Shown: positions 1 through 64,000 of the stretch, one piece after another
Layout of the letters: each line of letters begins with the position of its first letter
Position numbering within the stretch: the stretch's first letter is position 1
DNA from: Candidatus Omnitrophota bacterium
GTDB taxonomy: Bacteria > Omnitrophota > Omnitrophia > Omnitrophales > JACROU01
Assembly: GCA_029261035.1 (NCBI GenBank)
Contig: JAJDCD010000008.1
Location: 162,313 to 226,312, forward strand
Reading direction: 5' to 3'
DNA: 64,000 nt
Position numbers and translations under genes: made by a program
Notes under the pieces: model-generated
Told to the model about the DNA's origin: nothing
What the model saw: the letters and a program-made list of their open reading frames with translations, nothing else
The model's database searches: none

Positions 1-603
1 AATCGCAGAACCTCGATGCGTAATTAAACGGTAAAGCATATACAAAAAACTATTCCCCAACGCCACTAAAAAAGAAACTCCATACACTCCTGTCCAGCGA
101 GCTGTCTGTAACAGGCTATACATTTCAGTTTGAGAATAACCCAGCAAGTTCCACCCAAAGCCCATGATTGGGATTTCAGAACGAATCCATTCCACCAAAA
201 CCCACAAGGATGGGATGGCAATATATAAACGAACATTGCTCCAAAAACAAACCCCGCAATAATGTTTTTGAAATAATTCCCAGATCAATAAAGCAAGCAA
301 ACCATAAAACATACTTTCAAAACAAACAACAAACAACAAACCAAAAAAAGTTACATGCCGAATCCAAAAAATTGAAATTGCAAAAAAAACAAAAGCAAAT
401 ATAAAACCTGCCAGGAATGCATTTCTTCTATTCTCTATCGTTTGCAATAGAATAAAAAGTGGGACTAAAGCAATCCAGGCAACGGGCCAGAAACTCATCA
501 TTGGAAATGCAAAAGATAAAATGACACCACTCACCACTGGAAGCCAAAAACTTCTTAAAAAAGAAGAGGGTTGTTTTGAAATAGAGTTATCTGTGAAAGT
601 CAT
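1..603 (-). CDS. lnt: Apolipoprotein N-acyltransferase (Lnt), N-terminal part; the gene runs off the window start
   Basis: Minus-strand frame with ATG at complement 601-603 translates MTFTDNSISKQPSSFLRSFWLPVVSGVILSFAFPMMSFWPVAWIALVPLFILL..., a multi-TM N-terminus typical of Lnt (FPxxxxWPLAWIALxPLL). There is no stop before position 1, which is why the ORF track omits it. Confidence 0.45.
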   Translation of the reverse strand, partial: MTFTDNSISKQPSSFLRSFWLPVVSGVILSFAFPMMSFWPVAWIALVPLFILLQTIENRRNAFLAGFIFAFVFFAISIFWIRHVTFFGLLFVVCFESMFYGLLALLIWELFQKHYCGVCFWSNVRLYIAIPSLWVLVEWIRSEIPIMGFGWNLLGYSQTEMYSLLQTARWTGVYGVSFLVALGNSFLYMLYRLITHRGSAI

Positions 604-645
604 AGGATTTCCAAAAAGACAGAGCCGTCAAAAATCGGCAGCTTA

Positions 646-3231
646 CTAGCCGTGACATTTTTTATACTTTTTACCACTACCACAAGGACAAGGGTCATTT
701 CTGCCCACCTTAGGCCCTGCTTTAACTGGCGCTGGGGAACCCCCCACAGCCGCTTGAGAAGAATCTAACATTGTTGGAGCTGATTCAGCATCAGAAATAG
801 GCGATCCAATTTGAGACATACTGGAAGCCTCTGGGTGAACTGTTTTCTGAGGACTTGCCCCAAATACATTAGACATTTCTTTGCTTTGAGCAGCCTCCGC
901 TTTGAAGACGAACTCAATAGCTTCATGCTTAATGCTTTCTATCATTTCTTCAAAAAGATTAAAAGCCTCTCTAGAATATTCAACAAGAGGATCTCTCTGA
1001 CCATAAGCTCTTAAATGAATCCCTTCTTTCAAATTATCGATAGAATAAAGGTGGTCTTTCCATTTAGAATCGATCATTTGTAGCAAGATATACTTAGACA
1101 TGTACAACATAACTTCAGAACTGAGTCTTTTTTCCTTTTCATCGTAAAAAGCCTCTATCTTTTTTGTCAAAACGTCTTCAAGATCTGAAGTAGAATATTC
1201 AACTAAATCAATATCTTTAAGATCAAAATTAAACTTTGATTTAAAAACCTCTGAAAATTTATCATAATCCCAATCCTGAGGATCAATATTGTCATTAAAA
1301 TACTCTTCGATCAGCTCGCTTAAAATTTCCTCAATCATTTCAAATAAATGCTTTTTTAAATTTTCACTTTCCAAAACTGTATTTCTCTCATCATATATAA
1401 CTTCTCTCTGTTTATTCATGACATTGTCATACTCAAGTAACATTTTACGAATATCAAAGTTCCTAGCTTCAACTCTTCTCTGAGCTTTTTCTAAAGCACG
1501 AGTAACGAGCGGATGTTCAATCTCTTGACCTTCTTCCATCCCCATTTTCTGCATTAAACCCGAAATCCGATCAGAACCAAAAATACGCATCAAGGAATCT
1601 TCTAAGGAAATAAAAAATTTCGTAGACCCAGGGTCCCCCTGCCTTCCAGATCGACCTCTCAACTGATTGTCAATCCGACGGGACTCATGCCTCTCCGTTC
1701 CAATTACGTGCAACCCACCCGCTTCATGAACGCCTTCTCCTAAAACAATATCCGTTCCTCTACCAGCCATATTTGTTGAGATTGTGACATTCCCTGGCTG
1801 TCCTGCTCTAGAAATAATCTCAGCTTCTTGCTCATGATATTTAGCATTAAGAACGGAGTGAGGTAAATTTTTCCGTTTCAAAACCTGACTCAATTTTTCC
1901 GAGTTTTGAATCGAAATAGTTCCGACCAAAACAGGCTTCCCTAATTTATGCATTTCGATAATATTGTCTACAACAGCATTAAACTTCTCATGTTCTGTTC
2001 GGTAGATACAGTCAGAATAATCTTTTCTAATATTAGCTTTGTTAGTAGGAATAACAACTACTTCGAGTTTGTAAATTTTTTCAAATTCAACAGCCTCTGT
2101 AGATGCCGTTCCTGTCATTCCACTTAATTTTTTATACATACGAAAATAATTTTGGAAGGTGACAGTTGCTAAAGTTTGATTTTCTCGCTCAATACGCACA
2201 TTTTCTTTAGCTTCAAGAGCTTGGTGTAGACCATCAGAAAAACGTCGACCCGGCATAAGTCGTCCTGTGAATTCATCCACAATCACAACCTGATTCTCTT
2301 TTATCACATAATCAATATCTCTTTTGAAAAGAACATGCGCTTTTAACGCTTGATTAATGTGATGAATTAAATCGATCTGAGTATTTTCATATAAGTTTTT
2401 ATTACCAAGCAAAGACTCACAGCTTTTAACACCTTCCTCAGTCAGTGTTACCGTATTTGATTTTTCATCAATGGTGTAATCAGAATCTAGCTTAAGACTG
2501 GGTATAATTTTGTTAATCTGATAATACTTATCTGTGGATTCATCTGCAGGACCCGAAATAATCAGCGGTGTTCGAGCTTCGTCAATCAGAATAGAGTCAA
2601 CTTCGTCTACAATAGCAAAATTTTGTTTTTTCATTCTTCGGCTATTAATGTCGTATTCCATATTATCGCGCAAGAAATCAAAGCCATATTCGTTATTTGT
2701 GCCGAAAGTTATATCCGAATTATAAGCGCGCTGTCTTTCTTCAGCATCAATATCATGCTGAATCACACCAACAGTAAGCCCCAAAAACTCATAAATAGGC
2801 CCCATCCATTCCCTATCACGATTTGCTAAGTAGTCATTTACTGTGACCACATGAACCCCTTTACCCTCTAATGCGTTAAGATAAACAGGACATGTTGCTA
2901 CTAGGGTTTTACCTTCCCCTGTAGACATCTCAGTAACACGTCCTTGATGCAAAAACACCCCGCCCAAAAGCTGCACATCAAAATGACGCATATTAAGTAA
3001 CCTACGTGAAACTTCACGAACAACGGCAAATGATTCCACAATCAAATCATCCAAGGTCTCCCCAGCTTTTAATCGTTTTCTAAATTCATCCGTCTTTGCC
3101 TTTAAAGCATCATCACTTAAAGCTTTAATTTCAGGCTCCAGCTGATTCATTTTATCCACCAAAGGCTGGACTTTCTTAATCACACGATCATTCTGAGATC
3201 CAAATACTTTTTTTAATAATCCACCAATCAT
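646..3231 (-). CDS. secA: Preprotein translocase ATPase SecA
   Basis: 861 aa. N-terminus [24 protein letters not shown]-like motor motifs, and the C-terminal zinc-binding tail [14 protein letters not shown]. Confidence 0.97.
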
Positions 3232-3244
3232 TATAAAGCCACCT

Positions 3245-4355
3245 TTATTTTCTCATTCGACTTTTTAAAAATGCTTCAATAAATAAATCAATATCTCCAT
3301 CCATAACACGAGTCACATCCGAAGTTTCGGATTGAGTCCTATGGTCCTTAACTAAAGAGTAAGGTTGAAAAACATAGGATCTAATCTGCGACCCCCACGA
3401 TATTTCCATTTTCTCACTATACTTCTCTTGAGTTCGAGCATTGTCCTCTTTACGCTTAACTTCATACAAGCGCGCTTTAAGAACCTTTAAAGCAGATTGC
3501 TTATTTTTAAACTGAGAGCGTTCATTTTGACACTGAACAACAACCCCTGACTCAATATGAGTAATTCTTACAGCACTGGAAGTTTTATTGACATGCTGAC
3601 CACCAGCACCCCCTGCTCGATAAGTATCAATACGAATATCAGCTTCCTTAATTTCAATCTCTGTTAAATCTCGCACATCTGCAACAACATCGACAGAAGC
3701 AAAAGAAGTATGCCTTCTTTTATTACTATCAAAAGGAGAGATTCTAACCAAACGATGAACACCAGCCTCTGCTTTTAAATACCCATAACCAAAAGTTCCA
3801 CGAATAAAAAAAGTGATATTTTTTATCCCAGCCTCTTCACCATTTAACTGATCAAAAACCTCTAATTTAAATCCCTTCCGTTCAGCCCATCGAGAATACA
3901 GACGAAATAACATCTGGACCCAATCACAAGACTCTGTACCTCCTGCTCCTGCATTAATACTCATCAAAGCATCACACACATCCACAGGATCTGAAAGCAA
4001 TAGCTTAAACTCTAAAGAATCAACTTCCTTTTCTAGGTTTTTAATTTCGTCTGCAAACTCATTCAAAGACTGAGCATCATCATCAGAAACCAAGGACATC
4101 AGCTCAAACAAATCTTTTAATTGTTTTTCTGCTTTCTCAAAAGGGTCAACCAAAGATTTTAAAATCTTCATCTGAGAAACAACTTCTTGAGCCGACTTAC
4201 TGTCATCCCAAAAATTAGGCTCGGCAATTTTACTATTCAACAACTCTATCTGCTTCTGCTTATCTCCAAGGTCAAAGACACCCCCTAAGTTCAGATAACG
4301 TTTTCTGAACTTTCTCTAATCGCTCATTAAGTTCTTCTGGATTCTGAGGATCCAT
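3245..4355 (-). CDS. prfB: Peptide chain release factor 2, made by a programmed +1 ribosomal frameshift
   Basis: The 332-aa ORF holds the GGQ motif ([21 protein letters not shown]) and SPF-like region but lacks the RF2 N-terminus. Upstream, ATG at complement 4353-4355 (GGAGGT Shine-Dalgarno 8 nt upstream) encodes [27 protein letters not shown], then CTT TGA C at complement 4277-4271. Shifting +1 joins the long ORF, giving ~368 aa in total. Confidence 0.9.
4271..4289 (-). promoter_or_regulatory. RF2 autoregulatory +1 frameshift site (internal Shine-Dalgarno AGGGGG, 3-nt spacer, CUU UGA C)
   Basis: Minus-strand sequence AGGGGGTGTCTTTGAC matches the E. coli prfB site AGGGGGUAUCUUUGAC in both spacing and shifty codon. 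Confidence 0.85.
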
Positions 4356-4386
4356 AAGGCTAACCTCCAAGTTGCTTTTAAAATTG

Positions 4387-5802
4387 TTACCCTAGCTCTT
4401 TTTTAATCTTACGCGCTAAACCATCTGATATACCCACAATTGAGCTTATTTCCTCAACCGAAGCTTTCTCTATTTTTTTGACAGACCCAAAATAATTTAA
4501 AAGAACTTTCTTACGAGTTTCTCCAACACCTTCAATTTTGTCCAAAACAGAGTCCGTCACCTTATTATCGCGTAATTTCCGATGATACTCTATAGCAAAT
4601 CGATGAGATTCATCCCTTACCTTCTGAAGCATATGTAACACAGGAGAATCTTTAGCTATATTTAAAGGCTTCGTAGAACCGACAGTGTAAATCTGTTCAA
4701 AGCGTTTTGCAATAGAAATTAAAGAAATTCCATCAAAACCCTCTTCTTGGAGCACTTTATAAACAGCATTCAAATGCCCCTTCCCACCATCAATTAGAAT
4801 AATATCAGGATCTAGCTCTTCCTTACTTTCTTTAAGGCGTCTCAGCATTCTACGAACCGCTTCTTGCATCATTGCATAATCGTTAATTTGCAGAACTGCT
4901 TTGATTTTATATCTTCTATAATCAAATTTATCCGGCATCTCACGATAAAAACTCACTTTAGATGCCACAGACTCACTTCCAAAAGTATTAGATACGTCAA
5001 AACAGACAATTCTTTCTGGATATTTATTTAACTTTAAAATTTTCCTTAATTCTGATGTTGCCGACAATGTCACTGACTTTTCTGGTTTTTTTATATGGAA
5101 TCGCTTTTTCTTTAAGTGGACCAAAGCCTGTATTTGCTCTTTATAAATTTGAGCTTCTTCAAAACAAAGCTCCTTTGCCGACGATTCCATTCTAAGTTGA
5201 AGGTATTCCACCAAGTTTCTTTTTCCCCCACCTAAAAAATCAGAAACCTCATCCATTAGTTCTTTATATTCTTTTTTAATATCTGGGAAAATACAAGGAG
5301 CTACACATTGCCCAATATGGTAATACAAACAAGCTGTTTTAGGTAAAGTCATACATTTACGAATAGGGAAAATAGTATGAATTAACCTCAAGGCTTCTCT
5401 CAGCAAACGAGCGTCGGTAAAAGGTCCATAATACTTTGATTTCTTATCTTTTTTCTGCCTCGTCATCATCAACCTTGGGAAAGTTTCATTTGTCATTTTC
5501 ACCAAAGGAAAACTCTTATCATCTTTCTGACGTGTATTATATTTGGGTTTGTGCTTGTTGATCAGTTGAGCCTCTAACAACAGAGCTTCGATTTCAGTGG
5601 GTGTTTCAATATAATCCACATCTTGAATTCGAGTCACTAAAACTTGAATTTTGGGCGAATGTCCTTCTTTGATAAAATAGGAGGACACTCTTCTTTTCAA
5701 AGAATTAGCTTTCCCTATATAAACAACCTCTCCTTCAGAGTCTTTCATCAAATAAACTCCAGGAGTCAGAGGTAATTTTTTTACTTTTTCTTTAATATCC
5801 AC
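4387..5802 (-). CDS. uvrC: Excinuclease ABC subunit C (compact, 471 aa)
   Basis: N-terminal GIY-YIG (PGVYLMKDSEGEVVYIGKANSLKRRVSSYF), UVR-like helix (ELCFEEAQIYKEQIQAL), RNase H-like region (RIVCFDVSNTFGSESVASKVSF) and a C-terminal HhH (IEGVGETRKKVLLNYFGSVKKI). Confidence 0.85.
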   Translation of the reverse strand: MDIKEKVKKLPLTPGVYLMKDSEGEVVYIGKANSLKRRVSSYFIKEGHSPKIQVLVTRIQDVDYIETPTEIEALLLEAQLINKHKPKYNTRQKDDKSFPLVKMTNETFPRLMMTRQKKDKKSKYYGPFTDARLLREALRLIHTIFPIRKCMTLPKTACLYYHIGQCVAPCIFPDIKKEYKELMDEVSDFLGGGKRNLVEYLQLRMESSAKELCFEEAQIYKEQIQALVHLKKKRFHIKKPEKSVTLSATSELRKILKLNKYPERIVCFDVSNTFGSESVASKVSFYREMPDKFDYRRYKIKAVLQINDYAMMQEAVRRMLRRLKESKEELDPDIILIDGGKGHLNAVYKVLQEEGFDGISLISIAKRFEQIYTVGSTKPLNIAKDSPVLHMLQKVRDESHRFAIEYHRKLRDNKVTDSVLDKIEGVGETRKKVLLNYFGSVKKIEKASVEEISSIVGISDGLARKIKKELG

Positions 5803-7343
5803 AAAAACAATCTCCTACTCTCCTCAACACGAAACAAGAAACTCAAAACCAAATAAACAATAACTCCACTCAATATAATCAACAAGAGATTAAACAGTTG
5901 ATTTAAAAAAGCAGCCTGAAAAAAAGAAAAAGCTACAATTCGATTTAATAAAACAACAACACCCCCCATCAAAACCGAAAGAAAAGCGACACGGGTTAAA
6001 TCAAAAACAATCTCTTTCACCCCAAAATCTCCCAATCGACCTCGAAGTATTATAAGAAGAAACAAAAAATGAAACAATCCTATTACCCCAGTAGAAACAG
6101 CAAGCCCTAAAGGCCCTCCCAGTTTTAAACATAAAAAATTTAACACCCCATTCAAAAAGAAACAAAACAAACCAATTTTCATAGGGGTTTTCATATCTTG
6201 AACACTATAAAAAGCAGAAACCAAAACTGGAACTGCAGAATAAAATAAAACACCACCCATATAACCCAAGAACATAGCTTGAGTCCTTAGAGTAGCTTCA
6301 TAAGTAAAAGCTCCTCTTTGGAACAAAATCTGAATAATAGGTTCTGAGAGAACCATCATCCCAACCATTGAAGGGAATACAATAAAAAAAATTCCTTTTA
6401 ATGAAATTCTTAATATTTCTTTTACTTTTTGAGAGGCTTGTGCTGCAGACAAACTTGAAAACTCGGGTAACAAGACAGTACTTAAGGCCGTAGCAAATAT
6501 ACTTAATGGAAACTGCATCAATCGAACAGAATACCAAAGACTTGAGCTTACTCCTTCTTGAGAAAAAAAACCAAAAATTAAATCCATAAAGAGATTCAAT
6601 TGCAAAACAGACATTCCAATTACTGCCGGAAATAATAACGAAGTAAAACGCTTTAAATTTTCCCCTCCCCAATTGAGCAAGGGAAACAATACATAACCTT
6701 TTCTTTTAACGGGAATCCACACACACAACATTTGAATAAGTCCAGAGAGTACTATGGAAGCACATAGCAATCGAAGAGTCTGCTCAGAAGTTTTTGATAA
6801 AAAAGAACAAACAAAGACAATCACAGAAACCCAGCAAACATTTAAAATAATAGGAGTAAAAGCAGGTATTAAAAATTGCTTCTCACTAAAAAGAATTCCC
6901 ATACTTACTGAAATTAAAAACAAAACGACTACGTATGGGGCCAAGACCTTCAAAAATATCAAAAACCAAAGCGCATCTTCCTGAAAACTAATTGTTCCTA
7001 TCAATAACTCCACGACGCAATAAAAAACTAAAAGAAAAAGAAGGCCTACAAAGAGAAATAAACTCCCTACCTGCCTAGCAAAACGTTCCGCTTCATTCCT
7101 GCCTTCCGTTTCTAACAAATCAGTAAAAATAGGCACAAAAGCACTAGTCAAAACACCTTCAGACACCAGACGACGCAAAATGTTGGGGAAAGTAAAAGCA
7201 AACACAAAAGCATCCCATATACGGGAAAGACCAAAAAAGTGCGCACTTACCACATCCCGAATAAGTCCTGTCACTCTAGAGAGAAAACTTAAAAAGGCCA
7301 CCCATCCCGTATTTTTAATTATTGCTTTGTTGGAATCAGACAT
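5781..7343 (-). CDS. murJ: Lipid II flippase MurJ (MviN)
   Basis: 520 aa, 12-14 predicted TM segments. N-terminal signature LSRVTGLIRDVVSAHFFGLSRIWDAFVFAFTFPNILRRL. Confidence 0.85.
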   Translation of the reverse strand: MSDSNKAIIKNTGWVAFLSFLSRVTGLIRDVVSAHFFGLSRIWDAFVFAFTFPNILRRLVSEGVLTSAFVPIFTDLLETEGRNEAERFARQVGSLFLFVGLLFLLVFYCVVELLIGTISFQEDALWFLIFLKVLAPYVVVLFLISVSMGILFSEKQFLIPAFTPIILNVCWVSVIVFVCSFLSKTSEQTLRLLCASIVLSGLIQMLCVWIPVKRKGYVLFPLLNWGGENLKRFTSLLFPAVIGMSVLQLNLFMDLIFGFFSQEGVSSSLWYSVRLMQFPLSIFATALSTVLLPEFSSLSAAQASQKVKEILRISLKGIFFIVFPSMVGMMVLSEPIIQILFQRGAFTYEATLRTQAMFLGYMGGVLFYSAVPVLVSAFYSVQDMKTPMKIGLFCFFLNGVLNFLCLKLGGPLGLAVSTGVIGLFHFLFLLIILRGRLGDFGVKEIVFDLTRVAFLSVLMGGVVVLLNRIVAFSFFQAAFLNQLFNLLLIILSGVIVYLVLSFLFRVEESRRLFLWILKKK

Positions 7344-7428
7344 ACTTCAAAGACCTCCAAAAAGAAGATAAATTCAATGTAAGTCAATACTATATCATAA
7401 GATAAATCCATCAACCCAAACTCTTTTA

Positions 7429-7457
7429 TTGCATTCTTCTATCAGCTATGGTAAATT
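7429..7457 (+). promoter_or_regulatory. Putative sigma70-type promoter for rpsT (TTGCAT, 17-nt spacer, TAAATT)
   Basis: Seen in the divergent murJ/rpsT intergenic region. An AAGGAG Shine-Dalgarno sits at 7514-7519, 8 nt before the rpsT ATG. Confidence 0.3.
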
Positions 7458-7527
7458 ACGTCCTCATTTTAAGGCTAAGTCGTTAGCCAAAATACCTATT
7501 GATTAGTGTTATAAAGGAGTTTTACGA

Positions 7528-7803
7528 ATGCCAAATTCACCATCAGCAACTAAAAGATTGAGAAGCGACGCCAGAAAAAGAAGCTTTAATCAACTTGTTC
7601 TGTCAGAAATTAAAACGTTAAAGAAAAAATTAAAAGCTTCTATTGAAAGCAAAAATATAGAAGAGTCTAAAGTAACTGCAAAAACGCTTATTACTAAATT
7701 AGATAAAGGTGTCAAAAAAGGAACTCTTCCAAGAACAAAAGTGGATAGATTAAAATCCAGAATTCAAATAAGCATAAACAAGCTCACTCCTGCAAATTCT
7801 TAA
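7528..7803 (+). CDS. rpsT: 30S ribosomal protein S20
   Basis: 91 aa, basic, starts MPNSPSATKRLRSDARKRSFNQ, which is typical of S20. A strong Shine-Dalgarno precedes it. Confidence 0.9.
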   Translation: MPNSPSATKRLRSDARKRSFNQLVLSEIKTLKKKLKASIESKNIEESKVTAKTLITKLDKGVKKGTLPRTKVDRLKSRIQISINKLTPANS

Positions 7804-7820
7804 TTTCAGTTTAAATAAAA

Positions 7821-7857
7821 AAGCCCTACACAATTAAATGTAGGGCTTTTTTGTTTT
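7821..7857. terminator. Bidirectional rho-independent terminator between convergent rpsT (+) and holA (-)
   Basis: Stem AAGCCCTACA / TGTAGGGCTT with a 8-nt loop, flanked by an A-run upstream and TTTTGTTTT downstream. Confidence 0.6.
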
Positions 7858-7861
7858 AAAA

Positions 7862-8869
7862 CTAACTCGTCCCCAACCTCAATAGCAACATTTCCACTGC
7901 CGCTTTAACAGATACTTTTCCTGTTTTAATTGCTGCATCTGTTTCAAAAAGAAGCTTAAAAGTTCTCTTTAACTTTTGTTCATTAAAGGAAGATAACTGT
8001 TGAACAAACCGGTTTAGAAAATAAGGTCTTATATTTAACTTTCGACCCAACTCATCTCTAGACCCTCCAGAAAGTAAGAATTTTTTACCTTCATATATCC
8101 GTTTCATCTGCCAATTCAAAAGACCTAAAAGCTCAGTGCTTTGATATGGATTTTCTTCGTAAAGATGAAAATAAATCTCAAACACCTCTGTGATATTTTT
8201 CTTAGACAAAGCCTCCGCTAGATCAAAACCTGTCGAATCATAAACCTGATCCCCCAAAGCTTCTACATGAGCCTCTGAAATAATTTCATCTGCGGGTACG
8301 TTTAAACTTAATTTTTCTAAAGTACTATTTAAAAATAATAAATTATCAGAACAGGTCTCTTCCAGAATTTTAGCTGCACCGGGACTCACTTTAAGATTCA
8401 AAGATCTAATTTTCTCACGAATAAATAATCGAATCTGCTCCTTTCGATTACTCCACCTCGACGAGCTTCCTTTATTCGGAGGCGCGTCCAGAACATTCGA
8501 CTCTCCTTTTACAGAATCAACAAAAGTATAAATCTTCTTTTTCCCTTTAACAATTTCTCCTTCTAAAAAAATAAAAGAAAAATGGGAAGGGTTTTTAAAA
8601 TATTTCTTCAACATCTCAAAATCCCCTTCTTTCATCAATTCTGCACCCTTGATCCAAATAATTTGTTTTTCTGAAAGGAAGGGGTATGTTAGAGCTTGCC
8701 TAAGAACAACTTCCCAATCTATGTCTTTCATGTAATAGAGGAAAACAGAGTCCTCTTCCCCTGATGAAAGAATTTGATGCTTCTTTTTCTGTAAACAGTT
8801 TTGAGTTAGATAAGGATCGCCTACGGCAAGGGTAAGTAAAGGAAGTGAGGTTGTACTTTTTTTAGTCAT
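7862..8869 (-). CDS. holA: DNA polymerase III delta subunit
   Basis: 335 aa. Size and C-terminal helical domain (LFETDAAIKTGKVSVKAAVEMLLLRL) fit HolA, and it sits downstream of an LptE-like lipoprotein as in the conserved lptE-holA arrangement. Confidence 0.6.
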   Translation of the reverse strand: MTKKSTTSLPLLTLAVGDPYLTQNCLQKKKHQILSSGEEDSVFLYYMKDIDWEVVLRQALTYPFLSEKQIIWIKGAELMKEGDFEMLKKYFKNPSHFSFIFLEGEIVKGKKKIYTFVDSVKGESNVLDAPPNKGSSSRWSNRKEQIRLFIREKIRSLNLKVSPGAAKILEETCSDNLLFLNSTLEKLSLNVPADEIISEAHVEALGDQVYDSTGFDLAEALSKKNITEVFEIYFHLYEENPYQSTELLGLLNWQMKRIYEGKKFLLSGGSRDELGRKLNIRPYFLNRFVQQLSSFNEQKLKRTFKLLFETDAAIKTGKVSVKAAVEMLLLRLGTS

Positions 8870-8916
8870 AGTTAACGTTTAAAGTAGATAAGATGAGTCG
8901 ATTGAAAAGATAAACA

Positions 8917-9438
8917 CTACCAATCTTCCACAATTCGGTCAACAATATTACGAGCTAGTTTTTCAATTGCATTTCTAGCTGCTTGAGATTCACTAATAGA
9001 GTTTGGTCCAGATAAAGAGTAAATAAAGCTACCACTAAAATTAGGTTCTGTCCAAATGACCTCTTGCGTTCTCAAATCTCTTAAAGTCAATTCAACAACA
9101 ACAAATAATCGAAAACGATCAACCCGTTCTAAGTCATCATAACCAACAGCTTCTTGCTCAAAACGAAATAAACTGATATCAAGAACAGAGTCAGCTTGTT
9201 TTACATCTTTCAACCTTAAGTTCCCGTCAAAAATAACACGGTCTCGAACAGCGTTAGTGATAGATGTTTCTAACCCAGATTCATAAGTGTAAGAAGTTTT
9301 AATATTAATAGCATTAACAACAGCTGGAATTGCAATAGATGTAATTCCGTTAGGAAGATTCGCTTTTTGCGTATAACCACAACCTGAGATCAAACTAACA
9401 AATAACAAAAGACCTAAGCACTTATATAGCTTGTTCAC
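8917..9438 (-). CDS. Outer-membrane lipoprotein, LptE-like
   Basis: 173 aa. Lipoprotein signal peptide with lipobox LISGC, and it lies immediately upstream of holA. Residue-level similarity to LptE could not be verified. Confidence 0.4.
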   Translation of the reverse strand: MNKLYKCLGLLLFVSLISGCGYTQKANLPNGITSIAIPAVVNAINIKTSYTYESGLETSITNAVRDRVIFDGNLRLKDVKQADSVLDISLFRFEQEAVGYDDLERVDRFRLFVVVELTLRDLRTQEVIWTEPNFSGSFIYSLSGPNSISESQAARNAIEKLARNIVDRIVEDW

Positions 9439-9488
9439 TCAAACCTCCAAAATTAACTAAAACTTAGATTAACAAAAACTTTCAAACT

Positions 9489-12400
9489 TTAACGAGCTAC
9501 AGTTGCTTGCTCAGAACTCAAATTAGAAATAAGCTGAATCACTTCATTTAGACGCCCTTGAACCACTTGTTTTTCAGAAAGCAACAGTTCGTAACGGTCA
9601 TCAGCACTCTTCCTCAACGACTGTATCGAACGATCCAGTTCTTCCAATTTCTTTCTAAAAACAGACTCTTGTTTTTCAAGAAGCTCTTTTTCTTCTTCAA
9701 TAAATTTATTGATATCTTTATCAATTCCAATCAACTCTTTAGTAACATTGGATTTTTCTTTCTCTGCTTTCTTATCTCTCTTCAAGTCCTTTAGTTCTGA
9801 AAAAGAAATATTGTTAGCCTGCAAAGAATTTTGAATTTCTAATTGAAGCCTCTGCTTCAACTTCAATATGTTTTTATTTTTATTAATAATCAACGATTTT
9901 ACACCTTTAACCTCTTGACTCAATCGTTCGTATTCTACTTTCTTTTCATCTGAAAAAGCAGATTCTTGAATGACTGCTGGGGCTTGTTTTGATGAAATGG
10001 TCTCTGTCACAGCAACAGCTAAATCACTTTGACTTTGAGAAGAATATACTTCTGAGCCAGAAGATTTGCCCTCTAAGGCAAATGCTGCCAATCGAGAATT
10101 AATACCTGCCCATTCCTGCTCCAAGAAAGAAAGCTTTTGCGTTTCTTTATCCAGCTGATTAATCAAAGCTGTTTTCTTATCTTTGCGAGGGATGATTTTT
10201 GAAGCAAAATCAATTGTTTCTCCCAAAACATTCGAAGGTCTCTCAACCAGAACAGATCTAAACCTAAAGTTATTCATAGACTTTCCTTTTTTCTTCAATA
10301 GGTCTAAATTTTTATCGAGCTTTTCAATCTCTCGCCCTCTTGCCTCAATCATAATATTATCTAGCTCAATGGAGTCTTTAAGCTCTGAAATAAGAAAAGC
10401 TTCGTTTCCAGAAGCCTTAGAAACCTTAGCCGCTTCCTTGTTCATAATACTTTCTTCACTTCCCATTCCAAGAAAGAAGTACTTCACCCATTTTCCAGTT
10501 CCTTTAGCCGCCCCACCCACAGGTCCTAACATGCCTTGGTTCTGTCTCTCTTTGAGTAATTCGGCTAGCTCACTCAATTTATCCGTCTTCTGAGTTTGAC
10601 GGTCCTCAATTTCTTCAATGCGTAACCGGATATCTTTTTCTACTTGCTTTATTTTTTTCTTAAGTGCAATGCGCTCCCGACGTTGCTCTAATGTCATATC
10701 TTTCATTTCAGCTGTTAATGAAATAGGCTCCTTATTTTCAAACTCAACACTATCTATAACTTTTTCATTTTCTTCTTCAGCTTCTGCCAATGCAACATCA
10801 GCAACCAACTCTTTTTCGAAAGATGTCTGAATGGTTTGTATCACATCCTTAGCTTTAGCAATACGCTGTTCAGTTTTCTGCCTTTGATTCACTAAAGAAA
10901 GGAATGTTTCCCTTTCTGTCTGAGAGCTATTACCATCAAAAGGATTAATCTTTGTAATGGTCCCCCCTACAATTTCTGCAGGGTACTTAGCTAAGCTAAT
11001 AGGTGCTTTAGCTATCTGACCTACTTTACCCAAAATAGAACTTCCAAATTTAGAAAACGATTCCTGTATCTCTTTATACTGAGATTTCAACTGGGACAAT
11101 GTTTCCTCTTCTAAATCTAACTTCTGTTTCAATGTGCTAATTTGAGGATTTTGAGATAATACATCCTTAACCACAGGCTCGTCTTGTTCCAAAACTTCCA
11201 AACCCCAAGGGCCAACAGAAGCTAAACGAACTTTAAGGTTTTGCTTCTCTGAATACAACTCTTCTTTTTCAGATTTTAATTTTTGAAGTTTTTCATTCAA
11301 CTTCTCAAGATCTTTTTCTTTATACCTCATAATAGCTTGTAGCTCTAACTCTTTCCCACCCATAAAAGGCATTTTTTCCAATAAACGGAACCTGTCTGTA
11401 CGAACACCAAACTGCTCTTCCAATCGGATTAGGTCAGATTCTCTACGCGACAAAGAATACTTTTCAGCATCCAAACTATCCTGCCAACGATCTAAAGCTT
11501 TTTGCAAACTATCTGATGGATTTTTTTTCAACAATTTCTTTTTCTTATTTAATGACTTTTGACGCTCACCTATTTCTTTTTTGTCTCTTTCAAGGGCATT
11601 TCTTCTTAGCTTTAAACTTTGTTTTTTATTCTTATCAAAGCTTGACTCTTCTTTGTCTAAAGTTTTTTGAAGTGATTTAATTTTATCCTTTTCGCCTTTT
11701 AACTGACTAGAGTCAAAGCCATCCCTAATCTCTATCGCCTCTTTACGAGCTTGCAAATCTCGCCTTTTAGCTTCCAGCTGTTGAGAACGTTGTTCTAAAA
11801 ATTCCCCGGGTTTTCTCAACTGATTAATTTTACTCTTAGCCTGTCTACCCCATTCCGTATCAGGATACAGACGAACAACATCCTCATAATAAATAATTGC
11901 TGATTCTAAATAATTATCCTTTTCATAAAACTCACCTATTTTAAAATTCTTTTCAGCCGCTTTTTGCTTAATCACATTCTTTAATTTTATCGCCTTATCA
12001 ACGACAGGACTGTCAGGGTATTGTTTGATAAATTCATCAAAATTTTCAGAAGCTTTTTCTAAGCTTCTAAAATCACGGTCTGGACTCGAATTTCTCAAGA
12101 AAACACTTTCAGCCATTTCAAATCGAGCGTCATCCACCAAAACACTATCAGGATAATTATCAATTAAGGCTTGATACGCTTCTCCCGCTTTCCCAATCTC
12201 TTTGTTTTCTCTATAAGCTTGTGCTAAACGGTATTGAGCCTGGTCACCATAAGCGCTGTATGGAGAGGTTTCAACAATCTTTGAAAACACTTCAATAGCC
12301 TTGGTAATTGAAGGAACAACCCTCATTCCCAAAAACTTTTCTTTTTTACCACCCACATAAAGCATTCCAATATTAAATTGCTTTTCTACCACTTCGTCCA

Positions 12401-12794
12401 CACGTTCAGATTGCGGGTAATCTTCGATTATTTTCTGATAATTCTTAAAAGCCTTAAAGAAATTAGCATTCTCTTCCTGAATTTGCCCTAAGAAAAACAA
12501 AGATTCCGCAGCTAACACAGAAGATGGAAATTGTTTTATCAAATCTTCAAACTCATTCTGGGCTCGTTTATAGTTTTTCTCTTTATAGAACCCAAGGGAA
12601 TATTTAAACTGTTCATCAGCAGAATCCTCAATAGAAGATTGTGGATTGATAAACTTCCCCTGTTCTGGGGACCAAACCCAATAAGCAGCTCCAGTAGAAT
12701 TGATTCCAAAAGCAAATACTAAGATTAAAACAAGAACCTTCAATTTCTTAATTGACATAGAAGAACACCTCTTTAAAATAAATTTGTCTTGCAA
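9489..12794 (-). CDS. Secreted BamD/YfiO-like TPR domain protein fused to an ~800-aa K/E-rich coiled coil
   Basis: Signal peptide, then TPR repeats with the BamD-like pattern (YKRAQNEFEDLIKQFPSS..., YRLAQAYRENKEIGKAGEAYQALIDNYPDS..., QYPDSPVVDKA), then a long heptad-like coiled coil to the C-terminus. Confidence 0.5.
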   Translation of the reverse strand: MQDKFILKRCSSMSIKKLKVLVLILVFAFGINSTGAAYWVWSPEQGKFINPQSSIEDSADEQFKYSLGFYKEKNYKRAQNEFEDLIKQFPSSVLAAESLFFLGQIQEENANFFKAFKNYQKIIEDYPQSERVDEVVEKQFNIGMLYVGGKKEKFLGMRVVPSITKAIEVFSKIVETSPYSAYGDQAQYRLAQAYRENKEIGKAGEAYQALIDNYPDSVLVDDARFEMAESVFLRNSSPDRDFRSLEKASENFDEFIKQYPDSPVVDKAIKLKNVIKQKAAEKNFKIGEFYEKDNYLESAIIYYEDVVRLYPDTEWGRQAKSKINQLRKPGEFLEQRSQQLEAKRRDLQARKEAIEIRDGFDSSQLKGEKDKIKSLQKTLDKEESSFDKNKKQSLKLRRNALERDKKEIGERQKSLNKKKKLLKKNPSDSLQKALDRWQDSLDAEKYSLSRRESDLIRLEEQFGVRTDRFRLLEKMPFMGGKELELQAIMRYKEKDLEKLNEKLQKLKSEKEELYSEKQNLKVRLASVGPWGLEVLEQDEPVVKDVLSQNPQISTLKQKLDLEEETLSQLKSQYKEIQESFSKFGSSILGKVGQIAKAPISLAKYPAEIVGGTITKINPFDGNSSQTERETFLSLVNQRQKTEQRIAKAKDVIQTIQTSFEKELVADVALAEAEEENEKVIDSVEFENKEPISLTAEMKDMTLEQRRERIALKKKIKQVEKDIRLRIEEIEDRQTQKTDKLSELAELLKERQNQGMLGPVGGAAKGTGKWVKYFFLGMGSEESIMNKEAAKVSKASGNEAFLISELKDSIELDNIMIEARGREIEKLDKNLDLLKKKGKSMNNFRFRSVLVERPSNVLGETIDFASKIIPRKDKKTALINQLDKETQKLSFLEQEWAGINSRLAAFALEGKSSGSEVYSSQSQSDLAVAVTETISSKQAPAVIQESAFSDEKKVEYERLSQEVKGVKSLIINKNKNILKLKQRLQLEIQNSLQANNISFSELKDLKRDKKAEKEKSNVTKELIGIDKDINKFIEEEKELLEKQESVFRKKLEELDRSIQSLRKSADDRYELLLSEKQVVQGRLNEVIQLISNLSSEQATVAR

Positions 12795-12865
12795 GTAAGC
12801 CTATATTATAACACTTTTTAGGTCCTTCCTCATATAGTTTATTATGGCTTTACAACAGGATAAAA

Positions 12866-12900
12866 AGGGTTAAAAGTAAAATTCTTAACCCTTTTATTTT
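12866..12900. terminator. Hairpin terminator downstream of comEC
   Basis: AAAAGGGTTAA / TTAACCCTTTT stem with an 11-nt loop, flanked by T/A runs on both strands. Confidence 0.45.
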
Positions 12901-12931
12901 AAATAACTTAGAGCTCCCCCACCCCTATAGC

Positions 12932-15250
12932 TCATCTTCTCATTGGATTTATAGCATACCCATCCCTCATTTTAGTCAGTTTGAGTCCGCCATCCCTATT
13001 GAACTCAAAAACACCGACTCCTTGCCTTTCAAATAACTCCCGTACTTCCGACGATATTTTCAAAATTAAAATTTGCTTGGGTTTTAAATCAAGAATTGAA
13101 GAAATAACGGGATCTTCAACATGACTAATGGAATCATGAAGATAGAGCACATCAAAAAAAGAATTTAAAGAACGGATGAATGAATTATCCTTATAATCTA
13201 AGACGCAGATTCGAACGCCTTCAAAATCAAGAATAACACCCATCTCTTTCTTTAAGGGAAGAACCATATTCTTTTCATTTCCTGGAGTTAAAATATTTTT
13301 CAAGCTTCCCTTATCTTTCTTTATTGCTTTAATACTTCTCATAAACATTTCATCTTTTGGATAGGGCCATGGAAAATGAAGAGTTCGAACAAAACCATAG
13401 TTCGTCAGTTTTTCAAGAGATCCCCAATAATTTTTGTTTTTAGATGTGACCCAAACATCCTCCAACGATCGAATCCCCCAATATTTTAATATCGAACATA
13501 TAGAATTTTTATTCTTAGGCCCCAGATTGATTAACGAACTCTCAAATGGTTTTTCTTTTAAAATTAAAATGGGGGCTTTTCCATGATATAAAAACACGAC
13601 ACTTTTTTGATATTGGCTCCATGGAACTAGCATACATACTGAAATGATAACTATAGAAAATATCAGCATACTTTTTTTCCACAATTCCCATTGCCGATAA
13701 CTTTGGAAACAAAAACACACAAAGCAACTATAATACATAACTACAAGCATTAGAGAAGGCCTGGATAAATAAAAATAAGAATTACTAGCTACAGACAAAA
13801 CATCCACTACGACCAATGCCCCTTGAAGCAAACTCGCTGGCAACTTTCCTAGAAGAATGCCTAAGGGCAAAGACACAAAACTCAGAGGCAGAATAAAAAA
13901 CAAAAGCATAAGAGAGAAAATTAAAATCGGGACAATAATAAGATTGCTAATCAAGCTCGTAACAGTAACCATATTAAAATACCAAAGAATCAATGGCCAC
14001 AATCCAAAAAAGACTACAATGCTTGCAATCGCCGTAGAGAGAAAAAATCGAATTACGTTCTTAGTGACAGGTTGTTGATTTATGAAATGGGAATGCACAT
14101 CAAAAAGAATAAAATAACGTTCTAACTCAGGTGTAATAAAAATTAAAAAAGCAACCGCCACAAAGGATAATTGAAGAGAAGGTGAAAATAAAGATTGAGG
14201 GTTCATTAAAAGAATTAGAAATAATGCTAGAAAAATATTTGAAACAACTTCGCTTTTTCTTTGAATCAAAACTCCTACCATTACAGCAAAGATCATTATC
14301 CCAGCTCTCACAATTGGGATTTGAGATCCTACAAATGGTACATAGATTAAAATCACACAACAGCAAAAAAAGGCAGCGCTTTTTCTACTGAATCCCATTA
14401 ATAAGAAAAGGAAATAACACCCTCCCACAATAAGGGATATATGAAATCCACTGATCACTAAAACATGTATTGTTCCCGTATTTCTAAAGTCTTCTATAAT
14501 ATCTTTGGGGATATTTTTTTTATTTCCTGTTAACAGAGCTTTAAAAAGAGCACTTTCAGGCATTTGAAATATTTTATCTAGATGCTTCTCGAAGCTTATT
14601 CTAAGTCGCGAAAGATAGGGGGAAATACCTGATGCCTTATAAGAAAGAATGAGTACATTTTTCTTAGCTACGCTCAAAAGAACCGAGTTAATTCCTCTTT
14701 GACTTAAATACTCTTTATAGTCAAACTCCCCCAAATTCATTATTTCTCTTGGACGAGATAATTCCCCAAAAACTCGAACACGATCGTTTATTTGCGGAAC
14801 CCGATTAGGCTGAATAACGGTAACACGAACTTTTCCACGAACTTCCCTTCTTAAAATAGATCCTTCCAGACGACCTAACTTAGGCTGCCACCAACCACTT
14901 GACTCTAAATCAAAAATGATTTTACGTCTCTTACCCTTTACTCTCTCATCAACAAAAGAAACAACATGCCCCTCTAAATAACCTTTTCCACTCTGAAGCT
15001 CTACAGATAAATCACCATTCTGTTTCATTGCATTGGAATAAAGGATTCCAAAAAAAATTAAGAACAAACAACATAACAGAAAAAATAAACGCCACCCCTT
15101 AACTAATATTAAATAAAAAAATATTAATAGTAAAATACAGAAAGTGAGTAAGGGATGAAAAAAATCTGTATAACATTCTAAGAGTATTCCAAAAGAAAAA
15201 CATAAGGTAGCCCAAACGACAGGACGTTGAACTGTCTCAAAACGCCACAT
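12932..15250 (-). CDS. comEC: ComEC/Rec2-family DNA internalization competence protein
   Basis: 772 aa polytopic membrane protein. Competence domain motif (VLVISGFHISLIVGG) and the overall ComEC architecture. Confidence 0.75.
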   Translation of the reverse strand: MWRFETVQRPVVWATLCFSFGILLECYTDFFHPLLTFCILLLIFFYLILVKGWRLFFLLCCLFLIFFGILYSNAMKQNGDLSVELQSGKGYLEGHVVSFVDERVKGKRRKIIFDLESSGWWQPKLGRLEGSILRREVRGKVRVTVIQPNRVPQINDRVRVFGELSRPREIMNLGEFDYKEYLSQRGINSVLLSVAKKNVLILSYKASGISPYLSRLRISFEKHLDKIFQMPESALFKALLTGNKKNIPKDIIEDFRNTGTIHVLVISGFHISLIVGGCYFLFLLMGFSRKSAAFFCCCVILIYVPFVGSQIPIVRAGIMIFAVMVGVLIQRKSEVVSNIFLALFLILLMNPQSLFSPSLQLSFVAVAFLIFITPELERYFILFDVHSHFINQQPVTKNVIRFFLSTAIASIVVFFGLWPLILWYFNMVTVTSLISNLIIVPILIFSLMLLFFILPLSFVSLPLGILLGKLPASLLQGALVVVDVLSVASNSYFYLSRPSLMLVVMYYSCFVCFCFQSYRQWELWKKSMLIFSIVIISVCMLVPWSQYQKSVVFLYHGKAPILILKEKPFESSLINLGPKNKNSICSILKYWGIRSLEDVWVTSKNKNYWGSLEKLTNYGFVRTLHFPWPYPKDEMFMRSIKAIKKDKGSLKNILTPGNEKNMVLPLKKEMGVILDFEGVRICVLDYKDNSFIRSLNSFFDVLYLHDSISHVEDPVISSILDLKPKQILILKISSEVRELFERQGVGVFEFNRDGGLKLTKMRDGYAINPMRR

Positions 15251-15353
15251 TACATTTTACGAATTAAAACAAGAAAATAAGAAGCAAAAAGAATAACAAA
15301 AATAGTTAGCCCTATCCATTTGTAATAGTAAAAGTCTCTATCCATTTTTACTA

Positions 15354-15593
15354 TTACCCTTGAAGTCTGCTTAATTCATTTTCAACACGAGCAATTCCTT
15401 TTTTTAACTCGAAATAATATTTAGGATTAATCCTTAGAGCTTTCTTGGAAGGTCTATAATCTCCTTGTTCCTCTGCCTTAAAATAAACTCTCTGATCTAT
15501 AAAGGGTTTTCCTTCATAAACACCACAAACAATTCTAATCTCTTCTTGTTCATTAATCTGAAACGAGTGCAAAATCTTCTCTTCCATTACCAA
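15354..15593 (-). CDS. Small PC4/YdbC-like putative ssDNA-binding protein
   Basis: 79 aa. The pattern EIRIVCGVYEGKPFIDQRVYFKAEEQGDYRPSKKALRINPKYYFELKKGI resembles the PC4 fold (target, then Gk..vDiR.yy..dge..ptkKGisL). Weak, recognised by eye only. Confidence 0.35.
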   Translation of the reverse strand: MVMEEKILHSFQINEQEEIRIVCGVYEGKPFIDQRVYFKAEEQGDYRPSKKALRINPKYYFELKKGIARVENELSRLQG

Positions 15594-15660
15594 CCTCCTA
15601 TTTATATTATAAATAATTAATATTATTATTTATTATATATAAATATAAAGAATAAGCAAT

Positions 15661-15972
15661 TTATTTTTTAATTTTTAGGAATTTTACCTTAGAATAAACC
15701 CAAAGAATAACTACAAAAGTAATAAAAGAAAAGCCCATGAAGAAATCTTCTATCGGAATAGTCCCAATACGAAACCCTGATATAGCATCTGATCCATAAA
15801 GAAATACGGGGCGTGAAGTAAGATAACCATTAACTATCAACTCTGCAAACATCATAACAGCAATAAAAATCAAAAACTTTAAATCCTTTAAAACATATGT
15901 CTTAAGAACTAAATCAAGAATAACAACAACAAGCACTGAGAGCAAGCCAAAGAGAGTATAACTAGGAATCAT
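15661..15972 (-). CDS. Lycopene cyclase domain protein, one half of a heterodimeric CrtYc/CrtYd-type cyclase
   Basis: 103 aa, 3 TM segments, and the characteristic PxE(E/D) motif (GTIPIEDFFMGF). Overlaps its partner by 11 bp at the end of the carotenoid cluster. Confidence 0.55.
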   Translation of the reverse strand: MIPSYTLFGLLSVLVVVILDLVLKTYVLKDLKFLIFIAVMMFAELIVNGYLTSRPVFLYGSDAISGFRIGTIPIEDFFMGFSFITFVVILWVYSKVKFLKIKK

Positions 15973-16291
15973 TTCGTTTCTCCCCTAGACGCACTCTGAG
16001 TTGAATAACCTCATATGTAAATATAGAAATAAATCCCAGGAAAAGAAAAAATAGATACTCTTCAATAGGTAAACCCAATAGTTTTAAACCCAATATATAA
16101 TCTGGATTAAAACTCCAATGTCCTTGATGAGACGCAAAAATATCCCACAACAAATAAATTGTTGATGGCAATAAAATAGAAAACAACATTGATTTCCAAA
16201 ATCGATACAATTTCAGATCACGATGATTTGCAACAATAAGAGGTATGCTTATACAAAGTATTAAAACAATAAAATATAAATATTTAATCAT
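15962..16291 (-). CDS. Lycopene cyclase domain protein, the second half of the heterodimeric CrtYc/CrtYd-type cyclase
   Basis: 109 aa, 3 TM segments, PxEE motif (LGLPIEEYLFFL). Confidence 0.55.
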   Translation of the reverse strand: MIKYLYFIVLILCISIPLIVANHRDLKLYRFWKSMLFSILLPSTIYLLWDIFASHQGHWSFNPDYILGLKLLGLPIEEYLFFLFLGFISIFTYEVIQLRVRLGEKRNDS

Positions 16292-17034
16292 GAAACAGCC
16301 TGAGTTTTAATCTTTCTAATACAAACTATTGCCACAGAAATAAAAGCAAAGCTTAAAAAAGTAGGTAAATAAAAACCCTTCAATAAAATACTCACACTAA
16401 ACAAAAACCAAAGAAGAAAATAAACAACTCCAGGAACCCAGTCCAATTGATCCCAAGAGCGCTCCTCAGGAGTTTGAATAAAAAGCAAAAGACAGAAACC
16501 AAAAACAAACCAGCTTACATAGTTTGATTTAGGAATCACATTCCCCTCCCAGATCCAATAATTAAAAACAGATGTCGCAAATGGCTCTAATACAATATCA
16601 AAAGCCAAAACAAATATAGATGCAAAAAGCGCCAATAGAAGCGGAGAGGCTTTGCCCCTAAATAACTTTAAAACCAAACCATAAGAGCTAACTACAACCA
16701 AATACCACGCTAGGCCAATTAATATGGGGACACCATAGACAGAATAGCTCAAGGCATCTGTGTAAGTATATTGCCCAAAAGGGATTCCTGTATGCACTCC
16801 CAATAGCTCTATTCCAATAGCAGAAAGAACAATTAAAAAAAACTGAGAAAAAGCTCTAGACCAAGAAACGTTAAGCGCTGCCCATATAAAAATAAGTATA
16901 GAAAAGAGGATCAGTGAAACAGAAGACGTAAACGCCCATGTCTCTGGAAGCTTATCAAAAGCTACAAAGTAAAGACTGAATGGAAATAAAAAAATAGAGA
17001 GATAAGTTAAATATAAGCAAATTTTCTTAAGCAT
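16288..17034 (-). CDS. Polytopic membrane protein, possibly a CruF-like carotenoid 1',2'-hydratase / carotenoid biosynthesis membrane protein
   Basis: 248 aa with ~7 TM segments, Trp-rich, embedded in the crt operon. The assignment rests on context plus size and topology. Confidence 0.35.
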   Translation of the reverse strand: MLKKICLYLTYLSIFLFPFSLYFVAFDKLPETWAFTSSVSLILFSILIFIWAALNVSWSRAFSQFFLIVLSAIGIELLGVHTGIPFGQYTYTDALSYSVYGVPILIGLAWYLVVVSSYGLVLKLFRGKASPLLLALFASIFVLAFDIVLEPFATSVFNYWIWEGNVIPKSNYVSWFVFGFCLLLFIQTPEERSWDQLDWVPGVVYFLLWFLFSVSILLKGFYLPTFLSFAFISVAIVCIRKIKTQAVS

Positions 17035-17602
17035 TAACCGCTTCCAATTCTTCTTTTGAGTTTAGAATAAATTCATTTAACATTTTATCCAACATCTCTT
17101 TAACGCGTTCACTCAAGAACTCTTCGCCCAATAAGGGGGCCATCCAATGAAATTTCAACCCATTAGAACGTGTGAATTTTAAATTCATAGAAATATTTAT
17201 TTGACTTTCATTATTCGGTTTAGGTTCTACTTTAATTTCACATCGCATAAAATCCTCTGATTCTTTAGGAGATGTGAATATCATATGATTCGAATTTAAA
17301 ACTTCTCTTTTAGAAATAAAGGTCCCTGTCATATCTCTAGCCATTGGCACAGGAATTTTTAAATCCCAAAGAAAATCCTCTCCCTTCAATTGTTCGATAC
17401 TCTCAATCCCTGGCAAGTTTCTAGAAATAAATTCAGGACTATTAAATGCCTGTAATTGATCCACGGAACGCGGCACTTCATATGTGACAGAAGTATTCGC
17501 ATTAACCACAAAATCTTTTGCATAGACACTCATAGGAATCAAACAAAAAAAACTAAAAAACAATAGACACCTTATTCCTCTAAACATAACATTCTCCTTC
17601 AT
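17027..17602 (-). CDS. Secreted hypothetical protein inside the carotenoid operon
   Basis: 191 aa with a signal peptide (MKENVMFRGIRCLLFFSFFCLIPMSVYA). No recognisable domain. Confidence 0.4.
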   Translation of the reverse strand: MKENVMFRGIRCLLFFSFFCLIPMSVYAKDFVVNANTSVTYEVPRSVDQLQAFNSPEFISRNLPGIESIEQLKGEDFLWDLKIPVPMARDMTGTFISKREVLNSNHMIFTSPKESEDFMRCEIKVEPKPNNESQINISMNLKFTRSNGLKFHWMAPLLGEEFLSERVKEMLDKMLNEFILNSKEELEAVNA

Positions 17603-18294
17603 TAGTTAATCTTCAATGACCCAAAACTATCCACAATAGAAAACCGTGCAAACAACTCTTCCTTATACCAATTTTCATCTCGAGTTCTTTTAATAACTCT
17701 TTTATGATCTTTACTATTATAAGCAAACTCCATCAAAGACTCTTCATTGTCCCATACACTAAAAGTAGCCTGTCGAAACCACGGAATCTCCCCAAAACCA
17801 ACAGAATGTCTCAGTCCTTTCATCGTCTCTAAGGAACGACTCACAGGCTCTACTTCGCTCCAAAATTGTGTCATACGACTCAAATGAATCGTAGCACGTG
17901 TCAAAATAGCAATAGGCCCATCTCCTTGACCCATCTCACTCGCTAAAAACAGACCGTCTCCATCCCATTTTCCAGCAGAACGTGTCGGTTCTAAAGCAAT
18001 CCATCCTAATTCTGTAGAACATTCTTCAAAGCGCTTATATATCCACGAGGTCTCTCTAAATCGCTCCCAATCCTCTTTTGACTCCCATGTGGTAAACAAA
18101 ACATACCGACTCCAATTTGGCTTCACACTAAACCCCAAACCACGCCCAGTGCCCCCCACCTTAGAAAACAAGAGCCCCTTAACCCGACTCAACTCCAAAG
18201 GATCCAAACCCGCACGCACAAATGCCAAAGGAACAAACCTCTTAGGATACTTCACAACAACAAACACAGCAAAAGAACTCAATCTCGACATCAA
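17602..18294 (-). CDS. CrtA-family carotenoid oxygenase (spheroidene monooxygenase / 2'-hydroxylase-like)
   Basis: 230 aa. Blocks ILTRATI, QATFSVWDNEESL and the C-terminal ELFARFSIVDSFGSL recall Rhodobacter CrtA (VLTRATV, ATFSLW, DLFARFEV..G). Confidence 0.5.
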   Translation of the reverse strand: MMSRLSSFAVFVVVKYPKRFVPLAFVRAGLDPLELSRVKGLLFSKVGGTGRGLGFSVKPNWSRYVLFTTWESKEDWERFRETSWIYKRFEECSTELGWIALEPTRSAGKWDGDGLFLASEMGQGDGPIAILTRATIHLSRMTQFWSEVEPVSRSLETMKGLRHSVGFGEIPWFRQATFSVWDNEESLMEFAYNSKDHKRVIKRTRDENWYKEELFARFSIVDSFGSLKIN

Positions 18295-18458
18295 ACCGCC
18301 TCATTCGATATTATTAGACCCACCTATAAGACAATGGAAAAAGTAAATCCTAAAACAACTACTCCATCCCATCAAAGGCGTAATCCCAATATTTCTAATA
18401 AATAGCAAAAACAAACAAGCATTTCGTTATTCAAAATAACGAAATAACATTAAACCAA

Positions 18459-18492
18459 GGAAAGAAGAGCCCTCGATGGCGCTCTTCTTTCC
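18459..18492. repeat. Perfect 12-bp stem hairpin (GGAAAGAAGAGC, 10-nt loop, GCTCTTCTTTCC) in the intra-operon spacer
   Basis: Read directly from the sequence. It is GC-rich relative to its surroundings. Confidence 0.5.
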
Positions 18493-18526
18493 AACGCTCC
18501 ACACTCCCATTTTACATTAAAGTCAT

Positions 18527-18620
18527 AAAAAAGATCTTCCCGCCGCGAGTTCACAAAAGCGACAGGCACCTTAGGTGACGGTCACTTTTGTGCTGTCTGA
18601 GCGCCGGGAAGATCTTTTTT
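18527..18620. repeat. 94-nt palindromic element: perfect 16-bp terminal inverted repeats (AAAAAAGATCTTCCCG / CGGGAAGATCTTTTTT) flanking a 62-nt core with nested palindromes (CACAAAAG...CTTTTGTG, GTGACGGTCAC)
   Basis: Read directly. It overlaps the stop codon region of the GT2 gene and sits 230 nt upstream of the CrtA-like start. Confidence 0.5.
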
Positions 18621-19751
18621 ATGCCCAACCCCACTCAAATAAACCCTCCCCTTCCAAGAAGCCCCCCTCTTAAAAACAAATATTCTAACAGAATTTAAAG
18701 CAATCACTAAAAACAGAATCATAGAAAATACATGAACAAAACAAGAAATAAGCCCTAACTTAAATCGAACCGCTAAAACAACCCTTATAAAAATAGCCAT
18801 CCCAACCATAATCACAGGAATAAAAATATCACCCCCCTTATAAACCCCTATCCCAATTTGAACATAAGGAAAAACAAAGAGAAAAAAACAAAGCATCATA
18901 AAAGCAAATATCCCTGGCAAGGAAAAATTAAATCCCGGAAATAAATTTTTAGAAAAACCTTCAAATATCCCTGAAAAATCTTGATACATACGACATTGAA
19001 CCAAAGCGAACCCATCTTTTATTAATAATTTCGACTTTATCTCTTTAACTCTCCTTGCCAACCAAACATCCTCAACCAGCTGATCTCGCACAGCTAAATG
19101 CCCTCCAATTTCTTCATAAACAGCCTTTTCAAACAACATAAACTGTCCATTCCCCATAGACAAGCTTGGAGTTTTTAATTGCGTCACAAGCCCAAAAGGA
19201 AGAAATAAAAATTCCATAAAGTGGAGCATCGGTAAACACAAACGTTCCCACAAACTCCCCATTTTTATTTGTGTAATCAAAGTCAAAAGGCCCCCACGCT
19301 CTTCTTTTAGAGTTCTTACAGAAGCCTTTAAACTCCTTGGATGATGCTCCGTATCTGCATCTGTGAACAAAAGCAACTCCCCATGAGCCTCTAGAGAAAG
19401 TTGGTGACACGCATAACATTTTCCTAACCACCCTTCAGGAAGATGATCCCCAGAGATTAATCTTAACTTCTCTACCCCAGCTCCGACCCTATTCACGACC
19501 TCATAGGTTCTGTCTTCAGACCGATCATCATAAACTAAGATTTCAAAATTTGGATAATCTTGATTTATCACACTATTAAGACAACGCTCTATATTCTCTT
19601 CTTCATTTCTTGCGGGGATAAGGATAGAAACAAATGGGTAAATTTCTAACTCTTGTTTTAAACCTATTCTTTTAAGCGCGAATAGATTCCAAAGAAAAAC
19701 AACAAAAAGACCCAATGAAATTGCTAATAATCCTAAATTAAAATAAATCAT
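18582..19751 (-). CDS. Family-2 glycosyltransferase, CrtQ/CruC-like carotenoid glycosyltransferase
   Basis: 389 aa. GT2 motifs (ILIPARNEEENIERCLNSVINQDYPNFEILVYDDRSEDRT, LLFTDADT) with C-terminal TM segments, inside the crt operon. Confidence 0.65.
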   Translation of the reverse strand: MIYFNLGLLAISLGLFVVFLWNLFALKRIGLKQELEIYPFVSILIPARNEEENIERCLNSVINQDYPNFEILVYDDRSEDRTYEVVNRVGAGVEKLRLISGDHLPEGWLGKCYACHQLSLEAHGELLLFTDADTEHHPRSLKASVRTLKEERGGLLTLITQIKMGSLWERLCLPMLHFMEFLFLPFGLVTQLKTPSLSMGNGQFMLFEKAVYEEIGGHLAVRDQLVEDVWLARRVKEIKSKLLIKDGFALVQCRMYQDFSGIFEGFSKNLFPGFNFSLPGIFAFMMLCFFLFVFPYVQIGIGVYKGGDIFIPVIMVGMAIFIRVVLAVRFKLGLISCFVHVFSMILFLVIALNSVRIFVFKRGASWKGRVYLSGVGHKKDLPGAQTAQK

Positions 19752-19757
19752 TCAAGT

Positions 19758-20501
19758 TTACCTTACCGAGTTTTGAGTTTTAGTACGAAATAAATCTACT
19801 TGAGAACTAATGGACTCTCTTCCTTTTTGAATTGTTATAAAATCTGAAAACTCTTTCTGAATCACAGCATCTCTTAATAGATCTAATTGAAAAATTAGTT
19901 TTTGATTCAGCTCTACATTTAATTCTTTCATATCTAAAAGAGAAGAATCTTCAATATATTGAACGGGTCCAAATTCTGTAAAAATCTCAGGTCGTTGCTC
20001 TTGAATAAATTCATAACGATGTGTCACTGGAACCAACTGAACTTTTCTTAATTTTTTTATGATATGAGTTACACCAGAAAAAAACTGAATAGGCCTCGCA
20101 TCATTTGGAGACATAACTCCTTGAGGATATATCCAGAGTGCATTTCTCCTTCCTTTAAGTTCTTCTACAGCATATTGAATGGATTGCATTGCTTTTCTGC
20201 TATCACCGCGATCGACACTAAAAGCACCAATCCATCGAAAGAAAGCATATTTTCTTAGCTGTTTAATATCCATCATCAAGATCGTATCCAATTCAAACAA
20301 CTTGTACGTCATATAAAAACAAAGAAGTCCATCCCACCAATTACTATGATTAGCATAAAAAATAATTGGAATATTTTTATCTAAACCTTTTAAATGCTCT
20401 AAACCTCGAACACGATGCGCATAGAAAAGTTTTGCAAGCGTACGTTGTGTCCACCATAAAAAGAATTTTTCAACAATAGGTAATTTATTCGTTTTAATCA
20501 T
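19758..20501 (-). CDS. PlsC-family acyltransferase, CrtO/CruD-like carotenoid-glycoside acyltransferase
   Basis: 247 aa. HX4D motif (ANHSNWWDG) and a PlsC-like fold, inside the crt operon. Confidence 0.6.
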   Translation of the reverse strand: MIKTNKLPIVEKFFLWWTQRTLAKLFYAHRVRGLEHLKGLDKNIPIIFYANHSNWWDGLLCFYMTYKLFELDTILMMDIKQLRKYAFFRWIGAFSVDRGDSRKAMQSIQYAVEELKGRRNALWIYPQGVMSPNDARPIQFFSGVTHIIKKLRKVQLVPVTHRYEFIQEQRPEIFTEFGPVQYIEDSSLLDMKELNVELNQKLIFQLDLLRDAVIQKEFSDFITIQKGRESISSQVDLFRTKTQNSVR

Positions 20502-20508
20502 AAAACCC

Positions 20509-22014
20509 TCATGCGGATACTTTTAAGTCTTCTTGAACCAAATTTGAAACCATTTTAGCAGAAAGTAAGACGAGAGGAATACCTCCTCCAGGATGAGTAC
20601 TTCCCCCGACAAAATAAAGCCCTTCAACCTCTTCACATCGATTAGAAGGTCTATTAAACGCAGACCATGGACTGTTCGAGGAAAGCCCATATAAAGAACC
20701 TCTATAGGCCCCATAATTTTTTTCAAATTCTAACGGAGTCCATATTTTTTCGTAACAGATATTACTATTTAACCCGCTCAAACCGGCTATTTCTAATTGA
20801 TGAACAATCAAGTCTCTATACTTATACTTTTCTACGTCCCAATCAATCTTAGAACCTTCGCTTATGGAAGGAACGTTCACCAACACAAACAAATTACTAG
20901 TCCCATCAGGAGCTAATGTAGCATCACTTTTCTTAGAGATACTCACATAAATTGTCGGCTCCGGGGCAGGAATCTTTTGCTCAAAAAGAGCCTCAAACTC
21001 TTCCTTATAATCTTTAGAGAAGAAAATATTATGGTGCGACAAATTCGGATATTCTTTTTTTACTCCAAGTTGCAAAACAAATCCGGAAGTGGACATATCA
21101 TTGCTCTTCTCTAACTCTTTCAGGTTTTTATTTAATTGGGAAGAGGGAATTAATCTCTTATAAACTTGTAACGCATCTGTGTTTGCTATTATCTTCTCTG
21201 CTTCCAAAACCGATCCATCTACTAATTCAACCCCTCTAACGGCTCCTTCTTCTACTAAAATCTCTTTAACCACTTGTTCTTTCCGGATCTCTACACCAAG
21301 CTCCACTGCAAACTGTTCCAAAACCTCAACCAATTTGTACATTCCTCCTTTAGGATACCAACCGCCCATCGTATGTTCAATATAAGGGATGATGGAAAAA
21401 GTTGCCGGAGTTTTATAAGGTGAAGAGCCATTATAAGTCGCAAAACGATTAAATACCTGTTTAAGTCTCTCATCTTTAAATGTGCTAGAAACCATTTGGC
21501 TTAAAGTTCGAAATGGATCCAACTTCCAAAATTGAAGAAGTGATTTCCAATGAGTAAGAAAAAACTTTGGGCCCCAGCTTCCATTACTCTCAAATAAAAA
21601 TGGTTTTGAAGCAATAGAGTAAACCCGCTTCCCATGATTTAAAATTTTCTTAAAAGATTGCACCTCATCCGGGTTAAAAGCTTCCAGATAAGAATATGTT
21701 TTATCCATATTATTAGAAATATCCAGCTGACTGCCATCTGAAAAAAAATAACGACACAGTGGATCGACTGGCATCAGATCTAAATAGTCTTCTATTCGTT
21801 TTCCTAAATTTTCAAACAAATCTTCCAAGACAAAAGGCATCGTTAATAAAGTTGGCCCACAATCAAAGGTAAAACCACCCTCTTTGATTTGACTTAACTT
21901 CCCACCCAAATATCCGTTTTTTTCTAATAAAGTTACCTTATAGCCTGCGTGAGATAAATAAAGGCTACTAACAAGCCCTCCCAACCCACCACCAACAATA
22001 AGCACTTTATTCAT
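20509..22014 (-). CDS. crtD: CrtI-family carotenoid desaturase (CrtD-like 3',4'-desaturase)
   Basis: 501 aa. N-terminal FAD fold (VLIVGGGLGGLVSSLYL) and the C-terminal CrtI-family signature FVGGSTHPGGGIPLVLLSA. Confidence 0.7.
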   Translation of the reverse strand: MNKVLIVGGGLGGLVSSLYLSHAGYKVTLLEKNGYLGGKLSQIKEGGFTFDCGPTLLTMPFVLEDLFENLGKRIEDYLDLMPVDPLCRYFFSDGSQLDISNNMDKTYSYLEAFNPDEVQSFKKILNHGKRVYSIASKPFLFESNGSWGPKFFLTHWKSLLQFWKLDPFRTLSQMVSSTFKDERLKQVFNRFATYNGSSPYKTPATFSIIPYIEHTMGGWYPKGGMYKLVEVLEQFAVELGVEIRKEQVVKEILVEEGAVRGVELVDGSVLEAEKIIANTDALQVYKRLIPSSQLNKNLKELEKSNDMSTSGFVLQLGVKKEYPNLSHHNIFFSKDYKEEFEALFEQKIPAPEPTIYVSISKKSDATLAPDGTSNLFVLVNVPSISEGSKIDWDVEKYKYRDLIVHQLEIAGLSGLNSNICYEKIWTPLEFEKNYGAYRGSLYGLSSNSPWSAFNRPSNRCEEVEGLYFVGGSTHPGGGIPLVLLSAKMVSNLVQEDLKVSA

Positions 22015-22522
22015 GAGATGAGTTTTTTAAGGTTAGTTGATGATAACGTTTTTTTAATGCAGAAGGAACAATCGGAAACAACAATCCATAAGGTTCTCCA
22101 CCAAATAAATGATGAATACGATGAGAATGATAATGCCAAGAGAAAATATTTTTCTTTATACGAAAAAATGGGATTCTTCCATGAACCACAATATCATGAA
22201 TTAAAAAGTAAAGAAGCCCATATGCTGTAATACCAAAACCGAAAGAAATTAAATATTTCAAACTCGGAACAAAAATACCTAAAGCAATAACAGACATAGT
22301 TATTAAAGCTGAAATTCCTGGATAAAAATCATTCAGCTCCCACCCATTGCTCTTAGGAGCAAAATTATGAATCAGCTTTTTCTGGCCTTCTCTTCGATTA
22401 TGACTCGAATGATGACTGCGATGTAAAGGAACGCCAAATCCATGGAAGATGTAGCGATGAGACAAATAGGTGATAGGCTCCATAACAACTAAACCTAAAA
22501 AGAACAAATAGACCTCAACCAT
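22007..22522 (-). CDS. crtZ: Beta-carotene hydroxylase (fatty acid hydroxylase superfamily)
   Basis: 171 aa with four histidine boxes (HRYIFHG, HRSHHSSH, HDIVVHG, HSHRIHH) and membrane helices. Confidence 0.7.
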   Translation of the reverse strand: MVEVYLFFLGLVVMEPITYLSHRYIFHGFGVPLHRSHHSSHNRREGQKKLIHNFAPKSNGWELNDFYPGISALITMSVIALGIFVPSLKYLISFGFGITAYGLLYFLIHDIVVHGRIPFFRIKKNIFSWHYHSHRIHHLFGGEPYGLLFPIVPSALKKRYHQLTLKNSSHE

Positions 22523-23404
22523 TTAAGATCTCCTATTCATTAGATACTGAACAAATCCTTTTAGATTATCCTTAGCTTCAGAAGACTGAATCTGTTGCAA
22601 ACACTGAATTGCTTCTGACAAGTATTCCTTAACCTTTTTCTCAGCAACATCAATCTTAGCCATTTCTCCATTAACTCCCAAAGTCCCTACCCAGGTCGTT
22701 TTGTTGTTTTTCTCATCCAAACTAGTATCTTTACCTGTTTCTTGACTACAACCCACCAAATCAAGCAAATCATCTTGGATCTGAAAAGCAAAACCTAAGG
22801 ACCGTCCGAAAGAACCAAACAAGTCGACATCTTCCTCAGGAGATCCTCCTATAATTGCTCCTGATTTTGCTGCAAAATAAATAAGGGAGGCCGTTTTCTT
22901 TTCAATAACTTCAAGAAGTGCTTCTGGGGTTAAAACTTTACTGTCGTTGACCCACTCTTCCAAAGCCTGGCCTTCACAAAGCTCTTTATACGTCTGATTC
23001 ATTAAATGCAGCACCGAAACATTATACGGCTCCTTCAGTCGAAACATTTCTTCATAAGCTAAAGAAACCAAGAAGTCTCCGCACAAAAGCCCCATCTTAT
23101 CTCCATAAGCAGCATGCACTGTAGGCTGCCCTCTTCTCATCGAAGCAGAGTCCATCATATCATCATGAATCAGTGAAGCCGTATGCAGCAACTCTATTGC
23201 TACTGCCGCAGGAAGAGCTTCTGAAACATCGCCTCCTACAGCTTCAGAAGAAAGAAGGGTAATAATAGGACGAACACGTTTCCCTTGCTTTAACAAACTC
23301 TCCAAAGGTTCTTTCATTGGACTGGATCCTAATGATTCCGTAATAACATTCAGTCGAGTCTGAACTAATTCTCTATAACTATCTAAAATGTCTGGGCAAT
23401 TCAT
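22523..23404 (-). CDS. crtE: Geranylgeranyl diphosphate synthase (polyprenyl synthetase)
   Basis: 293 aa. First and second aspartate-rich motifs LIHDDMMD and FQIQDDLLD. Confidence 0.8.
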   Translation of the reverse strand: MNCPDILDSYRELVQTRLNVITESLGSSPMKEPLESLLKQGKRVRPIITLLSSEAVGGDVSEALPAAVAIELLHTASLIHDDMMDSASMRRGQPTVHAAYGDKMGLLCGDFLVSLAYEEMFRLKEPYNVSVLHLMNQTYKELCEGQALEEWVNDSKVLTPEALLEVIEKKTASLIYFAAKSGAIIGGSPEEDVDLFGSFGRSLGFAFQIQDDLLDLVGCSQETGKDTSLDEKNNKTTWVGTLGVNGEMAKIDVAEKKVKEYLSEAIQCLQQIQSSEAKDNLKGFVQYLMNRRS

Positions 23405-23430
23405 ATCTATGGATTACACTCCTATAAACT

Positions 23431-24312
23431 TTATGCTCTTTTGCTTTTAAAACAGAGTTGAACTAATAATAATACTTTTTTCCAAAAAGAGACATAAACT
23501 CTTCCGGACAACACATCATAGTTTTTCGCCTCAATCTCATCTAAAATCTTTTCATACAAACCACTCATAACACGAACACAAAAACGTGAGCTGACTCCAT
23601 TCAACATTCCAATCCCTTTATCTGCTTCTCTATAAAACTGCCGTGCTCTTTGAATTTGAAATTTTCCAAAAGGAATAAATTTACTCGATACATGTTTATG
23701 AGCAAACTCAGAAGCATCAACTCCGTAAGAACTCAATTCTTCTTGAGGTAAGTAGATACGTCCCATATCATAGTCTTCTTTTACGTCCCTTAAAATATTA
23801 GTTAACTGCATTGCTTTACCCAGTGAAATTGCATACGGATAAGCCTCTTTAGACGAAACTCCAAAAACATGACTCATAATCAATCCTACAACAGAGGCAA
23901 CTCTATAACAATACAAATCAAGCTCTTCCCACGTATTATACCGATGCTGGGTCAAATCCATCTCAACACCCTTAATCAAATCAACCCAGTATTCCTTTGG
24001 TATTTTATGAGAAATTACAACTTCTTGAAAAAGACGAAAGGGAGATTGCTTCTCAAGAATATCAGAATATACAGAATCCAATATTGCATACAAAGCTGCT
24101 GCATATTTTTTCTTTTCTTCTAAGCTCGCTGTCTCTTCATCTAAAAGATCATCCGCATAACGACAAAAACTGTAAATCACATAAGCGGCCTTCCTCTTCT
24201 TAGACGACAGCATAAAGGATGCGAAATAAAAGGTTTTCGCGTGATGCCTCGTATATTTCGCAGAAGCTTTCATTAAATCCATCTCAGGATAATCCGAAAG
24301 AAAAGGCTTCAT
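23431..24312 (-). CDS. crtB: Phytoene synthase
   Basis: 293 aa. Squalene/phytoene synthase motifs YCYRVASVVGL and RDVKEDYDMGRIYLP. Confidence 0.85.
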   Translation of the reverse strand: MKPFLSDYPEMDLMKASAKYTRHHAKTFYFASFMLSSKKRKAAYVIYSFCRYADDLLDEETASLEEKKKYAAALYAILDSVYSDILEKQSPFRLFQEVVISHKIPKEYWVDLIKGVEMDLTQHRYNTWEELDLYCYRVASVVGLIMSHVFGVSSKEAYPYAISLGKAMQLTNILRDVKEDYDMGRIYLPQEELSSYGVDASEFAHKHVSSKFIPFGKFQIQRARQFYREADKGIGMLNGVSSRFCVRVMSGLYEKILDEIEAKNYDVLSGRVYVSFWKKVLLLVQLCFKSKRA

Positions 24313-25799
24313 AAATTAAAATCTTCCACGATACACTTATCCGTCGCCTCAGATGACAACAAGACGCCAGGCACGCCACCTCCAGGATGAGTACCCGCCC
24401 CAACAAAATAGAGACGCTCGATATCTTCACTGCGATTATGAGGTCTAAAATAAGCGCTTTGCATCAATCGGGGTTCAATAGCAAAAGCATTCCCTAAATG
24501 AGAGTTCAGTTTATTCTTAAAATCATCCGGTGTAAATACTTCCATCACCTCTATATTATCCTTCAGACCTTCCATCCCCATCTTTTCTTCTAAACGATCC
24601 AAAACTTTATTTGTAAAAGGCTCTATTTCTTTTTTCCAATCAATTCCACTTTTTAGATTAGGAACCGGAATCAACACATACAAACTTTCGCAACCCTTAG
24701 GAGCCATATTAGAATCACTTTTTGTTGGGGCATGTAAGTACATAGAAAACTCCTCAGGAATAATCTGCCGATCAAAAATATCTTTAACTAATTCTTTATA
24801 TTCTGAACCCAAAACAATCGTATGATGTTTCAGCTGAGGAAATTGTTTCTTAACACCCAAATAGAGCAAAACACAGCTCATGGTCATGTGAATTTTATCA
24901 ATTCGTTTATCTGTCCACTTTTTTCTCCATTTAGAATCAATCAGATTCTTGTATACAATAGGAATATCAGCATTACACACAACACAATCCGCCTTTAAAA
25001 CTTCGTTTTCTAGCTCAATTCCTCGAGCAACTCCATCTTCAACGACAATTTTCTTTACTTCCGTATGAGTCCTTACCGTCCCCCCTATTTCTTTAAAAAC
25101 AGATTCCATCGCTTTTACTAAACTATACATTCCCCCTTTCGCAAACCACACTCCTCCTACTTTTTCAAGATAAGGAATCATCACATAGACGCTAGGAGCC
25201 TTCCAAGGAGAACCTCCAATAAATAGCGGATGAAATGAAAACATAAACCGATGGAACTCATGTTTGAAATACTGAGCTGTAAAGGAATAAACAGGTAGGA
25301 AAGCTTTCAACTTGATTGCCTGTGGAGCAAACTTAAGCATAGAACCCCAACTCATAAAAGGCTGCGCTCCTAAACCATCCGTAATAATGGCATCATACAC
25401 CCCTTTAATATCCTTAAAAAAAGCATCGTAACGATCTGCGTCTCTTTGACTATAACAAGCCATTTGGGATTTAATATTTTCAGCATTCCCATTGTAATCA
25501 ATGTACTTACCATCACTAAAGTAGATTCTGTAATAAGGATCTAAGGACTCTAACTCAACATAATCTGAGAGTTTTTTTCCAGCCAAAGAAAAAAGCCGTT
25601 CTATAATAAAAGGAGCTGTAATTAAAGAAGGCCCCATATCAAAGGTGTAGCCTTCTTTCTTAAGTTGATAAGCCCGACCTCCAACCTGCTCTCTCTTTTC
25701 AACCAAAGTAACATCAAAACCTTTAGCTTGAAGACGAATCGCAGAAGACAGCCCTCCAAACCCCGCACCAATAACAATCGCTTTTTTTCTTTGTTCCAC
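24309..25799 (-). CDS. crtI: Phytoene desaturase
   Basis: 496 aa. Dinucleotide-binding site VIGAGFGGLSSA and the C-terminal FVGAGTHPGGGVPGVLLS. Confidence 0.85.
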   Translation of the reverse strand: MEQRKKAIVIGAGFGGLSSAIRLQAKGFDVTLVEKREQVGGRAYQLKKEGYTFDMGPSLITAPFIIERLFSLAGKKLSDYVELESLDPYYRIYFSDGKYIDYNGNAENIKSQMACYSQRDADRYDAFFKDIKGVYDAIITDGLGAQPFMSWGSMLKFAPQAIKLKAFLPVYSFTAQYFKHEFHRFMFSFHPLFIGGSPWKAPSVYVMIPYLEKVGGVWFAKGGMYSLVKAMESVFKEIGGTVRTHTEVKKIVVEDGVARGIELENEVLKADCVVCNADIPIVYKNLIDSKWRKKWTDKRIDKIHMTMSCVLLYLGVKKQFPQLKHHTIVLGSEYKELVKDIFDRQIIPEEFSMYLHAPTKSDSNMAPKGCESLYVLIPVPNLKSGIDWKKEIEPFTNKVLDRLEEKMGMEGLKDNIEVMEVFTPDDFKNKLNSHLGNAFAIEPRLMQSAYFRPHNRSEDIERLYFVGAGTHPGGGVPGVLLSSEATDKCIVEDFNL

Positions 25800-25959
25800 C
25801 AGAGACTCCTAATTGATTTAGAAAAACAGAAGAAATATCATATTTCTTACGAAAAAGAATTACAAGCAGATTCCTCACCTGAAAAATGGCAGCTCAGCCT
25901 CTTTATCCATGCTGAATAATTAGCTATTTATAGGAAAGAAGAAAAATAGGGATGTAGAC

Positions 25960-26607
25960 TTAAATTTTAATGTTAAAAACCTTACCTGAGGACTTTTCTC
26001 TGAGCTGAATACCTTTAGAATTAACTCCCACCAAGACGAATCCATCTAGCTCTTCACCCATCTCTAATATCTCATCACCAATCATTGCTGCCTCATTTCC
26101 AGCTTCATCAATAATTCCAGTAACTTTAAATTTACTCTCAACTCTACGACTTGCGCTGGCTTCTTGAGGTAAAACAACAGGTTTTTTCTCAACAGGAGTT
26201 ATCACAACGGGTCTAGGGCTAACAGGAACAACCGCAGACTTACTCCCTGTTTCTATTTTAGGGCCTGTAACCACAGAAATATATGACTCCTTATACTTTT
26301 CCTTCAAGATAGGTTGAACATAATATTGAAAAATAAAAAAACAAAGCCCCACTAATGCAATCAGCAACCCTCCAAAAAGAATATAAGAAAATTTTGATGC
26401 TTTTTTATTACTGTCAAACTCTCCAATAGGCTCGACCAGAACAGGCTCAGCATGAAAATCCTGCTCTTCGGATAAACTAGCAGTATCTTCCGAGTTATCC
26501 CCTGAAAGGTTATTGCTAGGAACTCTAGATAACACAGATTGATCCTGAGATCCTTTACCTTTTTTTTCAAGTTCTGCTTTTTTAAGAGCTTCTGTAATAA
26601 TGCTCAA
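25960..26607 (-). CDS. GspB/ExeB-like bitopic partner of the ExeA ATPase
   Basis: 215 aa: cytoplasmic N-terminus, one TM (FSYILFGGLLIALVGLCFFIF), then a Pro/Val-rich periplasmic region. It lies 12 nt downstream of the ExeA-like gene. Confidence 0.35.
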   Translation of the reverse strand: MSIITEALKKAELEKKGKGSQDQSVLSRVPSNNLSGDNSEDTASLSEEQDFHAEPVLVEPIGEFDSNKKASKFSYILFGGLLIALVGLCFFIFQYYVQPILKEKYKESYISVVTGPKIETGSKSAVVPVSPRPVVITPVEKKPVVLPQEASASRRVESKFKVTGIIDEAGNEAAMIGDEILEMGEELDGFVLVGVNSKGIQLREKSSGKVFNIKI

Positions 26608-26619
26608 AACAAATCCTCT

Positions 26620-27507
26620 TTAATAAGTTAAAATTGCTTCTTTTTCTTTCAACTCTTTTTCTTTATTTTTTTGATTAAGTTCTGAAGCTTCAGTATCGGG
26701 AGACTTACCTTCTATTTCATCTCTGGCATGTTCAACAAGTTCTCTTCCAATAACTTTTTTATCTCTAACAAAAGCTGCCAACAATGCTTTATCACAAAGA
26801 ACATTAACAAGACGGGGAACCCCTTTTGAATAAGTAAAAATGACCTCTAACGCTTCTGCGTCAAAAGGACAATCTTTTTCAAACCCTGTGACACTTAATC
26901 GATAATCAATGTATTTAACCAGTTCTTCTCTATCTAAAGCTTTTAAATGATATCGAATACTGATTCTTTGTCGCAATTGAGTCAAAGCCGGATTTTTTAA
27001 GTGATCTCTTAGCTCCGGTTGCCCCACCAATATAATTTGCAGCAGCTTCTCTCTCTCAGTTTCTAAATTAGAAAGCAAGCGTATCTGCTCTAAAGCTCTA
27101 GGCTTCAAGTTCTGAGCTTCATCAATAATCAAAACAGCATTCCCCCCATTTCTCAGTTCTTCTAAAAGAAATGCATTCAAAGCATCGAAACACCCTTTTT
27201 TTGTTTTATTCTTAGGTTGGATTCCAAAATCTTCCACAATAGCTTGTAAAAGCTGTGAATCCGATAAGTCTGAGTTAAACACAAAAGAAGTTTTTACTTT
27301 TCCCTTAAGATCATTAATAAGAGCTCGACACAAAGTCGTCTTACCCGCACCAATCTCTCCTGTAATTTCTAAAAAACCTTTTTTCTGGTCGATTCCATAC
27401 AAAAGAGATGCAAAAGCTTCTAAATGTTTTTTTGAAAAATAAATAAATCGAGGATCAGGAGTCATGTTAAAAGGATTTTCTTTGAAGCCAAAGAAATCAT
27501 TATACAT
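26620..27507 (-). CDS. ExeA/GspA/MshM-family AAA ATPase
   Basis: 295 aa. N-terminus MYNDFFGFKENPFNMTPDPRFIYFSKKHLEAF with Walker A GEIGAGKTTLCRAL and Walker B LIIDEAQNL, the hallmark of ExeA. Confidence 0.7.
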   Translation of the reverse strand: MYNDFFGFKENPFNMTPDPRFIYFSKKHLEAFASLLYGIDQKKGFLEITGEIGAGKTTLCRALINDLKGKVKTSFVFNSDLSDSQLLQAIVEDFGIQPKNKTKKGCFDALNAFLLEELRNGGNAVLIIDEAQNLKPRALEQIRLLSNLETEREKLLQIILVGQPELRDHLKNPALTQLRQRISIRYHLKALDREELVKYIDYRLSVTGFEKDCPFDAEALEVIFTYSKGVPRLVNVLCDKALLAAFVRDKKVIGRELVEHARDEIEGKSPDTEASELNQKNKEKELKEKEAILTY

Positions 27508-27526
27508 TGTAATTCTCCTTATATTA

Positions 27527-29539
27527 TTAAGACAGTTCTAATACAACACCGTCTTTTCTAGGTAGGTCCATCAAAACAGTGTTTAGCATAACTGATTGAA
27601 CATCGTTCGTCAAAAGGTTCTTAGCTTTACTCAAACTCTTATTGGGTAGATTCAATTGGATCTGACAGGATTGTTCCAAATTAGTTGGATTCACAATAAC
27701 TACATAGTACTTACCCGACTTATGATAAACCGCAGTCTTCACCCCATCATGACTGGCCTGAACAGGTTCTGTGATATTGAAATGATCTAGAATATGCTTC
27801 ATTAACTCTCTATTAGGCTTAACCCCTAAGTGTAAAACCTTTCCCTTTCCAACCTTCTTTATATAACCCACAGTTTGAGTTCCGTAAGAACCTAAATCCG
27901 CCTTTATTGGAGTTCCTGAAACACGACCGAAAACCATTGGCTGACACGAAATAGAGACTGGTTTCTTTTTGCTAAGAGATAAAGATACATTCCATTTAAA
28001 CTCGAACAGAACAGAGTCTGGTTCATGCAATTCTAAGAGATCTGAATTTTTAAACCGGTCATCTTTTCTTGGGAAATTCTGAAACAAGACTAACACCCCA
28101 CCTTCACGTACATACTCATTTAAATTTTTTTGAGACTGCTGATCTAACCATTGATTGCCAGAATAAAACAAGATTGGCTTCTTTATACTTTTAATCAAAG
28201 GATCAAAAAAATCATAATCCACATCTGCTTCATATAGAGATTGGAGAACTTCATCTTTGGAAGAAATGGATTTAACGGCATATTGCATACGATTAAAAGT
28301 ACAACTTGCTGAAGTTATTTTCTCAAGAGATGGCACATCTATTTTTTTAAACACCGTCACCATCTGTTTGAATACATCGTAAAGCTCTGGACGCTTCTCT
28401 CCCCACTCATTAATGGGAGACATATACCAATTATCACGACCCACTAACATATACCAATTCCAACCTTGGCATCCTGCTAATAAAACAGACAAACAAAGTA
28501 AGCGATAGTGATTTGGGGAAAATGGGCCTGTTTCATAATTTCTTCCATGCCACACGCCGGATTCAAACTCAGCAATGTAAGGCAAGTCAGAAAAGGTTCT
28601 TAGATAACGAATTTTATCCATCACTTTTCGAGGTTCATACACATCTTCATTTAGCTCATTGTAAGGATATAGATCGACACCCACCAAATCACTTATTTGG
28701 TTCATTTTTTCCCAGTCATGAGCATAAAGAAATGGGTAAAGATTTAAATAAATAGGAACATCCACTCCTAAATTTCGATACGTGTCAACAATCCATTTTC
28801 CAAACTCATAAGAATAGTGATGTTTAAATTCAAAGTAATCCAACCCTCTTTTTAATTCTTTTTCTCCCGTCAACAAATAGTCTCTCGTGTTTTCTAAGGC
28901 TGCCGAAATAAATGCTTTAGCCTCGTTAAATGAAGCGTAGACAGTCCCCCATTGTTGATTTAATTTTTGTATGCTTTTATATTTTTTCTTGAGAAATTCT
29001 TGATATAAGCCGGGTTTACGCCCTAAACCATATTGATTACCAAATAAGTCAGGCCATGGGTCGATCTCGTTATCGGCTTGAAGTAATACAATATTTCCCT
29101 TAGGTTGAGTAGCAAAATAAGGCTGGATAACCTTCAATACGGCTTTAATATAATGCTGAGACAATTCTTTAAACTGAGGGTGAAGACGATGATACTTTCG
29201 CACATGATCAGGGACCCCATCATTCTTCCATTCACTGTAGATGTATGGGCCAGGACGAATTATTAAGTAAAGCCCTTCTTTTTGAACTAAATCTAAAAAG
29301 GCCTTTAAATTTCTTTGAGGGTCAGTTTTTCCAAAGAAGTCGTACTTCTTTTTCGATGTTTCGTGGAATTCCCAGGGGATGTAAGTAGCTACAACAGTTA
29401 AACCCATTTGTTTAACGCTCCTCAAACAGTCCTTCCAACTATCTGGACTTAATCTCCAATAATGAACTTCTCCAGAAATCAAGGGTGTTGCTTTAGACCC
29501 AACATAAATTTTTTGTTTTTTAATAGTAACTGTAGGCAT
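27527..29539 (-). CDS. Glycoside hydrolase family 35 beta-galactosidase (no signal peptide)
   Basis: 670 aa. The GH35 N-terminal signature GEVHYWRLSPDSWKDCLRSVKQMGLTVVATYIPWEFHE...LYLIIRPGPYIYSEWKNDGVPDH. Confidence 0.7.
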   Translation of the reverse strand: MPTVTIKKQKIYVGSKATPLISGEVHYWRLSPDSWKDCLRSVKQMGLTVVATYIPWEFHETSKKKYDFFGKTDPQRNLKAFLDLVQKEGLYLIIRPGPYIYSEWKNDGVPDHVRKYHRLHPQFKELSQHYIKAVLKVIQPYFATQPKGNIVLLQADNEIDPWPDLFGNQYGLGRKPGLYQEFLKKKYKSIQKLNQQWGTVYASFNEAKAFISAALENTRDYLLTGEKELKRGLDYFEFKHHYSYEFGKWIVDTYRNLGVDVPIYLNLYPFLYAHDWEKMNQISDLVGVDLYPYNELNEDVYEPRKVMDKIRYLRTFSDLPYIAEFESGVWHGRNYETGPFSPNHYRLLCLSVLLAGCQGWNWYMLVGRDNWYMSPINEWGEKRPELYDVFKQMVTVFKKIDVPSLEKITSASCTFNRMQYAVKSISSKDEVLQSLYEADVDYDFFDPLIKSIKKPILFYSGNQWLDQQSQKNLNEYVREGGVLVLFQNFPRKDDRFKNSDLLELHEPDSVLFEFKWNVSLSLSKKKPVSISCQPMVFGRVSGTPIKADLGSYGTQTVGYIKKVGKGKVLHLGVKPNRELMKHILDHFNITEPVQASHDGVKTAVYHKSGKYYVVIVNPTNLEQSCQIQLNLPNKSLSKAKNLLTNDVQSVMLNTVLMDLPRKDGVVLELS

Positions 29540-29550
29540 AAGATCCTCTG

Positions 29551-32031
29551 TTAAACAACAATGTTTACAAGTTTATTAGGCACAATAATAATTTTCCTTA
29601 TTTCTTTTCCATCAATCCAAGTTTTAACTTTTTCATCCGCTAAAACATACTTTTTTAAATCTTCTTCTGAAATGTCAGAAGGCACACATGCTCGCGCTCG
29701 AACCTTGCCTAATACTTGAACCACGATTTCAACTTCATCTGTCTTTAAAGAGTCCGCGTCAAAAGAAGGCCAAGAGGCTCTGAAAATACTACCTTCATTT
29801 CCCAAACGGCTCCATAGTTCTTCTGAAACATGAGGGACAAAAGGGGCTATAAGCAGAGTTACATTAAGAGCAACTTCATTTAACAATGCTTTATCTTCCT
29901 CCGATTGCTGCTGAAATTGAAAGCAAGCATTAATCAATTCCATAATTGCACTGATCGCCGTATTAAAATGAAAATCCCCTTCAAGGTCCTCGGTTACTTT
30001 TTTAATCGTTTGATGGAGCAAACGCTTTAGGTCCTTCGACTTCCACTTTGCTTCTCCTGCAATTTTCCAATCACTCGACTGCGTCACAAAACGCCATACA
30101 CGTCCCAAGAAACGAAAAGACCCATCTGCAGCCCTATCATTCCACTCCGCATCTTTCTCTGGAGGCCCAATAAACAAAGTATAAAGACGAACTGTGTCAG
30201 CACCATACTTTTCAATCAAAGGATCAGGACTCACCACATTCCCTTTAGACTTAGACATTTTAGCACCATCTTTAATAATCATACCTTGGGTAAATAAGTT
30301 TTTAAACGGCTCTGAAAAAGACAATAAATCTAAATCATGAAGCACCTTGGTTATAAAACGAGAATAGAGCAAATGCAAAATAGCATGTTCCACACCACCT
30401 ATATACTGATCCACAGGAAGCCATTTATTTACTAAGTCAAAGTCAAAAGCCTTTGTTTCGTCGTTAGGAGATAAATATCTTAAATAATACCAACTTGAAT
30501 CAACAAAGGTGTCCATGGTATCTACTTCACGACGAGCATCAGACTGACATTTCGGACATTTCACATTAAGAAAGTCTGCATTGTCTTGTAGTGGTGATTT
30601 TCCAGTAGGTTTAAACTCAACTTCTTCAGGAAGAACAACAGGCAACTCTGATTCAGGGACTGGAACCGCCCCACAGGTATCACAATAAATAATTGGAATT
30701 GGAGCCCCCCAATAACGCTGTCTTGAAATTAACCAATCTTTAAGGCGATAATTAATGCTTCTTTTTCCAATATCATTTCGCTCCATAAAATCAGCGATTA
30801 AGTTCCAGCTTTCTTGATTTCCCTTCCCTGTAAATGCTCCTGACTCCACAAGGACACCCTCATCTTCGTATGCTTCCGTCATTTCAGACTCTTTTAATGC
30901 TTCTTTAGGGTTATCGATAACAACTCTCAAAGGTAAGTTGTATTTTTTTGCAAAAAGAAAATCTCTTTGATCATGGGTAGGCACTGCCATAACACAACCT
31001 GTTCCATAATCAAATAAGACGTAATTAGCCAACCAAATAGGAATTTTTTCTTGAGTCATTGGATTGATAGCATATCTGCCAGTAAAAACACCTTCCTTCT
31101 CGCCATCTTCAGACATGCGTTCAATACGGTCTTCTGCTCGTACTTTTCTTATAAAGGCTTCTATATTTTCTTTTTCATCCACATCTTTAATCAAATTAGA
31201 AACCAAAGGATGTTCCGGCGCTAACACAACATAAGTAGCCCCATGAATCGTATCTACACGTGTCGTAAAACAGGGCAACTTGGACTCTTCATCCGCGATA
31301 GGAAATTCAATTGTTACCCCTTCACTTCTACCAATCCAATTTCTTTGCATGGTCTTAACTCGGTCAGGCCAATTTTCCAATAATTTCAAATCATCTAATA
31401 ACTTATCCGCATAATCTGTTATTTTAAAAAACCATTGTTCAAGCTCTTTCGTTTCGACATGAGTATCACAGCGTTCACAAGCATCATTAACCACTTGTTC
31501 ATTCGCCAATACCGTCTGACAAGAAGAACACCAATTTACAGCTGCTTTTTTCTTATACGCTAAACCTTTCTCATAAAGCTTCAGAAAGATCCATTGGGTC
31601 CATTTATAATAATTAGGCAAACAACTAGCAACTTCACGGGACCAGTCATAACCGACTCCCCACTGATTTAATTGTTTTTTCATACGTTCAATGTTACTTA
31701 AGGTAGAAATCTTAGGATGGATATTCGTTTTAAGAGCCGCATTTTCAGCAGGAAGACCAAAAGCATCAAAACCCATAGGAGAAAGGACATTAAAGCCCCT
31801 CATCAATTTATATCGAGCAACAGCATCTCCTATAATATAGTTTCTCCCGTGCCCAACATGAAGGGCTGCTGAAGGATAAGGAAACATGACAAGACAGTAG
31901 AACTTTGGCTTATCACTCAGAGCATCTACCTCAAAGATCTTTTCTTGATCCCAGAAAGATTGCCATCGGGATTCTATTTCACTAAAAGGATAAATACCCT
32001 CTTGCTGTGTTTCGTTTTTATTATCAGACAT
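29551..32031 (-). CDS. leuS: Leucyl-tRNA synthetase
   Basis: 826 aa. HIGH motif (HVGHGRNY) and KMSKS (KMSKSKGN), with the editing domain present. Confidence 0.95.
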   Translation of the reverse strand: MSDNKNETQQEGIYPFSEIESRWQSFWDQEKIFEVDALSDKPKFYCLVMFPYPSAALHVGHGRNYIIGDAVARYKLMRGFNVLSPMGFDAFGLPAENAALKTNIHPKISTLSNIERMKKQLNQWGVGYDWSREVASCLPNYYKWTQWIFLKLYEKGLAYKKKAAVNWCSSCQTVLANEQVVNDACERCDTHVETKELEQWFFKITDYADKLLDDLKLLENWPDRVKTMQRNWIGRSEGVTIEFPIADEESKLPCFTTRVDTIHGATYVVLAPEHPLVSNLIKDVDEKENIEAFIRKVRAEDRIERMSEDGEKEGVFTGRYAINPMTQEKIPIWLANYVLFDYGTGCVMAVPTHDQRDFLFAKKYNLPLRVVIDNPKEALKESEMTEAYEDEGVLVESGAFTGKGNQESWNLIADFMERNDIGKRSINYRLKDWLISRQRYWGAPIPIIYCDTCGAVPVPESELPVVLPEEVEFKPTGKSPLQDNADFLNVKCPKCQSDARREVDTMDTFVDSSWYYLRYLSPNDETKAFDFDLVNKWLPVDQYIGGVEHAILHLLYSRFITKVLHDLDLLSFSEPFKNLFTQGMIIKDGAKMSKSKGNVVSPDPLIEKYGADTVRLYTLFIGPPEKDAEWNDRAADGSFRFLGRVWRFVTQSSDWKIAGEAKWKSKDLKRLLHQTIKKVTEDLEGDFHFNTAISAIMELINACFQFQQQSEEDKALLNEVALNVTLLIAPFVPHVSEELWSRLGNEGSIFRASWPSFDADSLKTDEVEIVVQVLGKVRARACVPSDISEEDLKKYVLADEKVKTWIDGKEIRKIIIVPNKLVNIVV

Positions 32032-32114
32032 AGACCCACCATTTTATAGGTAATTAAACAACGATTCAAGGTGCGATTTCTATTTCTAAGATAAATAAAG
32101 GGTAAAGACTTGTT

Positions 32115-32202
32115 TGGTGCCGGGAGTGGGACTTGAACCCACAAGAGCTGAAAGCCCATCAGATTTTGAGTCTGACGCGTCTGCCAATTCCGCCATCCCG
32201 GC
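32115..32202 (-). tRNA. tRNA-Leu (anticodon CAA), 88 nt with a long variable arm and encoded CCA
   Basis: Hand-folded cloverleaf: acceptor GCCGGGA/TCCCGGC, anticodon stem TCAGA/TCTGA, loop CTCAAAA, T-arm GTGGG-TTCAAGT-CCCAC. Confidence 0.9.
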
Positions 32203-32255
32203 TTAAGAAGTTACGTATTATACAGGAAAGTCAAATTTTTGCTGTCAAAACTGTC

Positions 32256-32331
32256 TGGTGGACCGAAGGGGGATCGAACCCCTGACCTCCACAATGCCAT
32301 TGTGGCGCTCTCCCATCTGAGCTACCGGCCC
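32256..32331 (-). tRNA. tRNA-Ala (anticodon GGC), 76 nt, with the G3:U70 identity pair
   Basis: Hand-folded: GGGCCGG acceptor, anticodon stem CCACA/TGTGG, loop ATGGCAT, T-arm AGGGG-TTCGATC-CCCCT, CCA encoded. Confidence 0.9.
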
Positions 32332-32460
32332 TAGAAGCTGATAATTCTATGAATATGATTCTTCTAAGTCAAGAGCCATATAAGCTTTATTTTGAGAAAT
32401 TAAAAAATGAAGATCTATTCTAGTTTGGCCTGCCAAACATAGCTTAAAACACGCTAGTGT

Positions 32461-32808
32461 TTAAGCGACGTTTGGTTGAGCTTTTTGTGCTATTGGAATC
32501 GGAGCTGTTAAAACTTTCCACAAACCTCTACAGGTTGAATCTGCGACATTTATAATCGATAGAAAAAAACTTTGAAGATGATCTGCTGCTGGCAACTCCC
32601 AAGTTGTATGCTTTGATTCCGCATAGGTAGGTTCAATCCGTTCTGGACTTTTCAATATCTGCTCCGTTCCCTCCTCCAAATTCTTTTCTAACTGATCCAC
32701 GTAACCAAGTCCATTACCAAAATCTCCTACAGGAGCAGCTATTGACAAAGACACAACTGAAAATGTCATAAAAAATACAATTAACACAACTTGAATTGAA
32801 CGAATCAT
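32461..32808 (-). CDS. Small secreted hypothetical protein
   Basis: The likely true start is the ATG at complement 32806-32808 (GGAGG 7 nt upstream), giving MIRSIQVVLIVFFMTFSVVSLSIAAPVG..., a signal peptide. The ORF track begins 12 nt further upstream at a GTG. Confidence 0.4.
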   Translation of the reverse strand: MIRSIQVVLIVFFMTFSVVSLSIAAPVGDFGNGLGYVDQLEKNLEEGTEQILKSPERIEPTYAESKHTTWELPAADHLQSFFLSIINVADSTCRGLWKVLTAPIPIAQKAQPNVA

Positions 32809-33052
32809 AATAACCTCCACTTATTCTATTAACAGAAAAATCTAAAAAACGAGTCCCAATGGCTTTCTACTTTAAAGTCCATTTATAGTTCTAATTTATA
32901 CCAAGAACACAATACATTCAACTAAATTGAATAAAGAGCCTGATTCTAAGACCAAGCCTATATCTACCTATTAAACTATCGGTTAAAGTCCCCAAAAACT
33001 GAGCCGATATTGTTTATACAGTTATGGAATATACTCAAGGAGGAGTGCTCAA

Positions 33053-33247
33053 ATGAAACAACAAACTTACACCTGTTCCTCATGCCACGAAAAAGGTGGA
33101 GAAGCAAAATTCAAAACTAAAATCTTAAGTATCATTTATAGTTCTAAACACGACAACATCCAAGCTTTCAAGCAAATTAAATGTGCTGAATGCCATAACT
33201 TGGTTACCATCATATACGAAACAATGGATAATAGCTTAACAAACTAA
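33053..33247 (+). CDS. Small zinc-ribbon protein (two CxxC pairs)
   Basis: 64 aa with CSSC and CAEC motifs. A strong AAGGAGG Shine-Dalgarno sits 8 nt upstream. Confidence 0.45.
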   Translation: MKQQTYTCSSCHEKGGEAKFKTKILSIIYSSKHDNIQAFKQIKCAECHNLVTIIYETMDNSLTN

Positions 33248-33248
33248 G

Positions 33249-34613
33249 CTACTTTCTTCTTTTCTTTTTCAATTCCAAAAAACACTGATCTAAGATATCT
33301 ATTGCTACGTCAAGTTCTGACTTGCTAGCAATCAAAGGTGGAACAATTCTAATTGAATTCTCCCCTGCACCTAAAATCAGAAGACCTTTTTCAAAAGCAA
33401 GATCCACCATCTTATCACGTTCTTTAATAGCCCTTACTTTTGTTTTACGATCTTTAACAAGCTCAACCCCCCACATAAATCCAACACCTCGAACATCACC
33501 AATAATTTCATATTTAGTCTCTAGTTCTTTTAACCTTTTTCCTAAGTAAGGCCCCAATTTTCTTACATTCTTAAGCAATTGCGTTTCCAATAATTTCAAG
33601 GTTGCAACAGCAGAAGCACACGCAACTGGGTTTCCTCCAAATGTAGAAGCATGAGATCCTGGTTTCCAGTCCATTATTTTTTCTGTAGTCACAATCGCAC
33701 CCAAAGGCATTCCAGATGCAATCCCTTTAGCCATAGTGATTATGTCAGGTTTAACTTTCCAATGATTAATAGCAAAGCACTCCCCAGTTCGCCCCATTCC
33801 AGCTTGAACTTCATCCATAATTAATAATATGCCGTACTTATGAGCTATCTGTTTTAAGGTTGCATGATATTTAGGTGGAGGAACATTAAAGCCACCCTCT
33901 CCTTGGATAGGCTCCACAATAATTGCTGCAACCTCCTCAGCTGGAAGCACTGTTTTAAAATACTCTTCTTCTATAACTTTCGCACAATGAACATCACAAC
34001 TTGGGTACTTCAGTCCATAAGGACATCGATAACACGTAGCATAAGGCACATGCGTAACCCCAGGAACTAACGGGCTAAACCTTTCCTTTTGTCTAGATTT
34101 ACTTCCCGTAAGTGACAAAGCTCCCATAGTACGTCCATGAAAGGCTCCTAGAAAAGCAATTACTTTTTGTCTTTTTGTATGATAACGCGCACATTTAAAA
34201 GCAGACTCAACAGCCTCTGCTCCTGAGTTACAGAAAAATACTTTTTTTCTCCCCTTTTCTAATGGGGCAATCTTTGCTAACTGCTCTGCTAATGTAACCT
34301 GAATTTCATAGTAAAAATCTGTTCCAGACATATGAATCAAACGATCCATCTGTGATTTCATTGCTTTTAATACTTTAGGATGACAATGCCCCGTATTCGT
34401 AACGGATAAACCACACGTAAAATCTAAGAAAAGGTTGCCATCTGGATCCGTAATCCATGCTCCCAAAGCCTTATCCACAACTAAGGGGTAGGATCGTGTC
34501 ATTGAAGGAGAGAGAATAAATTCATCACGACGTACAATTTTTTTAGCCTTTGGGCCAGGAAGTATTTTTGATTTGATTCGAGGACGTTTATTCATAATAA
34601 GTCCTCCCTTCAA
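33249..34613 (-). CDS. Class-III PLP aminotransferase (GabT / ornithine-aminotransferase-like)
   Basis: 454 aa. PLP-lysine region LLIMDEVQAGMGRTGECFA and the class-III fold. Confidence 0.8.
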   Translation of the reverse strand: MKGGLIMNKRPRIKSKILPGPKAKKIVRRDEFILSPSMTRSYPLVVDKALGAWITDPDGNLFLDFTCGLSVTNTGHCHPKVLKAMKSQMDRLIHMSGTDFYYEIQVTLAEQLAKIAPLEKGRKKVFFCNSGAEAVESAFKCARYHTKRQKVIAFLGAFHGRTMGALSLTGSKSRQKERFSPLVPGVTHVPYATCYRCPYGLKYPSCDVHCAKVIEEEYFKTVLPAEEVAAIIVEPIQGEGGFNVPPPKYHATLKQIAHKYGILLIMDEVQAGMGRTGECFAINHWKVKPDIITMAKGIASGMPLGAIVTTEKIMDWKPGSHASTFGGNPVACASAVATLKLLETQLLKNVRKLGPYLGKRLKELETKYEIIGDVRGVGFMWGVELVKDRKTKVRAIKERDKMVDLAFEKGLLILGAGENSIRIVPPLIASKSELDVAIDILDQCFLELKKKRRK

Positions 34614-34641
34614 TTAAATTTTTTATTCCATTTCAACGTTT

Positions 34642-36183
34642 CTATTCATCCATCTGTGCCTTCTGCAATTTGCCACTATAATCCACAAACACAGATTTCC
34701 ATTCTGTAAAAATATCCAAAACCGTACTTCCCGCTTCACGATGTCCATTCCCTGTTTTTTTAACTCCTCCAAAAGGCAAATGAACTTCAGCACCAATGGT
34801 TGGCCCATTCACATAAGTAAGTCCAGCTTCTATATCTCTCACAGCCACCATTGCTTTATTTATATCCCGCGTAAATATAGATGAAGACAATCCATAATCT
34901 GTAGAATTAAGAACTTTCACTGCTTCATCTAAATTCTTAATTCGGATCAATGCCGTAACAGGGCCAAATATTTCTTCCTGAGCTATTCTCATATTTGGAG
35001 TTACTTCACTGAAAATGGTCGGTTCAAAAAAATACCCCTTTTTATAACCCGCTCCCCTTGGGATACCACCTCCTAATTCCAGCTTTGCGCCATCTTGTTT
35101 TGCTACACCCATATAAGCTTTCACTTTTTGATGCTGCGATTTATTAATCAGCGGACCAACATCTATTTTTTCATTAAGCCCATCCCCCAAGCGCAATGTC
35201 TTTGCTCTTTTAACGAGTCTTCGTTTAAATGTTTCATAGATATCTTTATGCACAATAATTCGGCTCGTTGCTGTACAACGTTGTCCCGTAGTTCCAAAAG
35301 CTCCCCAAACAGCTCCTTCTATCGCTAAATCCAGATCAGCATCATCCATAACTATTTGTGCGTTTTTACCTCCCATTTCCATAGAACAGTTCTTTATCAT
35401 TCTTCCACAAGCTTCTCCGATAATGCTTCCCACTTCTGATGAGCCTGTAAAAGAAATTAGACGTGTCTTTGGATGATGAACAATCAATTCTCCCGTGCTC
35501 GGGCCACCATGAACCAAATTAATCACACCTTTGGGGACTCCCGCTTTTTCTAATATCTCCACAAACATACAAGCAGATGCTGGCGTATCTTCTGCCGGTT
35601 TAAAGACCATCGTATTTCCACAAATGAGTGCTGGATAAATTTTCCATGAAGGTACCGCAATTGGAAAATTCCAAGGAGTTATAATACCGCAAACACCAAT
35701 AGGCATTCTGACAGTCATCGCAAGTTTATTCGGAAGCTCACTCGTGGTGGTTTGCCCCAGTAGCCTTCGACCTTCTCCCGCAATGTAATAAGCTGTATCA
35801 ATGGCTTCTTGGACATCCCCCCGTGTTTCACGAAGAGGTTTCCCCATCTCTCTAGTCATTAATTTCGCCAAAGCTTCTTTTTGTTTCTCTAATAGTTGTC
35901 CGCTACGAAATAAAATTTCCCCTCTCTTAGGAGCCGGCATTTTCCTCCATTGATCAAAAGCTTTTTCAGCAGACATAACAGCTTGGTCTACATCCTGTTT
36001 ACCCGAATAAGGAAAAACCCCCACGACATCGTCCGTATTCGCTGGATTTACATTAACAAAAATTCGATCTGTAGAAGATTTTTTCCAAACACCCCCAATG
36101 AAATTTAAATAAGGTTTTTTTAATGTTAGCTTTTTCTGTCTTCTTTTAGAAGACTTGTACTCTAATAGTGTAAGTGCGCTCAT
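34642..36183 (-). CDS. NAD(P)-dependent aldehyde dehydrogenase
   Basis: 513 aa. ELGGK-like motif ([11 protein letters not shown]) and catalytic Cys ([12 protein letters not shown]). Confidence 0.8.
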
Positions 36184-37004
36184 TTCCCCACCCCTTTCAG
36201 ATTACCCCTCTTCTTTTGCTGGGGCTTTAACATCTTCTTACCTTCAAATCGCTTAGCCACTTCTTTCAAACAATCATAATGTGTCGAATCCAGTTGCAAC
36301 GGAGTTACAGAGACATAACCTTTTTTTATAACTCCTTCATCTGTTTCTATAGAATTATCATTAATAATCATTTCACCTGTTAACTTATATCTTAAAACTC
36401 CATTAGCACTCTTTTGCTTTTTAAACACTTCTACAAAACGAGAATCTGCCTGAGGAACAACACGAACTCCTTTTATTTTAGACTTTGGAAGATCTGGGAT
36501 ATTCACATTCAAAAAAGTATCTCTTGGTAATTTATTCTTAAGACAATCTACAACAACCTGTTTTGCGATTATTGCTGCGCTTTTAAATTTTATAGAAGAA
36601 TTACTTGCTAGAGAAAATGCGACCGAAGGGATCCCGCAAATAAGAGCTTCCCTAGCTCCTGCCACCGTACCGGAATAATAAACAGAAACACCTGTGTTTG
36701 AACCTTGATTAATGCCAGAAACAACTAAGTCGGGTTGTGATTTCATCAATTCACATAAAGCAAATTTTACACAATCCACAGGAGTTCCATGAATGCCGTA
36801 AGCAGGCACTTTTTCAACATCCTCAAATGGCGTTACTTCTATATTTTCTCTAAGAGTAACCGCTTGTCCTACAGAGGAACATTGACGGATAGGTGCTACA
36901 ACAAAGCAATCTGCAACACTTCTTAATTCACGCTCTAAAGCAATAATTCCTGGGGCATGAATCCCATCATCATTTGTGATTAAAATAAGAGGTTTTTTTC
37001 CCAT
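36180..37004 (-). CDS. surE: 5'/3'-nucleotidase SurE
   Basis: 274 aa. N-terminus LILITNDDGIHAPGI. Confidence 0.85.
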   Translation of the reverse strand: MGKKPLILITNDDGIHAPGIIALERELRSVADCFVVAPIRQCSSVGQAVTLRENIEVTPFEDVEKVPAYGIHGTPVDCVKFALCELMKSQPDLVVSGINQGSNTGVSVYYSGTVAGAREALICGIPSVAFSLASNSSIKFKSAAIIAKQVVVDCLKNKLPRDTFLNVNIPDLPKSKIKGVRVVPQADSRFVEVFKKQKSANGVLRYKLTGEMIINDNSIETDEGVIKKGYVSVTPLQLDSTHYDCLKEVAKRFEGKKMLKPQQKKRGNLKGVGK

Positions 37005-37225
37005 CCCAGCTATCTCCCATAACAGAAAGTTAGACTCATACCTACTTCTCTCATTTGGAACCTTAAAGTAACGTACCGAGTGTGACAGGTCTTTAGACCT
37101 GTTATCACCACTACTTATTAAGAAGCTAATTACTCCATTACAAAACTCAAAGGATATCTCTACAAAACTCCTACATCCTTAAGTTTAACGCATGAATCTT
37201 AATGTGTGAAATCCGATAGAAGTTT

Positions 37226-37987
37226 CTAAAAAAGATCTGTAAAGTAGGTCATTTCGCCAAAATGAATAAGCTCAATATTCTCTTGTTTAACAAGGTTTTT
37301 AAGGCGATCATGAATCAATGCCTTACGCTCCACCTCCCGAGCTTGATTAAAACTGGAAATTTTAGTGAGTTCTTTCGTAACAAACCCTGGATGAACCATA
37401 ATTTCAGAAACCCCTTTCGGAAGAGATGAAATTTGCCTGCAAAGAGATGTAAGAGTCCAATGCTTCTTATGATCCAAATCTCCAAAAAAATAATGAGGAA
37501 TAGGAATCTTATCCTTAAGCAAACTTCTTCTCACCTCAGAAGTGTTTAAAGGAACAAGACGGTGTGGGATTTTATACTTATAACTTAACTTCAATATTAC
37601 GTTGAATAGATTAGAATATATATGCAAATGATGATGTGTGTCTATGTGAGTTGGCAAAACACCAAAACTATCTTGAAATTGTAGTATCTGAGCTTCAAAC
37701 TCTTTCATTAATTTCACTTCAGGAATACTCTTAATTTTTTGAGGACTCATTTTACTGAATGAGCTTTTAAAAGAAGAACTACGAGGCTCCCCTAAGGTAA
37801 TGGATAAATGAATCCCCTTACCTAAAAAGGGTCGATTTAATAAGTGTTTGATTTTATTTTTTTTAATAGGGAATGTCATTAAAATTGTAGTGCTACTTAC
37901 AACACCCCTATCATGACAATCTAAAATTGCTCGATCAACACCCGATGTCAGATTAAAATCGTCCGCATTTATAATGAGATATTTCAT
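37226..37987 (-). CDS. YdjC/ChbG-family carbohydrate deacetylase
   Basis: 253 aa. N-terminus MKYLIINADDFNLTSGVDRAILDCHDRGVVSSTTILM matches the YdjC signature. Confidence 0.7.
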   Translation of the reverse strand: MKYLIINADDFNLTSGVDRAILDCHDRGVVSSTTILMTFPIKKNKIKHLLNRPFLGKGIHLSITLGEPRSSSFKSSFSKMSPQKIKSIPEVKLMKEFEAQILQFQDSFGVLPTHIDTHHHLHIYSNLFNVILKLSYKYKIPHRLVPLNTSEVRRSLLKDKIPIPHYFFGDLDHKKHWTLTSLCRQISSLPKGVSEIMVHPGFVTKELTKISSFNQAREVERKALIHDRLKNLVKQENIELIHFGEMTYFTDLF

Positions 37988-37999
37988 AATTCCTCAACA

Positions 38000-38380
38000 T
38001 TAAAACTTTTCAATAACAAGAAAGCCAACAGCCATCTTTTTTTCATGCGCTAAGCTAACCCATACATTTTTCAATTTAAGCACTTCTAGTTTTAGCTTTA
38101 GGTCTCCCGAAAACGAAATATGAGGAGAATGAAAATTTCCTTGCATCACTTCAATCGAACTCATCTGAACACTCTCCAGATCTAAGTTCAACGCTTTTAT
38201 GAACGCTTTCTTAACCGCTAGGCGTCCAGCAAAATTTTCTGAGCTTGATTTTTTAAAAGAATGGCAATAATCGATTTCATTGGAAGAAAAAGTTTCTTTA
38301 AGGTAAGTAGATCCATCTGCTTGAATCGCCATAGAGACGTCCTCTATTGATTCAAAGTGCAGGCCTTCAACAAAACTCAT
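38000..38380 (-). CDS. acpS: Holo-ACP synthase (4'-phosphopantetheinyl transferase)
   Basis: 126 aa. FAGRLAVKKAFIKALN and VSLAHEKKMAVGFLVIE parallel E. coli AcpS (LAKRFAVKEAAAKAFG, VTLADERHYACATVIIE). Confidence 0.65.
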   Translation of the reverse strand: MSFVEGLHFESIEDVSMAIQADGSTYLKETFSSNEIDYCHSFKKSSSENFAGRLAVKKAFIKALNLDLESVQMSSIEVMQGNFHSPHISFSGDLKLKLEVLKLKNVWVSLAHEKKMAVGFLVIEKF

Positions 38381-38381
38381 T

Positions 38382-38849
38382 TTATCTTTCTATCTTTAAG
38401 ACTTTATATTTGAGAGTTCCTGCGGGTATTTTAACTTGAACTTCATCCCCAACTTCTTTGTTTAAAAGAGCTTTTCCGACTGGAGAAATCATTGAGATTT
38501 TACCGTTTGCAAAATCCGCTTCTGCCTGAGAAACAAGATGGTAAAGTATTTTAGTGTCTTTACCGATGTCTTTCAAGGTAACTTTAGCACCTATCACAAT
38601 CTTCGAATTATCGATATCTTGATCATCTAAGATAACAACATGAGACAATTGGTCTGTTAACTCTGCAATTCTTTTTTCCAAATACCCTTGAGCTTCTTTA
38701 GCTGCATCATATTCTGCATTTTCTCTCAAATCACCTTTTTCGCGAGCAACAGCTATGGCTTCAATAATTTCTTTTCTTTTAGTTGTCCGCAAAAACTCCA
38801 ATTCTTTTTGCAGCTTTTCTAAACCTTCACGTGTTAAATGTGTAGACAT
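38382..38849 (-). CDS. greA: Transcription elongation factor GreA
   Basis: 155 aa. N-terminal coiled coil LTREGLEKLQKELEFL...GDLRENAEYDAAKE and a C-terminal FKBP-like domain. Confidence 0.9.
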   Translation of the reverse strand: MSTHLTREGLEKLQKELEFLRTTKRKEIIEAIAVAREKGDLRENAEYDAAKEAQGYLEKRIAELTDQLSHVVILDDQDIDNSKIVIGAKVTLKDIGKDTKILYHLVSQAEADFANGKISMISPVGKALLNKEVGDEVQVKIPAGTLKYKVLKIER

Positions 38850-38872
38850 ACCTTCATTCCCTCATAATTCCT

Positions 38873-39208
38873 TTAAGTTTTAACTAAAAAGTAGTACAAA
38901 ATATAGCAAACAGCGCATACGGTAAGTATATATAAAGTATAAAATTTAAAAAAATCTTGAATCCTTGACCAAACAGAATACCTCTTAGCACTTGCTTCTC
39001 TTGATAAATCTAACCGACTCTTTACAGTCATAACCTGATTACGATCAAATCGGAGGTATGTACCTCCAATTTTAAAAGCATTCAACTTGCCCTCCCGAAC
39101 AAGCTTCATTACTTCGTCATCATCAAGAGACAAATAATGTTTAACTTCTGAGATATTTAATAATTGTTCAGCCATGATATTCTTTTCTTTTATGGAATCG
39201 AAACACAA
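38873..39208 (-). CDS. Hypothetical HTH-like protein with a C-terminal TM anchor
   Basis: 111 aa (possibly starting at the internal MAEQLL). An excisionase/MerR-like helix (ISEVKHYLSLDDDEVMKLVREGKL) and a hydrophobic tail. Confidence 0.3.
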   Translation of the reverse strand: MCFDSIKEKNIMAEQLLNISEVKHYLSLDDDEVMKLVREGKLNAFKIGGTYLRFDRNQVMTVKSRLDLSREASAKRYSVWSRIQDFFKFYTLYILTVCAVCYILYYFLVKT

Positions 39209-39265
39209 AATTATTCTCTGCTAGAACACAATATGGTCCGACTATTCTATTAGAATATATGGTAA

Positions 39266-39817
39266 TTAAGAATTTACTTTTTCTTCTTGAATCCAACGTT
39301 CAATTTGAGAACGCTCGAACACCCAACCATCTTCTTCTAGGGTGGCAGGAATTTTCTTCTTACTTGCCCACTCTTCAACAACTTGCTCTTCCACTTCTAG
39401 AAAACCTGCTACATCTGCCACAGTCATATTATCAAAGTTAACTTCATTGGCTTTACTCGTACTCATAGCAACATTCCCATCTAGAATAGCCCCTTCTAAA
39501 CAACTGAAGATAGGAGCGCTAACATTTCCTTCAACACTTGCTGGAGCCGCCAAGGTTAAGCTGGTATATGCTGTGATATCTCCTGTTACTTTTCCTGCAA
39601 TGATAATTTTATCTCCTGTGATATTTGCTTTTACCTTTGCACTATCACCAATCGTTAAGATGCCACGCGTATCTAGTTTACCTTCAAAGGTTCCATTAAT
39701 TCTTAAGTTTACAGGATCTTTAAAAGTAATCGTACCTTGCATACTTGCATTTACATCAAGTATTTTTTCTTCAGATTCTTGATTATCCTTTTTTCTTGCC
39801 ATGGGAGGACCCTCCAT
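39266..39817 (-). CDS. Bactofilin (CcmA-like cytoskeletal protein)
   Basis: 183 aa. Beta-helical bactofilin repeat region (TFEGKLDTRGILTIGDSAKVKANITGDKIIIAGKVTGDITA...VEGNV). Confidence 0.7.
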   Translation of the reverse strand: MEGPPMARKKDNQESEEKILDVNASMQGTITFKDPVNLRINGTFEGKLDTRGILTIGDSAKVKANITGDKIIIAGKVTGDITAYTSLTLAAPASVEGNVSAPIFSCLEGAILDGNVAMSTSKANEVNFDNMTVADVAGFLEVEEQVVEEWASKKKIPATLEEDGWVFERSQIERWIQEEKVNS

Positions 39818-39958
39818 TAAGGTTGGTTTGGTTCAACATTGAAGATAATATCATATAACTGATCCCTATAATTGTAAAGACTGTAAAGGAATGCAATGAG
39901 TTACAGAAACCCTTACACACCTATAAATTCATAATTTAGAAGCTCTATCTAAGAAAAA

Positions 39959-41098
39959 TCAACTCCTCAACTGCTCAATCCAACCCGGAAGAACCTCTAA
40001 TAAATACTGAATATCCTCCTCTGTAGTCCCATACCCAAATGAAAACCTTACAGCAGAATTCAATCTCGCATCATCCAACTTCATCGCTTCTAACACATGA
40101 GAAGGATCCACCGATCCAGAAGTACATGCAGAACCACTTGATACATAAATATGGTGCCCATCTAAAAACATTAATGAGGCTTCCGTATCAACTCCCAAAA
40201 AACTCAAGTTAGAGGTATTTGACAGCCTCATGCCCTTATCCCCATTTATAACCACATCTGGAATATGCTTAAGAACAAATGATTCAAACCGCTCTTTAAG
40301 CTGTTTCATTCTTACTTCTTCGTTTACAATAGATTCTAAAGCTACCTCAATCGCTTTAGTAAAACCTACAATAGATGTTAAGTTCTCTGTTCCCGCCCGA
40401 TAATTACTTTCATGATGCCCCCCGACCAACAGAGGTTTTATCTTCTTTTTATCCTTAACCCATAAAGCGCCAACACCTTTAGGGCCTCCCGTTTTATGAG
40501 AGGAAATCGAAATGGATCCTGCATTTAAATGAGTAAAATCATAGTTCATTCTTCCTAAAACTTGCACAGCATCCACATGAAAAAAAATGCCCTTACTAGA
40601 CAACCAATCAGCCAAACCATGAATCGGTTGAATCACTCCAGTTTCGTTATTAGCCGCCATTACGCTCACTAACAATGTTTTGTCACTCACAACATTACGA
40701 ATACTTTCTTCAGACACAACCCCCTTGTCATCGGGATCAACCCAGATGACTTCAAACCCTTTACTCGCTAGTATCTCAGCAGGCCTTAATACAGAAAGGT
40801 GTTCAATTGAAGAAATTACAATTTGGTTCTTAAAACTGTCTTTATGATGAGCCATTCCCAACAAAGCGAGATTGTTCGCTTCTGTAGCAGAAGATGTAAA
40901 GATTAAATCACCCTCAGACTTCCCTATCAAACTCATTAATTTATTTCTTGAGTCATCTAAAGCAAAGCGTGCCTTCTGCCCCATTTGATGAAAGCTAGAT
41001 GGGTTGCCAAATTGTTCTTTGAGGAAAGGTTGGATAGCATCATAGACTTCAGGACGCATTGGTGAAGTAGCATTATAATCTAAATATATGGATTTCAT
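39959..41098 (-). CDS. Cysteine desulfurase (NifS/IscS family)
   Basis: 379 aa. PLP-lysine SISSHKTGGPKG and catalytic Cys loop SSGSACTSG. Confidence 0.85.
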   Translation of the reverse strand: MKSIYLDYNATSPMRPEVYDAIQPFLKEQFGNPSSFHQMGQKARFALDDSRNKLMSLIGKSEGDLIFTSSATEANNLALLGMAHHKDSFKNQIVISSIEHLSVLRPAEILASKGFEVIWVDPDDKGVVSEESIRNVVSDKTLLVSVMAANNETGVIQPIHGLADWLSSKGIFFHVDAVQVLGRMNYDFTHLNAGSISISSHKTGGPKGVGALWVKDKKKIKPLLVGGHHESNYRAGTENLTSIVGFTKAIEVALESIVNEEVRMKQLKERFESFVLKHIPDVVINGDKGMRLSNTSNLSFLGVDTEASLMFLDGHHIYVSSGSACTSGSVDPSHVLEAMKLDDARLNSAVRFSFGYGTTEEDIQYLLEVLPGWIEQLRS

Positions 41099-41104
41099 TG
41101 AAGG

Positions 41105-41443
41105 TTAACTCTTTTTTCTTTTATCTGATAGTTTCACACTTTGACTGATCCAACGCAAATACGATTCATCACCTTCACTCACATCTATCGCTAGAATCTC
41201 CGGAACGTCATAAGGATGAACTTGCTTCAAATACTTCATCAGTGCTTTCAATTTCGTCTGAGTTGTCTTTATGAACAAAAGAACTTCTGCAGAGCTCTCA
41301 ACTTTATTTTTCCACAAATAAAAGGATTGCCCCTTTGGAAAAGCATGAACACAGGCACATAAACGCTCCCTTAATAACTGCTTTGATACCTGCTCTGCTT
41401 TTTTCTGGTTAGGTAACGTGGAAAAGACGATTTTATACTTCAT
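41105..41443 (-). CDS. cutA: Divalent-cation tolerance protein CutA
   Basis: 112 aa. CVHAFPKGQSFYLWKNKV...HPYDVPEILAIDV is typical of CutA1. Confidence 0.75.
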   Translation of the reverse strand: MKYKIVFSTLPNQKKAEQVSKQLLRERLCACVHAFPKGQSFYLWKNKVESSAEVLLFIKTTQTKLKALMKYLKQVHPYDVPEILAIDVSEGDESYLRWISQSVKLSDKRKKS

Positions 41444-44243
41444 TTAATTTCTTTTTGTTAAGCATTTTAGCGAGAAATTGCCCCGTATACGAGCCTGCTG
41501 TTTGGGCAACTTTTTCAGGAGTCCCTTGAACCAAAAGCTTCCCGCCCTTATCTCCACCTTCAGGGCCTAAATCAATGACGTGATCCGCCATTTTAACCAC
41601 TTCCATGTTATGTTCGATAACAATAACAGTATTTCCAGACTCTCTTAATTCCAACAAAGCTTTTATTAGATGCGCTATATCTGCAAAATGCAGCCCTGTC
41701 GTTGGTTCATCCAACAAATAAAGAGTATTACCCGTTGATTTCTTTGATAACTCGCTAGCGAGTTTGATTCTCTGAGCTTCACCTCCAGATAAAGTCGTAG
41801 AGGACTGGCCCAGTTTTATATATCCCAACCCTATTTTTTCCAAAAGCTCCAATCGGTCTCTAATCATCGGTATAGCTTTAAAAAATGCTAAAGCCTCTGT
41901 AACCGACATAGCTAAAACTTCGGCTATGTTTTTACCCTTATAGGTAACTTGTAATGTTTGAGAGTTGTAACGATTTCCTACACATGTTTCACAAATAACA
42001 TACATATTAGGAAGAAAACTCATTTCTAATTTCTGAAAACCTTCCCCCTGACAATCTTCACATCGCCCACCTTTCAAATTAAAACTAAATCGACTTGCAG
42101 TAAAATTTCTTACTTTTGCTTCATTCGTATCCGCAAATAATTTACGAATAAATTGAAACAGATCTGTATACGTTGCTGGATTCGAACGGGGAGTTCTTCC
42201 AATAGGGGCTTGATCAATTTCGATCACTTTATCAATATGTTCTATACCTTCTATCTTTTTATACTTCCCAACAGGATAATGTGTTTTCCAAATATTATTA
42301 TGAATTGCTTTAAATAAAATATCATGAATCAATGTACTTTTTCCCGACCCAGAAACCCCCGTAACACATATAAAATGTCCTAAAGGAATTTTAACACTCG
42401 TATTTTTTAAATTATGCTCCTTAGCTCCCTTAATCGTAATAAAGTTTCTATTCCGTGTTGATTTTCTCTTTTTAGGTAAAGGAATCGTCAACTTTCCAGA
42501 CAAGTAATTACCGGTTAAAGAGGCTTCATGTTGGCACACTTCATCAATCGTTCCTTGAGCAATAACTTCACCCCCTTCTGTACCTGCCTTAGGACCCAAA
42601 TCCACAAGGTAATCTGCAGCTCTTATAGTTTCTTCATCATGCTCTACAACTACAATGGTATTCCGTAAATCACGTAAATGCTTTAAAGTAGAAAGTAAAC
42701 GATCATGGTCTCTTGGATGCAACCCAATGCTCGGCTCGTCCAAAACATACAGAACCCCGGTTAGACCAATTCCAATTTGAGCAGCTAACCGAATGCGTTG
42801 CAGCTCTCCTCCAGCCAACGTCGCCACAGAGCGATTTAAAGTTAAATAGCTTAACCCCACATTGTTTAAAAACTGAATACGATCTTTAATCTCTTTAAGA
42901 ATAGGCTCTGCAATCAACTGCTGAGCCCCTTCAAAAGATAATTCATCAAAAAACTCTTTTGCTAATTGAATCGACATAGAAGAAATTTCTTCAATATTTT
43001 TACCATTAATCTTAACAGCCAAACTTTCTTTCCTTAAACGACCTCCTTTACAATCATGACAGACATCCTCCACGATAAATTTTCTAATTTTATCTTTTAT
43101 TTTTTGAGAACCCGTTTTAAAAGAAAGTTCCTTTAACTCATCTAGCAGACCTGGAAAATCATCATTACCCCAAAAAAATGCATCTTGAACTTCTTGTTTC
43201 AACTCCTGAAACGGTTGATTCATGTCCGTTTTATAAAATTGCTTTATCTCCCAAACCAAATCTTGGATAAAGTAAGAATTAAAAGAGAAGAAAATATCTT
43301 CATTTAACCCTCCCTTCATTAAAGGCTTAGATGGGTCTGCAATTACAAGTTTGGAGACAATCTGAGAAATCCGTCCAATTCCTCGACATGTAGGGCATGC
43401 GCCGTAAGGACTATTAAAGGAAAACATATTAGGGTTCATTTCTCCATTACTAACACTAAATTCAGAATAGTTTTTAATATTAGAGAAAAAGAGCTCTTTA
43501 TCTTTACTTCCCTTCCTTTTTCTCACAGGCTCATAACGAACTAATGCGTTGCCCTTAGCAACTTCTAAGGCTAATTCCAAAGACTTTTGAATGCGCCCTC
43601 GAAACTGCTCTTTCACCATAAAAATATCGATCATAACATTAATATCATGGCGCTTGGTTTTGAGAAGTTTAATATCGTCTTCTAAAGAGCACATCTTTCC
43701 ATCAATTTTCATTTTGTTGAATCCACGTTTTTTTATCTCTTGAAGTTCTTTTTTAAATTCTCCTTTTCGACCTCGAACAATAGGTGCATAAAGCACAATT
43801 CGGGATCCCCTTGGAAACTTAAAAATCTGTTCAACCATTTCTTCAGGAGTTTCGCTCGCCAGAGGAGAATTGTCTTCATCAGAATAAACATCCCCTAATT
43901 TAGAAAAAAGTAATCTGAGAAAATCATACAACTCCGTCACGGTAGCCACAGTACTTCTTGGATTATGAGCAATGGAGCTTTGCTCAATGGAGATACTAGG
44001 GGAAAGACCAGAAATCTGATCTACTTCAGGTTTTTTTAATTTTTCAAGGAATTGTCGTGCATAGGAAGAAAAACATTCGATATATCTTCTTTGACCTTCA
44101 GCATAAATCGTATCAAAAGCAAGGGAAGACTTTCCTGATCCCGATAAGCCTGTAATCACAGTAATTTGATTTCGAGGAATATCCACATCTATATTTTTTA
44201 AATTATGTTCCCGCGCTCCACGCACTTGAATCATCGAAGACAT
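41433..44243 (-). CDS. uvrA: Excinuclease ABC subunit A
   Basis: 936 aa. Two ABC ATPase modules (GLSGSGKSSLAFDTIYAEGQRRY; GVSGSGKSTLIHDIL), zinc-finger Cys clusters, and LSGGE signatures. Confidence 0.95.
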   Translation of the reverse strand: MSSMIQVRGAREHNLKNIDVDIPRNQITVITGLSGSGKSSLAFDTIYAEGQRRYIECFSSYARQFLEKLKKPEVDQISGLSPSISIEQSSIAHNPRSTVATVTELYDFLRLLFSKLGDVYSDEDNSPLASETPEEMVEQIFKFPRGSRIVLYAPIVRGRKGEFKKELQEIKKRGFNKMKIDGKMCSLEDDIKLLKTKRHDINVMIDIFMVKEQFRGRIQKSLELALEVAKGNALVRYEPVRKRKGSKDKELFFSNIKNYSEFSVSNGEMNPNMFSFNSPYGACPTCRGIGRISQIVSKLVIADPSKPLMKGGLNEDIFFSFNSYFIQDLVWEIKQFYKTDMNQPFQELKQEVQDAFFWGNDDFPGLLDELKELSFKTGSQKIKDKIRKFIVEDVCHDCKGGRLRKESLAVKINGKNIEEISSMSIQLAKEFFDELSFEGAQQLIAEPILKEIKDRIQFLNNVGLSYLTLNRSVATLAGGELQRIRLAAQIGIGLTGVLYVLDEPSIGLHPRDHDRLLSTLKHLRDLRNTIVVVEHDEETIRAADYLVDLGPKAGTEGGEVIAQGTIDEVCQHEASLTGNYLSGKLTIPLPKKRKSTRNRNFITIKGAKEHNLKNTSVKIPLGHFICVTGVSGSGKSTLIHDILFKAIHNNIWKTHYPVGKYKKIEGIEHIDKVIEIDQAPIGRTPRSNPATYTDLFQFIRKLFADTNEAKVRNFTASRFSFNLKGGRCEDCQGEGFQKLEMSFLPNMYVICETCVGNRYNSQTLQVTYKGKNIAEVLAMSVTEALAFFKAIPMIRDRLELLEKIGLGYIKLGQSSTTLSGGEAQRIKLASELSKKSTGNTLYLLDEPTTGLHFADIAHLIKALLELRESGNTVIVIEHNMEVVKMADHVIDLGPEGGDKGGKLLVQGTPEKVAQTAGSYTGQFLAKMLNKKKLNEV

Positions 44244-44271
44244 ATTAACTCACAACTTTCTTAAAATAGGG

Positions 44272-45090
44272 CTATGTTCCAATTTTCATTTTAGAGAAAA
44301 TTTTATTTAATGTAGCTGCCAAAGAATACTGTGCCAAAGCACTCGTTTTAGGGTTATCTTTTGAGGGGACATTCTCTGTAAAGGTATTAATGCGTCCAAA
44401 CTTTCCTTCTGCTGTTATCTCATGAGAGTTCGCTGTAAACTCAGGAGAAGTCAATACTTTAACTTTAACTTGCTCAGGGCCTAGCGTTGCCAAAGAAAGA
44501 ACAGCTGCAACATTAACATTTTGAGGGAAAGCTTTAACTGCTTCAGTAGCTGTTCCTTCAAAAATCATTTGCTCTGTTTGAATAGAATCTAGGTCGATTC
44601 CCTTTTCTATTAAAAAAGGAGCTCCTCTTAACCCTTCAATAGGTTTCCTTGTTGTTAAAGTGATTCTTTCTATTCCTTCTTGCATAGCTGCATTCAATGC
44701 ATCAATACCCGCTACAGCTCCCGAGGGAACAAATACTTGCCCCACAGAATTAAATAACAAATCCTTTAAGGAAGGAACGTCTAAAATCCCACCCACACTC
44801 ATAACTAAAATAAGTTTTCCGCTTTGCAACGACTTCTCTAACAATTCTGGAACGCAAGAAACATGAGCGGCTTCAATAATTAAATCAACATCCTCTAAAT
44901 GCTCGTTCCAGCTAGAAATAACTTCAACGCCTTGAGTCAATTCTATTTTCAACTTATCTGCGGCATTTAAATTGATATCACAAACCCACTGAAGCTTAGC
45001 TTTATCACCATAGTCTCTTTCAACAAGTCGAGCGATGTAACTCCCAATAGAGCCACAACCCACTAAACCTATACGGACTATACCTGACAC
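44272..45090 (-). CDS. Aspartate dehydrogenase-like NAD(P)-binding protein (NadX/DUF108 family)
   Basis: 272 aa. N-terminal Rossmann fold IGLVGCGSIGSYIA and size fit L-aspartate dehydrogenase. It overlaps panD by 13 bp. Confidence 0.5.
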   Translation of the reverse strand: MSGIVRIGLVGCGSIGSYIARLVERDYGDKAKLQWVCDINLNAADKLKIELTQGVEVISSWNEHLEDVDLIIEAAHVSCVPELLEKSLQSGKLILVMSVGGILDVPSLKDLLFNSVGQVFVPSGAVAGIDALNAAMQEGIERITLTTRKPIEGLRGAPFLIEKGIDLDSIQTEQMIFEGTATEAVKAFPQNVNVAAVLSLATLGPEQVKVKVLTSPEFTANSHEITAEGKFGRINTFTENVPSKDNPKTSALAQYSLAATLNKIFSKMKIGT

Positions 45091-45461
45091 GAAACTGTCT
45101 CTTCTTCAGATATTTTCGTAATACGGTTCTTCTCATCCACTCGAACTACTTTTGGACGATGAGAATCTATTTCTTCTTTTGTAAGGAGAGCAAAAGAAAT
45201 AATAATAGCAATATCCCCTTCATTCGCATGATGAGCGGCCGCTCCATTCATACAAATGACACCAGAACCTCTAGGACCCGGAATGCAATAAGTTTCCAAA
45301 CGAGAACCATTCGTTACATTAGCAACCAAAACCTTTTCCCAGTGAGCCATACCAGAAGCATCCATCAGATCCTCATCAATAGTAATACTACCTTCATACT
45401 CTAGATTTGTTTCTGTAATGGTTACACGGTGAATTTTAGAATTTAGTAATTGACGTTGCAT
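45078..45461 (-). CDS. panD: Aspartate 1-decarboxylase proenzyme
   Basis: 127 aa. LNSKIHRVTITETNLEYEGSITIDEDLMDASG (Gly-Ser self-cleavage site) and GSGVICMNGAAA. Confidence 0.9.
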   Translation of the reverse strand: MQRQLLNSKIHRVTITETNLEYEGSITIDEDLMDASGMAHWEKVLVANVTNGSRLETYCIPGPRGSGVICMNGAAAHHANEGDIAIIISFALLTKEEIDSHRPKVVRVDEKNRITKISEEETVSCQV

Positions 45462-45485
45462 GGTTTAAACAACCTCCAAATTAAT

Positions 45486-46328
45486 TTATTTTTTTATTAC
45501 TCGGTTATCTATCAGTCTTGTTTTTCCTAAAGTACAAGCTATTCCAAGTAAAATATCTCCAGTCACTTGTTTTATATTTTCCAAACTTTCAAGATCTAAT
45601 ATTTCAACATACTGGATTTTATCGACTACAGGCTCCAAAGATTTCTGAATATCTTTCTTCAACTGAGCCACATTCGTTTCTCCAGAACGGATCAACTGTT
45701 CTGCATATTCTAATGCCAGATAGATCATAGGCGCTTTTGCTCTTTGTAATTCGCTCAAATAGGCATTTCTAGAGCTCATCGCCAAACCATCCATCTCACG
45801 GATCGTTGGCAAAACTTCTAAGGCTAGGGGCATATTCAGATCCTTAACCATACGCTTCAAAATCACAGCTTGCTGATAATCCTTTTGCCCAAAATAGGCT
45901 TTTGTAGGCCGAACTAAATTAAATAATTTTGCAACAACAGTACAAACCCCATCAAAATGCCCTGCGCGAAACTGCCCACATAATCGCAGCCCTAACTTCC
46001 CTGCCTTTACTTCAGTCTGAAATCCTTTAGGATACATTTCAGTCACTTTTGGTAAAAAAAGAATATCTGCCTTTTCTTTCTTTAACAAACGTTCATCTTG
46101 AGCTAAGGTTCGCGGATATTTTTTAAAATCTTCTTTAGGACCAAATTGAGTTGGATTTACAAAAACACTAACAACAACTCGCTTATTCTTTTTTCTGGCA
46201 GTACGGACCAACGACAAGTGCCCTTCATGCAAAGCCCCCATTGTTGGGACAAAACCAATAGAGTGTGATTGTTTAGCTTGTCTCAAAGACCATGCTGTCA
46301 TTTCACTCAAAGAAACAATTTTTTTCAT
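45486..46328 (-). CDS. panC: Pantoate--beta-alanine ligase
   Basis: 280 aa. HIGH-like motif PTMGALHEGHLSLV. Confidence 0.85.
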   Translation of the reverse strand: MKKIVSLSEMTAWSLRQAKQSHSIGFVPTMGALHEGHLSLVRTARKKNKRVVVSVFVNPTQFGPKEDFKKYPRTLAQDERLLKKEKADILFLPKVTEMYPKGFQTEVKAGKLGLRLCGQFRAGHFDGVCTVVAKLFNLVRPTKAYFGQKDYQQAVILKRMVKDLNMPLALEVLPTIREMDGLAMSSRNAYLSELQRAKAPMIYLALEYAEQLIRSGETNVAQLKKDIQKSLEPVVDKIQYVEILDLESLENIKQVTGDILLGIACTLGKTRLIDNRVIKK

Positions 46329-46852
46329 TACACAGTCACTGGGGATTCAACGTTTTCTTTTTGCTTTTGAATAAATTCTTGAAGCTGAACATCCCCTAAC
46401 AAATCAATCAACAACTCCTGTACTGATTTCTTTGTTTTTGGATGAACCCAATCTTCATTGCATTCGTGCAAAGGTTTTAAAACAAATTCTCTCTGCTCAA
46501 TTCGAGGATGAGGTAACATCAACTCATCTTCCTCAATAACCTCTTCGTCATAGCAAAGCAAATCCAAATCTAAAGTCCTCGGTCCATTTTTCTCGACTCG
46601 TTTTCTGCCCAAACCCAATTCAATTCTCTGCAAATGACTTAATAACTCGAAGGCGCTAACTTCAGATTCCACCACCCAAACAGCATTCAAGTAAAGTCCT
46701 TGAGCAGGACCTCCATGAGGAAGAGTTTCGTAAATTGAAGACTCTTTCTTCCACGTTACACCAGGTATAGCCTTTATCTGATCTCTCGCTTTTTGAATGT
46801 ATTGCAGTCGATCCCCTAAATTAGAACCAACACCAATATAAGCTGTGGACAT
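46328..46852 (-). CDS. folK: 2-amino-4-hydroxy-6-hydroxymethyldihydropteridine pyrophosphokinase (HPPK)
   Basis: 174 aa. AYIGVGSNLGD N-terminus and RTLDLDLL. Confidence 0.85.
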   Translation of the reverse strand: MSTAYIGVGSNLGDRLQYIQKARDQIKAIPGVTWKKESSIYETLPHGGPAQGLYLNAVWVVESEVSAFELLSHLQRIELGLGRKRVEKNGPRTLDLDLLCYDEEVIEEDELMLPHPRIEQREFVLKPLHECNEDWVHPKTKKSVQELLIDLLGDVQLQEFIQKQKENVESPVTV

Positions 46853-46876
46853 AAGCAGCTTCCCTCATCTATATTT

Positions 46877-48049
46877 CTATTTTAAATTTTTAATACGCTC
46901 TACTGCTTCCTGCAACTTCTCTTTAGCCACCGTAACAGAAAAACGAATAAAACCTTCCCCATTCGGTCCAAATCCGTTTCCTGGGGTAACAACAATACCT
47001 GCATCTTTAAGTAACTTTGTTGTTAGCTCTGCACTGGTATAACCTGATGGAACTTTAGTCCAAATATAAAATGTTGCTTTAGGTTTATTAACTTTCCAGC
47101 CTATACTTTCAAGACCATCAACTAAAATATCTCTTCTTTCTTGATAAATATCAATATTATCTTGGACTGCTTGGTCACCCTCTTTCAAGGCTGTTGTTGC
47201 TGCTACTTGAATCGCCTGAAAAATTCCAGAATCACAATTCGCCTTCACCTTAGCAAGCAATTTCAAGATTTCTGGATTTCCAACAGCAAAACCAACACGC
47301 CATCCTGTCATATTGTATGTCTTAGAAAGAGAATGAAATTCAATCCCTACTTCTTTAGCACCTTTTGCTTGTAAAAAGCTAACAGGTTTATATCCATCAT
47401 AAGCCATTTCGGTATACGCCGCATCCTGAGCCACAATAATGTCATGCTCTTTCGCAAACTGAACAACCTCTTCATAAAACTCAAGAGTGGCACATGCCGC
47501 GGTTGGATTATTTGGGTAATTTAAAAACATCAATTTCGCTTGCTTCAATGCTGCAGGATCTATTGCTGAAAAATCAGGTAAAAAACCTTTTTCTTCAACC
47601 AAAGGAATCGTACTTGTTTCTGCTCCTGCAAAATAAGAAGCTGAATGATAAACTGGGTAACCAGGATCCGGAACTAACACAACATCTCCAGGGTTTACAA
47701 CAGCCAATGGGAGATGAGCAATTCCCTCTTTAGAACCAATCAAAGGTAATATCTCATTTTGAGTATCTACAGAAACACCAAAACGTCTTTGAAACCAAGA
47801 TGCAATTTCTTCTCTAAAGGAAGGCATCCCTGCATCAAGAGCATAACGATGATTCTTTGGGTCCTTAGCACCCTCATAAAGAGAATCAATAATAAAGTTA
47901 GGTGTTGGAATATCAGGGTCTCCCACGCCAAGATCAATAATATCAACACCCTGATCTCTAGCCTCTCTCTTAAGACGGTCAATCTCTGCAAATAAATAAG
48001 GGGGCAATTTCTTAATTCTGTCTGCTGCTTCAATAGTCAAAGTGGTCAT
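46877..48049 (-). CDS. Class-I aminotransferase, LL-diaminopimelate aminotransferase (DapL)-like
   Basis: 390 aa. N-terminus KLPPYLFAEIDRLKRE...IIDLGVGDPD and PLP-lysine region SLSKTYNMTGWRVGF. Confidence 0.55.
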   Translation of the reverse strand: MTTLTIEAADRIKKLPPYLFAEIDRLKREARDQGVDIIDLGVGDPDIPTPNFIIDSLYEGAKDPKNHRYALDAGMPSFREEIASWFQRRFGVSVDTQNEILPLIGSKEGIAHLPLAVVNPGDVVLVPDPGYPVYHSASYFAGAETSTIPLVEEKGFLPDFSAIDPAALKQAKLMFLNYPNNPTAACATLEFYEEVVQFAKEHDIIVAQDAAYTEMAYDGYKPVSFLQAKGAKEVGIEFHSLSKTYNMTGWRVGFAVGNPEILKLLAKVKANCDSGIFQAIQVAATTALKEGDQAVQDNIDIYQERRDILVDGLESIGWKVNKPKATFYIWTKVPSGYTSAELTTKLLKDAGIVVTPGNGFGPNGEGFIRFSVTVAKEKLQEAVERIKNLK

Positions 48050-48241
48050 CCTCTTTCCTTTCCTTTATATATAGGTATAGTAATAACAGTGATAGAGCTA
48101 AATTGACCGGTTATATTAACAAAAAGCAGGCTCTAAAGCAAGGCAACAGAAAACAGAAATCAGAATTCAAAAGACAGAACTCTATCCCATACAATAAGTT
48201 ACAAGAATTACTCAAAATTTCTATAGGAAATAAACTGAAAA

Positions 48242-51200
48242 TTAGGCTGCTATAAGGACCTTACGCATATTCTGCCATTCCTGAACAAGGTCTTGAAGAA
48301 TCTGAGGCAATAACAGTAAGGTGTTAGAATCACGGTCTCTTTGAAATAATTCCAGCAAAGCAGATCTGTTTTGAGCGACATAGAAAGAAGCTGCTAGATA
48401 AGCTCCACGATAATCAGAATCACGGCTAAATTTTTCTGCCTCAAACTGAATTCTTAAATCGCCTTCTTCCCAGTCTGCGGTGTTAAAAGAGTCATTCAAA
48501 AATACAGACTCTGCTAAATTAATTCCATTTGGAAAGTAAGGTCTTAAAAAGAACATCGATTTTTCTAAAAGGGCTTCAACATCTTTTGATAACATCTGTG
48601 TCATAGGTCGTTTCCACAAAAGAAGGGCAACCCGATAATCTTTCCAAAGACGCATCACACCTCCATACTCTCGAGCAATATCCGATATCTGATTTTTATC
48701 TGAAACTAAAAACACAACCATATTCGCTTTATTACCATCCCGCACATCCTCATCTCTTCGAGTTAACTCTTGTAATACTCCTTCTGTATTCGAATTCAAC
48801 TCCATAAAAATCGGAGTAAGATTTCTTTGCTCTTGAACAGAGTGAAGAATTACTTGAGCTTGCCCCAAACTTTGTCCTGTTGCAGCCGCTGCTTGTCCTG
48901 CATTCGAAAGCTGCCTTGAAATTTGTTGAAGCAGCATAGCCGTATGGTCTTGTGGGGTCCCAAACCCTAGAACACTCACATTCCTAAAGGAGTCAGAAGC
49001 TGTTTGAAAACGTGCGCGAACAGTACTGTTTCTTCTACCCACCAAAACATGCCGCCATCTTCCTGTTACAGCAAGAGCAAAGTTTAGATATGCTTTTTCT
49101 TCTTCTATCTTACTTGCTGCTAGAGCCGTTCGCACTTGTGTTCCTGTCATCTCTTCAGCAGCAGCATTTGCTCCGGTAATAATAAAAGAGTATCTAGCCG
49201 GAATCACTCTTCCAGACAGTTTCTCTGTCTTAAATATTTCAAGACCTCGAAACCAGTTTTTAGCGCGTAACAAACTTACTTGTTGCAAATTCTCATCAAC
49301 AATATCTCTTTCATCATTAATCCTCAAATCATAGTTAAGCGCTTTAAGAAAATGATGTTCTAAAGACATCCAAATACGAGCATCAGAAACTCCTGAGTAA
49401 TCGTTCTGATTAGAACTTCTAACTTTAGACCAAACAACTCTCATTTGTTGAAAAGCTCTTTCTGCTAATTCATTCGCTTCATTTGACCCCGTTTTATATA
49501 TATTAAAAGCCCTCTGGTCTGTTCTTAGTGCCTGTTCATCAATACTAGGAATATCAGACCACTTTGCATAAGCTTCTAACAAGTTAATATCCGCCAACAC
49601 CTTTAATGCTTGTATTTCAGCAAAACCTGCTGGGGTATTCACATCCCCCACAAATCCAATTCCACCTCTTGCTATTTGCTCACCAGACCCTGTTTTAATG
49701 ATTCTAATTTGAGCATCTGTTGCTCCCATACTTTTCATCCACTGCTCTATACGAGTTCGAGCTCCATCAAAATTATTATCCGCAGCTAAATAATACGCTT
49801 CCATAGGATAAGCTTTCTGAACCCAAGTAGATTGAGGATAAGCCGTCCTCAATGACTGCAACTCCGAAAGTGCTGTAGCATACTCACCGTTATATGCCGA
49901 TAAATGGGCTATTGCCCACAAATATTCTTGATGTTCTGCTGGAGTCAGTTGTTTGATTTCATTTTCAGTAGCTAGATTTTTAAGCGCTCTCACTTGCTCT
50001 AAATAATCATCAAGAGTTAAGTCGGATCTTAGTTTTTTCAGTAACGCTAATTTCACTTTAACGTGATAAAACCTAAGAAAAGAAAGATAAGCTCTATCTG
50101 AATGCACTGAAAAATGATTGCTAAATTGCCTATCAAAGCTTGTTAATGCATCCTTGTTAATAGAAGCATCCTCCAAGCCTTGTTTAACTAAAATCAAAAA
50201 TGAAACTAACCCTCTCAATTGTCGAACTTTTGTCTCAAGAGTTGTATCTTTTCCAATTAATTTATCTGACGCCTGATCTAACAAGTTTTTTGCATCTGCC
50301 CATTCCCCTGATTTAATTTTAACCTCAGCCTGAGCAATCAAAGCCCTACCTTCTTCAATTTGAGAGGCTCTTCTCTGTCTTTGAGCATCTAAAGCAATAC
50401 GCGCTTGATACTTCCTCCAACCTTCTGTTATCAAGTAAAACGCAGCCCCTCCAAGTAAAACAACAGACAGTAATGCCCCTAACACTAACTGCCCTCGTCT
50501 TTTTCTTAGACTTCTTTTTCTTTTATCTTTCTGCGCTTCCACATTACGATTTTCAAGAAAATTTTCAAGATCTTCTGCTAATTCAACAGCCGAAGGATAT
50601 CTACTCTCTTCACTTTTTTCCATCGTCTTAATAATTATTTCTTCTAAGTCTTTAGGTATTGCCGGGTTAATTTCACTAGGCCTTTTAAAATCATTAAGCA
50701 TAATTGCTGACATAAGCATTAAGGAAGAACTCGCAGTAAAAGGAAGCTGCCCCGTTAACATGTAATACAAAATAGCTCCTAACGCCCAAACATCGGTAGG
50801 TGCCTTTGCATCCCTAGCCAAACCCGTTGCTTGTTCTGGAGACATAAATGATGGAGTTCCTATGACAGCTCCTGTTCTTGTTAACTCCTCAGCTCTGGCC
50901 TTTGATGTCAACTTCGCCAAACCAAAATCTGTAACATAAGGAACACTCCCTTCCCCTAAAAGGATATTTTGAGGTTTTAGATCTCGATGAATAAAATCTC
51001 TTTTATGCACCCTTGCCATAGCTTCAACAATTTGTTTAAACAACACCGTTCTATCTCTAATAAGCTTCTCAGCTTCTTTTGATTTAGGTTTACTTGGAAT
51101 AATTTCCCCCTGATCTATCCACCGTCTTATTTGCTCTTCTAAATCCCCGCCCTCGACAAACTCCATAACAAAAAAGGGCTCTTCCTTGCCCTCTCTTAAT

Positions 51201-54200
51201 CGAACGTTGCCTACTGCGTAAATTTTAACAACTCCCATAAAATCTAGCTGTACCATTGATTCAGCTTCTTCTTTGAAACGTAACATTTCCTCAGCACCTG
51301 CGTGTTCAAGAAGTCGTTTTATTGCTACTTTTCTTCCTGTTTTAGATGCCCTAAAGTCCAACCCTTGGTACACAGCTCCCATACCCCCCTTAGCTAAAAA
51401 CTTCGTAATTCTAAACCTCCCTGCTTGTTGCTGATTAAATAAACGGACAAATCCATCCGTCTGCTGTAAATAAAGTGTATCTGGATCAACAGGACTCATC
51501 TTTGCCATTAACTTAGGTGAAACATCCCCAGGCTGAAGCCCTACTTGAGTTCTCCCTTCAGCAACCGTACCTCCAGACAAACTAGGAGAGACCACAGAAG
51601 TAGGCGCTCTCGCTATTACCATCCGATAGGATCTTCCATTAACATTGACATAAAAATCAGGATTCAAACCATTCGCATCCAGAACAATAAAAGGAGGATC
51701 AATGTTAGGCTTACTCCACTTCTCATTATTCTCAAAGGTCTGAAAATAGAATTGAAAAGTAGTTCCATTTAAAGGGATGGGTACAAAATATTGCGCTTGG
51801 ATGAAAGCTTGTTGAGCCTGTTGCAATAGAGAGACAACAGGACCTTTATTCAAAGCCGCATAAGCTTGACGATATTGCTCCAAGATTTCAACTGCTGTCT
51901 CAACAGGTTTATCTCCTAAACTCTGCGCTTCAACAGATCCTTCTTCTCTCCAAACTGTTAATAGATCTCCCATTAAATTCACATCATTAAATTGATCGGC
52001 AGCTTCTGCAAAAGCTGCTCCCTGAGTCGCTTTTTGCACCCAGCCTCTAAAACGTTTTACGCGCGCGGATGTTGGAATACCAGAAGTTAAATCAACTCTT
52101 CTCTGACGAATCACCCGCCCCAATAGTTGAAAGTAAGTTTTAGGATCACTCGATAACTCTTCATCTCCCTTTACCGTTCTTAACAACAATCGAATATCAG
52201 AAAGTCTTTCTTTATTTTCATCACTCAGTTGATTAAAACTACTTAACAAGCGTCCTAATTGCCGACTGGAGTTAGAAGCTATATTCGATTGCTCTCTTGC
52301 CCCATTAGACAAGTTGCCCAAATCACCCATTAAGGCCTCAATGCCGATAGAATAATCAAGCCCTGCCAAAAATGCTAAACGTAAATTTCTGATTTGAGCA
52401 GGGTTATTTGAATTTCCAGAGGATTGAATAATGGCTAAAATACTAGCCTGTAATGACTGAGAGTAATAATCTTCTATTTGTCGAGAAAGCTCCCTTTTCT
52501 TACCATACAAAGCTCCCAGTTCAGAGCTTGGATGCCCTTGTCCTGGAGTCCAACTTCCAGATCGACCATCAGGTTCTAAAATTTGTCTATAACGTCTCAT
52601 AGTAATCAACTGCTCAAGAACATATGTATCTAAAATAGCGCGTCTTAGTTTTAAACGATTCACTGGATCTGAATTTTGCAAATCAACCGCCTGTAAACCT
52701 TGACGTGCAGTTTCAAATTGAGCATTTTCCCCACCAATTGCTTTCATCAGTCTAATTCGAGCTATAAGTAAATGAGAAGAAGTCATCAAATTAGAAGATG
52801 CAAATCGAGATTGGAAATCCGACAGAGTTGTCAATGAAGCATCCAAACTTCCCATTCGATATTGGATAGTCGCTTTCTTCCAAGTATTAGCTTCATTCGT
52901 AGCATTTGCTGAATTAGAAATTTCTCGCAGAGCCAAAGCATACATATGGTTGGATAATGAAACATTGTTTTTTTCACCAGGCAACCTCAAAAGAAAACCC
53001 AGGCTTTCAAATAAACTAATTTTATCTGTGCCCGTTGTTCCTTGAAACAAATCAGAAGAAGAGAAATCTGATGATGATGGCCTGGTTGATTGAGTTAATA
53101 AAAATGATAGTCGATCAGCTATTAAACTTAACACACCTTCATTTAAACCTTTATTTAATTGAACAGACTGACTTGACTTGGATAACAAAATACGAGCAAG
53201 ACGATTAAAACGAGTTTTATCGGTATCATTTAAATCACCATATCGACTCGCAACTATATTTAAATCATTGAACGCTTGAGAAATATCGGGACTCTGTTTT
53301 TTTAACTCAGTATCTGCTGACTTAAAATTTACGCCAATTTGCTGAGTTCTTAAAGATGTGATTACTTCTTGAACCCTTGCTTTTAACGCAGCAGAAAATA
53401 GAGGCACTTCTTTAAAAGTATCTATCAAGGCTAAAATACGACTTACATCCGCAGGACGAGCAGAGTCTCCCTTTTTAATCTCTGCATCTGCTTGCTGCAA
53501 CGCCGTAACTAACTGTCTCATACTTAAAACCTTCGCATCTAACCGAGGCCTTTCTCCAGAATTAATACTTCGAGCATCATCAATTAGTTTTATTGCATCA
53601 TCATACCTTCTATCCAAAATTGCTTGTTCTGCATCATTAATATGATCTGCTTTTAACGTTAACTCTTGATTCCTTTGATAGTCCTTATACATAGAGCTCC
53701 CAATAGAAAAAGCGCCTAACATAGCTAGAGTAACAATTGCAGCTGCCAAGATTCCCGCAACAGCTTTATTTCTCTGAATTAACTTTTGTAATCGATAAAA
53801 AAGACCTTGGTTTTTAACTGCTTGAACAGGTTGGTTATTCAACCAACGGTCTAAATCGTCTGCCAACTCACTTGCAGATTGATAACGATCTGAAGGTTGC
53901 TTTTCTAATGCTTTTAAAATAATTGCTTCGATTTCTTTTGAAACCTTAGAGTTTTGACTTCGAATTGGAGTTGGATTCTGCATTGAAATAGCAGTTAAAA
54001 CAGCCGTCAATGAAGGCCCTGAAAATGGATACTCTTTGGTTAAAGACTTATAAAGCATTCCCCCTAAAGCCCAAACATCTATGCGATGATCAATTTCTGT
54101 AGATTTATTAATTTGTTCGGGAGCCATGTAAACAGGTGTTCCCAATATATCTCCTGTTCGAGTTAAAGCTTCTTCACTATTCACTAAATGCGCTAAACCG

Positions 54201-56818
54201 AAATCAGCAATCTTAGTAGAACCATCATTAGCAATAATCACATTAGCAGGTTTTAAATCACGATGGATCACCCCTGCTTTATGAGCCTTATCTAAAGATC
54301 GTGCAACATCTCTAATAATCCGAACTCTTTCTCTTAACACTTCATCTGATGTTGGAACAGGAGATTCCATAATCACATCCCTAAAATCTTCACCTTCAAC
54401 AATGTCCATTGCATAGAAAGGCCTAAGACCATATTGAGGATGTTGAACTTGTCCAATAAATCGAGATTGAACAATTCCGGGGTCATTTACTTGAGCCGCC
54501 GCTTGTGCTTCTCGTTTAAAACGAATAAACGACTCTGCATCGATAGCAGCTTCAAATGGAATCACTTTTACAGCTGATTGCCTTGGAGTTCCTGGGATTC
54601 TCAAATCCACCGCTTCATAAACAACCCCCATAGCTCCTCTTCCCAACTCTCGTATTAATCTAAACTGAGGTACCTGTTGAGAAAACAACTGAACCATCGC
54701 ATCTCCCGATGGAGGCAATTCGCTTTGATTTAAAGGAAGAGTTCCAGTTCCTTGTCTTTCTGTTCTACTTACAGAGTCTGCAGCAACCTGCACATCCGTG
54801 ATTGCCGTCAATTTAAAATGATAACCATCGATAGTCACATGATTCGTTCTAGGATCCTGTCGCAACAAAATATCTTGAACTTGCCTACCTGGTTGAATTT
54901 GAGGAGACTTCCAAGTGTTACCTTGGTAAATCTGAACAATAAAATCCATTACTTGACCTTGGAAGTTAATTCTAAACGGCTGACCTAATGGATCAATTGA
55001 TTCTCTATTTCGTCGATCTCTTACATTGCGAACCAACTCTTGCATAACCTCCATCCAAAAAGCATCTTGCATATTTTGGCCATAAGTCATGATGATTTTT
55101 TCAAACATGACATCACGAGAATCACTTTCAATGCCCAAAGATGCAGCCACAGCTTCTGGAACATCATAGTACGGCAAAGCTCCGATTTGAGTTGCCGCAG
55201 CTTCCAGCTTGAATGCAGGATCATCTAACCGAGGCTCTAATTTAACCGTTCCTGTTGCTGGATTTATAATTTGATTTAAAGACACTTCTTGCTTAGCCAA
55301 CAATTCCCAATACGGAGATGTGTCCCAATCAGGATCCGCAATCGGTGTCATCACCCAATAAGAAATATCTTTGTCTTTTAACCGCTTCGCAATCCCTTCG
55401 GTATGGAAACCACCTGCAACAACAAAAATAATTTTCTGCTTGGTGTTTTTTAATAGTTTTTCGATGTTTTGGGATAATGCTTCATCCCTTTTGTAAACAT
55501 ATTCATAATATTGAAAAGCAGAAGACATTAAAGAAATCATACGAAGCATTACAGGGTCACTTCTAAAAGTAAAACCTCGACGTTCAAATAGGTCATCTAA
55601 GGACTGCCACCAAACCTTTGTTTGGATAATATCCATACGAGACATCAGCTCTTGATAGTGCTTGTTCTCTAATTCCAAACGAGACAACTTGTCTAAAAGC
55701 ATAAAGTCTCGATCCACCTGAATCAGCATTCTTTCGTCACGAGAACGAGCTAGAAGTGGGTAAAGCTTCTTTTCTAAGCGCTCTAATTGCTCAAAAAAGT
55801 CACTCGATGCCAATACATCCATTTCTTTTTGAAACTTGATCCAACGAGCAAAAACCTTATTTTCATTTTTAAGACCTTCTGACTGTTGATTCCAAAAAGA
55901 ATTTACTCTTAGCATCCATTGAGATTCTGGTTCGTCAACACCTCTGATCATCCCCCATTCGCTCAAAAGTGCTTTAATTCGTTTTTGATCTAATTTACTC
56001 TCCTCTTGAAACAATAGAGACATTTGCTCAATTGCTGGATACAGATTTAAACTTACTCCCTTTTCTGTAGATAGTTGAATTAAAAGCCTTAGATAGACTC
56101 TTAACTGATTTACATCTTTTTCAAATTGGTCTTTAATTTGTTCTACATCTCGAAGTTGTTTGGAGTAGACTTGATTTTTAAGGCGGTTTACTTCTAATTT
56201 CGTATTTTCTATGGCTTTAACAACTGAAAACTGATGGTCTAAAAAGGAGCGATAGGCACTCACATTTTTCTGGTACAAATTCTTACTATCAATCCCCCAC
56301 AATTTAGCTTTTCGATTATTGTTTATTGCGTAATACTGGGCACCATCAATCTTGCCATCCCACATAAAAGAGTTCGTAACATCTCGGGTAATTTCCGGAA
56401 CAGGAAAAGCGGTGAAAATCAAAGGGTTAATTTCTTCCGGACCACTTCCTTCAAGACCAATCGTAATCTCTTCAGAAAGCCCCATAGAAACAAGCTTGTC
56501 TTCAAAGTAATCCAGTGTAGAAATAATATTTTGTTGGGCTTGAAAATTGGCATGAGCTTCTTGCAACAAAACCACAAGAGGATAGTCCCCTAAAGGTTTT
56601 TCTTCTGTCTCCGGAGACATCCAGAAAGATTCTCTATCGACTATCTCATTAGATAACCCACTCAAAAAAGATTGAGGAGAAACTAAAGTAGGAGCACCCA
56701 TCATCGGGTTTGCTTTTGCAGGTAAAGGTATAAATACGGAAGTAACAACAAAGCAAATCAGAACGACTAAAGATGTAAAGAATTGAAAACTCTTATGCTT
56801 CAAAATTAAAACCTCCAT
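48242..56818 (-). CDS. Giant (2858 aa) membrane protein: N-terminal hydrophobic segment, TraB/GumN-like domain, then two tandem Ser/Thr protein kinase modules, each followed by a TM segment and a long helical (TPR-like) region
   Basis: GumN/TraB motifs LVVLLQEAHAN (aa ~81-91) and IIFVVAGGFHTEGI (aa ~463-476). Kinase 1 (aa ~718-985): GRGAMGVV, AVKVI, HRDLKPANV, DFG, YMAPE, DVWALG. TM 2 (aa ~1019-1043). Kinase 2 (aa ~1801-2085): AKGGMGAV, VAIKRL, HRDLKPQN, DFG, FMSPE, DVWALG. TM 3 (aa ~2110-2130). Confidence 0.85.
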   Translation of the reverse strand: MEVLILKHKSFQFFTSLVVLICFVVTSVFIPLPAKANPMMGAPTLVSPQSFLSGLSNEIVDRESFWMSPETEEKPLGDYPLVVLLQEAHANFQAQQNIISTLDYFEDKLVSMGLSEEITIGLEGSGPEEINPLIFTAFPVPEITRDVTNSFMWDGKIDGAQYYAINNNRKAKLWGIDSKNLYQKNVSAYRSFLDHQFSVVKAIENTKLEVNRLKNQVYSKQLRDVEQIKDQFEKDVNQLRVYLRLLIQLSTEKGVSLNLYPAIEQMSLLFQEESKLDQKRIKALLSEWGMIRGVDEPESQWMLRVNSFWNQQSEGLKNENKVFARWIKFQKEMDVLASSDFFEQLERLEKKLYPLLARSRDERMLIQVDRDFMLLDKLSRLELENKHYQELMSRMDIIQTKVWWQSLDDLFERRGFTFRSDPVMLRMISLMSSAFQYYEYVYKRDEALSQNIEKLLKNTKQKIIFVVAGGFHTEGIAKRLKDKDISYWVMTPIADPDWDTSPYWELLAKQEVSLNQIINPATGTVKLEPRLDDPAFKLEAAATQIGALPYYDVPEAVAASLGIESDSRDVMFEKIIMTYGQNMQDAFWMEVMQELVRNVRDRRNRESIDPLGQPFRINFQGQVMDFIVQIYQGNTWKSPQIQPGRQVQDILLRQDPRTNHVTIDGYHFKLTAITDVQVAADSVSRTERQGTGTLPLNQSELPPSGDAMVQLFSQQVPQFRLIRELGRGAMGVVYEAVDLRIPGTPRQSAVKVIPFEAAIDAESFIRFKREAQAAAQVNDPGIVQSRFIGQVQHPQYGLRPFYAMDIVEGEDFRDVIMESPVPTSDEVLRERVRIIRDVARSLDKAHKAGVIHRDLKPANVIIANDGSTKIADFGLAHLVNSEEALTRTGDILGTPVYMAPEQINKSTEIDHRIDVWALGGMLYKSLTKEYPFSGPSLTAVLTAISMQNPTPIRSQNSKVSKEIEAIILKALEKQPSDRYQSASELADDLDRWLNNQPVQAVKNQGLFYRLQKLIQRNKAVAGILAAAIVTLAMLGAFSIGSSMYKDYQRNQELTLKADHINDAEQAILDRRYDDAIKLIDDARSINSGERPRLDAKVLSMRQLVTALQQADAEIKKGDSARPADVSRILALIDTFKEVPLFSAALKARVQEVITSLRTQQIGVNFKSADTELKKQSPDISQAFNDLNIVASRYGDLNDTDKTRFNRLARILLSKSSQSVQLNKGLNEGVLSLIADRLSFLLTQSTRPSSSDFSSSDLFQGTTGTDKISLFESLGFLLRLPGEKNNVSLSNHMYALALREISNSANATNEANTWKKATIQYRMGSLDASLTTLSDFQSRFASSNLMTSSHLLIARIRLMKAIGGENAQFETARQGLQAVDLQNSDPVNRLKLRRAILDTYVLEQLITMRRYRQILEPDGRSGSWTPGQGHPSSELGALYGKKRELSRQIEDYYSQSLQASILAIIQSSGNSNNPAQIRNLRLAFLAGLDYSIGIEALMGDLGNLSNGAREQSNIASNSSRQLGRLLSSFNQLSDENKERLSDIRLLLRTVKGDEELSSDPKTYFQLLGRVIRQRRVDLTSGIPTSARVKRFRGWVQKATQGAAFAEAADQFNDVNLMGDLLTVWREEGSVEAQSLGDKPVETAVEILEQYRQAYAALNKGPVVSLLQQAQQAFIQAQYFVPIPLNGTTFQFYFQTFENNEKWSKPNIDPPFIVLDANGLNPDFYVNVNGRSYRMVIARAPTSVVSPSLSGGTVAEGRTQVGLQPGDVSPKLMAKMSPVDPDTLYLQQTDGFVRLFNQQQAGRFRITKFLAKGGMGAVYQGLDFRASKTGRKVAIKRLLEHAGAEEMLRFKEEAESMVQLDFMGVVKIYAVGNVRLREGKEEPFFVMEFVEGGDLEEQIRRWIDQGEIIPSKPKSKEAEKLIRDRTVLFKQIVEAMARVHKRDFIHRDLKPQNILLGEGSVPYVTDFGLAKLTSKARAEELTRTGAVIGTPSFMSPEQATGLARDAKAPTDVWALGAILYYMLTGQLPFTASSSLMLMSAIMLNDFKRPSEINPAIPKDLEEIIIKTMEKSEESRYPSAVELAEDLENFLENRNVEAQKDKRKRSLRKRRGQLVLGALLSVVLLGGAAFYLITEGWRKYQARIALDAQRQRRASQIEEGRALIAQAEVKIKSGEWADAKNLLDQASDKLIGKDTTLETKVRQLRGLVSFLILVKQGLEDASINKDALTSFDRQFSNHFSVHSDRAYLSFLRFYHVKVKLALLKKLRSDLTLDDYLEQVRALKNLATENEIKQLTPAEHQEYLWAIAHLSAYNGEYATALSELQSLRTAYPQSTWVQKAYPMEAYYLAADNNFDGARTRIEQWMKSMGATDAQIRIIKTGSGEQIARGGIGFVGDVNTPAGFAEIQALKVLADINLLEAYAKWSDIPSIDEQALRTDQRAFNIYKTGSNEANELAERAFQQMRVVWSKVRSSNQNDYSGVSDARIWMSLEHHFLKALNYDLRINDERDIVDENLQQVSLLRAKNWFRGLEIFKTEKLSGRVIPARYSFIITGANAAAEEMTGTQVRTALAASKIEEEKAYLNFALAVTGRWRHVLVGRRNSTVRARFQTASDSFRNVSVLGFGTPQDHTAMLLQQISRQLSNAGQAAAATGQSLGQAQVILHSVQEQRNLTPIFMELNSNTEGVLQELTRRDEDVRDGNKANMVVFLVSDKNQISDIAREYGGVMRLWKDYRVALLLWKRPMTQMLSKDVEALLEKSMFFLRPYFPNGINLAESVFLNDSFNTADWEEGDLRIQFEAEKFSRDSDYRGAYLAASFYVAQNRSALLELFQRDRDSNTLLLLPQILQDLVQEWQNMRKVLIAA

Positions 56819-57147
56819 AACCCCTTAGATTTGAACATAATAAAGAAGTTATATTAAGTTGTAAAAAAGCTTACAAACAAAGCACTTAACGTTGTTTTCA
56901 ATATAAAAGTATAGCACAGAGGCTACTATTTACCTATGCAAGGCCCCCACAAGAAGCCTAAGTCGTTTAAATTCAATTAGATAGGGGTATATAAAATTAA
57001 CTCTTCCAGATAAACGAATTAGAAGGAAATAGGAATTAGGTTGTTGGCCCACGAACCAGACAAAACACTGCGCTATCGCTTCGTAGTCGGTACGGGGCAC
57101 ATATCCGCTAAAATTTGCATGGCTATGCCATGCTGACATGTAGTATA

Positions 57148-57224
57148 TGGCGCGCCCGAGTGGATTCGAACCACTGACCCTTTGCTTAGAAGGCAAATGC
57201 TCTATCCAACTGAGCTACGGGCGC
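57148..57224 (-). tRNA. tRNA-Arg (anticodon TCT), 77 nt, CCA encoded
   Basis: Hand-folded: acceptor GCGCCCG/CGGGCGC, anticodon stem TTTGC/GCAAA, loop CTTCTAA, T-arm AGTGG-TTCGAAT-CCACT. Confidence 0.9.
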
Positions 57225-57363
57225 GTATTAAGTTACGTGCTTGTTGCGAAGTTCATACTGCCTGCCTGTTGAACGATAGCTACGGACAAAAACAAACCTG
57301 GCTTAGAAGGGACGTATTATAAAAGAAATTGGGCAAAAAGCAAATTTCCCTTTGGAATGCTTG

Positions 57364-58191
57364 CTAAGAAAAGTCTACCAACTTATAAATCTCAATATTT
57401 TTCATAAAAGCTTCAGACTGTGACATTGTATTATCAGAATCAGACATAATACCAATTGCTTTTAAATTTTTGGTGGGCTTTTTACCAAACAAAAACTCAT
57501 AGTCCTTACGAATATCTCTCATCTCTCTTACCCACTCTTGAGGGTCCTCAGCAGAAGACTTTTGAACAACAAACGCTTTAACACGTTTTGTATAAGGGCT
57601 AGCAGAATAAGTCCCCTCTTCAAAATGATCATCCCAAACATATTGAATAATATCAGAAGTGAAAATAGTCTTACCTTCAAATATGGCATAAATTCTTAAA
57701 GGGTAATCATTGTCTAATTTCGAAGCGAATTTTTTATTTTTCTTATTAGAAGGAAATTCGGTTACCTTCCATTTCCATACCAAAATAGGGTTCTTTTCAA
57801 TATCTATATTTACTTTTCTAAATATTCCCGAAGAGGTCCCTCGGCTTGATGATTTAAGAACATTCTCACCTGTTTCATCCGAAGAAATTTCATATAAACT
57901 CTCCCCTTTAAATTTCTGGTGTCTCCACTCCTGAATATCCTTATCTTTTAGAAATTTAAATTCAACTAACCGTTTCAACTGATCTTCTGTATAAGGAAAT
58001 TGTTCATCTGGAAGTACAATTGTTTTGCTCGGAATTAGAGTCATGAAAGAGAATGGGTCAAAGAAATAAAGGACACTCCCCACAAGTGCCATAGAACAAA
58101 TAATCACATTCAGAGCGAGAAAACGCTTCGATCTCCAAAATGGTTTTTTTTCAGACATGTAAACTAGCCTTTCCAAGAAAGAAATGAGCAA
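57364..58191 (-). CDS. Membrane-anchored hypothetical protein, possibly DUF3047-like
   Basis: 275 aa. N-terminal TM (FLALNVIICSMALVGSVLYFF), Trp-containing core (ILVWKWKVTEF) and C-terminal GIMSDSDNT. The family call is by recollection only. Confidence 0.3.
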   Translation of the reverse strand: MLISFLERLVYMSEKKPFWRSKRFLALNVIICSMALVGSVLYFFDPFSFMTLIPSKTIVLPDEQFPYTEDQLKRLVEFKFLKDKDIQEWRHQKFKGESLYEISSDETGENVLKSSSRGTSSGIFRKVNIDIEKNPILVWKWKVTEFPSNKKNKKFASKLDNDYPLRIYAIFEGKTIFTSDIIQYVWDDHFEEGTYSASPYTKRVKAFVVQKSSAEDPQEWVREMRDIRKDYEFLFGKKPTKNLKAIGIMSDSDNTMSQSEAFMKNIEIYKLVDFS

Positions 58192-58249
58192 TAATTATAA
58201 TATCGAATAAAAAACAATAAAATGAATAATTTTTTAAAGAAATTGAATC

Positions 58250-58657
58250 CTAGACCTTCTTTGCCCTAGACGCATTATCAGGAGCATCTTTAAATCCAGA
58301 GCCTGGCGCATAGGCTACCTTTTTAAATCCATCACCATCCTTGTGGATAATGTCTTTCCAACCATTCTTCCATTCAACATAAGCTTTTGCATTTTTAAAT
58401 TCCCAGCTTCCTTCTTCTCCATTTTTCCAGTTACTAACTGCTGTGCCATCTTCCTTTAAGTTAATCAAGAAATTCTTTCCTTCAGAATCCGCAACTTCCC
58501 ACTGACCGACATACTGAACCCTCTCAACCTTCTTCTCTTTTGGATTTCCTTGCTGTTGTTGTAAAAAAATGGGATTAATAAAACCCTGAGCAAAGAGATT
58601 CGAACTTAGAAAGAATGTTATCAAGATAATTGAAGTTGAGATATTAAAAAGTTTCAT
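58250..58657 (-). CDS. Small secreted Trp/Lys-rich hypothetical protein
   Basis: 135 aa. Signal peptide, then repeated WK/WE motifs (GQWEVAD, SNWKNGEEGSWEFKNAKAYVEWKNGWKD). Confidence 0.35.
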   Translation of the reverse strand: MKLFNISTSIILITFFLSSNLFAQGFINPIFLQQQQGNPKEKKVERVQYVGQWEVADSEGKNFLINLKEDGTAVSNWKNGEEGSWEFKNAKAYVEWKNGWKDIIHKDGDGFKKVAYAPGSGFKDAPDNASRAKKV

Positions 58658-58741
58658 TGTAAACTCCCCCGTTATTCAATTCGTTGAAACATTAAACAAC
58701 ATAAATAACAAACAGGCCTGCCTAGAAATTCTATTCAGATA

Positions 58742-60061
58742 TTAAATGTTTTTCAACAAAACATTCGCTTGAGCCCCTTCAATCTGACCCCTGAAAGATT
58801 CCATACATTCCGCTATCTTATTAAACTCCTTGGATTCATGAATCGGAATCATATTATTTCCAGAGTCCTCTAAAGCATCCAAAACCTTTTTAATAGTTAA
58901 CTCCTCAATAGGAGTTGCTGGCTGATAAGCATCTTCTTTTACAACAGATGATTTAACCTCAGAAAGAACACCGGCTTCAACTAAAGAGAATAAGACTTCG
59001 CGCACTAAACGAATAGGCAGTTCAAGCTCGTGTGAAATTTGATTCGCAGTAAGAGGAGCTTCCTCATTAGCAAACCTCTTTACACACAAATGAGTAACCC
59101 ACAGAGAAACAGATTTTCTAAATGAGTGACTAACACGTCCACAGTCGGGTTCAAACTCGTAAGTTTCTTCATTTTGAATAGCAAAAGAAATTTCAGCACC
59201 TAGCAAGACAACGAGCCAACTCACTTGAAGCCAAATTAAAAACAAAGGTAAAGCTGCAAAGCTACCATAAATAGCACCATACTTAGCTGCCCCAATTTGA
59301 AAATGGATATAGCCCCACTGTACTAATTGATAAATTGTTCCAGCAACCACACCAGCAATAAAACCTGATTTGATATCAACTTTTGAATTAGGCATAAACA
59401 CATAAATAAAAGTAAACAAAATCCATAAAACACAATAAGGAACCATTTTTAAAGCAGTAAAAATAAGAGGACTAAAAAACCCTAACAAAGATATTTTTTC
59501 TGTAATCACTGTAATTTGAGAAGTAATAAACACAGTAATACTACTAGACAATATAAACAAAATAGGACAAATTAACATAAAGGATAAATAATCACTAAAC
59601 TTACGAGCTAATGTTCGCGGCGTTTTAATCCCCCATATATCATTAAAAGCATGTTCAATATTCCCCAACATCTTTACTACAGCCCAAAAAAGAAAAGCAA
59701 CACCAATTCCAGCAACCAGACCACCACTGGTATTATCTAATAACGCTTTTGAAAAATCCATAATTCGAGTAAAAGCCTCTTCTTGTCCTTGCATATTTTC
59801 CATAACCTTGTCTTCAAGCATTTTCTCAAGGCCAAATCCTTTAGCAAATCCGAATGCCATCGCAAACAAAGGAACAATAGATAAAAGGGTAAAAAAAGTT
59901 AAAGAAGAAGCCCTTAGAAAACAGTTGTCTTCTTTAAAACCTTTTATAGAAAGAATGATCATTCGAAGATAACGAATTAAAATGGATTGTTTTCTTGACA
60001 ATGATTTAGAACGAATACGCCAAATATCTGTTGTCAGAAATTGAATTAATTTTGTAACCAC
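58742..60061 (-). CDS. YihY/BrkB-family inner-membrane protein with a C-terminal winged-helix-like extension
   Basis: 439 aa. ~6 TM YihY core (LSIKGFKEDNCFLRASSLTFFTLLSIVPLFA) plus a ~130-aa soluble tail (LTANQISHELELPIRLVREVLFSLVEAGVL). Confidence 0.7.
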   Translation of the reverse strand: MVTKLIQFLTTDIWRIRSKSLSRKQSILIRYLRMIILSIKGFKEDNCFLRASSLTFFTLLSIVPLFAMAFGFAKGFGLEKMLEDKVMENMQGQEEAFTRIMDFSKALLDNTSGGLVAGIGVAFLFWAVVKMLGNIEHAFNDIWGIKTPRTLARKFSDYLSFMLICPILFILSSSITVFITSQITVITEKISLLGFFSPLIFTALKMVPYCVLWILFTFIYVFMPNSKVDIKSGFIAGVVAGTIYQLVQWGYIHFQIGAAKYGAIYGSFAALPLFLIWLQVSWLVVLLGAEISFAIQNEETYEFEPDCGRVSHSFRKSVSLWVTHLCVKRFANEEAPLTANQISHELELPIRLVREVLFSLVEAGVLSEVKSSVVKEDAYQPATPIEELTIKKVLDALEDSGNNMIPIHESKEFNKIAECMESFRGQIEGAQANVLLKNI

Positions 60062-60139
60062 AAGTACCTACCTTTGTTTACAAACACATATAAAGTTAAC
60101 ATGACAATTTTAACACATCTCTCTAAAAATCAAGCTCCC

Positions 60140-60856
60140 TTAGAGGCTAAACTGCTCAAATAAATCAATCCTCTTCCCACTTTGAATTAAAGTAACGGAA
60201 AGGCCCTTAAATTCATTTTTAGCTTTTTCCAAATAACTTCGAAGACGAATAGTCTGACCCTCCATTCCGAAACGAAACACAGGATTCTGACCTAAATCAT
60301 GAAGAATAACTAACCCCGATTTCAAACCAGAACTATGGATACACTTTTTAATAAATAAATCGTATTTCTCAATCTCTTGATTGAATACTTGCACAGGTAT
60401 AGAAAAATCGATCTTCCCCCACTCTTCCTCTACGGTCTTCTTTAAAACCCCAACAATCCCACTATAACGAATCAAACACTCTTCTCCAACACCTATCTTT
60501 CGTGAATAGTTCACTATCAGTTGAGACCATTGATTCCAATCAAAATTTTGAAGTCCCGAACCCATTTCAAGAACAATAATCTCAAAGGTATAAAAACCTC
60601 TTAGCATTTGTGCTGTGGATTTCAAAGTTCTTTCTAATAAATCAGAAAAAGACTTCCACACAAAAGCTTCTTCCTTATGAATCACATTAAACACAGAAAT
60701 TGGATATGGAATGTTGTTTTTCTGAGCTTCAAAACAAAGCATCTTCGGTGATTTTATCCCTATATATTTAAGATGTTGTAATGATTTAAAATGAGAAAAC
60801 ACCCCCGATTCCTTAAAATTCTGCTCCAAAACTTCCATTACTCTACTCCATCCCAC
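60140..60856 (-). CDS. Hypothetical 238-aa soluble protein, translationally coupled to the upstream helicase
   Basis: Its start overlaps the helicase stop by 19 bp. No recognisable motif. Confidence 0.4.
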   Translation of the reverse strand: MGWSRVMEVLEQNFKESGVFSHFKSLQHLKYIGIKSPKMLCFEAQKNNIPYPISVFNVIHKEEAFVWKSFSDLLERTLKSTAQMLRGFYTFEIIVLEMGSGLQNFDWNQWSQLIVNYSRKIGVGEECLIRYSGIVGVLKKTVEEEWGKIDFSIPVQVFNQEIEKYDLFIKKCIHSSGLKSGLVILHDLGQNPVFRFGMEGQTIRLRSYLEKAKNEFKGLSVTLIQSGKRIDLFEQFSL

Positions 60857-62772
60857 GAACTTTTATAAGCTCCTATAGACTCTACATACTTCAACCATTT
60901 CTTATAAAAAGGTAAACTAGACAAAGTAGCGCTATCTCCAATCACAATAAGTTTTCTTTTAGCCCGAGTTAAGGCTACATTCATACGCCGTGTATCAACC
61001 AAAAAACCCAACTCCCCTTCTGTGTTCGAACGTACCAACGAAATAATCACAACTTCTTTTTCTCTTCCTTGAAAACCATCAATACTATTCACTTCTATCT
61101 TTCTATTATCTATTTGTCTAGCAATAAACTTAACTTGTGCTCGATAAGGACTTATAACACAAACATCCTCTGGGAGAACCCCCGCGTCTAATAACTTTTT
61201 TAATTCCTGAGTCACTAACTGTGCTTCCTCTGGATTATAGCGACTCTCACTCCCCTTTTTCCTTTGTTCTTCAAAGCCTCTTCCAGCTGTGTCTATAAAC
61301 AAAACAGGAGCATCATCTCCTTCATCCTTGAATTGAACTCCTTTTAAATCACTCAAAACATGACTCGCAACAGATTTATCCGCAATCAATTTATTTTCAT
61401 AAAATTCTTGAGATGAAAAGTTCATAATTTTTTCATTCATACGGTACTGAACACGCAAAGTGGTTTTGTGATCTTCGTCTAACTTCTCTATAAAGCGCTC
61501 GAATAAACTTACATTCAAACCGCCTTTTTTCGCTTCGTCTGAAAAAACCGTTGGATGTAATTGTTTATGATCTCCTGCAAGAACCATCTTGTCTGCAAAC
61601 AAAAAAGGCACCCAGCTAAAAGGCTCTATCCCCTGAGTTGCTTCATCAATAATTACATAATCAAAAATTTGACTCTTTAAGAAAGGATCTAAAGACGTAA
61701 GGTGCGTTCCTAAATAGACGGAACCCCCATGCATAAGCTGTTCTTTGACATTTTTCTTCAATTCCTTAATCTGATTTCGCATAAACTTCATTTCATCTCG
61801 GGTTTGATTCCACTCACCCTTTCCAATCCATGTTCGTTCCTGCCTACGAGAACGCTTCTTATCTTTCAAATGAATTTCAGACTCATATTGATCAATAATT
61901 TCTGAATACGGATGATTTGCCAGTTGATAGTCAAGAGTGTATTCATGTAAATGTCTCATGATACGAGCAGGGTGCCCCAAACGAATACAAGGCACTTTTT
62001 CACGAACCAGACGTTCTAATAATTGATCACATGCCGTATTACTCGGCGTCGTAACAAATACAGACTTACCCTCTTTTTGAACCTGTCGAATTATTTCAAC
62101 AAGGACTGTCGATTTGCCCGTTCCAGGAGGTCCATGAATCAAAGAGATATCTTTTGAGGCAAGAGTTTTCTGAACTGCTTCTTGTTGCCATTGATTTAAA
62201 TCTGAATTCAGAAAAGAGATGTCCTTTAGAGCTAAAGAGCTAACTGCATTGCTTTTCTTTACTCCAAAACTCAAATCACGATAAAAAGCTAAACGATCAT
62301 TTTCTGCTGTAGCAACATTTCCCAAAGTATCTAGAACTCTTCGATAGCTAGAGCGCCCACTCGCAATATTAAGATGAAACACGCCGCCCTCAACAAGCCA
62401 ATCAGGCAAACGCCGATTAAAAGCTAGAACGATTTCTTCTTTATTTTTTTCGTAAACAGTACCGGAGGGGACTCCAAACAAATCATCTGCACTTTCGGAA
62501 ACACTAACAATATCACCTACATCTAGAGAAAATAAAGGCAGGTCTTTACCTTGACTAGAGACAAAGCTAACAAGTTGATGGTCCGAAGGAGAAAAGTGAA
62601 ATTGAATAGCTCGCATATTAAAAAGAGCTTTTCCAGTCTCTTGTCTTTGCGCAGGAGAAAGCCTAAGGAAAAACTCCTGATAACGCTCACTCTCAGCCTT
62701 CTCTTCAATCTCAAGTAGCTTCTTCAAATTAGAAAAATGCTTATCAATAGCTTTGCTCATTATAGTTTCCAT
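60838..62772 (-). CDS. Upf1-family superfamily-1B helicase, IGHMBP2/Smubp-2-like
   Basis: 644 aa. Walker A [23 protein letters not shown]; motif II [86 protein letters not shown]. The ~190-aa N-terminal domain parallels the human IGHMBP2 N-terminus (GDIVSV...[32 protein letters not shown] vs [26 protein letters not shown]). Confidence 0.8.
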   Translation of the reverse strand: [644 protein letters not shown]

Positions 62773-62842
62773 TATCTACGAAAAGCGTGTTCCTAATTTA
62801 AAAGAAAAAAGGTCTTTACCAAATAGTATAACCCTACACTCT

Positions 62843-64000
62843 TTAAGATTTTAATTCCTGAGAAACTTCCTCAATAGCTTTCTTAGCATCGCTATAAAAA
62901 AGATAAGTCTTATCATCCTCAAATAATGGATTCTTAATCCCAGCAAATCCAGGACTTAAACTTCTTTTGATTACAACAACACTCTTAGCCTTATCCACAT
63001 TCAAAATAGGCATTCCGTAAATAGGACTACCCTTCTCATTTCGAGCAACTGGATTAGTCACATCATTAGCCCCAATAACTAGAGCTACATCAGCTTGATC
63101 AAATTCAGAATTAATCTGATCCATTTCGTATAATTTATCATAAGGAACATCCGCTTCTGCAAGCAACACATTCATATGTCCCGGCATTCTTCCCGCAACA
63201 GGATGAATCGCATACTTCACAACAACCCCTTTATCTTCTAATATTTTTTCTAATTCACGAACAGCATGCTGAGCACGCGCCACAGCCATCCCATACCCAG
63301 GAACAATCACAACCAGCTGAGCTCCATCCATCATCATCGCTACTTCTTCTGCCCCACAACTCTTTACCTGAGTGTACTCTTGATCTTTCTTTTCCGCAGA
63401 TGGATCAACCTTACCAAAAGTTCCAAAGGCTACATTCGTCAATGAGCGATTCATGGCTTTACACATAATCTGAGTTAAGATAAGTCCAGCAGCTCCAACT
63501 AAGGACCCTGCTACAATAAGAACATTATTCATTAACACAAATCCTGTCATGGCAGCAGCAACTCCTGAATAAGAATTTAAAAGAGAAATCACAACAGGCA
63601 TGTCCGCCCCACCAATCGGCAGCACAAGTAAAATACCCAATAAAGCAGAAAGCCCTGCAACAACCCAATAAAGATTCAAATTCGTTGGAGATATAGAAAT
63701 CCAAACACTTAAAACAACAATCGCTATAAAAATAAGTAGATTAAGAGTTTTCTGAAGAACATAAGTAATGGGTTGTTGCTTAACAAGGCTTTGTAATTTA
63801 CCAAAAGCAATTAGACTTCCTGTAAACGTGAGTATTCCAATGAAAGTACTAATCACAACCGAAACTAATACAAAGGTTCCTGTAGATGGCCAAGTTCTCA
63901 AAAGCTCTGAACAAGCAACTAAAGAAGAAGCTAATCCGCCAAAACCATTAAATAGAGCAACCAACTGAGGCATTGCAGTCATTTGAACCAAACTAGCAAA
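62843..64000 (-). CDS. pntB: NAD(P) transhydrogenase beta subunit; the N-terminus lies beyond the window end
   Basis: TM region (PQLVALFNGFGGLAS...) followed by the C-terminal NADP(H)-binding domain (GYGMAVARAQH, IGANDVTNP). Confidence 0.8.
   Translation of the reverse strand, partial: FASLVQMTAMPQLVALFNGFGGLASSLVACSELLRTWPSTGTFVLVSVVISTFIGILTFTGSLIAFGKLQSLVKQQPITYVLQKTLNLLIFIAIVVLSVWISISPTNLNLYWVVAGLSALLGILLVLPIGGADMPVVISLLNSYSGVAAAMTGFVLMNNVLIVAGSLVGAAGLILTQIMCKAMNRSLTNVAFGTFGKVDPSAEKKDQEYTQVKSCGAEEVAMMMDGAQLVVIVPGYGMAVARAQHAVRELEKILEDKGVVVKYAIHPVAGRMPGHMNVLLAEADVPYDKLYEMDQINSEFDQADVALVIGANDVTNPVARNEKGSPIYGMPILNVDKAKSVVVIKRSLSPGFAGIKNPLFEDDKTYLFYSDAKKAIEEVSQELKS

What the first reader, a model, noticed from the sequence alone, without database searches (positions are those of the whole stretch)
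15661..25799. Compact carotenoid operon predicting a monocyclic hydroxylated carotenoid glycoside fatty-acid ester (myxol/salinixanthin/myxobacton-like)
The contiguous minus-strand genes are crtI, crtB, crtE, crtZ, a CrtD-like desaturase, a PlsC-type acyltransferase, a GT2 glycosyltransferase, a CrtA-family oxygenase, a secreted unknown, a CruF-like membrane protein and a split CrtYc/CrtYd cyclase. A lone C-1' hydratase candidate, a 3',4'-desaturase, a 3-hydroxylase, a CrtA-type oxygenase, a glycosyltransferase and an acyltransferase together are the enzymology of acylated myxol or keto-torulene glycosides. No CrtO/CrtW ketolase is visible. The exact end product and the role of the secreted 191-aa protein (17027-17602) are open.
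Basis: partly seen in the sequence, partly recalled or inferred. Interest (0 to 1): 0.6.

Follow-up and report, generated by a model that had tools for sequence, protein, structure and literature searches.

The report
Carotenoid glycoside-ester operon in Omnitrophota
This is a real 12-gene pigment operon in an uncultured Omnitrophota bacterium that should make a one-ringed, hydroxylated carotenoid carrying a fatty-acylated sugar; this chemistry is already known, and the only new element is a rare secreted lipid-binding-fold protein that always sits beside the hydratase gene.

Summary
Twelve tightly packed minus-strand ORFs lie at exactly 15661-25799, and eleven have carotenoid-pathway family matches: CrtI, CrtB, a GGPP-synthase-like prenyltransferase, CrtZ-like, CrtD-like, a PlsC-type acyltransferase, a GT2, CrtA-like, CruF-like and two lycopene-cyclase subunits. 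No ketolase is present.

The set equals the experimentally reconstituted myxol gene set of Nonlabens spongiae, plus a glycosyl/acyl module like the one behind salinixanthin. The likely product is therefore a myxol- or saproxanthin-type acyl glycoside.

- **CrtA-like protein:** it keeps the heme-ligand histidine and the CrtA fold. By context it is more likely a 2'-hydroxylase than a ketolase. Only 3 of about 20 related clusters carry it.
- **The "secreted 191-aa unknown":** it is a signal-peptide-bearing SRPBCC/START-fold protein. Its clade is very rare (53 representatives among 1.84 billion proteins). In 17 of 19 related contigs with downstream sequence it lies immediately upstream of cruF. 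I infer a periplasmic carotenoid-binding or transfer role; this is untested.
- **Host:** Candidatus Omnitrophota, from LeuRS identity of 74% to its best hit.

Verdict: a new variant of a known kind, of moderate interest.

The parts
24309..25799 (-). crtI, phytoene desaturase (GTG start)
   Evidence: TIGR02734 at 560 bits, above its 238 cutoff; Amino_oxidase at 134 bits. It is the first gene of the cluster. The upstream neighbour differs between relatives L001 and L004.
23431..24312 (-). crtB, phytoene synthase
   Evidence: PF00494 SQS_PSY at 255 bits. Overlaps crtI by 4 nt.
22523..23404 (-). crtE-like short-chain prenyl diphosphate (GGPP) synthase
   Evidence: PF00348 at 209 bits. The best NCBIfam hit is IdsA at 215 bits, below its equivalog cutoff. 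Both DDxxD motifs are visible in the translation. The chain length of its product is inferred.
22007..22522 (-). crtZ-like beta-ring 3-hydroxylase
   Evidence: PF04116 at 29.2 bits (gathering score 31). His motifs HRYIFH, HRSHH, HDIVVH and HRIHH are in the translation. tblastn hits the crtZ loci of 95 Pantoea plasmids at 32-35% identity.
20509..22014 (-). crtD-like carotenoid 3',4'-desaturase (CrtI family)
   Evidence: TIGR02734 at 437 bits. The CrtD model NF042421 scores 373 bits, against 240 bits for the first CrtI paralogue; both are below the 500 cutoff.
19758..20501 (-). PlsC/LPLAT-type acyltransferase (CruD-like role)
   Evidence: PF01553 at 46 bits. Homologues sit next to a GT2 and carotenoid genes on Cytobacillus and Azospirillum plasmids.
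18582..19751 (-). GT2 carotenoid glycosyltransferase (CruC/CruG/HpnB-like)
   Evidence: PF00535 at 93 bits. HpnB scores 179 and CruG 114 bits, both below their equivalog cutoffs. The last ~13 codons are encoded by a palindromic element.
18295..18623 (-). Hairpin-rich spacer between the two gene blocks: a ~100-nt nested palindrome (18524-18623), a GC-rich terminator-like hairpin and an AT hairpin
   Evidence: RNA fold energy -117 kcal/mol, z = -6.9 against shuffles. Inverted repeat I1 has 23-nt arms that are 96% complementary. The terminator-like site is at 18477-18454. There is no Rfam match. Its function is not established.
17602..18294 (-). crtA-like heme monooxygenase, probable carotenoid 2'-hydroxylase (TTG at 18294, or ATG at 18291)
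   Evidence: NF045923 at 178 bits, below the 300 cutoff. It is 29% identical to Roseobacter litoralis CrtA, with H197, T132/R133, T177 and R217 invariant and R205 conserved in at least 90% of sequences. The AF2 model has pLDDT 94.5, and its Foldseek hits include 3MCS, 3A15 and 5LOQ, structures that PMC13488962 lists for CrtA.
17027..17602 (-). Secreted SRPBCC/START-fold protein of a carotenoid-cluster-specific clade (alternative ATG at 17587)
   Evidence: The AF2 model has pLDDT 81. Foldseek hits 3p9v, 2ns9 (COXG), ZhuI/TcmN and CoxG 8uds at E 3e-9 to 2e-6. All 13 clade members carry a Sec-type AxA signal peptide. The gene lies immediately upstream of cruF in 17 of 19 related contigs with downstream sequence.
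16288..17034 (-). cruF-like carotenoid 1',2'-hydratase (membrane protein)
   Evidence: PF04240 at 111 bits. CruF equivalog models score 50-88 bits, below their cutoffs. Overlaps the SRPBCC gene by 8 nt.
15962..16291 (-). Lycopene cyclase subunit (CrtYc/Yd type), first half
   Evidence: PF18916 at 56 bits.
15661..15972 (-). Lycopene cyclase subunit (CrtYc/Yd type), second half
   Evidence: PF18916 at 46.6 bits. It is the last gene of the cluster; the downstream neighbours differ in L001, L003 and L004.

Best explanation
The region is a complete carotenoid operon in a Candidatus Omnitrophota genome. It is organised as two translationally coupled blocks: crtI-B-E-Z-D-acyltransferase-GT2, and crtA-like-SRPBCC-cruF-cyclase subunits.

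Inferred pathway:
1. CrtE, CrtB and CrtI make lycopene.
2. The heterodimeric cyclase closes one end, giving gamma-carotene.
3. CruF hydrates the open end (1'-OH).
4. CrtD introduces the 3',4' double bond.
5. The CrtA-like heme enzyme adds a 2'-hydroxyl.
6. CrtZ adds the 3-hydroxyl. The aglycone at this point is myxol.
7. The GT2 attaches a sugar, most parsimoniously at the 1'-OH, because orthologous GT2s serve relatives that lack CrtA.
8. The PlsC-type acyltransferase esterifies the sugar with a fatty acid.

The product would be a 3-hydroxy, 4-deoxo analogue of salinixanthin, that is, a myxol acyl glycoside.

The 191-aa protein is exported and adopts an SRPBCC lipid-pocket fold. I infer that it binds the carotenoid or its glycolipid on the periplasmic side. 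It would act either as a carrier towards the outer membrane or as a partner of CruF.

What is shown: gene identities at family level, synteny, folds, and conserved residues. What is inferred: every catalytic step, the regiochemistry, and the role of the SRPBCC protein.
For: - HMM assignments for 11 of the 12 genes.
- The gene set equals the myxol set reconstituted step by step in E. coli (PMC11855829).
- GT2/acyltransferase pairs recur beside carotenoid genes in other bacteria. The CruC/CruD logic for salinixanthin-type acyl glycosides is described in PMC5822342.
- No ketolase is present.
- The same cluster, in the same order, occurs in relatives L001, L004, L094 and L095, at 39-72% protein identity.
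- The CrtA-like protein keeps the residues shown to be essential in C. sphaeroides CrtA: the His ligand, an invariant Thr/Arg pair (T132/R133), T177 and two Arg (R205, R217). It also has the same fold neighbours.
- For the SRPBCC protein: fold, signal peptides, and strict adjacency to cruF down to 24% identity and across loci of 30-70% GC.
- Homologues below about 21% identity are not in carotenoid contexts, which bounds the clade.
- LptE and a BamD-like protein in the window show that the host has an outer membrane.
- Host assignment: LeuRS is 74%, 64% and 63% identical to Omnitrophota MAGs.
Against: - No pigment or expression data exist, and the organism is uncultured.
- Scores for the CrtD-like, CrtA-like, CruF-like, GT2 and prenyl-synthase proteins fall below NCBIfam equivalog cutoffs. 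Only family membership is established, not exact function.
- CrtA-family enzymes can make either 2-keto or 2-hydroxy groups (PMC5822342 citing Lee et al. 2010).
- The glycosylation site and whether the cyclase closes one end or both cannot be read from sequence.
- A structured 287-nt gap with a terminator-like hairpin splits the cluster, so co-expression of the two blocks is not assured.
- The SRPBCC carrier role rests only on fold, export signal and synteny. An invariant Cys121, Arg145 and His152 could equally indicate catalysis.
Confidence: 0.65

Rival explanations
1. The main product is a bicyclic zeaxanthin glycoside fatty-acid ester (thermozeaxanthin-like). The cyclase would close both ends, CrtZ would hydroxylate them, and the GT2 and acyltransferase would act on the 3-OH. 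CruF, CrtD and CrtA would serve only a minor branch.
For: CrtYc/Yd-type cyclases can close one end or both. In Nonlabens, CrtY alone gave mainly beta-carotene, and the monocyclic route dominated only when CruF was co-expressed (PMC11855829). The regiochemistry of the GT2 is untested.
Against: CruF and CrtD are conserved in every complete related cluster, and the cruF-cyclase genes are translationally coupled. That makes little sense for a minor branch, because both enzymes need an open psi end.
Confidence: 0.12
2. The CrtA-like enzyme is a 2'-ketolase, like spheroidene monooxygenase. The end product would be a 2'-keto-1'-glycosyloxy monocyclic carotenoid rather than a 2'-hydroxy one.
For: The only curated model hit is spheroidene monooxygenase, at 178 bits. 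The heme ligand and substrate-contacting residues are conserved. CrtA enzymes are reported to act as both ketolases and hydroxylases.
Against: The score is below the equivalog cutoff of 300. The closest named relatives (38-46% identity) are Bacteroidota proteins (Mucilaginibacter, Pelobium, Adhaeribacter, Pontibacter), the phylum in which the characterised 2-hydroxylase CrtA-OH is found, whereas purple-bacterial CrtA is 29-36% identical. The heme-propionate Arg188 equivalent is Tyr in all the non-purple sequences aligned. No CrtF methyltransferase is present. The gene context is the myxol set.
Confidence: 0.15
3. The SRPBCC protein is not a carrier. It is an enzyme, or an obligatory subunit of CruF, for example presenting the psi end for hydration or catalysing a further modification.
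For: The gene overlaps cruF by 8 nt and is almost always its immediate upstream neighbour. Cys121, Arg145, His152 and the HW[LM]AP motif are invariant. SRPBCC members include cyclases and aromatases such as ZhuI and TcmN.
Against: Characterised CruF enzymes work in E. coli without such a partner (PMC11855829). A cleavable Sec signal peptide places the protein outside the cytoplasm, away from the NDP-sugar- and acyl-donor-dependent steps. In L007 and L008 the gene is not next to cruF.
Confidence: 0.3

Closest known systems
Myxol biosynthesis cluster of Nonlabens spongiae / Flavobacterium sp. [quoted passage not shown]
   Same: It has the same eight enzymatic functions: GGPP synthase, phytoene synthase and desaturase, cyclase, CruF hydratase, CrtD 3',4'-desaturase, a CrtA-type oxygenase and CrtZ. 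Each step was reconstituted in E. coli (PMC11855829).
   Different: The cyclase here is a split CrtYc/Yd type rather than CrtY. A GT2, an acyltransferase and a secreted SRPBCC protein are added. crtE lies inside the cluster. The host is Omnitrophota, not Bacteroidota. The CrtA-like protein is only 38-46% identical to its closest named Bacteroidota homologues.
Salinixanthin and carotenoid acyl glycosides of Salinibacter ruber and Rhodothermus marinus (CruC glycosyltransferase, CruD acyltransferase)
   Same: These are monocyclic carotenoids with a 1'-glycoside esterified by a fatty acid, found with and without an extra hydroxyl. The GT-plus-acyltransferase logic is the same (PMC5822342).
   Different: Salinixanthin carries a 4-keto group (CrtO). 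This cluster has CrtZ and no ketolase. In Rhodothermus no CrtA, CruF or CrtD homologue could be identified, whereas all three are present here.
Spheroidene monooxygenase CrtA of purple bacteria (NF045923)
   Same: It shares the tandem ferredoxin-like (ABM) fold, the axial His ligand (H197 here, H194 in C. sphaeroides), the threonines and two of the three propionate-binding arginines.
   Different: Identity is 29-36%. The score of 178 bits is below the cutoff of 300. The R188 equivalent is Tyr. There is no C-terminal proline-rich tail. No photosynthesis genes or crtF are present, so the probable substrate is a 1'-hydroxy psi end rather than a methoxy one.
CoxG (SRPBCC quinone-extracting protein of Mo-CO dehydrogenase) and START-domain carotenoid-binding proteins (Bombyx mori CBP)
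   Same: They share the helix-grip fold with a hydrophobic pocket. CoxG extracts menaquinone from the membrane (PMC12202499), and BmCBP binds zeaxanthin (bioRxiv 10.1101/2022.06.28.497953). PDB 8uds and the COXG-family entry 2ns9 are among the Foldseek hits.
   Different: Identity is only 12-18%. The window protein itself reaches no Pfam threshold. It has a Sec signal peptide rather than a C-terminal lipid anchor. No ligand has been demonstrated. It occurs in carotenoid clusters of uncultured bacteria only.

Membership tests
Myxol-type monocyclic carotenoid pathway (PMC11855829) | Presence of crtE, crtB, crtI, a lycopene cyclase, cruF, crtD, a crtA-type oxygenase and crtZ | tested here: met
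   All eight functions are matched at family level in one cluster.
Myxol-type monocyclic carotenoid pathway (PMC11855829) | Product is myxol (3,1',2'-trihydroxy-3',4'-didehydro-gamma-carotene skeleton) | not testable with these tools
   This needs heterologous expression and LC-MS/NMR.
Carotenoid acyl-glycoside module (CruC/CruD-like) | A GT2-family glycosyltransferase adjacent to a PlsC/LPLAT-type acyltransferase within a carotenoid cluster | tested here: met
   PF00535 at 93 bits and PF01553 at 46 bits, 6 nt apart. The same pairing occurs beside carotenoid genes on Cytobacillus and Azospirillum plasmids.
CruG 2'-O-glycosyltransferase (NF045692) | Score at or above the curated equivalog cutoff (600 bits) | tested here: not met
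   114 bits. The protein is a related GT2 but not a CruG equivalog. No CruC reference sequence was available to test.
CrtA spheroidene monooxygenase (NF045923) | Score at or above the curated equivalog cutoff (300 bits) | tested here: not met
   178 bits over model positions 20-222 of 226. This is homologous across the full length but outside the purple-bacterial equivalog.
CrtA superfamily (heme-dependent carotenoid C-2 oxygenases, including CrtA-OH) | Axial His heme ligand, propionate-binding Arg residues and substrate-proximal Thr residues (PMC13488962) | tested here: met
   H197, T132, T177 and R217 are invariant and R205 is nearly invariant in alignments that include Roseobacter litoralis CrtA. 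The R188 equivalent is Tyr192.
CrtA superfamily (heme-dependent carotenoid C-2 oxygenases, including CrtA-OH) | Pseudo-symmetric tandem ferredoxin-like (ABM) alpha-beta barrel | tested here: met
   The AF2 model has pLDDT 94.5. Its Foldseek hits include 3MCS, aldoxime dehydratase 3A15 and HemQ 5LOQ, three of the structures reported as neighbours of C. sphaeroides CrtA.
CrtA-OH carotenoid 2-hydroxylase (Flavobacterium P99-3 type) | Closer to characterised CrtA-OH than to ketolase CrtA; 2-hydroxylase activity | not tested
The closest named homologues are Bacteroidota proteins at 38-46% identity.
CruF carotenoid 1,2-hydratase (PF04240 Caroten_synth) | Pfam family membership above the gathering score | tested here: met
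   111 bits against a cutoff of 25, covering 204 of 209 model positions.
CruF equivalogs (TIGR03460, NF041333, NF045693) | Score at or above the curated cutoffs (154.7, 300 and 400 bits) | tested here: not met
   88, 52 and 50 bits. This is a divergent subfamily, so hydratase activity is inferred from family and context.
CrtZ beta-carotene 3-hydroxylase | Four histidine motifs of the di-iron fatty-acid hydroxylase family, and homology to Pantoea CrtZ | tested here: met
   HX4H, HX2HH, HX4H and HX2HH are present. It is 32-35% identical to Pantoea crtZ loci over 82-99% of its length. Pfam PF04116 scores 29.2 bits, marginally below the gathering score of 31.
Heterodimeric lycopene cyclase CrtYc/CrtYd | Two adjacent genes of about 100 aa, each with one Lycopene_cyc (PF18916) domain | tested here: met
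   56 and 46.6 bits; the genes overlap by 11 nt.
SRPBCC (START/Bet v 1/CoxG/polyketide cyclase) superfamily | Helix-grip fold: beta-alpha-alpha-beta6 followed by a long C-terminal helix | tested here: met
   The AF2 model has pLDDT 81 and that topology. Foldseek probability is 1.00 to 3p9v, 2ns9, 3tfz and 8uds. Of 45 family members scanned, 12 hit Polyketide_cyc2 and 7 hit COXG.
SRPBCC (START/Bet v 1/CoxG/polyketide cyclase) superfamily | Binding of a hydrophobic ligand (here a carotenoid) in the pocket | not testable with these tools
   This needs expression in a carotenoid-producing host plus spectroscopy.

The most novel reading that the evidence does not exclude
The signal-peptide-bearing SRPBCC clade encoded next to cruF is a dedicated periplasmic carotenoid carrier. 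It would extract the finished carotenoid acyl glycoside from the inner membrane and deliver it to the outer membrane of these diderm bacteria. That would be the first bacterial protein assigned to carotenoid trafficking between membranes, and a bacterial counterpart of animal START-domain carotenoid-binding proteins.
Probability: 0.25. Interest if true: 0.7.

Novelty: new variant of a known kind. Interest (0 to 1): 0.4.

Why it matters
The enzymology is textbook carotenoid chemistry, so the cluster itself is not surprising. Three things give it some value.

1. It places a complete pigment pathway with oxygen-dependent steps in Omnitrophota. (CrtZ and the CrtA-like enzyme use O2, by established knowledge of these families.) This is an uncultured phylum, and I found no report of carotenoid synthesis in it within the searchable library.
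2. It pairs a CrtA-type oxygenase with the acyl-glycoside module. This offers a candidate for the 2'-hydroxylation step that could not be assigned in Rhodothermus (PMC5822342).
3. It exposes a very rare, uncharacterised, exported SRPBCC clade that is essentially always embedded in such clusters. This gives a concrete, testable candidate for how bacteria handle or move carotenoids outside the cytoplasmic membrane.

Tried and rejected
- **Exact look-ups failed.** Look-ups of the window's SRPBCC protein and of P0006, the database protein 100% identical to the window's CrtA-like protein, found no contig. The source genome appears not to be retrievable.
- **Species-representative genomes.** A scan with the SRPBCC alignment found no relative.
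- **Cluster-member names.** These gave no organism names.
- **Word-indexed profile search of the SRPBCC family.** It added no named or cultured member.
- **Plasmid search.** tblastn of two SRPBCC members against plasmids found nothing.
- **Diverse 45-sequence alignment.** It was too variable for a metagenome scan, so a 13-sequence alignment was used instead.
- **SRPBCC fusion to CruF or the cyclase.** P0146 and P0154, which are longer than the rest, only carry low-complexity tails.
- **Upstream 215-aa ORF as a cluster member.** It is a partner of the AAA_22 ATPase (GspB-like by eye, not tested), conserved in L001 but replaced in L004, so it is outside the cluster.
- **Rhodopsin or ketolase in the window.** None was found.
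- **Known RNA family in the hairpin-rich gap.** The only hit was a chance-level one at E = 0.85.
- **Literature.** Searches combining SRPBCC with carotenoid clusters returned nothing relevant.

Full report
**Observation**

They form two tightly packed blocks.
- Within crtI-crtB-crtE-crtZ-crtD-acyltransferase-GT2, spacing runs from a 26-nt gap to an 8-nt overlap.
- Within crtA-like-191 aa-cruF-cyclase-cyclase, every junction overlaps by 1 to 11 nt.
- The two blocks are separated by a 287-nt gap.

The whole 64-kb window is co-oriented on the minus strand. Its GC content is about 37%, with negative GC skew throughout.

**Gene identities**

| Gene | Best family match | Notes |
|---|---|---|
| CrtI | TIGR02734, 560 bits | |
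| CrtB | SQS_PSY, 255 bits | |
| Prenyl diphosphate synthase | PF00348, 209 bits | Both DDxxD motifs present |
| Second CrtI-family protein | CrtD model, 373 bits | The first paralogue scores 240 bits on the same model, so the order CrtI then CrtD is supported; both are below the equivalog cutoff |
| Acyltransferase | PF01553 | PlsC type |
| Glycosyltransferase | GT2 (PF00535) | Nearest curated models are HpnB (179 bits) and CruG (114 bits), both below cutoff |
| 248-aa protein | PF04240 (CruF family), 111 bits | Below all three CruF equivalog cutoffs |
| Two ~100-aa proteins | Lycopene_cyc (PF18916) | |
| 171-aa protein | FA_hydroxylase, 29.2 bits (gathering score 31) | See below |

The 171-aa protein only just misses the FA_hydroxylase threshold. 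It carries the four His motifs (HRYIFH, HRSHH, HDIVVH, HRIHH). It also matches the crtZ loci of 95 Pantoea plasmids at 32-35% identity.

Neither CrtI paralogue resembles CrtO (104-117 bits against a cutoff of 1000). No FA_desaturase (CrtW) domain occurs in any other window ORF scanned, which covers nearly all ORFs of at least 100 aa.

**The CrtA-like protein (230 aa)**

- It matches the spheroidene monooxygenase model over its full length at 178 bits. This is below the equivalog cutoff of 300.
- Its 100%-identical database copy is 229 aa, which implies an ATG start at 18291.
- The closest homologues (50-54% identity) come from the same kind of cluster. The next named ones are Bacteroidota proteins at 38-46%. 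Purple-bacterial CrtA from plasmid-borne photosynthesis clusters is 29-36% identical.
- In C. sphaeroides CrtA, His194 is the axial heme ligand and is essential. R188, R202 and R214 bind the propionates, and T128 and T173 lie near the substrate (PMC13488962).
- In my alignments, H197, T132/R133, T177 and R217 are invariant and R205 is nearly so. The R188 position is Tyr in every non-purple sequence.
- An AlphaFold model (pLDDT 94.5) shows the tandem ferredoxin-like barrel. It retrieves three of the structures that paper lists as neighbours of CrtA: 3MCS, aldoxime dehydratase 3A15 and HemQ 5LOQ.

So it is a genuine member of the CrtA superfamily but not a purple-bacterial equivalog.

**Function of the CrtA-like protein**

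In Flavobacterium P99-3 and Nonlabens spongiae the CrtA homologue (CrtA-OH) hydroxylates C-2' of 1'-hydroxytorulene (PMC11855829). The gene context here is that same set, with no crtF. I therefore favour 2'-hydroxylation, but a ketolase activity cannot be excluded from sequence.

**Predicted product**

The Nonlabens work reconstituted the pathway step by step in E. coli: lycopene, then gamma-carotene, then 1'-OH-gamma-carotene (CruF), then 1'-OH-torulene (CrtD), then deoxymyxol (CrtA-OH), then myxol (CrtZ). The window cluster encodes all of these functions, plus a GT2 and an acyltransferase.

Rhodothermus and Salinibacter make monocyclic 1'-glycosides esterified with a fatty acid, with and without an extra hydroxyl. 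These are attributed to a CruC glycosyltransferase and a CruD acyltransferase (PMC5822342). GT2-acyltransferase pairs homologous to the window's also sit beside carotenoid genes on Cytobacillus and Azospirillum replicons.

Orthologous GT2s (42-50% identity) serve related clusters that lack the CrtA-like gene and so lack a 2'-OH. The 1'-OH is therefore the most parsimonious sugar acceptor. That gives a myxol 1'-acylglycoside, in other words salinixanthin with a 3-hydroxyl in place of the 4-keto group. This is inference; regiochemistry, sugar and acyl chain are unknown.

**The 191-aa "secreted unknown"**

- It has no Pfam or NCBIfam hit and only five close homologues among 5.8 billion proteins.
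- A profile search of 1.84 billion representatives found 53 proteins.
- The AlphaFold model (pLDDT 81) has an N-terminal hydrophobic helix followed by a beta-alpha-alpha-beta6-long-helix domain.
- Foldseek places it in the SRPBCC superfamily: 3p9v, the COXG-family entry 2ns9, the ZhuI and TcmN cyclases, and M. smegmatis CoxG 8uds. Some relatives reach Polyketide_cyc2 or COXG thresholds.
- All 13 close clade members have Sec-type signal peptides with small residues at positions -3 and -1.
- The mature domain has a single invariant Cys, plus invariant Arg145 and His152 and an HW[LM]AP motif.

**Genomic association of the SRPBCC clade**

I looked at about 20 distinct metagenomic contigs that carry a clade member (24-72% identity, GC 30-70%). 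Every one has carotenoid genes adjacent.
- In 17 of the 19 contigs with downstream sequence, cruF is the very next gene. The usual order is GT2-SRPBCC-cruF-cyclase-cyclase.
- The association survives rearrangement. L106 reads crtB-SRPBCC-cruF-cyclases-crtD-crtI-acyltransferase. In L007 the gene follows crtD and precedes a CrtW-like desaturase.
- More distant SRPBCC homologues (about 21% identity) lie in unrelated contexts, which bounds the clade.

**Inferred role of the SRPBCC protein**

SRPBCC pockets are known to extract quinones from membranes (CoxG, PMC12202499) and to bind zeaxanthin (Bombyx CBP START domain, bioRxiv 10.1101/2022.06.28.497953). The host has LptE and a BamD-like protein, so it has an outer membrane. 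My best inference is a periplasmic carotenoid-binding or transfer protein. A catalytic role or a CruF-subunit role is the main rival.

**Cluster boundaries and variation**

Relatives L001, L004, L094 and L095 share the same gene order from crtI to the second cyclase subunit. Their neighbours on both sides differ, which fixes the boundaries.

The CrtA-like gene is present only in the window, L004 and L093. It has the highest GC content in the cluster (42.4% against 36.8%). In the window it follows a hairpin-rich spacer made up of:
- a ~100-nt nested palindrome that also encodes the last ~13 codons of the GT2;
- a GC-rich terminator-like hairpin;
- an AT hairpin.

The spacer folds with z = -6.9 against shuffles, is unique in the window and has no Rfam match. 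L001 has an unrelated long palindrome at the equivalent position. I did not resolve whether these are terminators, processing sites or small mobile palindromes.

**Host**

The window's LeuRS is 74%, 64% and 63% identical to Candidatus Omnitrophota MAGs. It is at most about 59% identical to genomes labelled as other phyla, apart from two 'uncultured Planctomycetia' MAGs at 63%. A 2858-aa protein with two kinase domains is also present. I found no paper in the searchable library that describes carotenoid synthesis in Omnitrophota. This is a limited negative.

**Verdict**

The chemistry belongs to a known kind, the myxol and salinixanthin family. The variant features are the combination of a CrtA-type oxygenase with the acyl-glycoside module, the Omnitrophota host, and above all the conserved exported SRPBCC partner of cruF. 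Interest is moderate at 0.4. It would be higher if the SRPBCC protein proves to be a carotenoid carrier.

Noticed in passing
window 18452-18623: A ~100-nt nested, near-perfect palindrome (23-nt outer arms, 96% complementary) overlaps the last ~13 codons of the GT2 gene. A GC-rich terminator-like hairpin and an AT hairpin follow it. The RNA fold has z = -6.9, the element is unique in the window, and there is no Rfam match. Relative L001 has an unrelated long palindrome at the same intergenic position (L001:9888-9985).
   Followed up: partly
window 1-64000: Every substantial ORF (about 50) lies on the minus strand, and GC skew is negative across the whole 64 kb. This is extreme gene-strand bias for a diderm bacterium.
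   Followed up: no
window 48242-56818: A giant 2858-aa protein carries two Ser/Thr protein kinase domains (around residues 720-981 and 1804-2082). Relative L001 encodes a 4018-aa protein with no Pfam hit directly after its carotenoid cluster.
   Followed up: no
L003:2218-5055; L004:10904-13839: In groundwater relatives the carotenoid cluster is followed by a SAM methyltransferase, a radical-SAM protein (DUF3641) and a small GT2. By eye this trio resembles arsenosugar/arsenolipid genes. It is absent from the window.
   Followed up: no
window 15353-15586: A small 77-aa ORF (MEEKILHSFQINEQEEIRIV...) with a good ribosome-binding site lies between the last cyclase gene and comEC. It is not annotated by any search run here.
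   Followed up: no
window 17602-18294: The crtA-like gene has the highest GC content of the cluster (42.4% against a window mean of 36.8%) and is missing from most related clusters. This hints that it was acquired separately.
   Followed up: partly
window 25960-27507: Directly upstream of the cluster is an AAA_22 ATPase paired with a 215-aa protein that has an N-terminal 'SIITEALKKAE' motif and one transmembrane segment. By eye this looks like an ExeA/GspA-GspB pair. The pair is conserved in L001.
   Followed up: partly

Follow-up and report, generated by a model that had tools for sequence, protein, structure and literature searches.

The 3' end of a CruC-like carotenoid glycosyltransferase gene (GT2; hereafter cruC) in the window, by which we mean the whole 64-kb stretch of DNA analyzed (positions 1-64000), is made up of a palindromic insertion that is lineage-specific and supplies the last codons and the stop codon of the gene. 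The feature is real and striking, and it is of an ordinary kind. We interpret it as a MITE/REPIN-like foldback insertion that may now act as an RNA 3'-end hairpin and that would have split a formerly tight operon, a reading to which we assign a probability of roughly 0.45. The parts of the element, in window coordinates, are as follows.

18524..18623, minus strand: whole hairpin, an imperfect palindrome of 100 nt that forms a long hairpin once transcribed
18527..18542, no strand: left perfect arm, 16 nt, AAAAAAGATCTTCCCG, which includes the 8-nt self-palindrome AAGATCTT
18605..18620, no strand: right perfect arm, 16 nt, CGGGAAGATCTTTTTT, whose minus strand encodes K-K-D-L-P of the CruC tail
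18524-18546 / 18601-18623: extended inverted repeat, 23 nt, 96% complementarity
Outer stem: 23 bp, interrupted by a single G-G mismatch; next come an internal loop, the 20-nt inner stem and a UAA-containing apical loop
18552..18592, minus strand: inner nested hairpin, arms 18552-18571 / 18573-18592, 20 nt, 85% complementarity
18526..18527, no strand: left-edge TA, matched by a TA at 18620-18621; possible TA target duplication
AAAAAGATCTTCCCG: end sequence of the element
18582..18584, minus strand: cruC stop codon TGA, within the 5' arm of the inner hairpin
18512..18514, minus strand: candidate ancestral cruC stop, an in-frame TAA that would end cruC at ...VGHMTLM* without the 94-nt element

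The perfect 16-nt terminal inverted repeats reported in the original prediction are present exactly as described, the arm at 18527-18542 having its reverse complement at 18605-18620, and they belong to a near-perfect palindrome of 100 nt with a nested inner stem of 20 nt. The 62-nt core, said to be GC-rich, has a G+C content of 56% as against 36.8% for the window. The palindromes that had been noticed inside the core, CACAAAAG/CTTTTGTG and GTGACGGTCAC, all lie within the inner 20-nt repeat, in which one mismatch can pair as G-U, though only on the minus (sense) strand. A T-run in both orientations had also been claimed, and we found a six-A run at one end of the element and a six-T run at the other; the A6 run of the left arm is the complement of a U6 run that directly follows the stem on the transcribed strand. 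Like MITEs, the element has terminal inverted repeats (16 nt perfect, 23 nt at 96%) and is small and non-coding (~92-100 nt, with stops in all six frames and a longest open frame of 27 aa). A TA duplication is found at the insertion sites of Correia elements. The TA flanks of the window element are themselves palindromic and form part of the extended inverted repeat (CATA...TATG), hence a target duplication and an extension of the palindrome look the same here.

The stability of the hairpin is well beyond chance. Folding, which the original prediction had proposed as a check, gave a single long hairpin with a free energy of -59.9 kcal/mol on the transcribed minus strand (z = -9.6; 0 of 200 shuffles folded as well) and of -52.9 kcal/mol on the plus strand. 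The sense strand is 7 kcal/mol more stable than the antisense strand because the G-U pairing is available on the minus strand only. When both strands of the whole 64 kb were folded in sliding windows of 110 nt (mean -16.8 kcal/mol, sd 5.9), this was the strongest structure by ~19 kcal/mol, the next best being a tRNA at -40.0 kcal/mol.

A palindrome of this kind could be suspected of being an assembly or sequencing artefact, that is, a foldback chimera in a metagenome-assembled contig, and the CruC protein is indeed recorded from a single NCBI contig of 465,966 nt, with no other member in its 90%-identity cluster. However, foldback artefacts are perfect and usually sit at contig ends, whereas this palindrome has internal mismatches and an asymmetric internal loop, measures only 100 nt, and is interior to a long contig, with the cruC reading frame kept open up to its stop. 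We consider an artefact highly improbable.

The element had been described as embedded in a carotenoid operon, and it does lie inside a 12-gene carotenoid cluster (15661-25799). All genes around it are on the minus strand, which places it at the 3' end of cruC on that strand. The genes of the cluster and the features of the gap downstream of cruC are listed below in the order of transcription, all on the minus strand.

24309-25799, minus strand: crtI-family gene
23431-24312, minus strand: crtB-like gene
22523-23404, minus strand: polyprenyl synthase gene
22007-22522, minus strand: hydroxylase gene
20509-22014, minus strand: second desaturase gene
19758-20501, minus strand: acyltransferase gene, CruD-like
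18582..19751, minus strand: CruC-like carotenoid glycosyltransferase (GT2) gene, 389 aa, conserved region ending at Y371 (WKGRVY)
18295..18581, minus strand: non-coding gap from cruC to the crtA-like gene, 287 nt
18459..18492, minus strand: second gap hairpin, 12-bp perfect stem, -26.1 kcal/mol, U-rich tail; terminator-like
18421..18445, minus strand: third gap hairpin, A/U-rich stem of 11-12 bp, -9.4 kcal/mol, then U-rich GCUUGUUUGUUUUUG
17602..18291, minus strand: gene for a CrtA-family monooxygenase (spheroidene monooxygenase-like; NF045923, E = 1.4e-52)
17027-17602, minus strand: gene for a 191-aa protein
16288-17034, minus strand: CruF-like gene
15962-16291 and 15661-15972, minus strand: two lycopene-cyclase halves

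Throughout the cluster, adjacent genes overlap or are separated by at most 26 nt, with the 287-nt cruC-crtA gap as the sole exception. Past the element, a further 229 nt of non-coding DNA, with the two additional hairpins, precede the crtA-like gene, which starts with an ATG at 18291 and has a GAGG 8 nt upstream. The ~220 nt that hold the two smaller hairpins showed no similarity to anything searched; BLAST searches with the complete gap sequence returned no further match in the window and none in the relatives or in plasmids and phages, and no convincing promoter was identified in the gap. Among the 40 window ORFs of ≥150 aa, the crtA-like gene ranks first in both G+C content (0.424) and GC3 (0.381), exceeding the mean by ~2.6 sd (ORF means 0.367 and 0.288, respectively), and it is found in the clusters of only some relatives. 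This composition, together with the patchy presence, suggests horizontal gain or replacement of the gene. At the other end of the cluster, a 215-aa ORF upstream of the crtI-family gene (25960-26607) had no Pfam hit.

We examined what the element contributes to cruC. An alignment of 19 homologues shows that conservation in CruC stops at WKGRxY; beyond it come unconserved tails of 1-30 aa, so the element replaces a dispensable tail only. On the transcribed strand, the 3' end of cruC runs from ...WKGRVYLSGVGH into KKDLPGAQTAQK (18620-18585) and then into the TGA (18584-18582). The element thus accounts for the final 12 codons as well as the stop, and the original statement that the element covers the GT2 stop codon is borne out. 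The stop is located ~55 nt ahead of the U-tract. Deleting the 94 nt from 18527 to 18620 in silico left cruC in frame, ending ...VGHMTLM at a TAA (18514-18512) and with a tail of a length typical of the family; since stop codons are common in A+T-rich sequence, the restored in-frame stop is weak evidence for an insertion. The predicted pre-insertion (empty-site) sequence would read ...GTTGGGCATATGACTTTAATGTAA...

The relatives provide a view of the junction with no insertion. Setting aside the database entry of the GT2 protein itself (100% identity), its nearest match is only 50% identical. The cruC-crtA order is kept in four relatives in which the two genes nearly abut or overlap: they overlap in L127 (GTGA) and L129 (ATGA), are separated by ~7 nt in L126 if counted from the TAA to the likely crtA ATG (a 43-nt overlap as annotated), and are 14 nt apart on the contig that encodes P0125. 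In a fifth relative, L123, which has no crtA, 12 nt follow cruC. No hairpin was found at the junction in any of these five. The 287-nt gap of the window is therefore a lineage-specific, derived insertion, and the ancestral cruC-crtA junction, to judge from the gene order, was probably tight and translationally coupled. Because the relatives are distant (≤54% protein identity), the empty site is one of gene arrangement and not of aligned DNA. Of the origins that had been put forward, an insertion at the 3' end of GT2 is supported both by the variable tail after WKGRxY and by this difference in spacing. Two other origins were rejected. A recent insertion of crtA does not suffice as the sole cause of the gap, as crtA-bearing relatives lack the gap. 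An integron attC site or cassette boundary was dismissed as well, given that the hairpin precedes the extra gene instead of following it and that crtA occupies the same place in relatives. We also noted that the L123 cluster starts with a gene for a MerR/B12-binding (CarH/LitR-like) regulator (L123:74-979); no regulator of this type was recognized adjoining the carotenoid cluster of the window.

The closest relative, L121 (50% GT2 identity; 35.6% G+C; from a 2.17-Mb JGI contig), presents a different picture. Here, the gap after cruC is 162 nt and contains a 97-nt palindrome with perfect arms of 28 nt, TGTCATCCCGGACTTGATCCGGGATCCA. Four copies of this element were found in the 13 kb that we examined, all at gene junctions of the carotenoid cluster (L121:1080-1172, 2130-2222, 5102-5218 and 7189-7285; 95-117 nt; -61 to -63 kcal/mol). 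Two of the four begin inside the upstream gene, exactly 16 nt from its end, and provide its stop codon, a TGA. Each arm is itself palindromic and forms a hairpin, so the element is REPIN-like. The third copy has an extra palindrome nested in its loop (L121:5146-5174, TGTCATTCCTGCGAAAGCAGGAATC), perhaps a smaller palindromic unit that landed within the first one. The four copies imply that multi-copy palindromes of the same size and stability colonize these positions in a related genome. Homology between the two elements was rejected: even with 3 mismatches allowed, TGTCATCCCGGACTTGATCCGGGATCCA was not matched anywhere in the window, and alignment revealed no homology. That the window hairpin and the L121 element both represent a wider, undescribed class of palindromic mobile elements of a poorly sampled low-G+C Gram-negative lineage, one that would prefer stop codons or coupled junctions, bring its own stop and terminator and split tight operons, is an idea to which we give poor odds.

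Whether the window element is itself mobile depends in part on its copy number. There is one copy in the 64-kb window, which has no other dispersed repeat family, and one copy in all the DNA searched. Elements with the same arms were matched neither in viral contigs nor in plasmids and phages, and the arm sequences had no match in the literature. Among JGI metagenome contigs, a pattern with 12-nt arms had a single match (L125), which is unrelated. That locus, L125:640-757, was discarded as a copy because it duplicates, as a direct repeat of 74 nt, the 3' end of a gene for a FAD-linked oxidase on a high-G+C contig; the duplication carries an 'LNPGKIFP' coding motif, DPKGILNPGKIFP, and GGGAAGATCTTCCC is itself palindromic. 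In the genome collection, the loose pattern GATCTTCCCG N{45,75} CGGGAAGATC matched at least 120 loci; among the matches listed, none resembles the element, and nearly all are from high-G+C genomes such as Streptomyces. A search for proteins with element-donated peptide tails matched none, but as it likewise missed a known positive, the tail of P0001 itself, this negative has no weight. No transposase was recognized among the 40 window ORFs, and no Y1-transposase-like (RAYT) ORF was seen in the window. REP elements carry a GTAG or CGTC tag at an end (PMC3733652). The window element has no GTAG, and its sole CGTC is at the apex (GACCGTCAC, minus strand), not at an end. In a scan of the whole window against Rfam, only three tRNAs reached the gathering score, and a permissive scan of 18250-18750 gave best scores of 11-17 bits as against thresholds of 43-100, which is noise. 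The single copy and the missing transposase speak against our preferred reading, as does the fact that the element accounts for only ~94 of the ~310 extra nt at the junction. We infer a mobile origin from the inverted repeats, the empty site and the replaced gene tail, and it is probably a mobile foldback element, either decayed or of low copy number, that has come to serve as a terminator or 3'-end hairpin.

The RNA anatomy makes the second part of this statement plausible: on the transcribed strand, U6 follows a very stable stem, and two terminator-like hairpins stand behind it. The source genome uses canonical intrinsic terminators of the A6-stem-U6 form, as seen in the following example.

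7810-7859: bidirectional terminator, A6-GCCCTACA-loop-TGTAGGGC-T6, -26 kcal/mol, after the gene ending at 7862

These same features would also be expected if the hairpin were a single-copy, non-mobile terminator or mRNA-stabilizing hairpin that never belonged to a repeat family and either arose locally or arrived with a transferred crtA, the donor's upstream terminator and promoter region having come along. Its single-copy status in all searched data, the position of U6 directly after the stem and the two further hairpins are all consistent with this account. So is the extent of the extra DNA, as the entire 287-nt gap is additional, beyond the hairpin; moreover, the top G+C and GC3 of the crtA-like gene and its presence in some relatives only fit a gene replacement by transfer. 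However, a stem of ~45 bp with an A/U-rich base and internal loops is longer than those of canonical intrinsic terminators, and together with the perfect 16-nt arms it far exceeds what termination needs: native terminators of the window have stems of 8 to ~15 bp. A scan with a simple terminator consensus did not call the hairpin. In addition, the hairpin overlaps the coding region and overwrites the native stop of the gene, which is typical of insertions and not of evolved terminators, and at this junction L121 has an element of like size that is demonstrably repeated. We therefore view a non-mobile origin as possible but rather doubtful.

The position of the stop codon raises another alternative, namely a dedicated cis-regulatory role for the RNA hairpin, as an attenuator or processing site that responds to translation and sets the ratio of cruC/cruD to crtA-cruF-crtY expression. 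In such a device the position of the cruC stop would matter, with ribosome release controlling folding. The stop does fall within the 5' arm of the inner stem, with the U-tract ~55 nt further on; the fold is more stable for the sense than for the antisense strand; and the hairpin sits inside the cluster at a branch point of the pathway (the glycoside-ester branch, cruC/cruD). A dedicated regulatory site would nonetheless be hard to reconcile with the lack of conservation, since a spacer is missing from five relatives and a sixth has an unrelated repeat there, and the Rfam matches at E < 10 were only noise. We judge this alternative improbable.

We return to the foldback insertion, for which the following sequence of events can be proposed. 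A small non-coding foldback element (~92-100 bp, with terminal inverted repeats of 16-23 nt) would have inserted into the dispensable tail of cruC, at what was once a tight, translationally coupled cruC-crtA junction. As every frame of the element contains a stop, cruC reads 12 element codons and ends at the element TGA, and the insertion would have left the conserved core of the enzyme intact. In the mRNA, a hairpin of ~45 bp would then be followed by UUUUUU. This hairpin and the two smaller ones would be likely to end or pause most transcripts after cruC, and the large hairpin would shield the upstream mRNA from 3' exonucleases and/or serve as an RNase III substrate, for which a stem of ~45 bp is an obvious candidate. 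An ancestral single operon would thereby have become two units, crtI...cruC and crtA...crtY, the latter relying on read-through or on a promoter within the gap. The cruC stop falls within the 5' half of the inner stem, where a ribosome that ends translation would delay folding, and the terminator may thus be translation-sensitive. The same position counts against a terminator role, in that a terminating ribosome would hinder folding of the hairpin in which the stop lies.

Several known palindromic elements resemble the window element, and each differs from it in some respect. QMITE1 and QMITE2 of Coxiella burnetii (PMC5896051; reviewed in PMC10969869 and PMC2229807) are likewise small, non-coding elements with terminal inverted repeats that fold into very stable hairpins, and they too have inserted where functional genes end (3'), supplying the last residues and/or the stop. 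More generally, MITEs are known to overlap the 3' ends of genes and to donate C-termini and stop codons, and processing by RNase III has been proposed for QMITE2 (PMC5896051). The likeness is one of description: QMITE1 and QMITE2 are present in tens of copies per genome and have direct repeats, whereas the window element has one known copy and ambiguous TA flanks. Correia elements (CREE) of Neisseria are also similar, being ~100-150 bp long with inverted-repeat ends and lying by or within transcription units (PMC2649163). Their transcribed inverted repeats are RNase III substrates and change the expression of neighboring genes (PMC2649163); cleavage by RNase III and the terminator-like nature of SPRITE elements are described in PMC10969869 and PMC2649163. 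Correia elements, however, occur in >100 copies in an unrelated host and have an IHF site and promoter-forming ends; the likeness is again one of description.

REP and REPIN elements with their RAYT transposases (PMC2817692, PMC3733652) share with the window element their nature as extragenic palindromes at gene ends that form hairpins, of ~100 nt in the case of REP doublets, and roles in mRNA stabilization and termination have been proposed for them (PMC2817692, PMC3733652). The four-copy element of L121 fits this group well, each of its arms being palindromic. By contrast, the window element lacks the GTAG/CGTC end tag, its arms have a self-palindrome of only 8 nt, and the window has no visible RAYT gene. 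Rickettsia palindromic elements (RPE; PMC10969869) are palindromic and ~100-150 bp long as well, and they reside within coding sequence and are translated; they insert in frame and are read through, whereas the window element has stops in six frames and truncates or replaces the tail. Finally, Rho-independent (bidirectional) terminators and terminator-like repeats of the SPRITE type have the same layout of A-run, stem and U-run, as at 7810-7859. Relative to Rho-independent terminators, the stem of the window element is ~3-5 times longer and has internal loops and an A/U-rich base, and the element overlaps a stop codon inside a biosynthetic cluster.

If our reading is right, the element would be a clean case of a small foldback insertion that rewrote the C-terminus and the stop codon of a gene, and of a translationally coupled junction broken within a biosynthetic operon, in a lineage without close sequenced relatives. 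It would bear on how selfish palindromes reshape operons. It opens no new mechanism, because MITEs, REPs and Correia elements have already been documented to behave similarly. A modest value for annotation would follow: the tail of CruC would be non-native and the carotenoid cluster would probably comprise two transcription units.

Two further observations concern the window at large. The minus strand encodes every one of the 40 ORFs of ≥150 aa, and the GC skew is negative across the window (1-64000); this unusually long co-oriented stretch includes the housekeeping genes secA, prfB-like, uvrC, murJ, leuS, greA and uvrA. In addition, the ORF at 48242-56818 encodes a protein of 2858 aa with two separate protein-kinase domains, Pkinase at residues 720-981 and PK_Tyr_Ser-Thr at residues 1804-2082.

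Follow-up and report, generated by a model that had tools for sequence, protein, structure and literature searches.

A two-kinase membrane protein of an Omnitrophota bacterium with a conserved conflict of sorting signals: possibly a polyprotein

Introduction

Receptor-type Hanks kinases of bacteria, such as PknB, PrkC and the kinase-TM-TPR proteins of Acidobacteriota and Planctomycetota, follow a simple order: kinase domain, basic juxtamembrane stretch, single transmembrane (TM) helix and large C-terminal domain. The protein described here, encoded in a 64,000-nucleotide stretch of an Omnitrophota genome (the window), has this order twice. It differs from the PknB/PrkC type in that a single chain holds two such units, preceded by a signal peptide and a hydrolase-like domain of 525 aa; in having an extra beta-rich domain before each kinase, SLG joints between its parts and a dedicated C-terminal domain (CTD); and in having no PASTA repeats, a Pfam search of the protein finding none and matching the tail of the second unit to TPR_14 only.

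Omnitrophota are also the source of giant proteins, described as 'Archaeovorins' (West-Roberts et al. 2023, bioRxiv 10.1101/2023.11.21.568195) and in a long-protein catalogue (bioRxiv 10.64898/2026.06.07.730766). Both preprints remark on a localisation paradox, which our protein shares: enzyme domains of cytoplasmic type share a chain with a signal peptide, TM helices or both. Cleavage of those proteins, too, is suspected. The giants reach tens of thousands of amino acids and have many TM helices, whereas the present protein has 2858 aa and three hydrophobic segments; it lacks peptidase domains of the C39 or S8 type and carries Hanks kinases as cargo. The TIKI-like N-terminal domain (NTD), the SLG joints and the C-terminal tail motif described below are mentioned in neither preprint.

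MARTX-type toxins and viral polyproteins offer a second comparison, since they too have constant ends around exchangeable enzyme cassettes and a short recurring junction motif suggesting processing. Unlike MARTX, our protein shows no CPD autoprotease, RTX repeats or T1SS signal in a Pfam search; and unlike both, its cassettes bear their own membrane anchors, and cleavage is putative.

The NTD itself belongs with the TIKI/TraB/PrgY/ChaN/erythromycin-esterase superfamily (Tiki1, RRSP, HopBA1, EreB/C, ChaN), among whose members Tiki and RRSP are site-specific endopeptidases. Tiki1 acts on Wnt3a by removal of 'eight amino-terminal residues', the cut reportedly falling after '...SL'.

Results

A single gene in a conserved position

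The open reading frame occupies 48242..56818 of the window on the reverse strand (as do all features below) and specifies 2858 aa plus a stop codon from an ATG start. A TTG at codon 6, with GGAGG 7 nt upstream, is the likelier start and would give a protein beginning MKHKSFQFF. An independent database record, P0001, is 100% identical to the product. The gene lies upstream of dapL-folK-panC-panD-nadX-uvrA; these neighbours are housekeeping genes, and no secretion-system genes were found linked to the locus.

Three orthologues (P0002, P0003 and P0004) occupy the same syntenic position in other assemblies, each as one open reading frame with its parts in the same order. P0004, from an Omnitrophota MAG, has a single cassette between an NTD and a CTD like those of the query; a paralogue, P0005, has the same end domains around two kinase-less cassettes. 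All 15 loci found by scanning the genome collection with the NTD patterns are in Omnitrophota MAGs. The internal duplication resembles tandem paralogues, and the first-pass annotation of this DNA had allowed for a lost stop codon between them. That two or three adjacent genes were joined in assembly or annotation, by such a loss or by a frameshift, can be practically dismissed: base composition is even along the whole open reading frame, the independent record is identical, and the syntenic P0002 and P0003 have two kinase-TM cassettes within one open reading frame, on which ground we reject the artefact. The 2858-aa protein is real, and one gene of an uncultured Omnitrophota bacterium encodes it. 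Identity among orthologues is 28-32%, against 50-77% for the neighbouring genes; the gene evolves fast, as surface and interface proteins often do.

Two paralogous kinase cassettes between constant ends

The chain consists of a signal peptide, a TIKI-fold NTD, two paralogous kinase cassettes and a Rossmann-like CTD. The first-pass annotation had recorded neither the signal peptide nor the CTD, nor the pairing of the cassettes, the kinase 1 unit included. Each cassette comprises a small beta domain, a Hanks kinase, a basic juxtamembrane stretch, one hydrophobic helix and a helical/TPR domain of ~500-600 aa; the two are 32% identical (E 4e-56) and share the kinase-TM-helical order. Cassette 1 opens with a helix and beta-rich domain (aa 563-715, 54674..55132), with a counterpart ahead of kinase 2 and others in the P0005 cassettes that lack a kinase. 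It continues with kinase 1 (aa 716-1005, 53804..54673), the second hydrophobic segment (aa 1019-1044, 53687..53764) and a helical domain free of hydrophobic segments (aa 1045-1635, 51914..53686); neither the pre-kinase domain nor the helical domain matched Pfam. Cassette 2 repeats the series: helix and beta-rich domain (aa 1636-1798, 51425..51913), kinase 2 (aa 1799-2100, 50519..51424), the third hydrophobic segment (aa 2111-2131, 50426..50488) and a helical/TPR domain (aa 2132-2652, 48863..50425).

The order kinase, TM, helical tail proposed earlier for the kinase 2 unit holds for both cassettes. Its tail had also been called helical/TPR, which a TPR_14 match (E 3.5e-5) partly bears out; the suggested HMM search for sensor domains after each TM yielded this match behind the third segment and nothing in Pfam for the corresponding part of cassette 1. 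A search with the full cassette for stand-alone versions returned generic kinases only, covering at most 47% of the query; the closest outside relatives are ordinary kinase-TM-TPR proteins of ~1200 aa. An extra SLG-bounded cassette in P0002 was considered as a NUDIX hydrolase, for which Pfam gave no support.

The CTD (aa 2653-2858, 48245..48862) has a Rossmann-like alpha/beta fold and ends in a family-type tail, ...KVLIAA. A local HMM search placed it only in P0001-P0005, and no stand-alone or wider homologues appeared in a search that seems to have reached proteins of roughly query length only.

Both kinases had been described as complete, with all catalytic hallmarks, and this holds, save that the first glycine of the kinase 2 G-loop is alanine. 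The Pfam Pkinase model (PF00069) matches two stretches, aa 720-981 and ~1804-2082, with 269 bits where the cut-off is 31.7. Kinase 1 has G726-R-G-A-M-G-V-V, K751 (AVKV), E770, HRDLKPAN (852-859), DFG (872-874) and APE (899-901); kinase 2 has A1809-K-G-G-M-G-A-V, VAIK (1831-1834), E1851, HRDLKPQN (1944-1951), DFG (1964-1966) and SPE (1993-1995). As judged from these motifs, both Hanks domains are intact in their catalytic residues. Compared for dating of the duplication, the kinase domains share 28-44% identity; those of the second cassettes cluster loosely with the P0004 kinase, and query kinase 1 is unplaced.

An N-terminal domain shared with thousands of Omnitrophota proteins

The NTD (aa 37-562, 55133..56710) has a TIKI/ChaN/EreA/TraB-superfamily fold, and its structural neighbours include the effectors HopBA1 and RRSP. 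It differs from known members in a helical insertion of ~280 aa, in subthreshold scores against PF04187 and PF01963 (E 0.098 and 0.38; 13 and 11 bits), confined to the C-terminal GxxH region, and in its setting, which is always the N-terminal end of a very long multi-domain protein, behind the signal peptide. A sequence search of PDB with the NTD profile gave chance helical matches only. Conserved are [D/E]87-x-H89, E123 and H472 (D/E51, H53, E87 and H436 in the numbering of the NTD piece), of which H89, E123 and H472 are invariant. RRSP and Ere enzymes have a 2His/2Glu set (PMC6254334), and the NTD residues match it as ExH ... E ... GxxH (RRSP E3900/H3902/E3930/H4030), by motif order and not by superposition.

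This domain defines a family with more than 10,000 representatives and no Pfam entry, found mostly in Omnitrophota giant proteins with cytoplasm-type enzyme cargo; membership in so large a signal-peptide-led family had escaped the first-pass annotation. An N-terminal hydrophobic segment is present in 168 of 176 members (mean n-region charge +3.3, median h-region 13 aa), a -3/-1 site in 157, and no further hydrophobic segment in 126 of 177. The cargo seen includes REC, HD, PPDK, RelA/SpoT, radical SAM, PGM, UDPGP, epimerase, DnaJ and helicase domains; in one member, P0278, a kinase directly follows the NTD with no TM in between. The paradox of a signal peptide leading cytoplasm-type cargo is general across the family.

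Three hydrophobic segments of one polarity

The earlier count of only three strong hydrophobic segments is matched on two scales. Kyte-Doolittle windows of 19 aa exceed 2.3 in three places (aa 14-32, 1019-1037 and 2112-2130) and nowhere else rise above 1.25; on a Hessa-type summed scale these segments score -0.5, -1.1 and -1.1, and the next best, inside kinase 2, +5.5. Between aa 1044 and 2109 neither scale offers a fourth TM candidate, and the orthologues show no extra hydrophobic segment on either. An overlooked membrane pass, raised beforehand as a way out of the topological problem, is thus not found in the query or in any orthologue, and on these two scales we reject a hidden TM.

The first segment belongs to a Sec-type signal peptide or signal anchor (aa 1-36, 56711..56818). 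It resembles a Sec signal peptide in its K/H/K n-region and AKA|NP site; its h-region (aa 13-34), at 22 aa, is unusually long. Behind the kinases, the helices of the query and orthologues have 4-9 K/R on their N-flanks and 2-5 on their C-flanks; in the query the N-flank of segment 2 has 4 K/R and 0 acidic residues, and that of segment 3 has 9 K/R in 15 aa. All three segments, by basic signal-peptide n-region or K/R-rich N-flank, thus carry N-in signals. For the kinases, flank charges favour the cytoplasm in both cases, and for kinase 1 the upstream signal peptide contradicts this. The topological conflict is real and conserved.

SLG at the joints

The tripeptide SLG closes the NTD and every cassette: S560-L561-G562 at the end of the NTD (55133..55141), S1633-L-G1635 at the end of cassette 1 (51914..51922) and S2650-L-G2652 at the end of cassette 2 (48863..48871). 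Among the five relatives P0001-P0005 it stands at 15 of 15 module ends, once as ALG. Serine is encoded by both AGY and TCN, and leucine and glycine by several codons each. Such free variation points to selection on the peptide and not on RNA, and an RNA-level role of SLG, for instance in internal initiation or in RNA processing, is rejected accordingly. Nor is SLG the junction of the whole family, its 43 occurrences in 28 wider relatives comparing with 39 expected, which is no enrichment. In an AF2 model of the CTD, SLG falls at the start of the first helix; it could therefore be a structural helix cap retained through duplication instead of a cleavage site.

Discussion

We favour, with a probability of about 40%, the reading that the protein is a polyprotein cut at SLG, both kinases being left in the cytoplasm. 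The joints would be broken, possibly by the TIKI-like NTD, and the chain would not be one alternately threaded protein: each piece would obey its own single N-in/C-out signal. The NTD piece would be exported, each cassette would insert as an ordinary receptor Ser/Thr kinase with its kinase in the cytoplasm and its helical/TPR domain outside, and the CTD would remain inside. Both kinases would thereby meet ATP, and one gene would supply two sensor kinases and two accessory domains. Processing had been among the options of the first-pass annotation, and though putative it is the best supported of them. It is favoured by the common polarity of the hydrophobic segments; by the duplication of a standard kinase-TM-sensor unit; by SLG or ALG at all 15 module ends, kept at the peptide level; by the presence of one cassette in P0004 and two in the query, P0002 and P0003 between constant end domains; by the TIKI-superfamily fold of the NTD with its invariant H, E and H and conserved D/E-x-H; and by the independent suspicion that Omnitrophota giant proteins are cleaved. 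The conserved His and acidic residues make the NTD a candidate in-chain protease. Several points tell against the polyprotein reading. Cytoplasmic polyprotein processing is rare in bacteria. An NTD exported unfolded through Sec could not act as a folded cytoplasmic protease, and with only a joint between it and kinase 1, either translocation would have to coincide with or follow the cut, or a different enzyme would have to make it. And since the wider family has the same paradox without any enrichment of SLG, cutting there cannot solve it in general.

If the chain is instead threaded uncut, the signal peptide exports NTD and kinase 1, which becomes an extracytoplasmic Hanks kinase, segment 2 acts as stop-transfer, leaving helical domain 1 and kinase 2 in the cytoplasm, and segment 3 re-exports the TPR domain and CTD. 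The signals taken at face value give this reading, and family data speak for it: signal peptides are classical across the NTD family, cargo must travel with the NTD in the 126 of 177 members that have no other hydrophobic segment, and the kinase of P0278 has no TM between it and the NTD. Published topology predictions, too, label many Omnitrophota long proteins SP+TM or SP-only, and fast evolution such as that of this gene is often seen in surface or interface proteins. Yet segment 2 would violate the positive-inside rule in the query, P0002 and P0003 alike, and uncut threading would flip the CTD, placing it outside in the query but inside in single-cassette P0004, though the end domains are the same. 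All family cargo seen is of cytoplasmic type, and kinase 1 keeps every ATP-dependent catalytic residue, while ATP is not known to occur in the periplasm; the kinase would be active only with ATP at hand, for instance at a host or prey interface. Given three N-in signals, and a cassette number that varies while the end domains stay constant, use of the chain uncut, with alternating topology, is unlikely. The earlier proposal that the two kinases lie on opposite faces of the membrane is upheld as to the conflict of sorting signals, which is conserved, and its corollary, one periplasmic Hanks kinase, is not established.

Another reading has the whole protein exported as a secreted or host-directed effector whose helices insert into a target membrane instead of the membrane of the producer, after the manner of multi-effector toxins. 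The signal peptide and the constant ends around variable enzyme cargo fit this, as do the effectors HopBA1 and RRSP among the structural neighbours of the NTD and the predatory or parasitic lifestyle, with a surface role for giant proteins, proposed for Omnitrophota. SecYEG, however, normally releases strongly hydrophobic segments of 20-26 residues sideways, and these, at KD ~2.4, would be expected to leave laterally and not to pass; with the housekeeping surroundings of the gene and the lack of CPD and RTX matches, this makes export of the whole protein improbable. Less probable again, and very doubtful in our view, is that the first segment is no export signal, so that NTD and kinase 1 are cytoplasmic, and helical domain 1 and kinase 2 outside. 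The positive-inside rule would then hold for segment 2, and the long h-region of the query also counts in favour, but signal-peptide features are conserved family-wide, segment 3 would be inverted despite the strongest basic N-flank (9 K/R), kinase 2 would end up outside, and the CTD would still change side between orthologues.

Bacterial Hanks kinases are usually assumed to be cytoplasmic, and membrane proteins to switch sides at each hydrophobic helix. With three signals of the same direction in one conserved chain, one such rule, or that of one gene, one polypeptide, must give way. The two preprints on Omnitrophota giant proteins raise the question of whether these are cut into pieces and where, relative to the membrane, their 'cytoplasmic' enzymes act. 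The present protein, compact, with three segments, three joints and orthologues of one or two cassettes, is a tractable test case for it, and the NTD family, with its unannotated TIKI-like domain and conserved C-terminal tail, gives a sequence handle. It is possible, though we think it rather unlikely, that kinase 1 and the nucleotide-dependent cargo of thousands of signal-peptide-led relatives are exported and work outside the cytoplasm of the producer. If so, kinase 1 would be a Hanks kinase active outside the cytoplasm, whether in the periplasm or where the cell meets host or prey, and the family would be a large and so far undescribed system in which ultra-small Omnitrophota export 'cytoplasmic' biochemistry.

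One gene with two kinases and three hydrophobic segments

The giant ORF (48242-56818, minus strand; 2858 aa) encodes two separate Pfam protein-kinase domains, at aa 720-981 and ~1804-2082, with 269 bits in total. Judged by its motifs each keeps the full catalytic set: G726RGAMGVV, K751, E770, HRDLKPAN (852-859), DFG (872) and APE (899) in the first, K1; A1809KGGMGAV, VAIK (1831-1834), E1851, HRDLKPQN (1944-1951), DFG (1964) and SPE (1993) in the second, K2. On the Kyte-Doolittle scale aa 14-32, 1019-1037 and 2112-2130 score 2.35-2.51, the next best window being 1.25; on a Hessa-type scale the same segments score -0.5 to -1.1 and the next best +5.5. Only these three segments (1, 2 and 3) reach predicted membrane-spanning hydrophobicity. 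Pfam, motifs and the two hydropathy scales thus uphold the first-pass annotation in its description of two complete kinases and three strong hydrophobic segments. Translation probably begins at the TTG of codon 6, 7 nt downstream of a GGAGG; the product would then open with MKHKSFQFF..., matching the K/R-rich starts of the orthologues; the annotated ATG (56801-56818, minus strand) has a poor spacer. The N-terminus has the look of a Sec signal, with an n-region of MKHK type, a hydrophobic core and an AKA|NP site.

The public collection holds an identical protein (NCBI contig, 466 kb). Its best relatives, P0002 (3431 aa), P0003 (2797 aa) and P0004 (1698 aa), are each encoded directly upstream of dapL-folK-panC-panD-aspartate dehydrogenase-uvrA, as is our protein in the window, and so count as positional orthologues. 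P0002 and P0003 are single ORFs with two kinase-TM units, P0004 has one, and no orthologue carries an extra hydrophobic segment between kinases. Neither of the escapes considered earlier, a stop codon lost between tandem paralogues or an overlooked membrane pass between the kinases, is thus borne out, such a pass being absent from our protein also, and an artefact is scarcely credible as explanation of the giant ORF. Identity among orthologues is 28-32% for the giant protein and 50-77% for its neighbours (41433-48049) across three other genomes, so the former evolves fast, much faster than the latter.

The dapL-uvrA block downstream is conserved among orthologues, unlike the upstream neighbourhood, which holds AbiE toxin-antitoxin genes (locus L001), WD40/LRR giant genes (L002, carrying P0002) or a HisKA_7TM kinase with REC (L003). 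In the window a tRNA-Arg(TCT) gene (57148-57224, minus strand) lies directly upstream of the giant ORF; between it and a YihY-family gene there are ORFs of 275 and 135 aa (57364-58191 and 58250-58657, both minus strand), neither with an NCBIfam match. All 44 of the window's 44 gene-like ORFs of at least 120 aa are on the minus strand, and GC skew is negative throughout the stretch profiled, 44-60 kb, a picture that would fit a single long stretch of co-oriented replichore.

Domains and cassettes

The N-terminal domain (aa 37-562; 55133-56710, minus strand) proved in a first search to be common to dozens of proteins of 1.7-4.9 kaa, and the genome loci recovered with its patterns are all from Candidatus Omnitrophota MAGs. 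No Pfam-A model exists for it; the ChaN and TraB models match faintly (E 0.1-0.4), over their last 45 positions. Alignment of 24 sequences shows H53, Q59, E87, G88, R408, G433, G434 and H436 to be invariant and D/E51 conserved, an order, D/E-x-H ... E ... GGFH, that matches by motif the catalytic 2His/2Glu set reported in RRSP and the Ere enzymes (PMC6254334). The AlphaFold model is confident (pLDDT 84.9), and predicted fold and conserved His/Glu place the domain in the TIKI/ChaN/EreA superfamily.

Residues 706-1107 and 1788-2208 are 32% identical (E 4e-56) over kinase, hydrophobic helix and about 60 residues more. They belong to two cassettes of the same order: short helix, beta-rich domain, kinase, basic stretch, helix, and a helical domain of ~500-600 aa, TPR-like in cassette 2. 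The C-terminal domain (aa 2653-2858), modelled confidently as a Rossmann-like alpha/beta fold (pLDDT 87.3), is shared only with P0002-P0004 and P0005, a kinase-less paralogue from the same assembly as P0004, both being annotated as Omnitrophica. At its own locus P0005 is flanked by ORFs of 14,531 and 3,664 aa (1-8065 and 16263-25859), both cut by the locus end; very long genes are thus clustered in this genome.

Incompatible topology signals and conserved SLG joints

In every orthologue each post-kinase helix is preceded by 4-9 K/R within 15 residues and followed by 2-5; ordinary receptor kinases, among which the cassette has its best outside matches, share this arrangement. All three hydrophobic segments carry N-in signals, and since three such signals follow one another, one uncut chain cannot obey them all. 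Cassette number varies between orthologues and the terminal domains are constant, so that alternate threading of an uncut chain would leave the C-terminal domain on one side of the membrane in P0004 and on the other in our protein.

The motif [A/G/E]-x-S-L-G closes the N-terminal domain and every cassette (aa 560-562, 1633-1635 and 2650-2652). The equivalent boundaries of P0001-P0005, P0001 being the identical database entry, comprise 15 junctions, 14 SLG and one ALG. Their codons differ freely (Ser AGT/AGC/TCT/TCG; Leu TTG/TTA/CTC/CTT; Gly all four), which places the constraint on the peptide. P0005 has two kinase-less cassettes with SLG joints, and P0002 an extra cassette of ~280 aa (aa 2935-3217), lacking a hydrophobic segment, with SLG at both ends; by eye it contains a NUDIX-box-like stretch, yet it has no Pfam match. 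As SLG opens the first helix in the C-terminal-domain model, its role may be structural.

Signal peptides before cytoplasm-type cargo across the family

An HMM built on the N-terminal domain matched 10,228 representatives of sequence clusters at E <= 1e-3 (7,240 with E <= 1e-30). The best 150 of these 10,228 matches, proteins of ~500-5,568 aa, all have the domain N-terminally, after a signal peptide, its start falling at about aa 4-130. Among 177 sampled members an N-terminal hydrophobic segment was present in 168/176; the n-region charge averaged +3.3, the uncharged core had a median length of 13 aa, and 157 showed a -3/-1 site. By these crude criteria the N-termini look like classical cleavable signal peptides. 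No further TM-grade segment occurs in 126/177. The cargo seen is all cytoplasm-type: REC, HD, PPDK_N, PGM, UDPGP, RelA/SpoT, HAD, radical SAM, UDP-glucose dehydrogenase, glycosyl- and methyltransferases, DnaJ, helicase and NAD-epimerase. Because signal peptides precede such cargo, the conflict raised by the first-pass annotation, which put the kinases on opposite membrane faces, is not peculiar to this protein but runs through the family. The puzzle has been described in general terms, and cleavage suspected, in two preprints about giant proteins of Omnitrophota (bioRxiv 10.1101/2023.11.21.568195; 10.64898/2026.06.07.730766), both of which are silent on TIKI-like domains and on Hanks kinases.

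C-termini are mostly small/aliphatic, -SL in 54/177, then -AA, -SA, -AL and -SV. The tail, an amphipathic helix followed by small/aliphatic last residues, is conserved in family members P0012-P0324 (here ...KVLIAA; 48245-48300, minus strand) and resembles the internal ...xSL(G) joints. It looks like a recognition signal, perhaps for a PDZ protease or docking site.

Possible explanations

We propose, with a probability of roughly 40%, that the chain is broken at the SLG joints and its pieces sorted separately: each released piece would obey its own sorting signal, the TIKI-like N-terminal domain being the candidate protease. This putative cleavage is preferred because it would leave no sorting signal violated, give both kinases the ATP they require and fit the comparison of orthologues. 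Tiki1 takes eight residues, reportedly SYPIWWSL, off the N-terminus of Wnt3a, which would place its cut after 'SL'; by analogy this might be a lead for SLG cleavage, though no test of it. Against cleavage at SLG, a Sec-exported N-terminal domain cannot double as a folded cytoplasmic protease, and since the wider family shows no SLG enrichment, the paradox in its general form must be resolved in some other way.

The main rival, the default topology in which K1 is exported together with the N-terminal domain, fits the family's signal peptides and P0278, a family member that also has a kinase directly after this domain, but segment 2 would then break the positive-inside rule and the C-terminal domain would change sides from one orthologue to another; we consider it unlikely. 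Export of the whole protein, directed at a host, seems less probable again, and a non-functional signal peptide very doubtful.

The literature searched gives no description of these features combined: two kinase-TM cassettes, predicted active, in one conserved chain, an SLG junction grammar, a constant TIKI-like head and a C-terminal tail. The protein offers a compact experimental handle on the puzzle of Omnitrophota giant proteins.

Follow-up and report, generated by a model that had tools for sequence, protein, structure and literature searches.

We show that one open reading frame in the window, the 64,000-nucleotide stretch of DNA analysed here, encodes two colinear cassettes (aa 560-1632 and 1633-2649), each comprising a whole unit of pre-kinase segment, kinase, transmembrane (TM) helix and helical region, as the original prediction had proposed. 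In this gene, as in two orthologues, the cassette was very probably doubled by an old internal tandem duplication, running from one SLG motif to the next. The product, P0001, belongs to a protein family that has very few members and is conserved in synteny, probably from Omnitrophota as judged by its orthologues. The family is laid out as a signal peptide, an N-terminal domain of TIKI/ChaN fold, n cassettes and a conserved C-terminal domain. Within each cassette, an [AG]-x-SLG linker is followed by a helical hairpin, a small family-specific beta domain, a low-complexity linker, the kinase, a single TM helix and, over 500-600 aa, a helical region. The gene and its surroundings comprise the following features:

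56837..56865, minus strand: putative sigma-70-like promoter just 5' of the ATG, TTTACA-17-TATTAT, a consensus match only (10/12)
48242..56818, minus strand: whole open reading frame of P0001, 2,858 aa plus stop codon
56711..56818, minus strand: Sec-type signal peptide or anchor, aa 1-36, with a basic n-region, hydrophobic residues 14-32 and A-K-A before Asn37
55142..56710, minus strand: N-terminal domain, predicted TIKI/ChaN/TraB/erythromycin-esterase fold with a large helical insert, aa 37-559
55133..55141, minus strand: junction motif 1, A-A-S-L-G, aa 560-562
51923..55141, minus strand: cassette 1, aa 560-1632
54794..54979, minus strand: pre-kinase beta domain 1, aa 614-675, preceded by a helical hairpin at aa 565-604
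53804..54667, minus strand: kinase 1 (Pkinase), aa 718-1005
53708..53764, minus strand: TM helix 1, aa 1019-1037, Kyte-Doolittle (KD) score 2.35, with four K/R in the N flank and two in the C flank
51923..53707, minus strand: helical region 1, aa 1038-1632
51914..51922, minus strand: junction motif 2, A-Q-S-L-G, aa 1633-1635
48872..51922, minus strand: cassette 2, aa 1633-2649
51608..51802, minus strand: pre-kinase beta domain 2, aa 1673-1737
50519..51418, minus strand: kinase 2 (Pkinase), aa 1801-2100
50429..50485, minus strand: TM helix 2, aa 2112-2130, KD 2.36, with nine K/R in the N flank and three in the C flank
48872..50428, minus strand: helical region 2, aa 2131-2649, with weak TPR/BamD-like matches at 2297-2362
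48863..48871, minus strand: junction motif 3, G-Q-S-L-G, aa 2650-2652
48245..48871, minus strand: C-terminal domain, conserved, ending in an invariant Ala-Ala, aa 2650-2858
41433..48049, minus strand: downstream syntenic block of aminotransferase, HPPK, panC, panD, aspartate dehydrogenase and uvrA

Self-similarity and boundaries of the cassettes

The peptides on which the original prediction was based are located at aa 614, 1686, 1063 and 2154 of the 2,858-aa reading frame, and the coordinates 50429-54991 correspond to aa 610-2130. A BLASTP comparison of aa 1-1660 with aa 1661-2858 gave a single colinear HSP, pairing aa 617-1107 with aa 1681-2208 at 30% identity over 540 columns (E 3e-57). Homology was borne out for the pre-kinase segments (z = 4.0, a score reached by 8 of 2000 shuffles) and for the juxtamembrane post-TM segments (z = 5.5, reached by 1 of 2000), as well as for the kinases, which are 36% identical. 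A profile built solely from the cassettes of other proteins found the query at 556-678 (iE 3.5e-12) and 1635-1741 (iE 3.1e-5), with scores of 33.3 and 10.8, the best of 300 shuffles scoring 3.4. The distal helical regions showed no similarity in pairwise comparison; hhalign aligned them over 269 columns (aa 1305-1598 with aa 2291-2608) at E 1.6e-4, with reversed-sequence controls at E 0.55-0.74. Moreover, the region following TM1 in the query matched the region following TM2 in the orthologue P0003 (BLAST E 1.8e-5), a similarity across both species and cassettes. Because these flanks are significant by themselves, the self-alignment is not confined to the kinase cores but extends into the pre-kinase, post-TM and distal helical regions.

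Outside the kinases this similarity is weak, with pairwise z values of 4-5.5 and profile E values of 1e-4 to 1e-5 from only five family proteins. Together with the divergence of the kinases, this suggests that the duplication is old. The only remnant at the DNA level is a 54-nt stretch, 70% identical, at the activation loops, its copies lying 3282 nt apart. Identity between kinases 1 and 2 is near the level observed between orthologues (28-44%). A phylogeny of the kinases, proposed for dating the event, was informative in part: the neighbor-joining (NJ) tree grouped Q_K2 with P2_K2 at 90% bootstrap support, whereas its deep nodes were not separated. In the same tree, Q_K1 fell outside P2_K1 and P3_K1, which have in common an insert of about 24 aa. 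The kinases may thus have a more complex history, involving, for example, re-duplication or conversion.

Both kinases belong to the Pkinase family (PF00069; 269 bits against a cut-off of 31.7, with stretches at 720-981 and 1804-2082). Kinase 1 has a complete set of motifs (GRGAMGVV, AVK, KRE, HRDLKPAN, DFG and APE), and so does kinase 2 (AKGGMGAV, VAIK, KEE, HRDLKPQN, DFG and SPE). Catalytic motifs are whole in 7/7 kinases of the family, the sole departure being DLG for DFG in P2_K1. Since every catalytic motif is retained, both kinases of P0001 are probably active phosphotransferases. Assignment to more specific kinase families was not upheld. The score of 480 for the PknB/Stk1 PASTA kinase (NF033483) passes the cut-off of 450 only as the sum of two kinase domains, and the best-matching stretch takes in positions 9-279 of the 563 in the profile; PASTA repeats had no Pfam match in P0001 at E <= 1. 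Likeness to the defence kinases MADS6 (264.7 against 460) and BREX PglW (107.9 against 990), both judged by NCBIfam equivalog cut-offs, is restricted to the kinase domain.

The suggestion that the pre-kinase segment might be FHA- or PEGA-like had to be abandoned, as neither profile nor fold matched these domains; the beta domain is specific to this family. In the five family proteins, which total 12,736 aa, [AG]-x-S-L-G is present exactly 14 times, each time at a cassette junction, and plain SLG was observed 17 times with 5.3 expected (P 4e-5). One junction, that of cassette 1 in P0002, is without the SLG motif. In an AF2 model, SLG lies in a low-confidence stretch ahead of helix 1. The motif is not a general trait of large proteins with the same N-terminal domain: in 31 others it occurred at background frequency and without context. 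These observations sharpen the earlier reading of the unit, which extends between successive SLG linkers.

Relatives and origin of the doubled cassette

The six-gene downstream block is common to the window and to loci L001, L003 and L004, and the gene is therefore the positional orthologue of those encoding P0002, P0003 and P0004. P0002 and P0003, which come from two other assemblies, have two kinases each. P0004, from an Omnitrophota MAG, has a single cassette between the same N- and C-terminal domains as P0001. A paralogue, P0005, contains two cassettes and no kinase. Its post-TM regions share no profile similarity with those of the kinase-bearing cassettes (E 0.7), so that homology of its cassettes is limited to the SLG, hairpin and beta-domain part. 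In P0005, a unit of this kind was duplicated in a separate event.

The arrangement is as unusual as the original prediction held: a search of 5.8 billion proteins together with metagenome and genome scans yielded only two further double-cassette proteins. An exhaustive phmmer search of 1.84 billion representatives with the inter-kinase region (aa 1038-1800) found P0002 as the sole relative. Searching for related loci with a single C-terminal domain sequence returned none, and N-domain patterns retrieved only the known orthologues and distant N-domain paralogues.

Two complete kinase-TM-sensor units in series, with kinases diverged like paralogues (36%), might also be expected from a fusion of two adjacent receptor-kinase genes. 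We consider this origin very unlikely and favour internal duplication, since in P0004, at the same chromosomal position, both terminal domains already flank one cassette, and since P0005 provides an SLG-to-SLG tandem duplication inside one gene. In addition, the searches returned no gene made up of a family-type cassette alone, those with cassette 2 matching ordinary kinases at 28-36% coverage. It is still less probable, to the point of being negligible, that mis-assembly or a sequencing error joined two genes. P0001 does form a cluster of its own, known from a single metagenome-derived contig; however, the reading frame is open over the entire 8.6 kb, and the two-cassette architecture recurs with the same neighbours in two independent assemblies. 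The similarity to P0002 extends through one colinear HSP (q639-2183) and another at q2295-2653.

N-terminal domain, membrane topology and possible processing

The N-terminal 520 aa have a predicted TIKI/ChaN/TraB/erythromycin-esterase fold, with a core formed by a parallel beta-sheet between helices, as in solved TIKI, TraB, ChaN and Ere members. At the sequence level, no Pfam or PDB family matched the domain, the PDB profile search giving noise only; a profile of the C-terminal domain likewise returned only noise from PDB sequences. Conserved residues of the N-domain are E87-x-H89, E123, R444 and GGFH469-472, of which E/D87-x-H89, E123 and H472 show little or no variation across 17-36 N-domain sequences. 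Their spacing along the sequence is similar to that in RRSP and Bcr135, making them candidates for the catalytic 2His/2Glu site. The domain keeps the E-x-H...E...H pattern of active hydrolases of the TIKI superfamily. Some hydrolases of this superfamily are site-specific endopeptidases.

At least 36 giant Omnitrophota proteins are headed by this domain. Its companions, in proteins of 1.7-4.9 kaa, include PEP-utilising, HAD, RelA/SpoT, PGM, DnaJ and methyltransferase domains. Many of these giants have no SLG motif, so the N-domain is not a dedicated SLG protease. All 36 inspected N-domain proteins start with a Sec-type signal peptide, and several, though lacking any further hydrophobic segment, have cytoplasm-type enzymes. 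In P0001, the signal peptide would put the N-domain outside the cytoplasm, and kinase 1 as well if the chain is uncut.

Topology was assessed by Kyte-Doolittle hydropathy and K/R counting only. P0001 has just three hydrophobic segments above KD 1.3; no additional TM helix was found between TM1 and kinase 2, where the next-best segment reaches KD 1.25 and includes three charged residues. Across the five family proteins, K/R residues are more numerous in the N flank than in the C flank of 8 of the 9 internal TM helices (for example, 9 versus 3 and 6 versus 2), with a tie in the ninth. Taken alone, each cassette would therefore resemble an ordinary receptor kinase, with a cytoplasmic kinase, an N-in/C-out anchor and an outer helical sensor. 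Two such units in one uncut chain should be unable to both adopt this topology, because consecutive helices would both be N-in/C-out with no further hydrophobic segment in between. This conflict had been missed in the original prediction. We provisionally infer that either processing takes place at the SLG linkers or one kinase is extracytoplasmic.

As a resolution, we tentatively prefer a precursor cut at the invariant SLG linkers, which lie in predicted flexible sequence. The freed pieces would insert independently, and two separate receptor kinases would result that differ in their sensor regions. An uncut chain is the main alternative, which we rate as about equally likely and well short of established; it would cross the membrane with TM1 and TM2, leaving the two kinases on opposing faces. 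One reading frame with three hydrophobic segments is most simply read this way, and published surveys of Omnitrophota giant proteins also predict cytoplasm-type enzymes on both membrane sides. A kinase deprived of cytoplasmic ATP would then serve as scaffold or pseudo-sensor, or reside in an extracytoplasmic compartment containing ATP. However, the catalytic residues are whole in both kinases of all three double-cassette orthologues, which argues for access of both to ATP, and both TM helices carry an N-in charge bias. Moreover, in uncut chains the C-terminal domain would switch sides between one- and two-cassette orthologues.

Alternatively, the whole protein might be an exported effector delivered to another cell, where the kinases would meet ATP and the helices enter the target membrane. 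The signal peptides of the N-domain proteins, also in those lacking any other hydrophobic segment, would fit such a role, as would the proposed predatory or parasitic lifestyle of Omnitrophota and the occurrence of TIKI-fold domains in the bacterial toxins and effectors RRSP, PMT and HopBA1. We nevertheless judge this unlikely, as the neighbours are housekeeping genes, no secretion-system genes are near, and the locus is kept in core-genome synteny. The possibility that the hydrophobic segments do not span the membrane shares with the exported effector what probability remains.

Extending the preferred reading of a cut precursor, it is tempting to speculate that P0001 is a polyprotein. Cuts at [AG]-x-SLG would release an exported TIKI-fold hydrolase, two receptor Ser/Thr kinases and the C-terminal domain, and SLG-to-SLG duplication would set the number of kinases (0, 1 or 2). 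As a complete scheme this is doubtful at present; if true, it would be the first defined cleavage and module grammar for Omnitrophota giant proteins. The architecture in any case poses a testable topology problem, in which receptor kinases are made as a polyprotein or an intact kinase is kept outside the cytoplasm. A first handle on how long Omnitrophota proteins are constructed comes from the boundary motif and the shared TIKI-fold N-domain, which suggest cut points for structure prediction and peptides to seek in proteomes.

Comparison with known systems

Bacterial receptor Ser/Thr kinases (STKs) are described as having a single kinase per chain. According to the main text of an STK atlas preprint (10.1101/2025.01.12.632604), their commonest architecture is a kinase followed by a C-terminal TM helix, and the double kinase-TM-sensor architecture is absent from the conserved domain architectures given there. 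Each cassette of P0001 likewise combines an intact Pkinase domain, one TM helix with N-in charge bias and a long C-terminal region with weak TPR-like signal, as in Hanks-type receptor STKs (PknB-like or TPR-bearing). In contrast to the canonical receptor STK, P0001 has two units in series, preceded by a Sec-type signal peptide and an N-domain of 520 aa, a hairpin and beta domain before each kinase, and a conserved C-terminal domain, and is without PASTA, FHA or PEGA domains.

Eukaryotic two-kinase proteins, such as JAKs, RSK/MSK, obscurin/SPEG, plant tandem kinase proteins (TKPs) and UNC-89, also acquired two kinases per chain by duplication or fusion. These are either soluble proteins or carry both kinases on the same membrane side, and one kinase is often a pseudokinase, whereas P0001 has a TM helix after each of its kinases, which are both catalytically intact. 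Compared with the TIKI/TraB/ChaN/erythromycin-esterase superfamily, the N-domain of P0001 is distinguished by a core that is split by a helical insert about 280 aa long. MARTX toxins and large clostridial toxins are modular polyproteins whose inter-domain linkers are cut, at Leu followed by a small residue, by a cysteine protease domain (CPD) of their own. P0001 has neither a detected CPD-like domain nor RTX repeats, and the likeness is one of logic rather than membership.

Among Omnitrophota giant proteins, 'Archaeovorins' and others resemble P0001 in having signal peptides, scattered TM helices and cytoplasm-type enzymes (10.1101/2023.11.21.568195, 10.64898/2026.06.07.730766). Cleavage of these proteins is suspected; a term search of the two preprints turned up neither known cleavage sites nor a shared TIKI/ChaN-type N-terminal domain. 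P0001 is not an Archaeovorin, a class defined by at least 30,000 aa, many TM helices and an N-terminal C39 or S8 peptidase: it has 2,858 aa, three hydrophobic segments and no peptidase Pfam match. It also differs from these giant proteins in that its repeated cassette is well defined and is bounded by a conserved motif.

Layout of the protein and extent of the internal repeat

The original prediction held that a whole module of pre-kinase domain, kinase, transmembrane (TM) helix, and helical region is tandemly duplicated within one open reading frame at 50429-54991. This interval corresponds to aa 610-2130 of the query protein P0001, in which the four peptides quoted in support were located at aa 614, 1686, 1063, and 2154. 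A promoter-like match lies just 5' of the query start codon.

Features of the query protein
48242-56818, minus strand: query ORF, 2,858 aa, single open frame
aa 14-32, 1019-1037, and 2112-2130, minus strand: strong hydrophobic segments, exactly three (Kyte-Doolittle hydropathy)
aa 720-981 and 1804-2082, minus strand: protein kinase domains (Pfam)
aa 2297-2362, minus strand: faint TPR/BamD-like matches (Pfam)

Pfam returned nothing for the query besides the two kinases and the faint TPR/BamD-like matches, and Kyte-Doolittle hydropathy revealed no fourth strong hydrophobic segment, the next-best window reaching 1.25 and containing three charged residues. The C-terminal 209 residues, for which no sequence relative was found in the PDB, are conserved throughout the five-member family, and Ala-Ala is the terminus in every case. 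These ends (…VLIAA, …VLVAA, …LETAA; last two query codons at window 48245-48250, and the C termini of P0002-P0005) recall the nonpolar tails by which tail-specific or Clp proteases recognize C termini.

BLASTP of the first 1,660 query residues against the remainder produced a single colinear alignment (aa 617-1107 versus 1681-2208, 30% identity, E = 3e-57). Since the bulk of this score was owed to the kinases, the flanks were assessed on their own. Comparison of copy 1 with copy 2 gave z = 4.0 for the pre-kinase segments (score equalled in 8 of 2,000 shuffles) and z = 5.5 for the 80 residues past each TM helix (1 of 2,000), and pairwise comparison detected no similarity in the remaining helical regions of the query. 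With hhalign, post-TM regions of the cassette-1 type, including that of P0004, aligned to those of the cassette-2 type over 269 colinear columns (aa 1305-1598 versus 2291-2608; E = 1.6e-4; reversed controls, E = 0.55-0.74), and plain BLAST matched the query post-TM1 region to the post-TM2 region of P0003 (E = 1.8e-5). A linker-to-beta-domain profile, built from seven cassettes that all belong to proteins other than the query, matched query aa 556-678 (iE = 3.5e-12) and 1635-1741 (iE = 3.1e-5), the top score among 300 whole-protein shuffles being 3.4; statistics of the profiles outside the kinases are modest, and the family has only five members. Self-similarity thus extends past the kinase catalytic cores, and these matches indicate that the entire cassette, comprising [AG]-x-SLG linker, helical hairpin, beta domain, kinase, TM helix, and helical region (aa 560-1632 and 1633-2649), is repeated, as had been predicted. 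The copies are old; the only trace of the repeat at the DNA level was a stretch of 54 nt, 70% identical, at the activation loops, 3,282 nt apart.

Age and origin of the two cassettes

Full-length searches recovered only four close relatives of the query.

Family proteins and positions of [AG]-x-S-L-G
P0001 (query): 560, 1633, 2650
P0002: 3,431 aa, two kinase cassettes; 1810, 2932, 3215
P0003: 2,797 aa, two kinase cassettes; 546, 1568, 2597
P0004: 1,698 aa, Candidatus Omnitrophota MAG, one cassette between the family N- and C-terminal domains; 494, 1491
P0005: 1,952 aa, same MAG as P0004, no kinase; 503, 1122, 1746

The two query kinases are 36% identical in the trimmed alignment, compared with 28-44% for orthologous kinase pairs. 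In a bootstrapped neighbor-joining distance tree, the second kinases of the query and P0002 clustered together (90%), as did the first kinases of P0002 and P0003 (99%), the deeper nodes not being settled. About 24 residues inserted ahead of the DFG motif are common to the latter pair and absent from the first query kinase. The post-TM region of P0004 is similar to those of cassette 1 (E = 8e-5) but not to those of cassette 2 (E = 0.25). Together, the identities, the tree groupings, and the likeness of the P0004 region argue that the duplication, whose dating by kinase phylogeny had been proposed, is an old event that would predate the split of the three double-cassette genomes. P0004 either is primitively single-cassette or has lost a cassette.

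The genes for the query, P0002, P0003, and P0004 are positional orthologs, since all four are directly followed downstream by the same six-gene block (class I/II aminotransferase, HPPK, panC, panD, aspartate dehydrogenase, and uvrA). Cassette number therefore varies inside one orthologous gene, which makes an internal duplication, or the loss of one of the copies, a better explanation than a fusion of two genes. Occurrence of the two-cassette ORF in three independent assemblies rules out an artefact.

The two-cassette architecture is genuinely rare. An exhaustive phmmer search with the inter-kinase region against 1.84 billion representatives returned only P0002, bearing out the view that such a two-unit fusion is unusual, and cassette 2 as a search query retrieved ordinary kinases covering only about 30% of it. 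N-domain patterns run against JGI metagenomes and GTDB species representatives yielded only the known loci plus distant N-domain paralogs, all in Omnitrophota MAGs. Three metagenomic bacterial proteins of 1.6-2.3 kaa (P0007, P0023, and P0064) have two kinase-domain matches each without the cassette flanks, so tandem kinases occur elsewhere in bacteria.

Over the 64-kb window, the minus strand carries every substantial ORF; among ORFs of at least 120 aa, the sole exceptions are two short ones that overlap larger genes. GC skew stays negative from end to end (32 of 32 windows of 2 kb), and strand bias this uniform is unusual over 64 kb. Neighbors are housekeeping genes (secA, a prfA-like release factor gene, uvrC, murJ, holA, lptE, comEC, leuS, greA, surE, and pntB) and a carotenoid-type cluster at 16288-25799 (carotenoid synthesis protein, GT2, acyltransferase, two CrtI-like oxidoreductases, polyprenyl synthase, and phytoene/squalene synthase). 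A 183-aa protein encoded at 39266-39817 has a bactofilin domain and, at its C terminus, an HTH_17 DNA-binding domain. No gene for a PP2C phosphatase, FHA protein, or secretion system adjoins the query gene.

Linker motif, pre-kinase domain, and N-terminal domain

Aligned regions upstream of the kinases share an invariant Ser-Leu-Gly at module boundaries, excepting the P0002 junction before cassette 1, which lacks it. Across the five family proteins (12,736 residues), the extended motif [AG]-x-S-L-G has exactly 14 occurrences, each at a junction between N-domain and cassette, cassette and cassette, or cassette and C-domain. Plain SLG was observed 17 times versus 5.3 expected (Poisson P = 4e-5), and 31 other giant proteins sharing only the N-domain showed no enrichment (background frequency 4.4e-4, without common context). 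P0002 (locus L003) additionally carries a small beta domain copy ahead of cassette 1 (aa 605-638) and an SLG-bounded segment of about 283 aa ahead of the C-terminal domain (aa 2932-3214). An AF2 model of query aa 556-700 (9-row alignment, pLDDT 75.5, pTM 0.65) placed SLG in a low-confidence stretch ahead of a helical hairpin (aa 565-604), which is followed by a six-stranded beta domain (aa 615-675). SLG thus resembles a short functional motif more than a structural core, because the tripeptide is invariant in a flexible linker whose surroundings are otherwise 20-30% identical.

P0005 contains two kinase-less cassettes (aa 492-1124 and 1111-1748), 47% identical overall and 96% over the first 100 aligned columns, which keep the order SLG, hairpin, beta domain, linker, TM, and helical region. 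Since these carry the beta domain, the "pre-kinase" domain is not kinase specific, and P0005 shows the cassette to be a mobile unit. Past the first 100 columns, identity between the tandem cassettes (aa 492-1748; L005 8001-13859) is 31-63%, a contrast that suggests recent partial gene conversion. Flanking the P0005 gene are two others whose products, both truncated, measure 14,531 aa and 3,664 aa.

Following a Sec-type signal peptide, the query begins with a TIKI/ChaN/TraB/Ere-fold domain of roughly 520 aa (window 55142-56710, aa 37-559) that has no Pfam family. This N-domain is also found at the N termini of P0002-P0005 and P0012-P0065 and at loci L008-L022; in at least 36 Omnitrophota-type proteins it is the leading domain. 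For about 36 proteins of 1.7-4.9 kaa, drawn from Omnitrophota, Auribacterota, and a single MAG labelled Elusimicrobia, similarity to the query is confined to aa 10-520; their other enzyme domains are unrelated (PEP-utilising, HAD, RelA/SpoT, phosphoglucomutase, DnaJ, and methyltransferase among them). All N-domain proteins start with sequence features of a Sec-type signal peptide (basic n-region, hydrophobic core, AxA-like end). One Omnitrophota contig has two N-domain genes separated by about 6.7 kb (L013 3894-5282 and 10598-12163), which, like the presence of both P0004 and P0005 in one MAG, reveals a family that is multicopy within genomes. The AF2 model of query aa 36-545 (17 rows, pLDDT 84, pTM 0.75) has an alpha/beta core interrupted by a large helical insert.

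Comparison of the N-domain model with known structures (table values)
ChaN: 9.9
Ere-like 2rad: 9.3
TraB: 9.2
EreC: 8.9
HopBA1: 8.9
PMT: 7.2
RRSP: 7.1

Conserved N-domain residues (E/D87-x-H89, E123, R444, and G469-G-F-H472) appear to fit, in sequence pattern, the 2His/2Glu site of RRSP and Ere. RRSP, a site-specific endopeptidase, requires this site, and Ere esterases share it (PMC6254334).

Membrane topology and comparison with known systems

Among the nine internal TM helices of the five proteins, eight have more Lys/Arg in the N flank, on the kinase side, than in the C flank, and one is tied; the query flanks count 4 versus 2 and 9 versus 3. By these simple rules of hydropathy and charge, each internal helix is predicted to be an N-in/C-out anchor, which after a kinase is the usual arrangement of bacterial receptor kinases (10.1101/2025.01.12.632604). 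Since helices in series must alternate and no further hydrophobic segment is present, an uncut chain would have its two kinases on opposite sides of the membrane, whatever the N-terminal signal does, and would put the conserved C-terminal domain on one side in one-cassette orthologs and on the other in two-cassette orthologs. Cleavage at the SLG linkers, after which the pieces would insert independently, might resolve this conflict. It is also possible that the chain is uncut with one kinase extracytoplasmic, or that the segments do not span the producer's membrane, as in an exported effector. We slightly favor SLG processing, because it would explain why the linker motif is invariant, why the charge bias is uniform, why cassette number varies freely, and why every kinase retains its catalytic residues: Gly-rich loop, VAIK lysine, alpha-C glutamate, HRDxKxxN, D(F/L)G, and (A/S)PE are kept in seven of seven.

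Judged from its sequence, each half of the query is a genuine Hanks-type kinase with the standard receptor layout, and the whole protein is outside any described architecture. The query contains no PASTA domain and was rejected as a PASTA kinase; it passes NF033483 (Stk1 family PASTA kinase; 480 versus a cut-off of 450) only by summing of the two kinases, so automatic annotation could misname it. Identities as a defence-system kinase (NCBIfam) and as an "Archaeovorin" (size and peptidase content) were likewise rejected. As an evolutionary event, the duplication is ordinary; what stands out is that the chain of two receptor kinases is conserved, that its cassette boundary is defined, and that a conflict of topology results. 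MARTX-type modular toxins are alike in logic only. According to two preprints, Omnitrophota giant proteins pose the same kind of topology puzzle: cytoplasm-type enzymes are predicted on either side of the membrane, and the proteins are suspected to be cleaved, with no known sites (10.1101/2023.11.21.568195, 10.64898/2026.06.07.730766).
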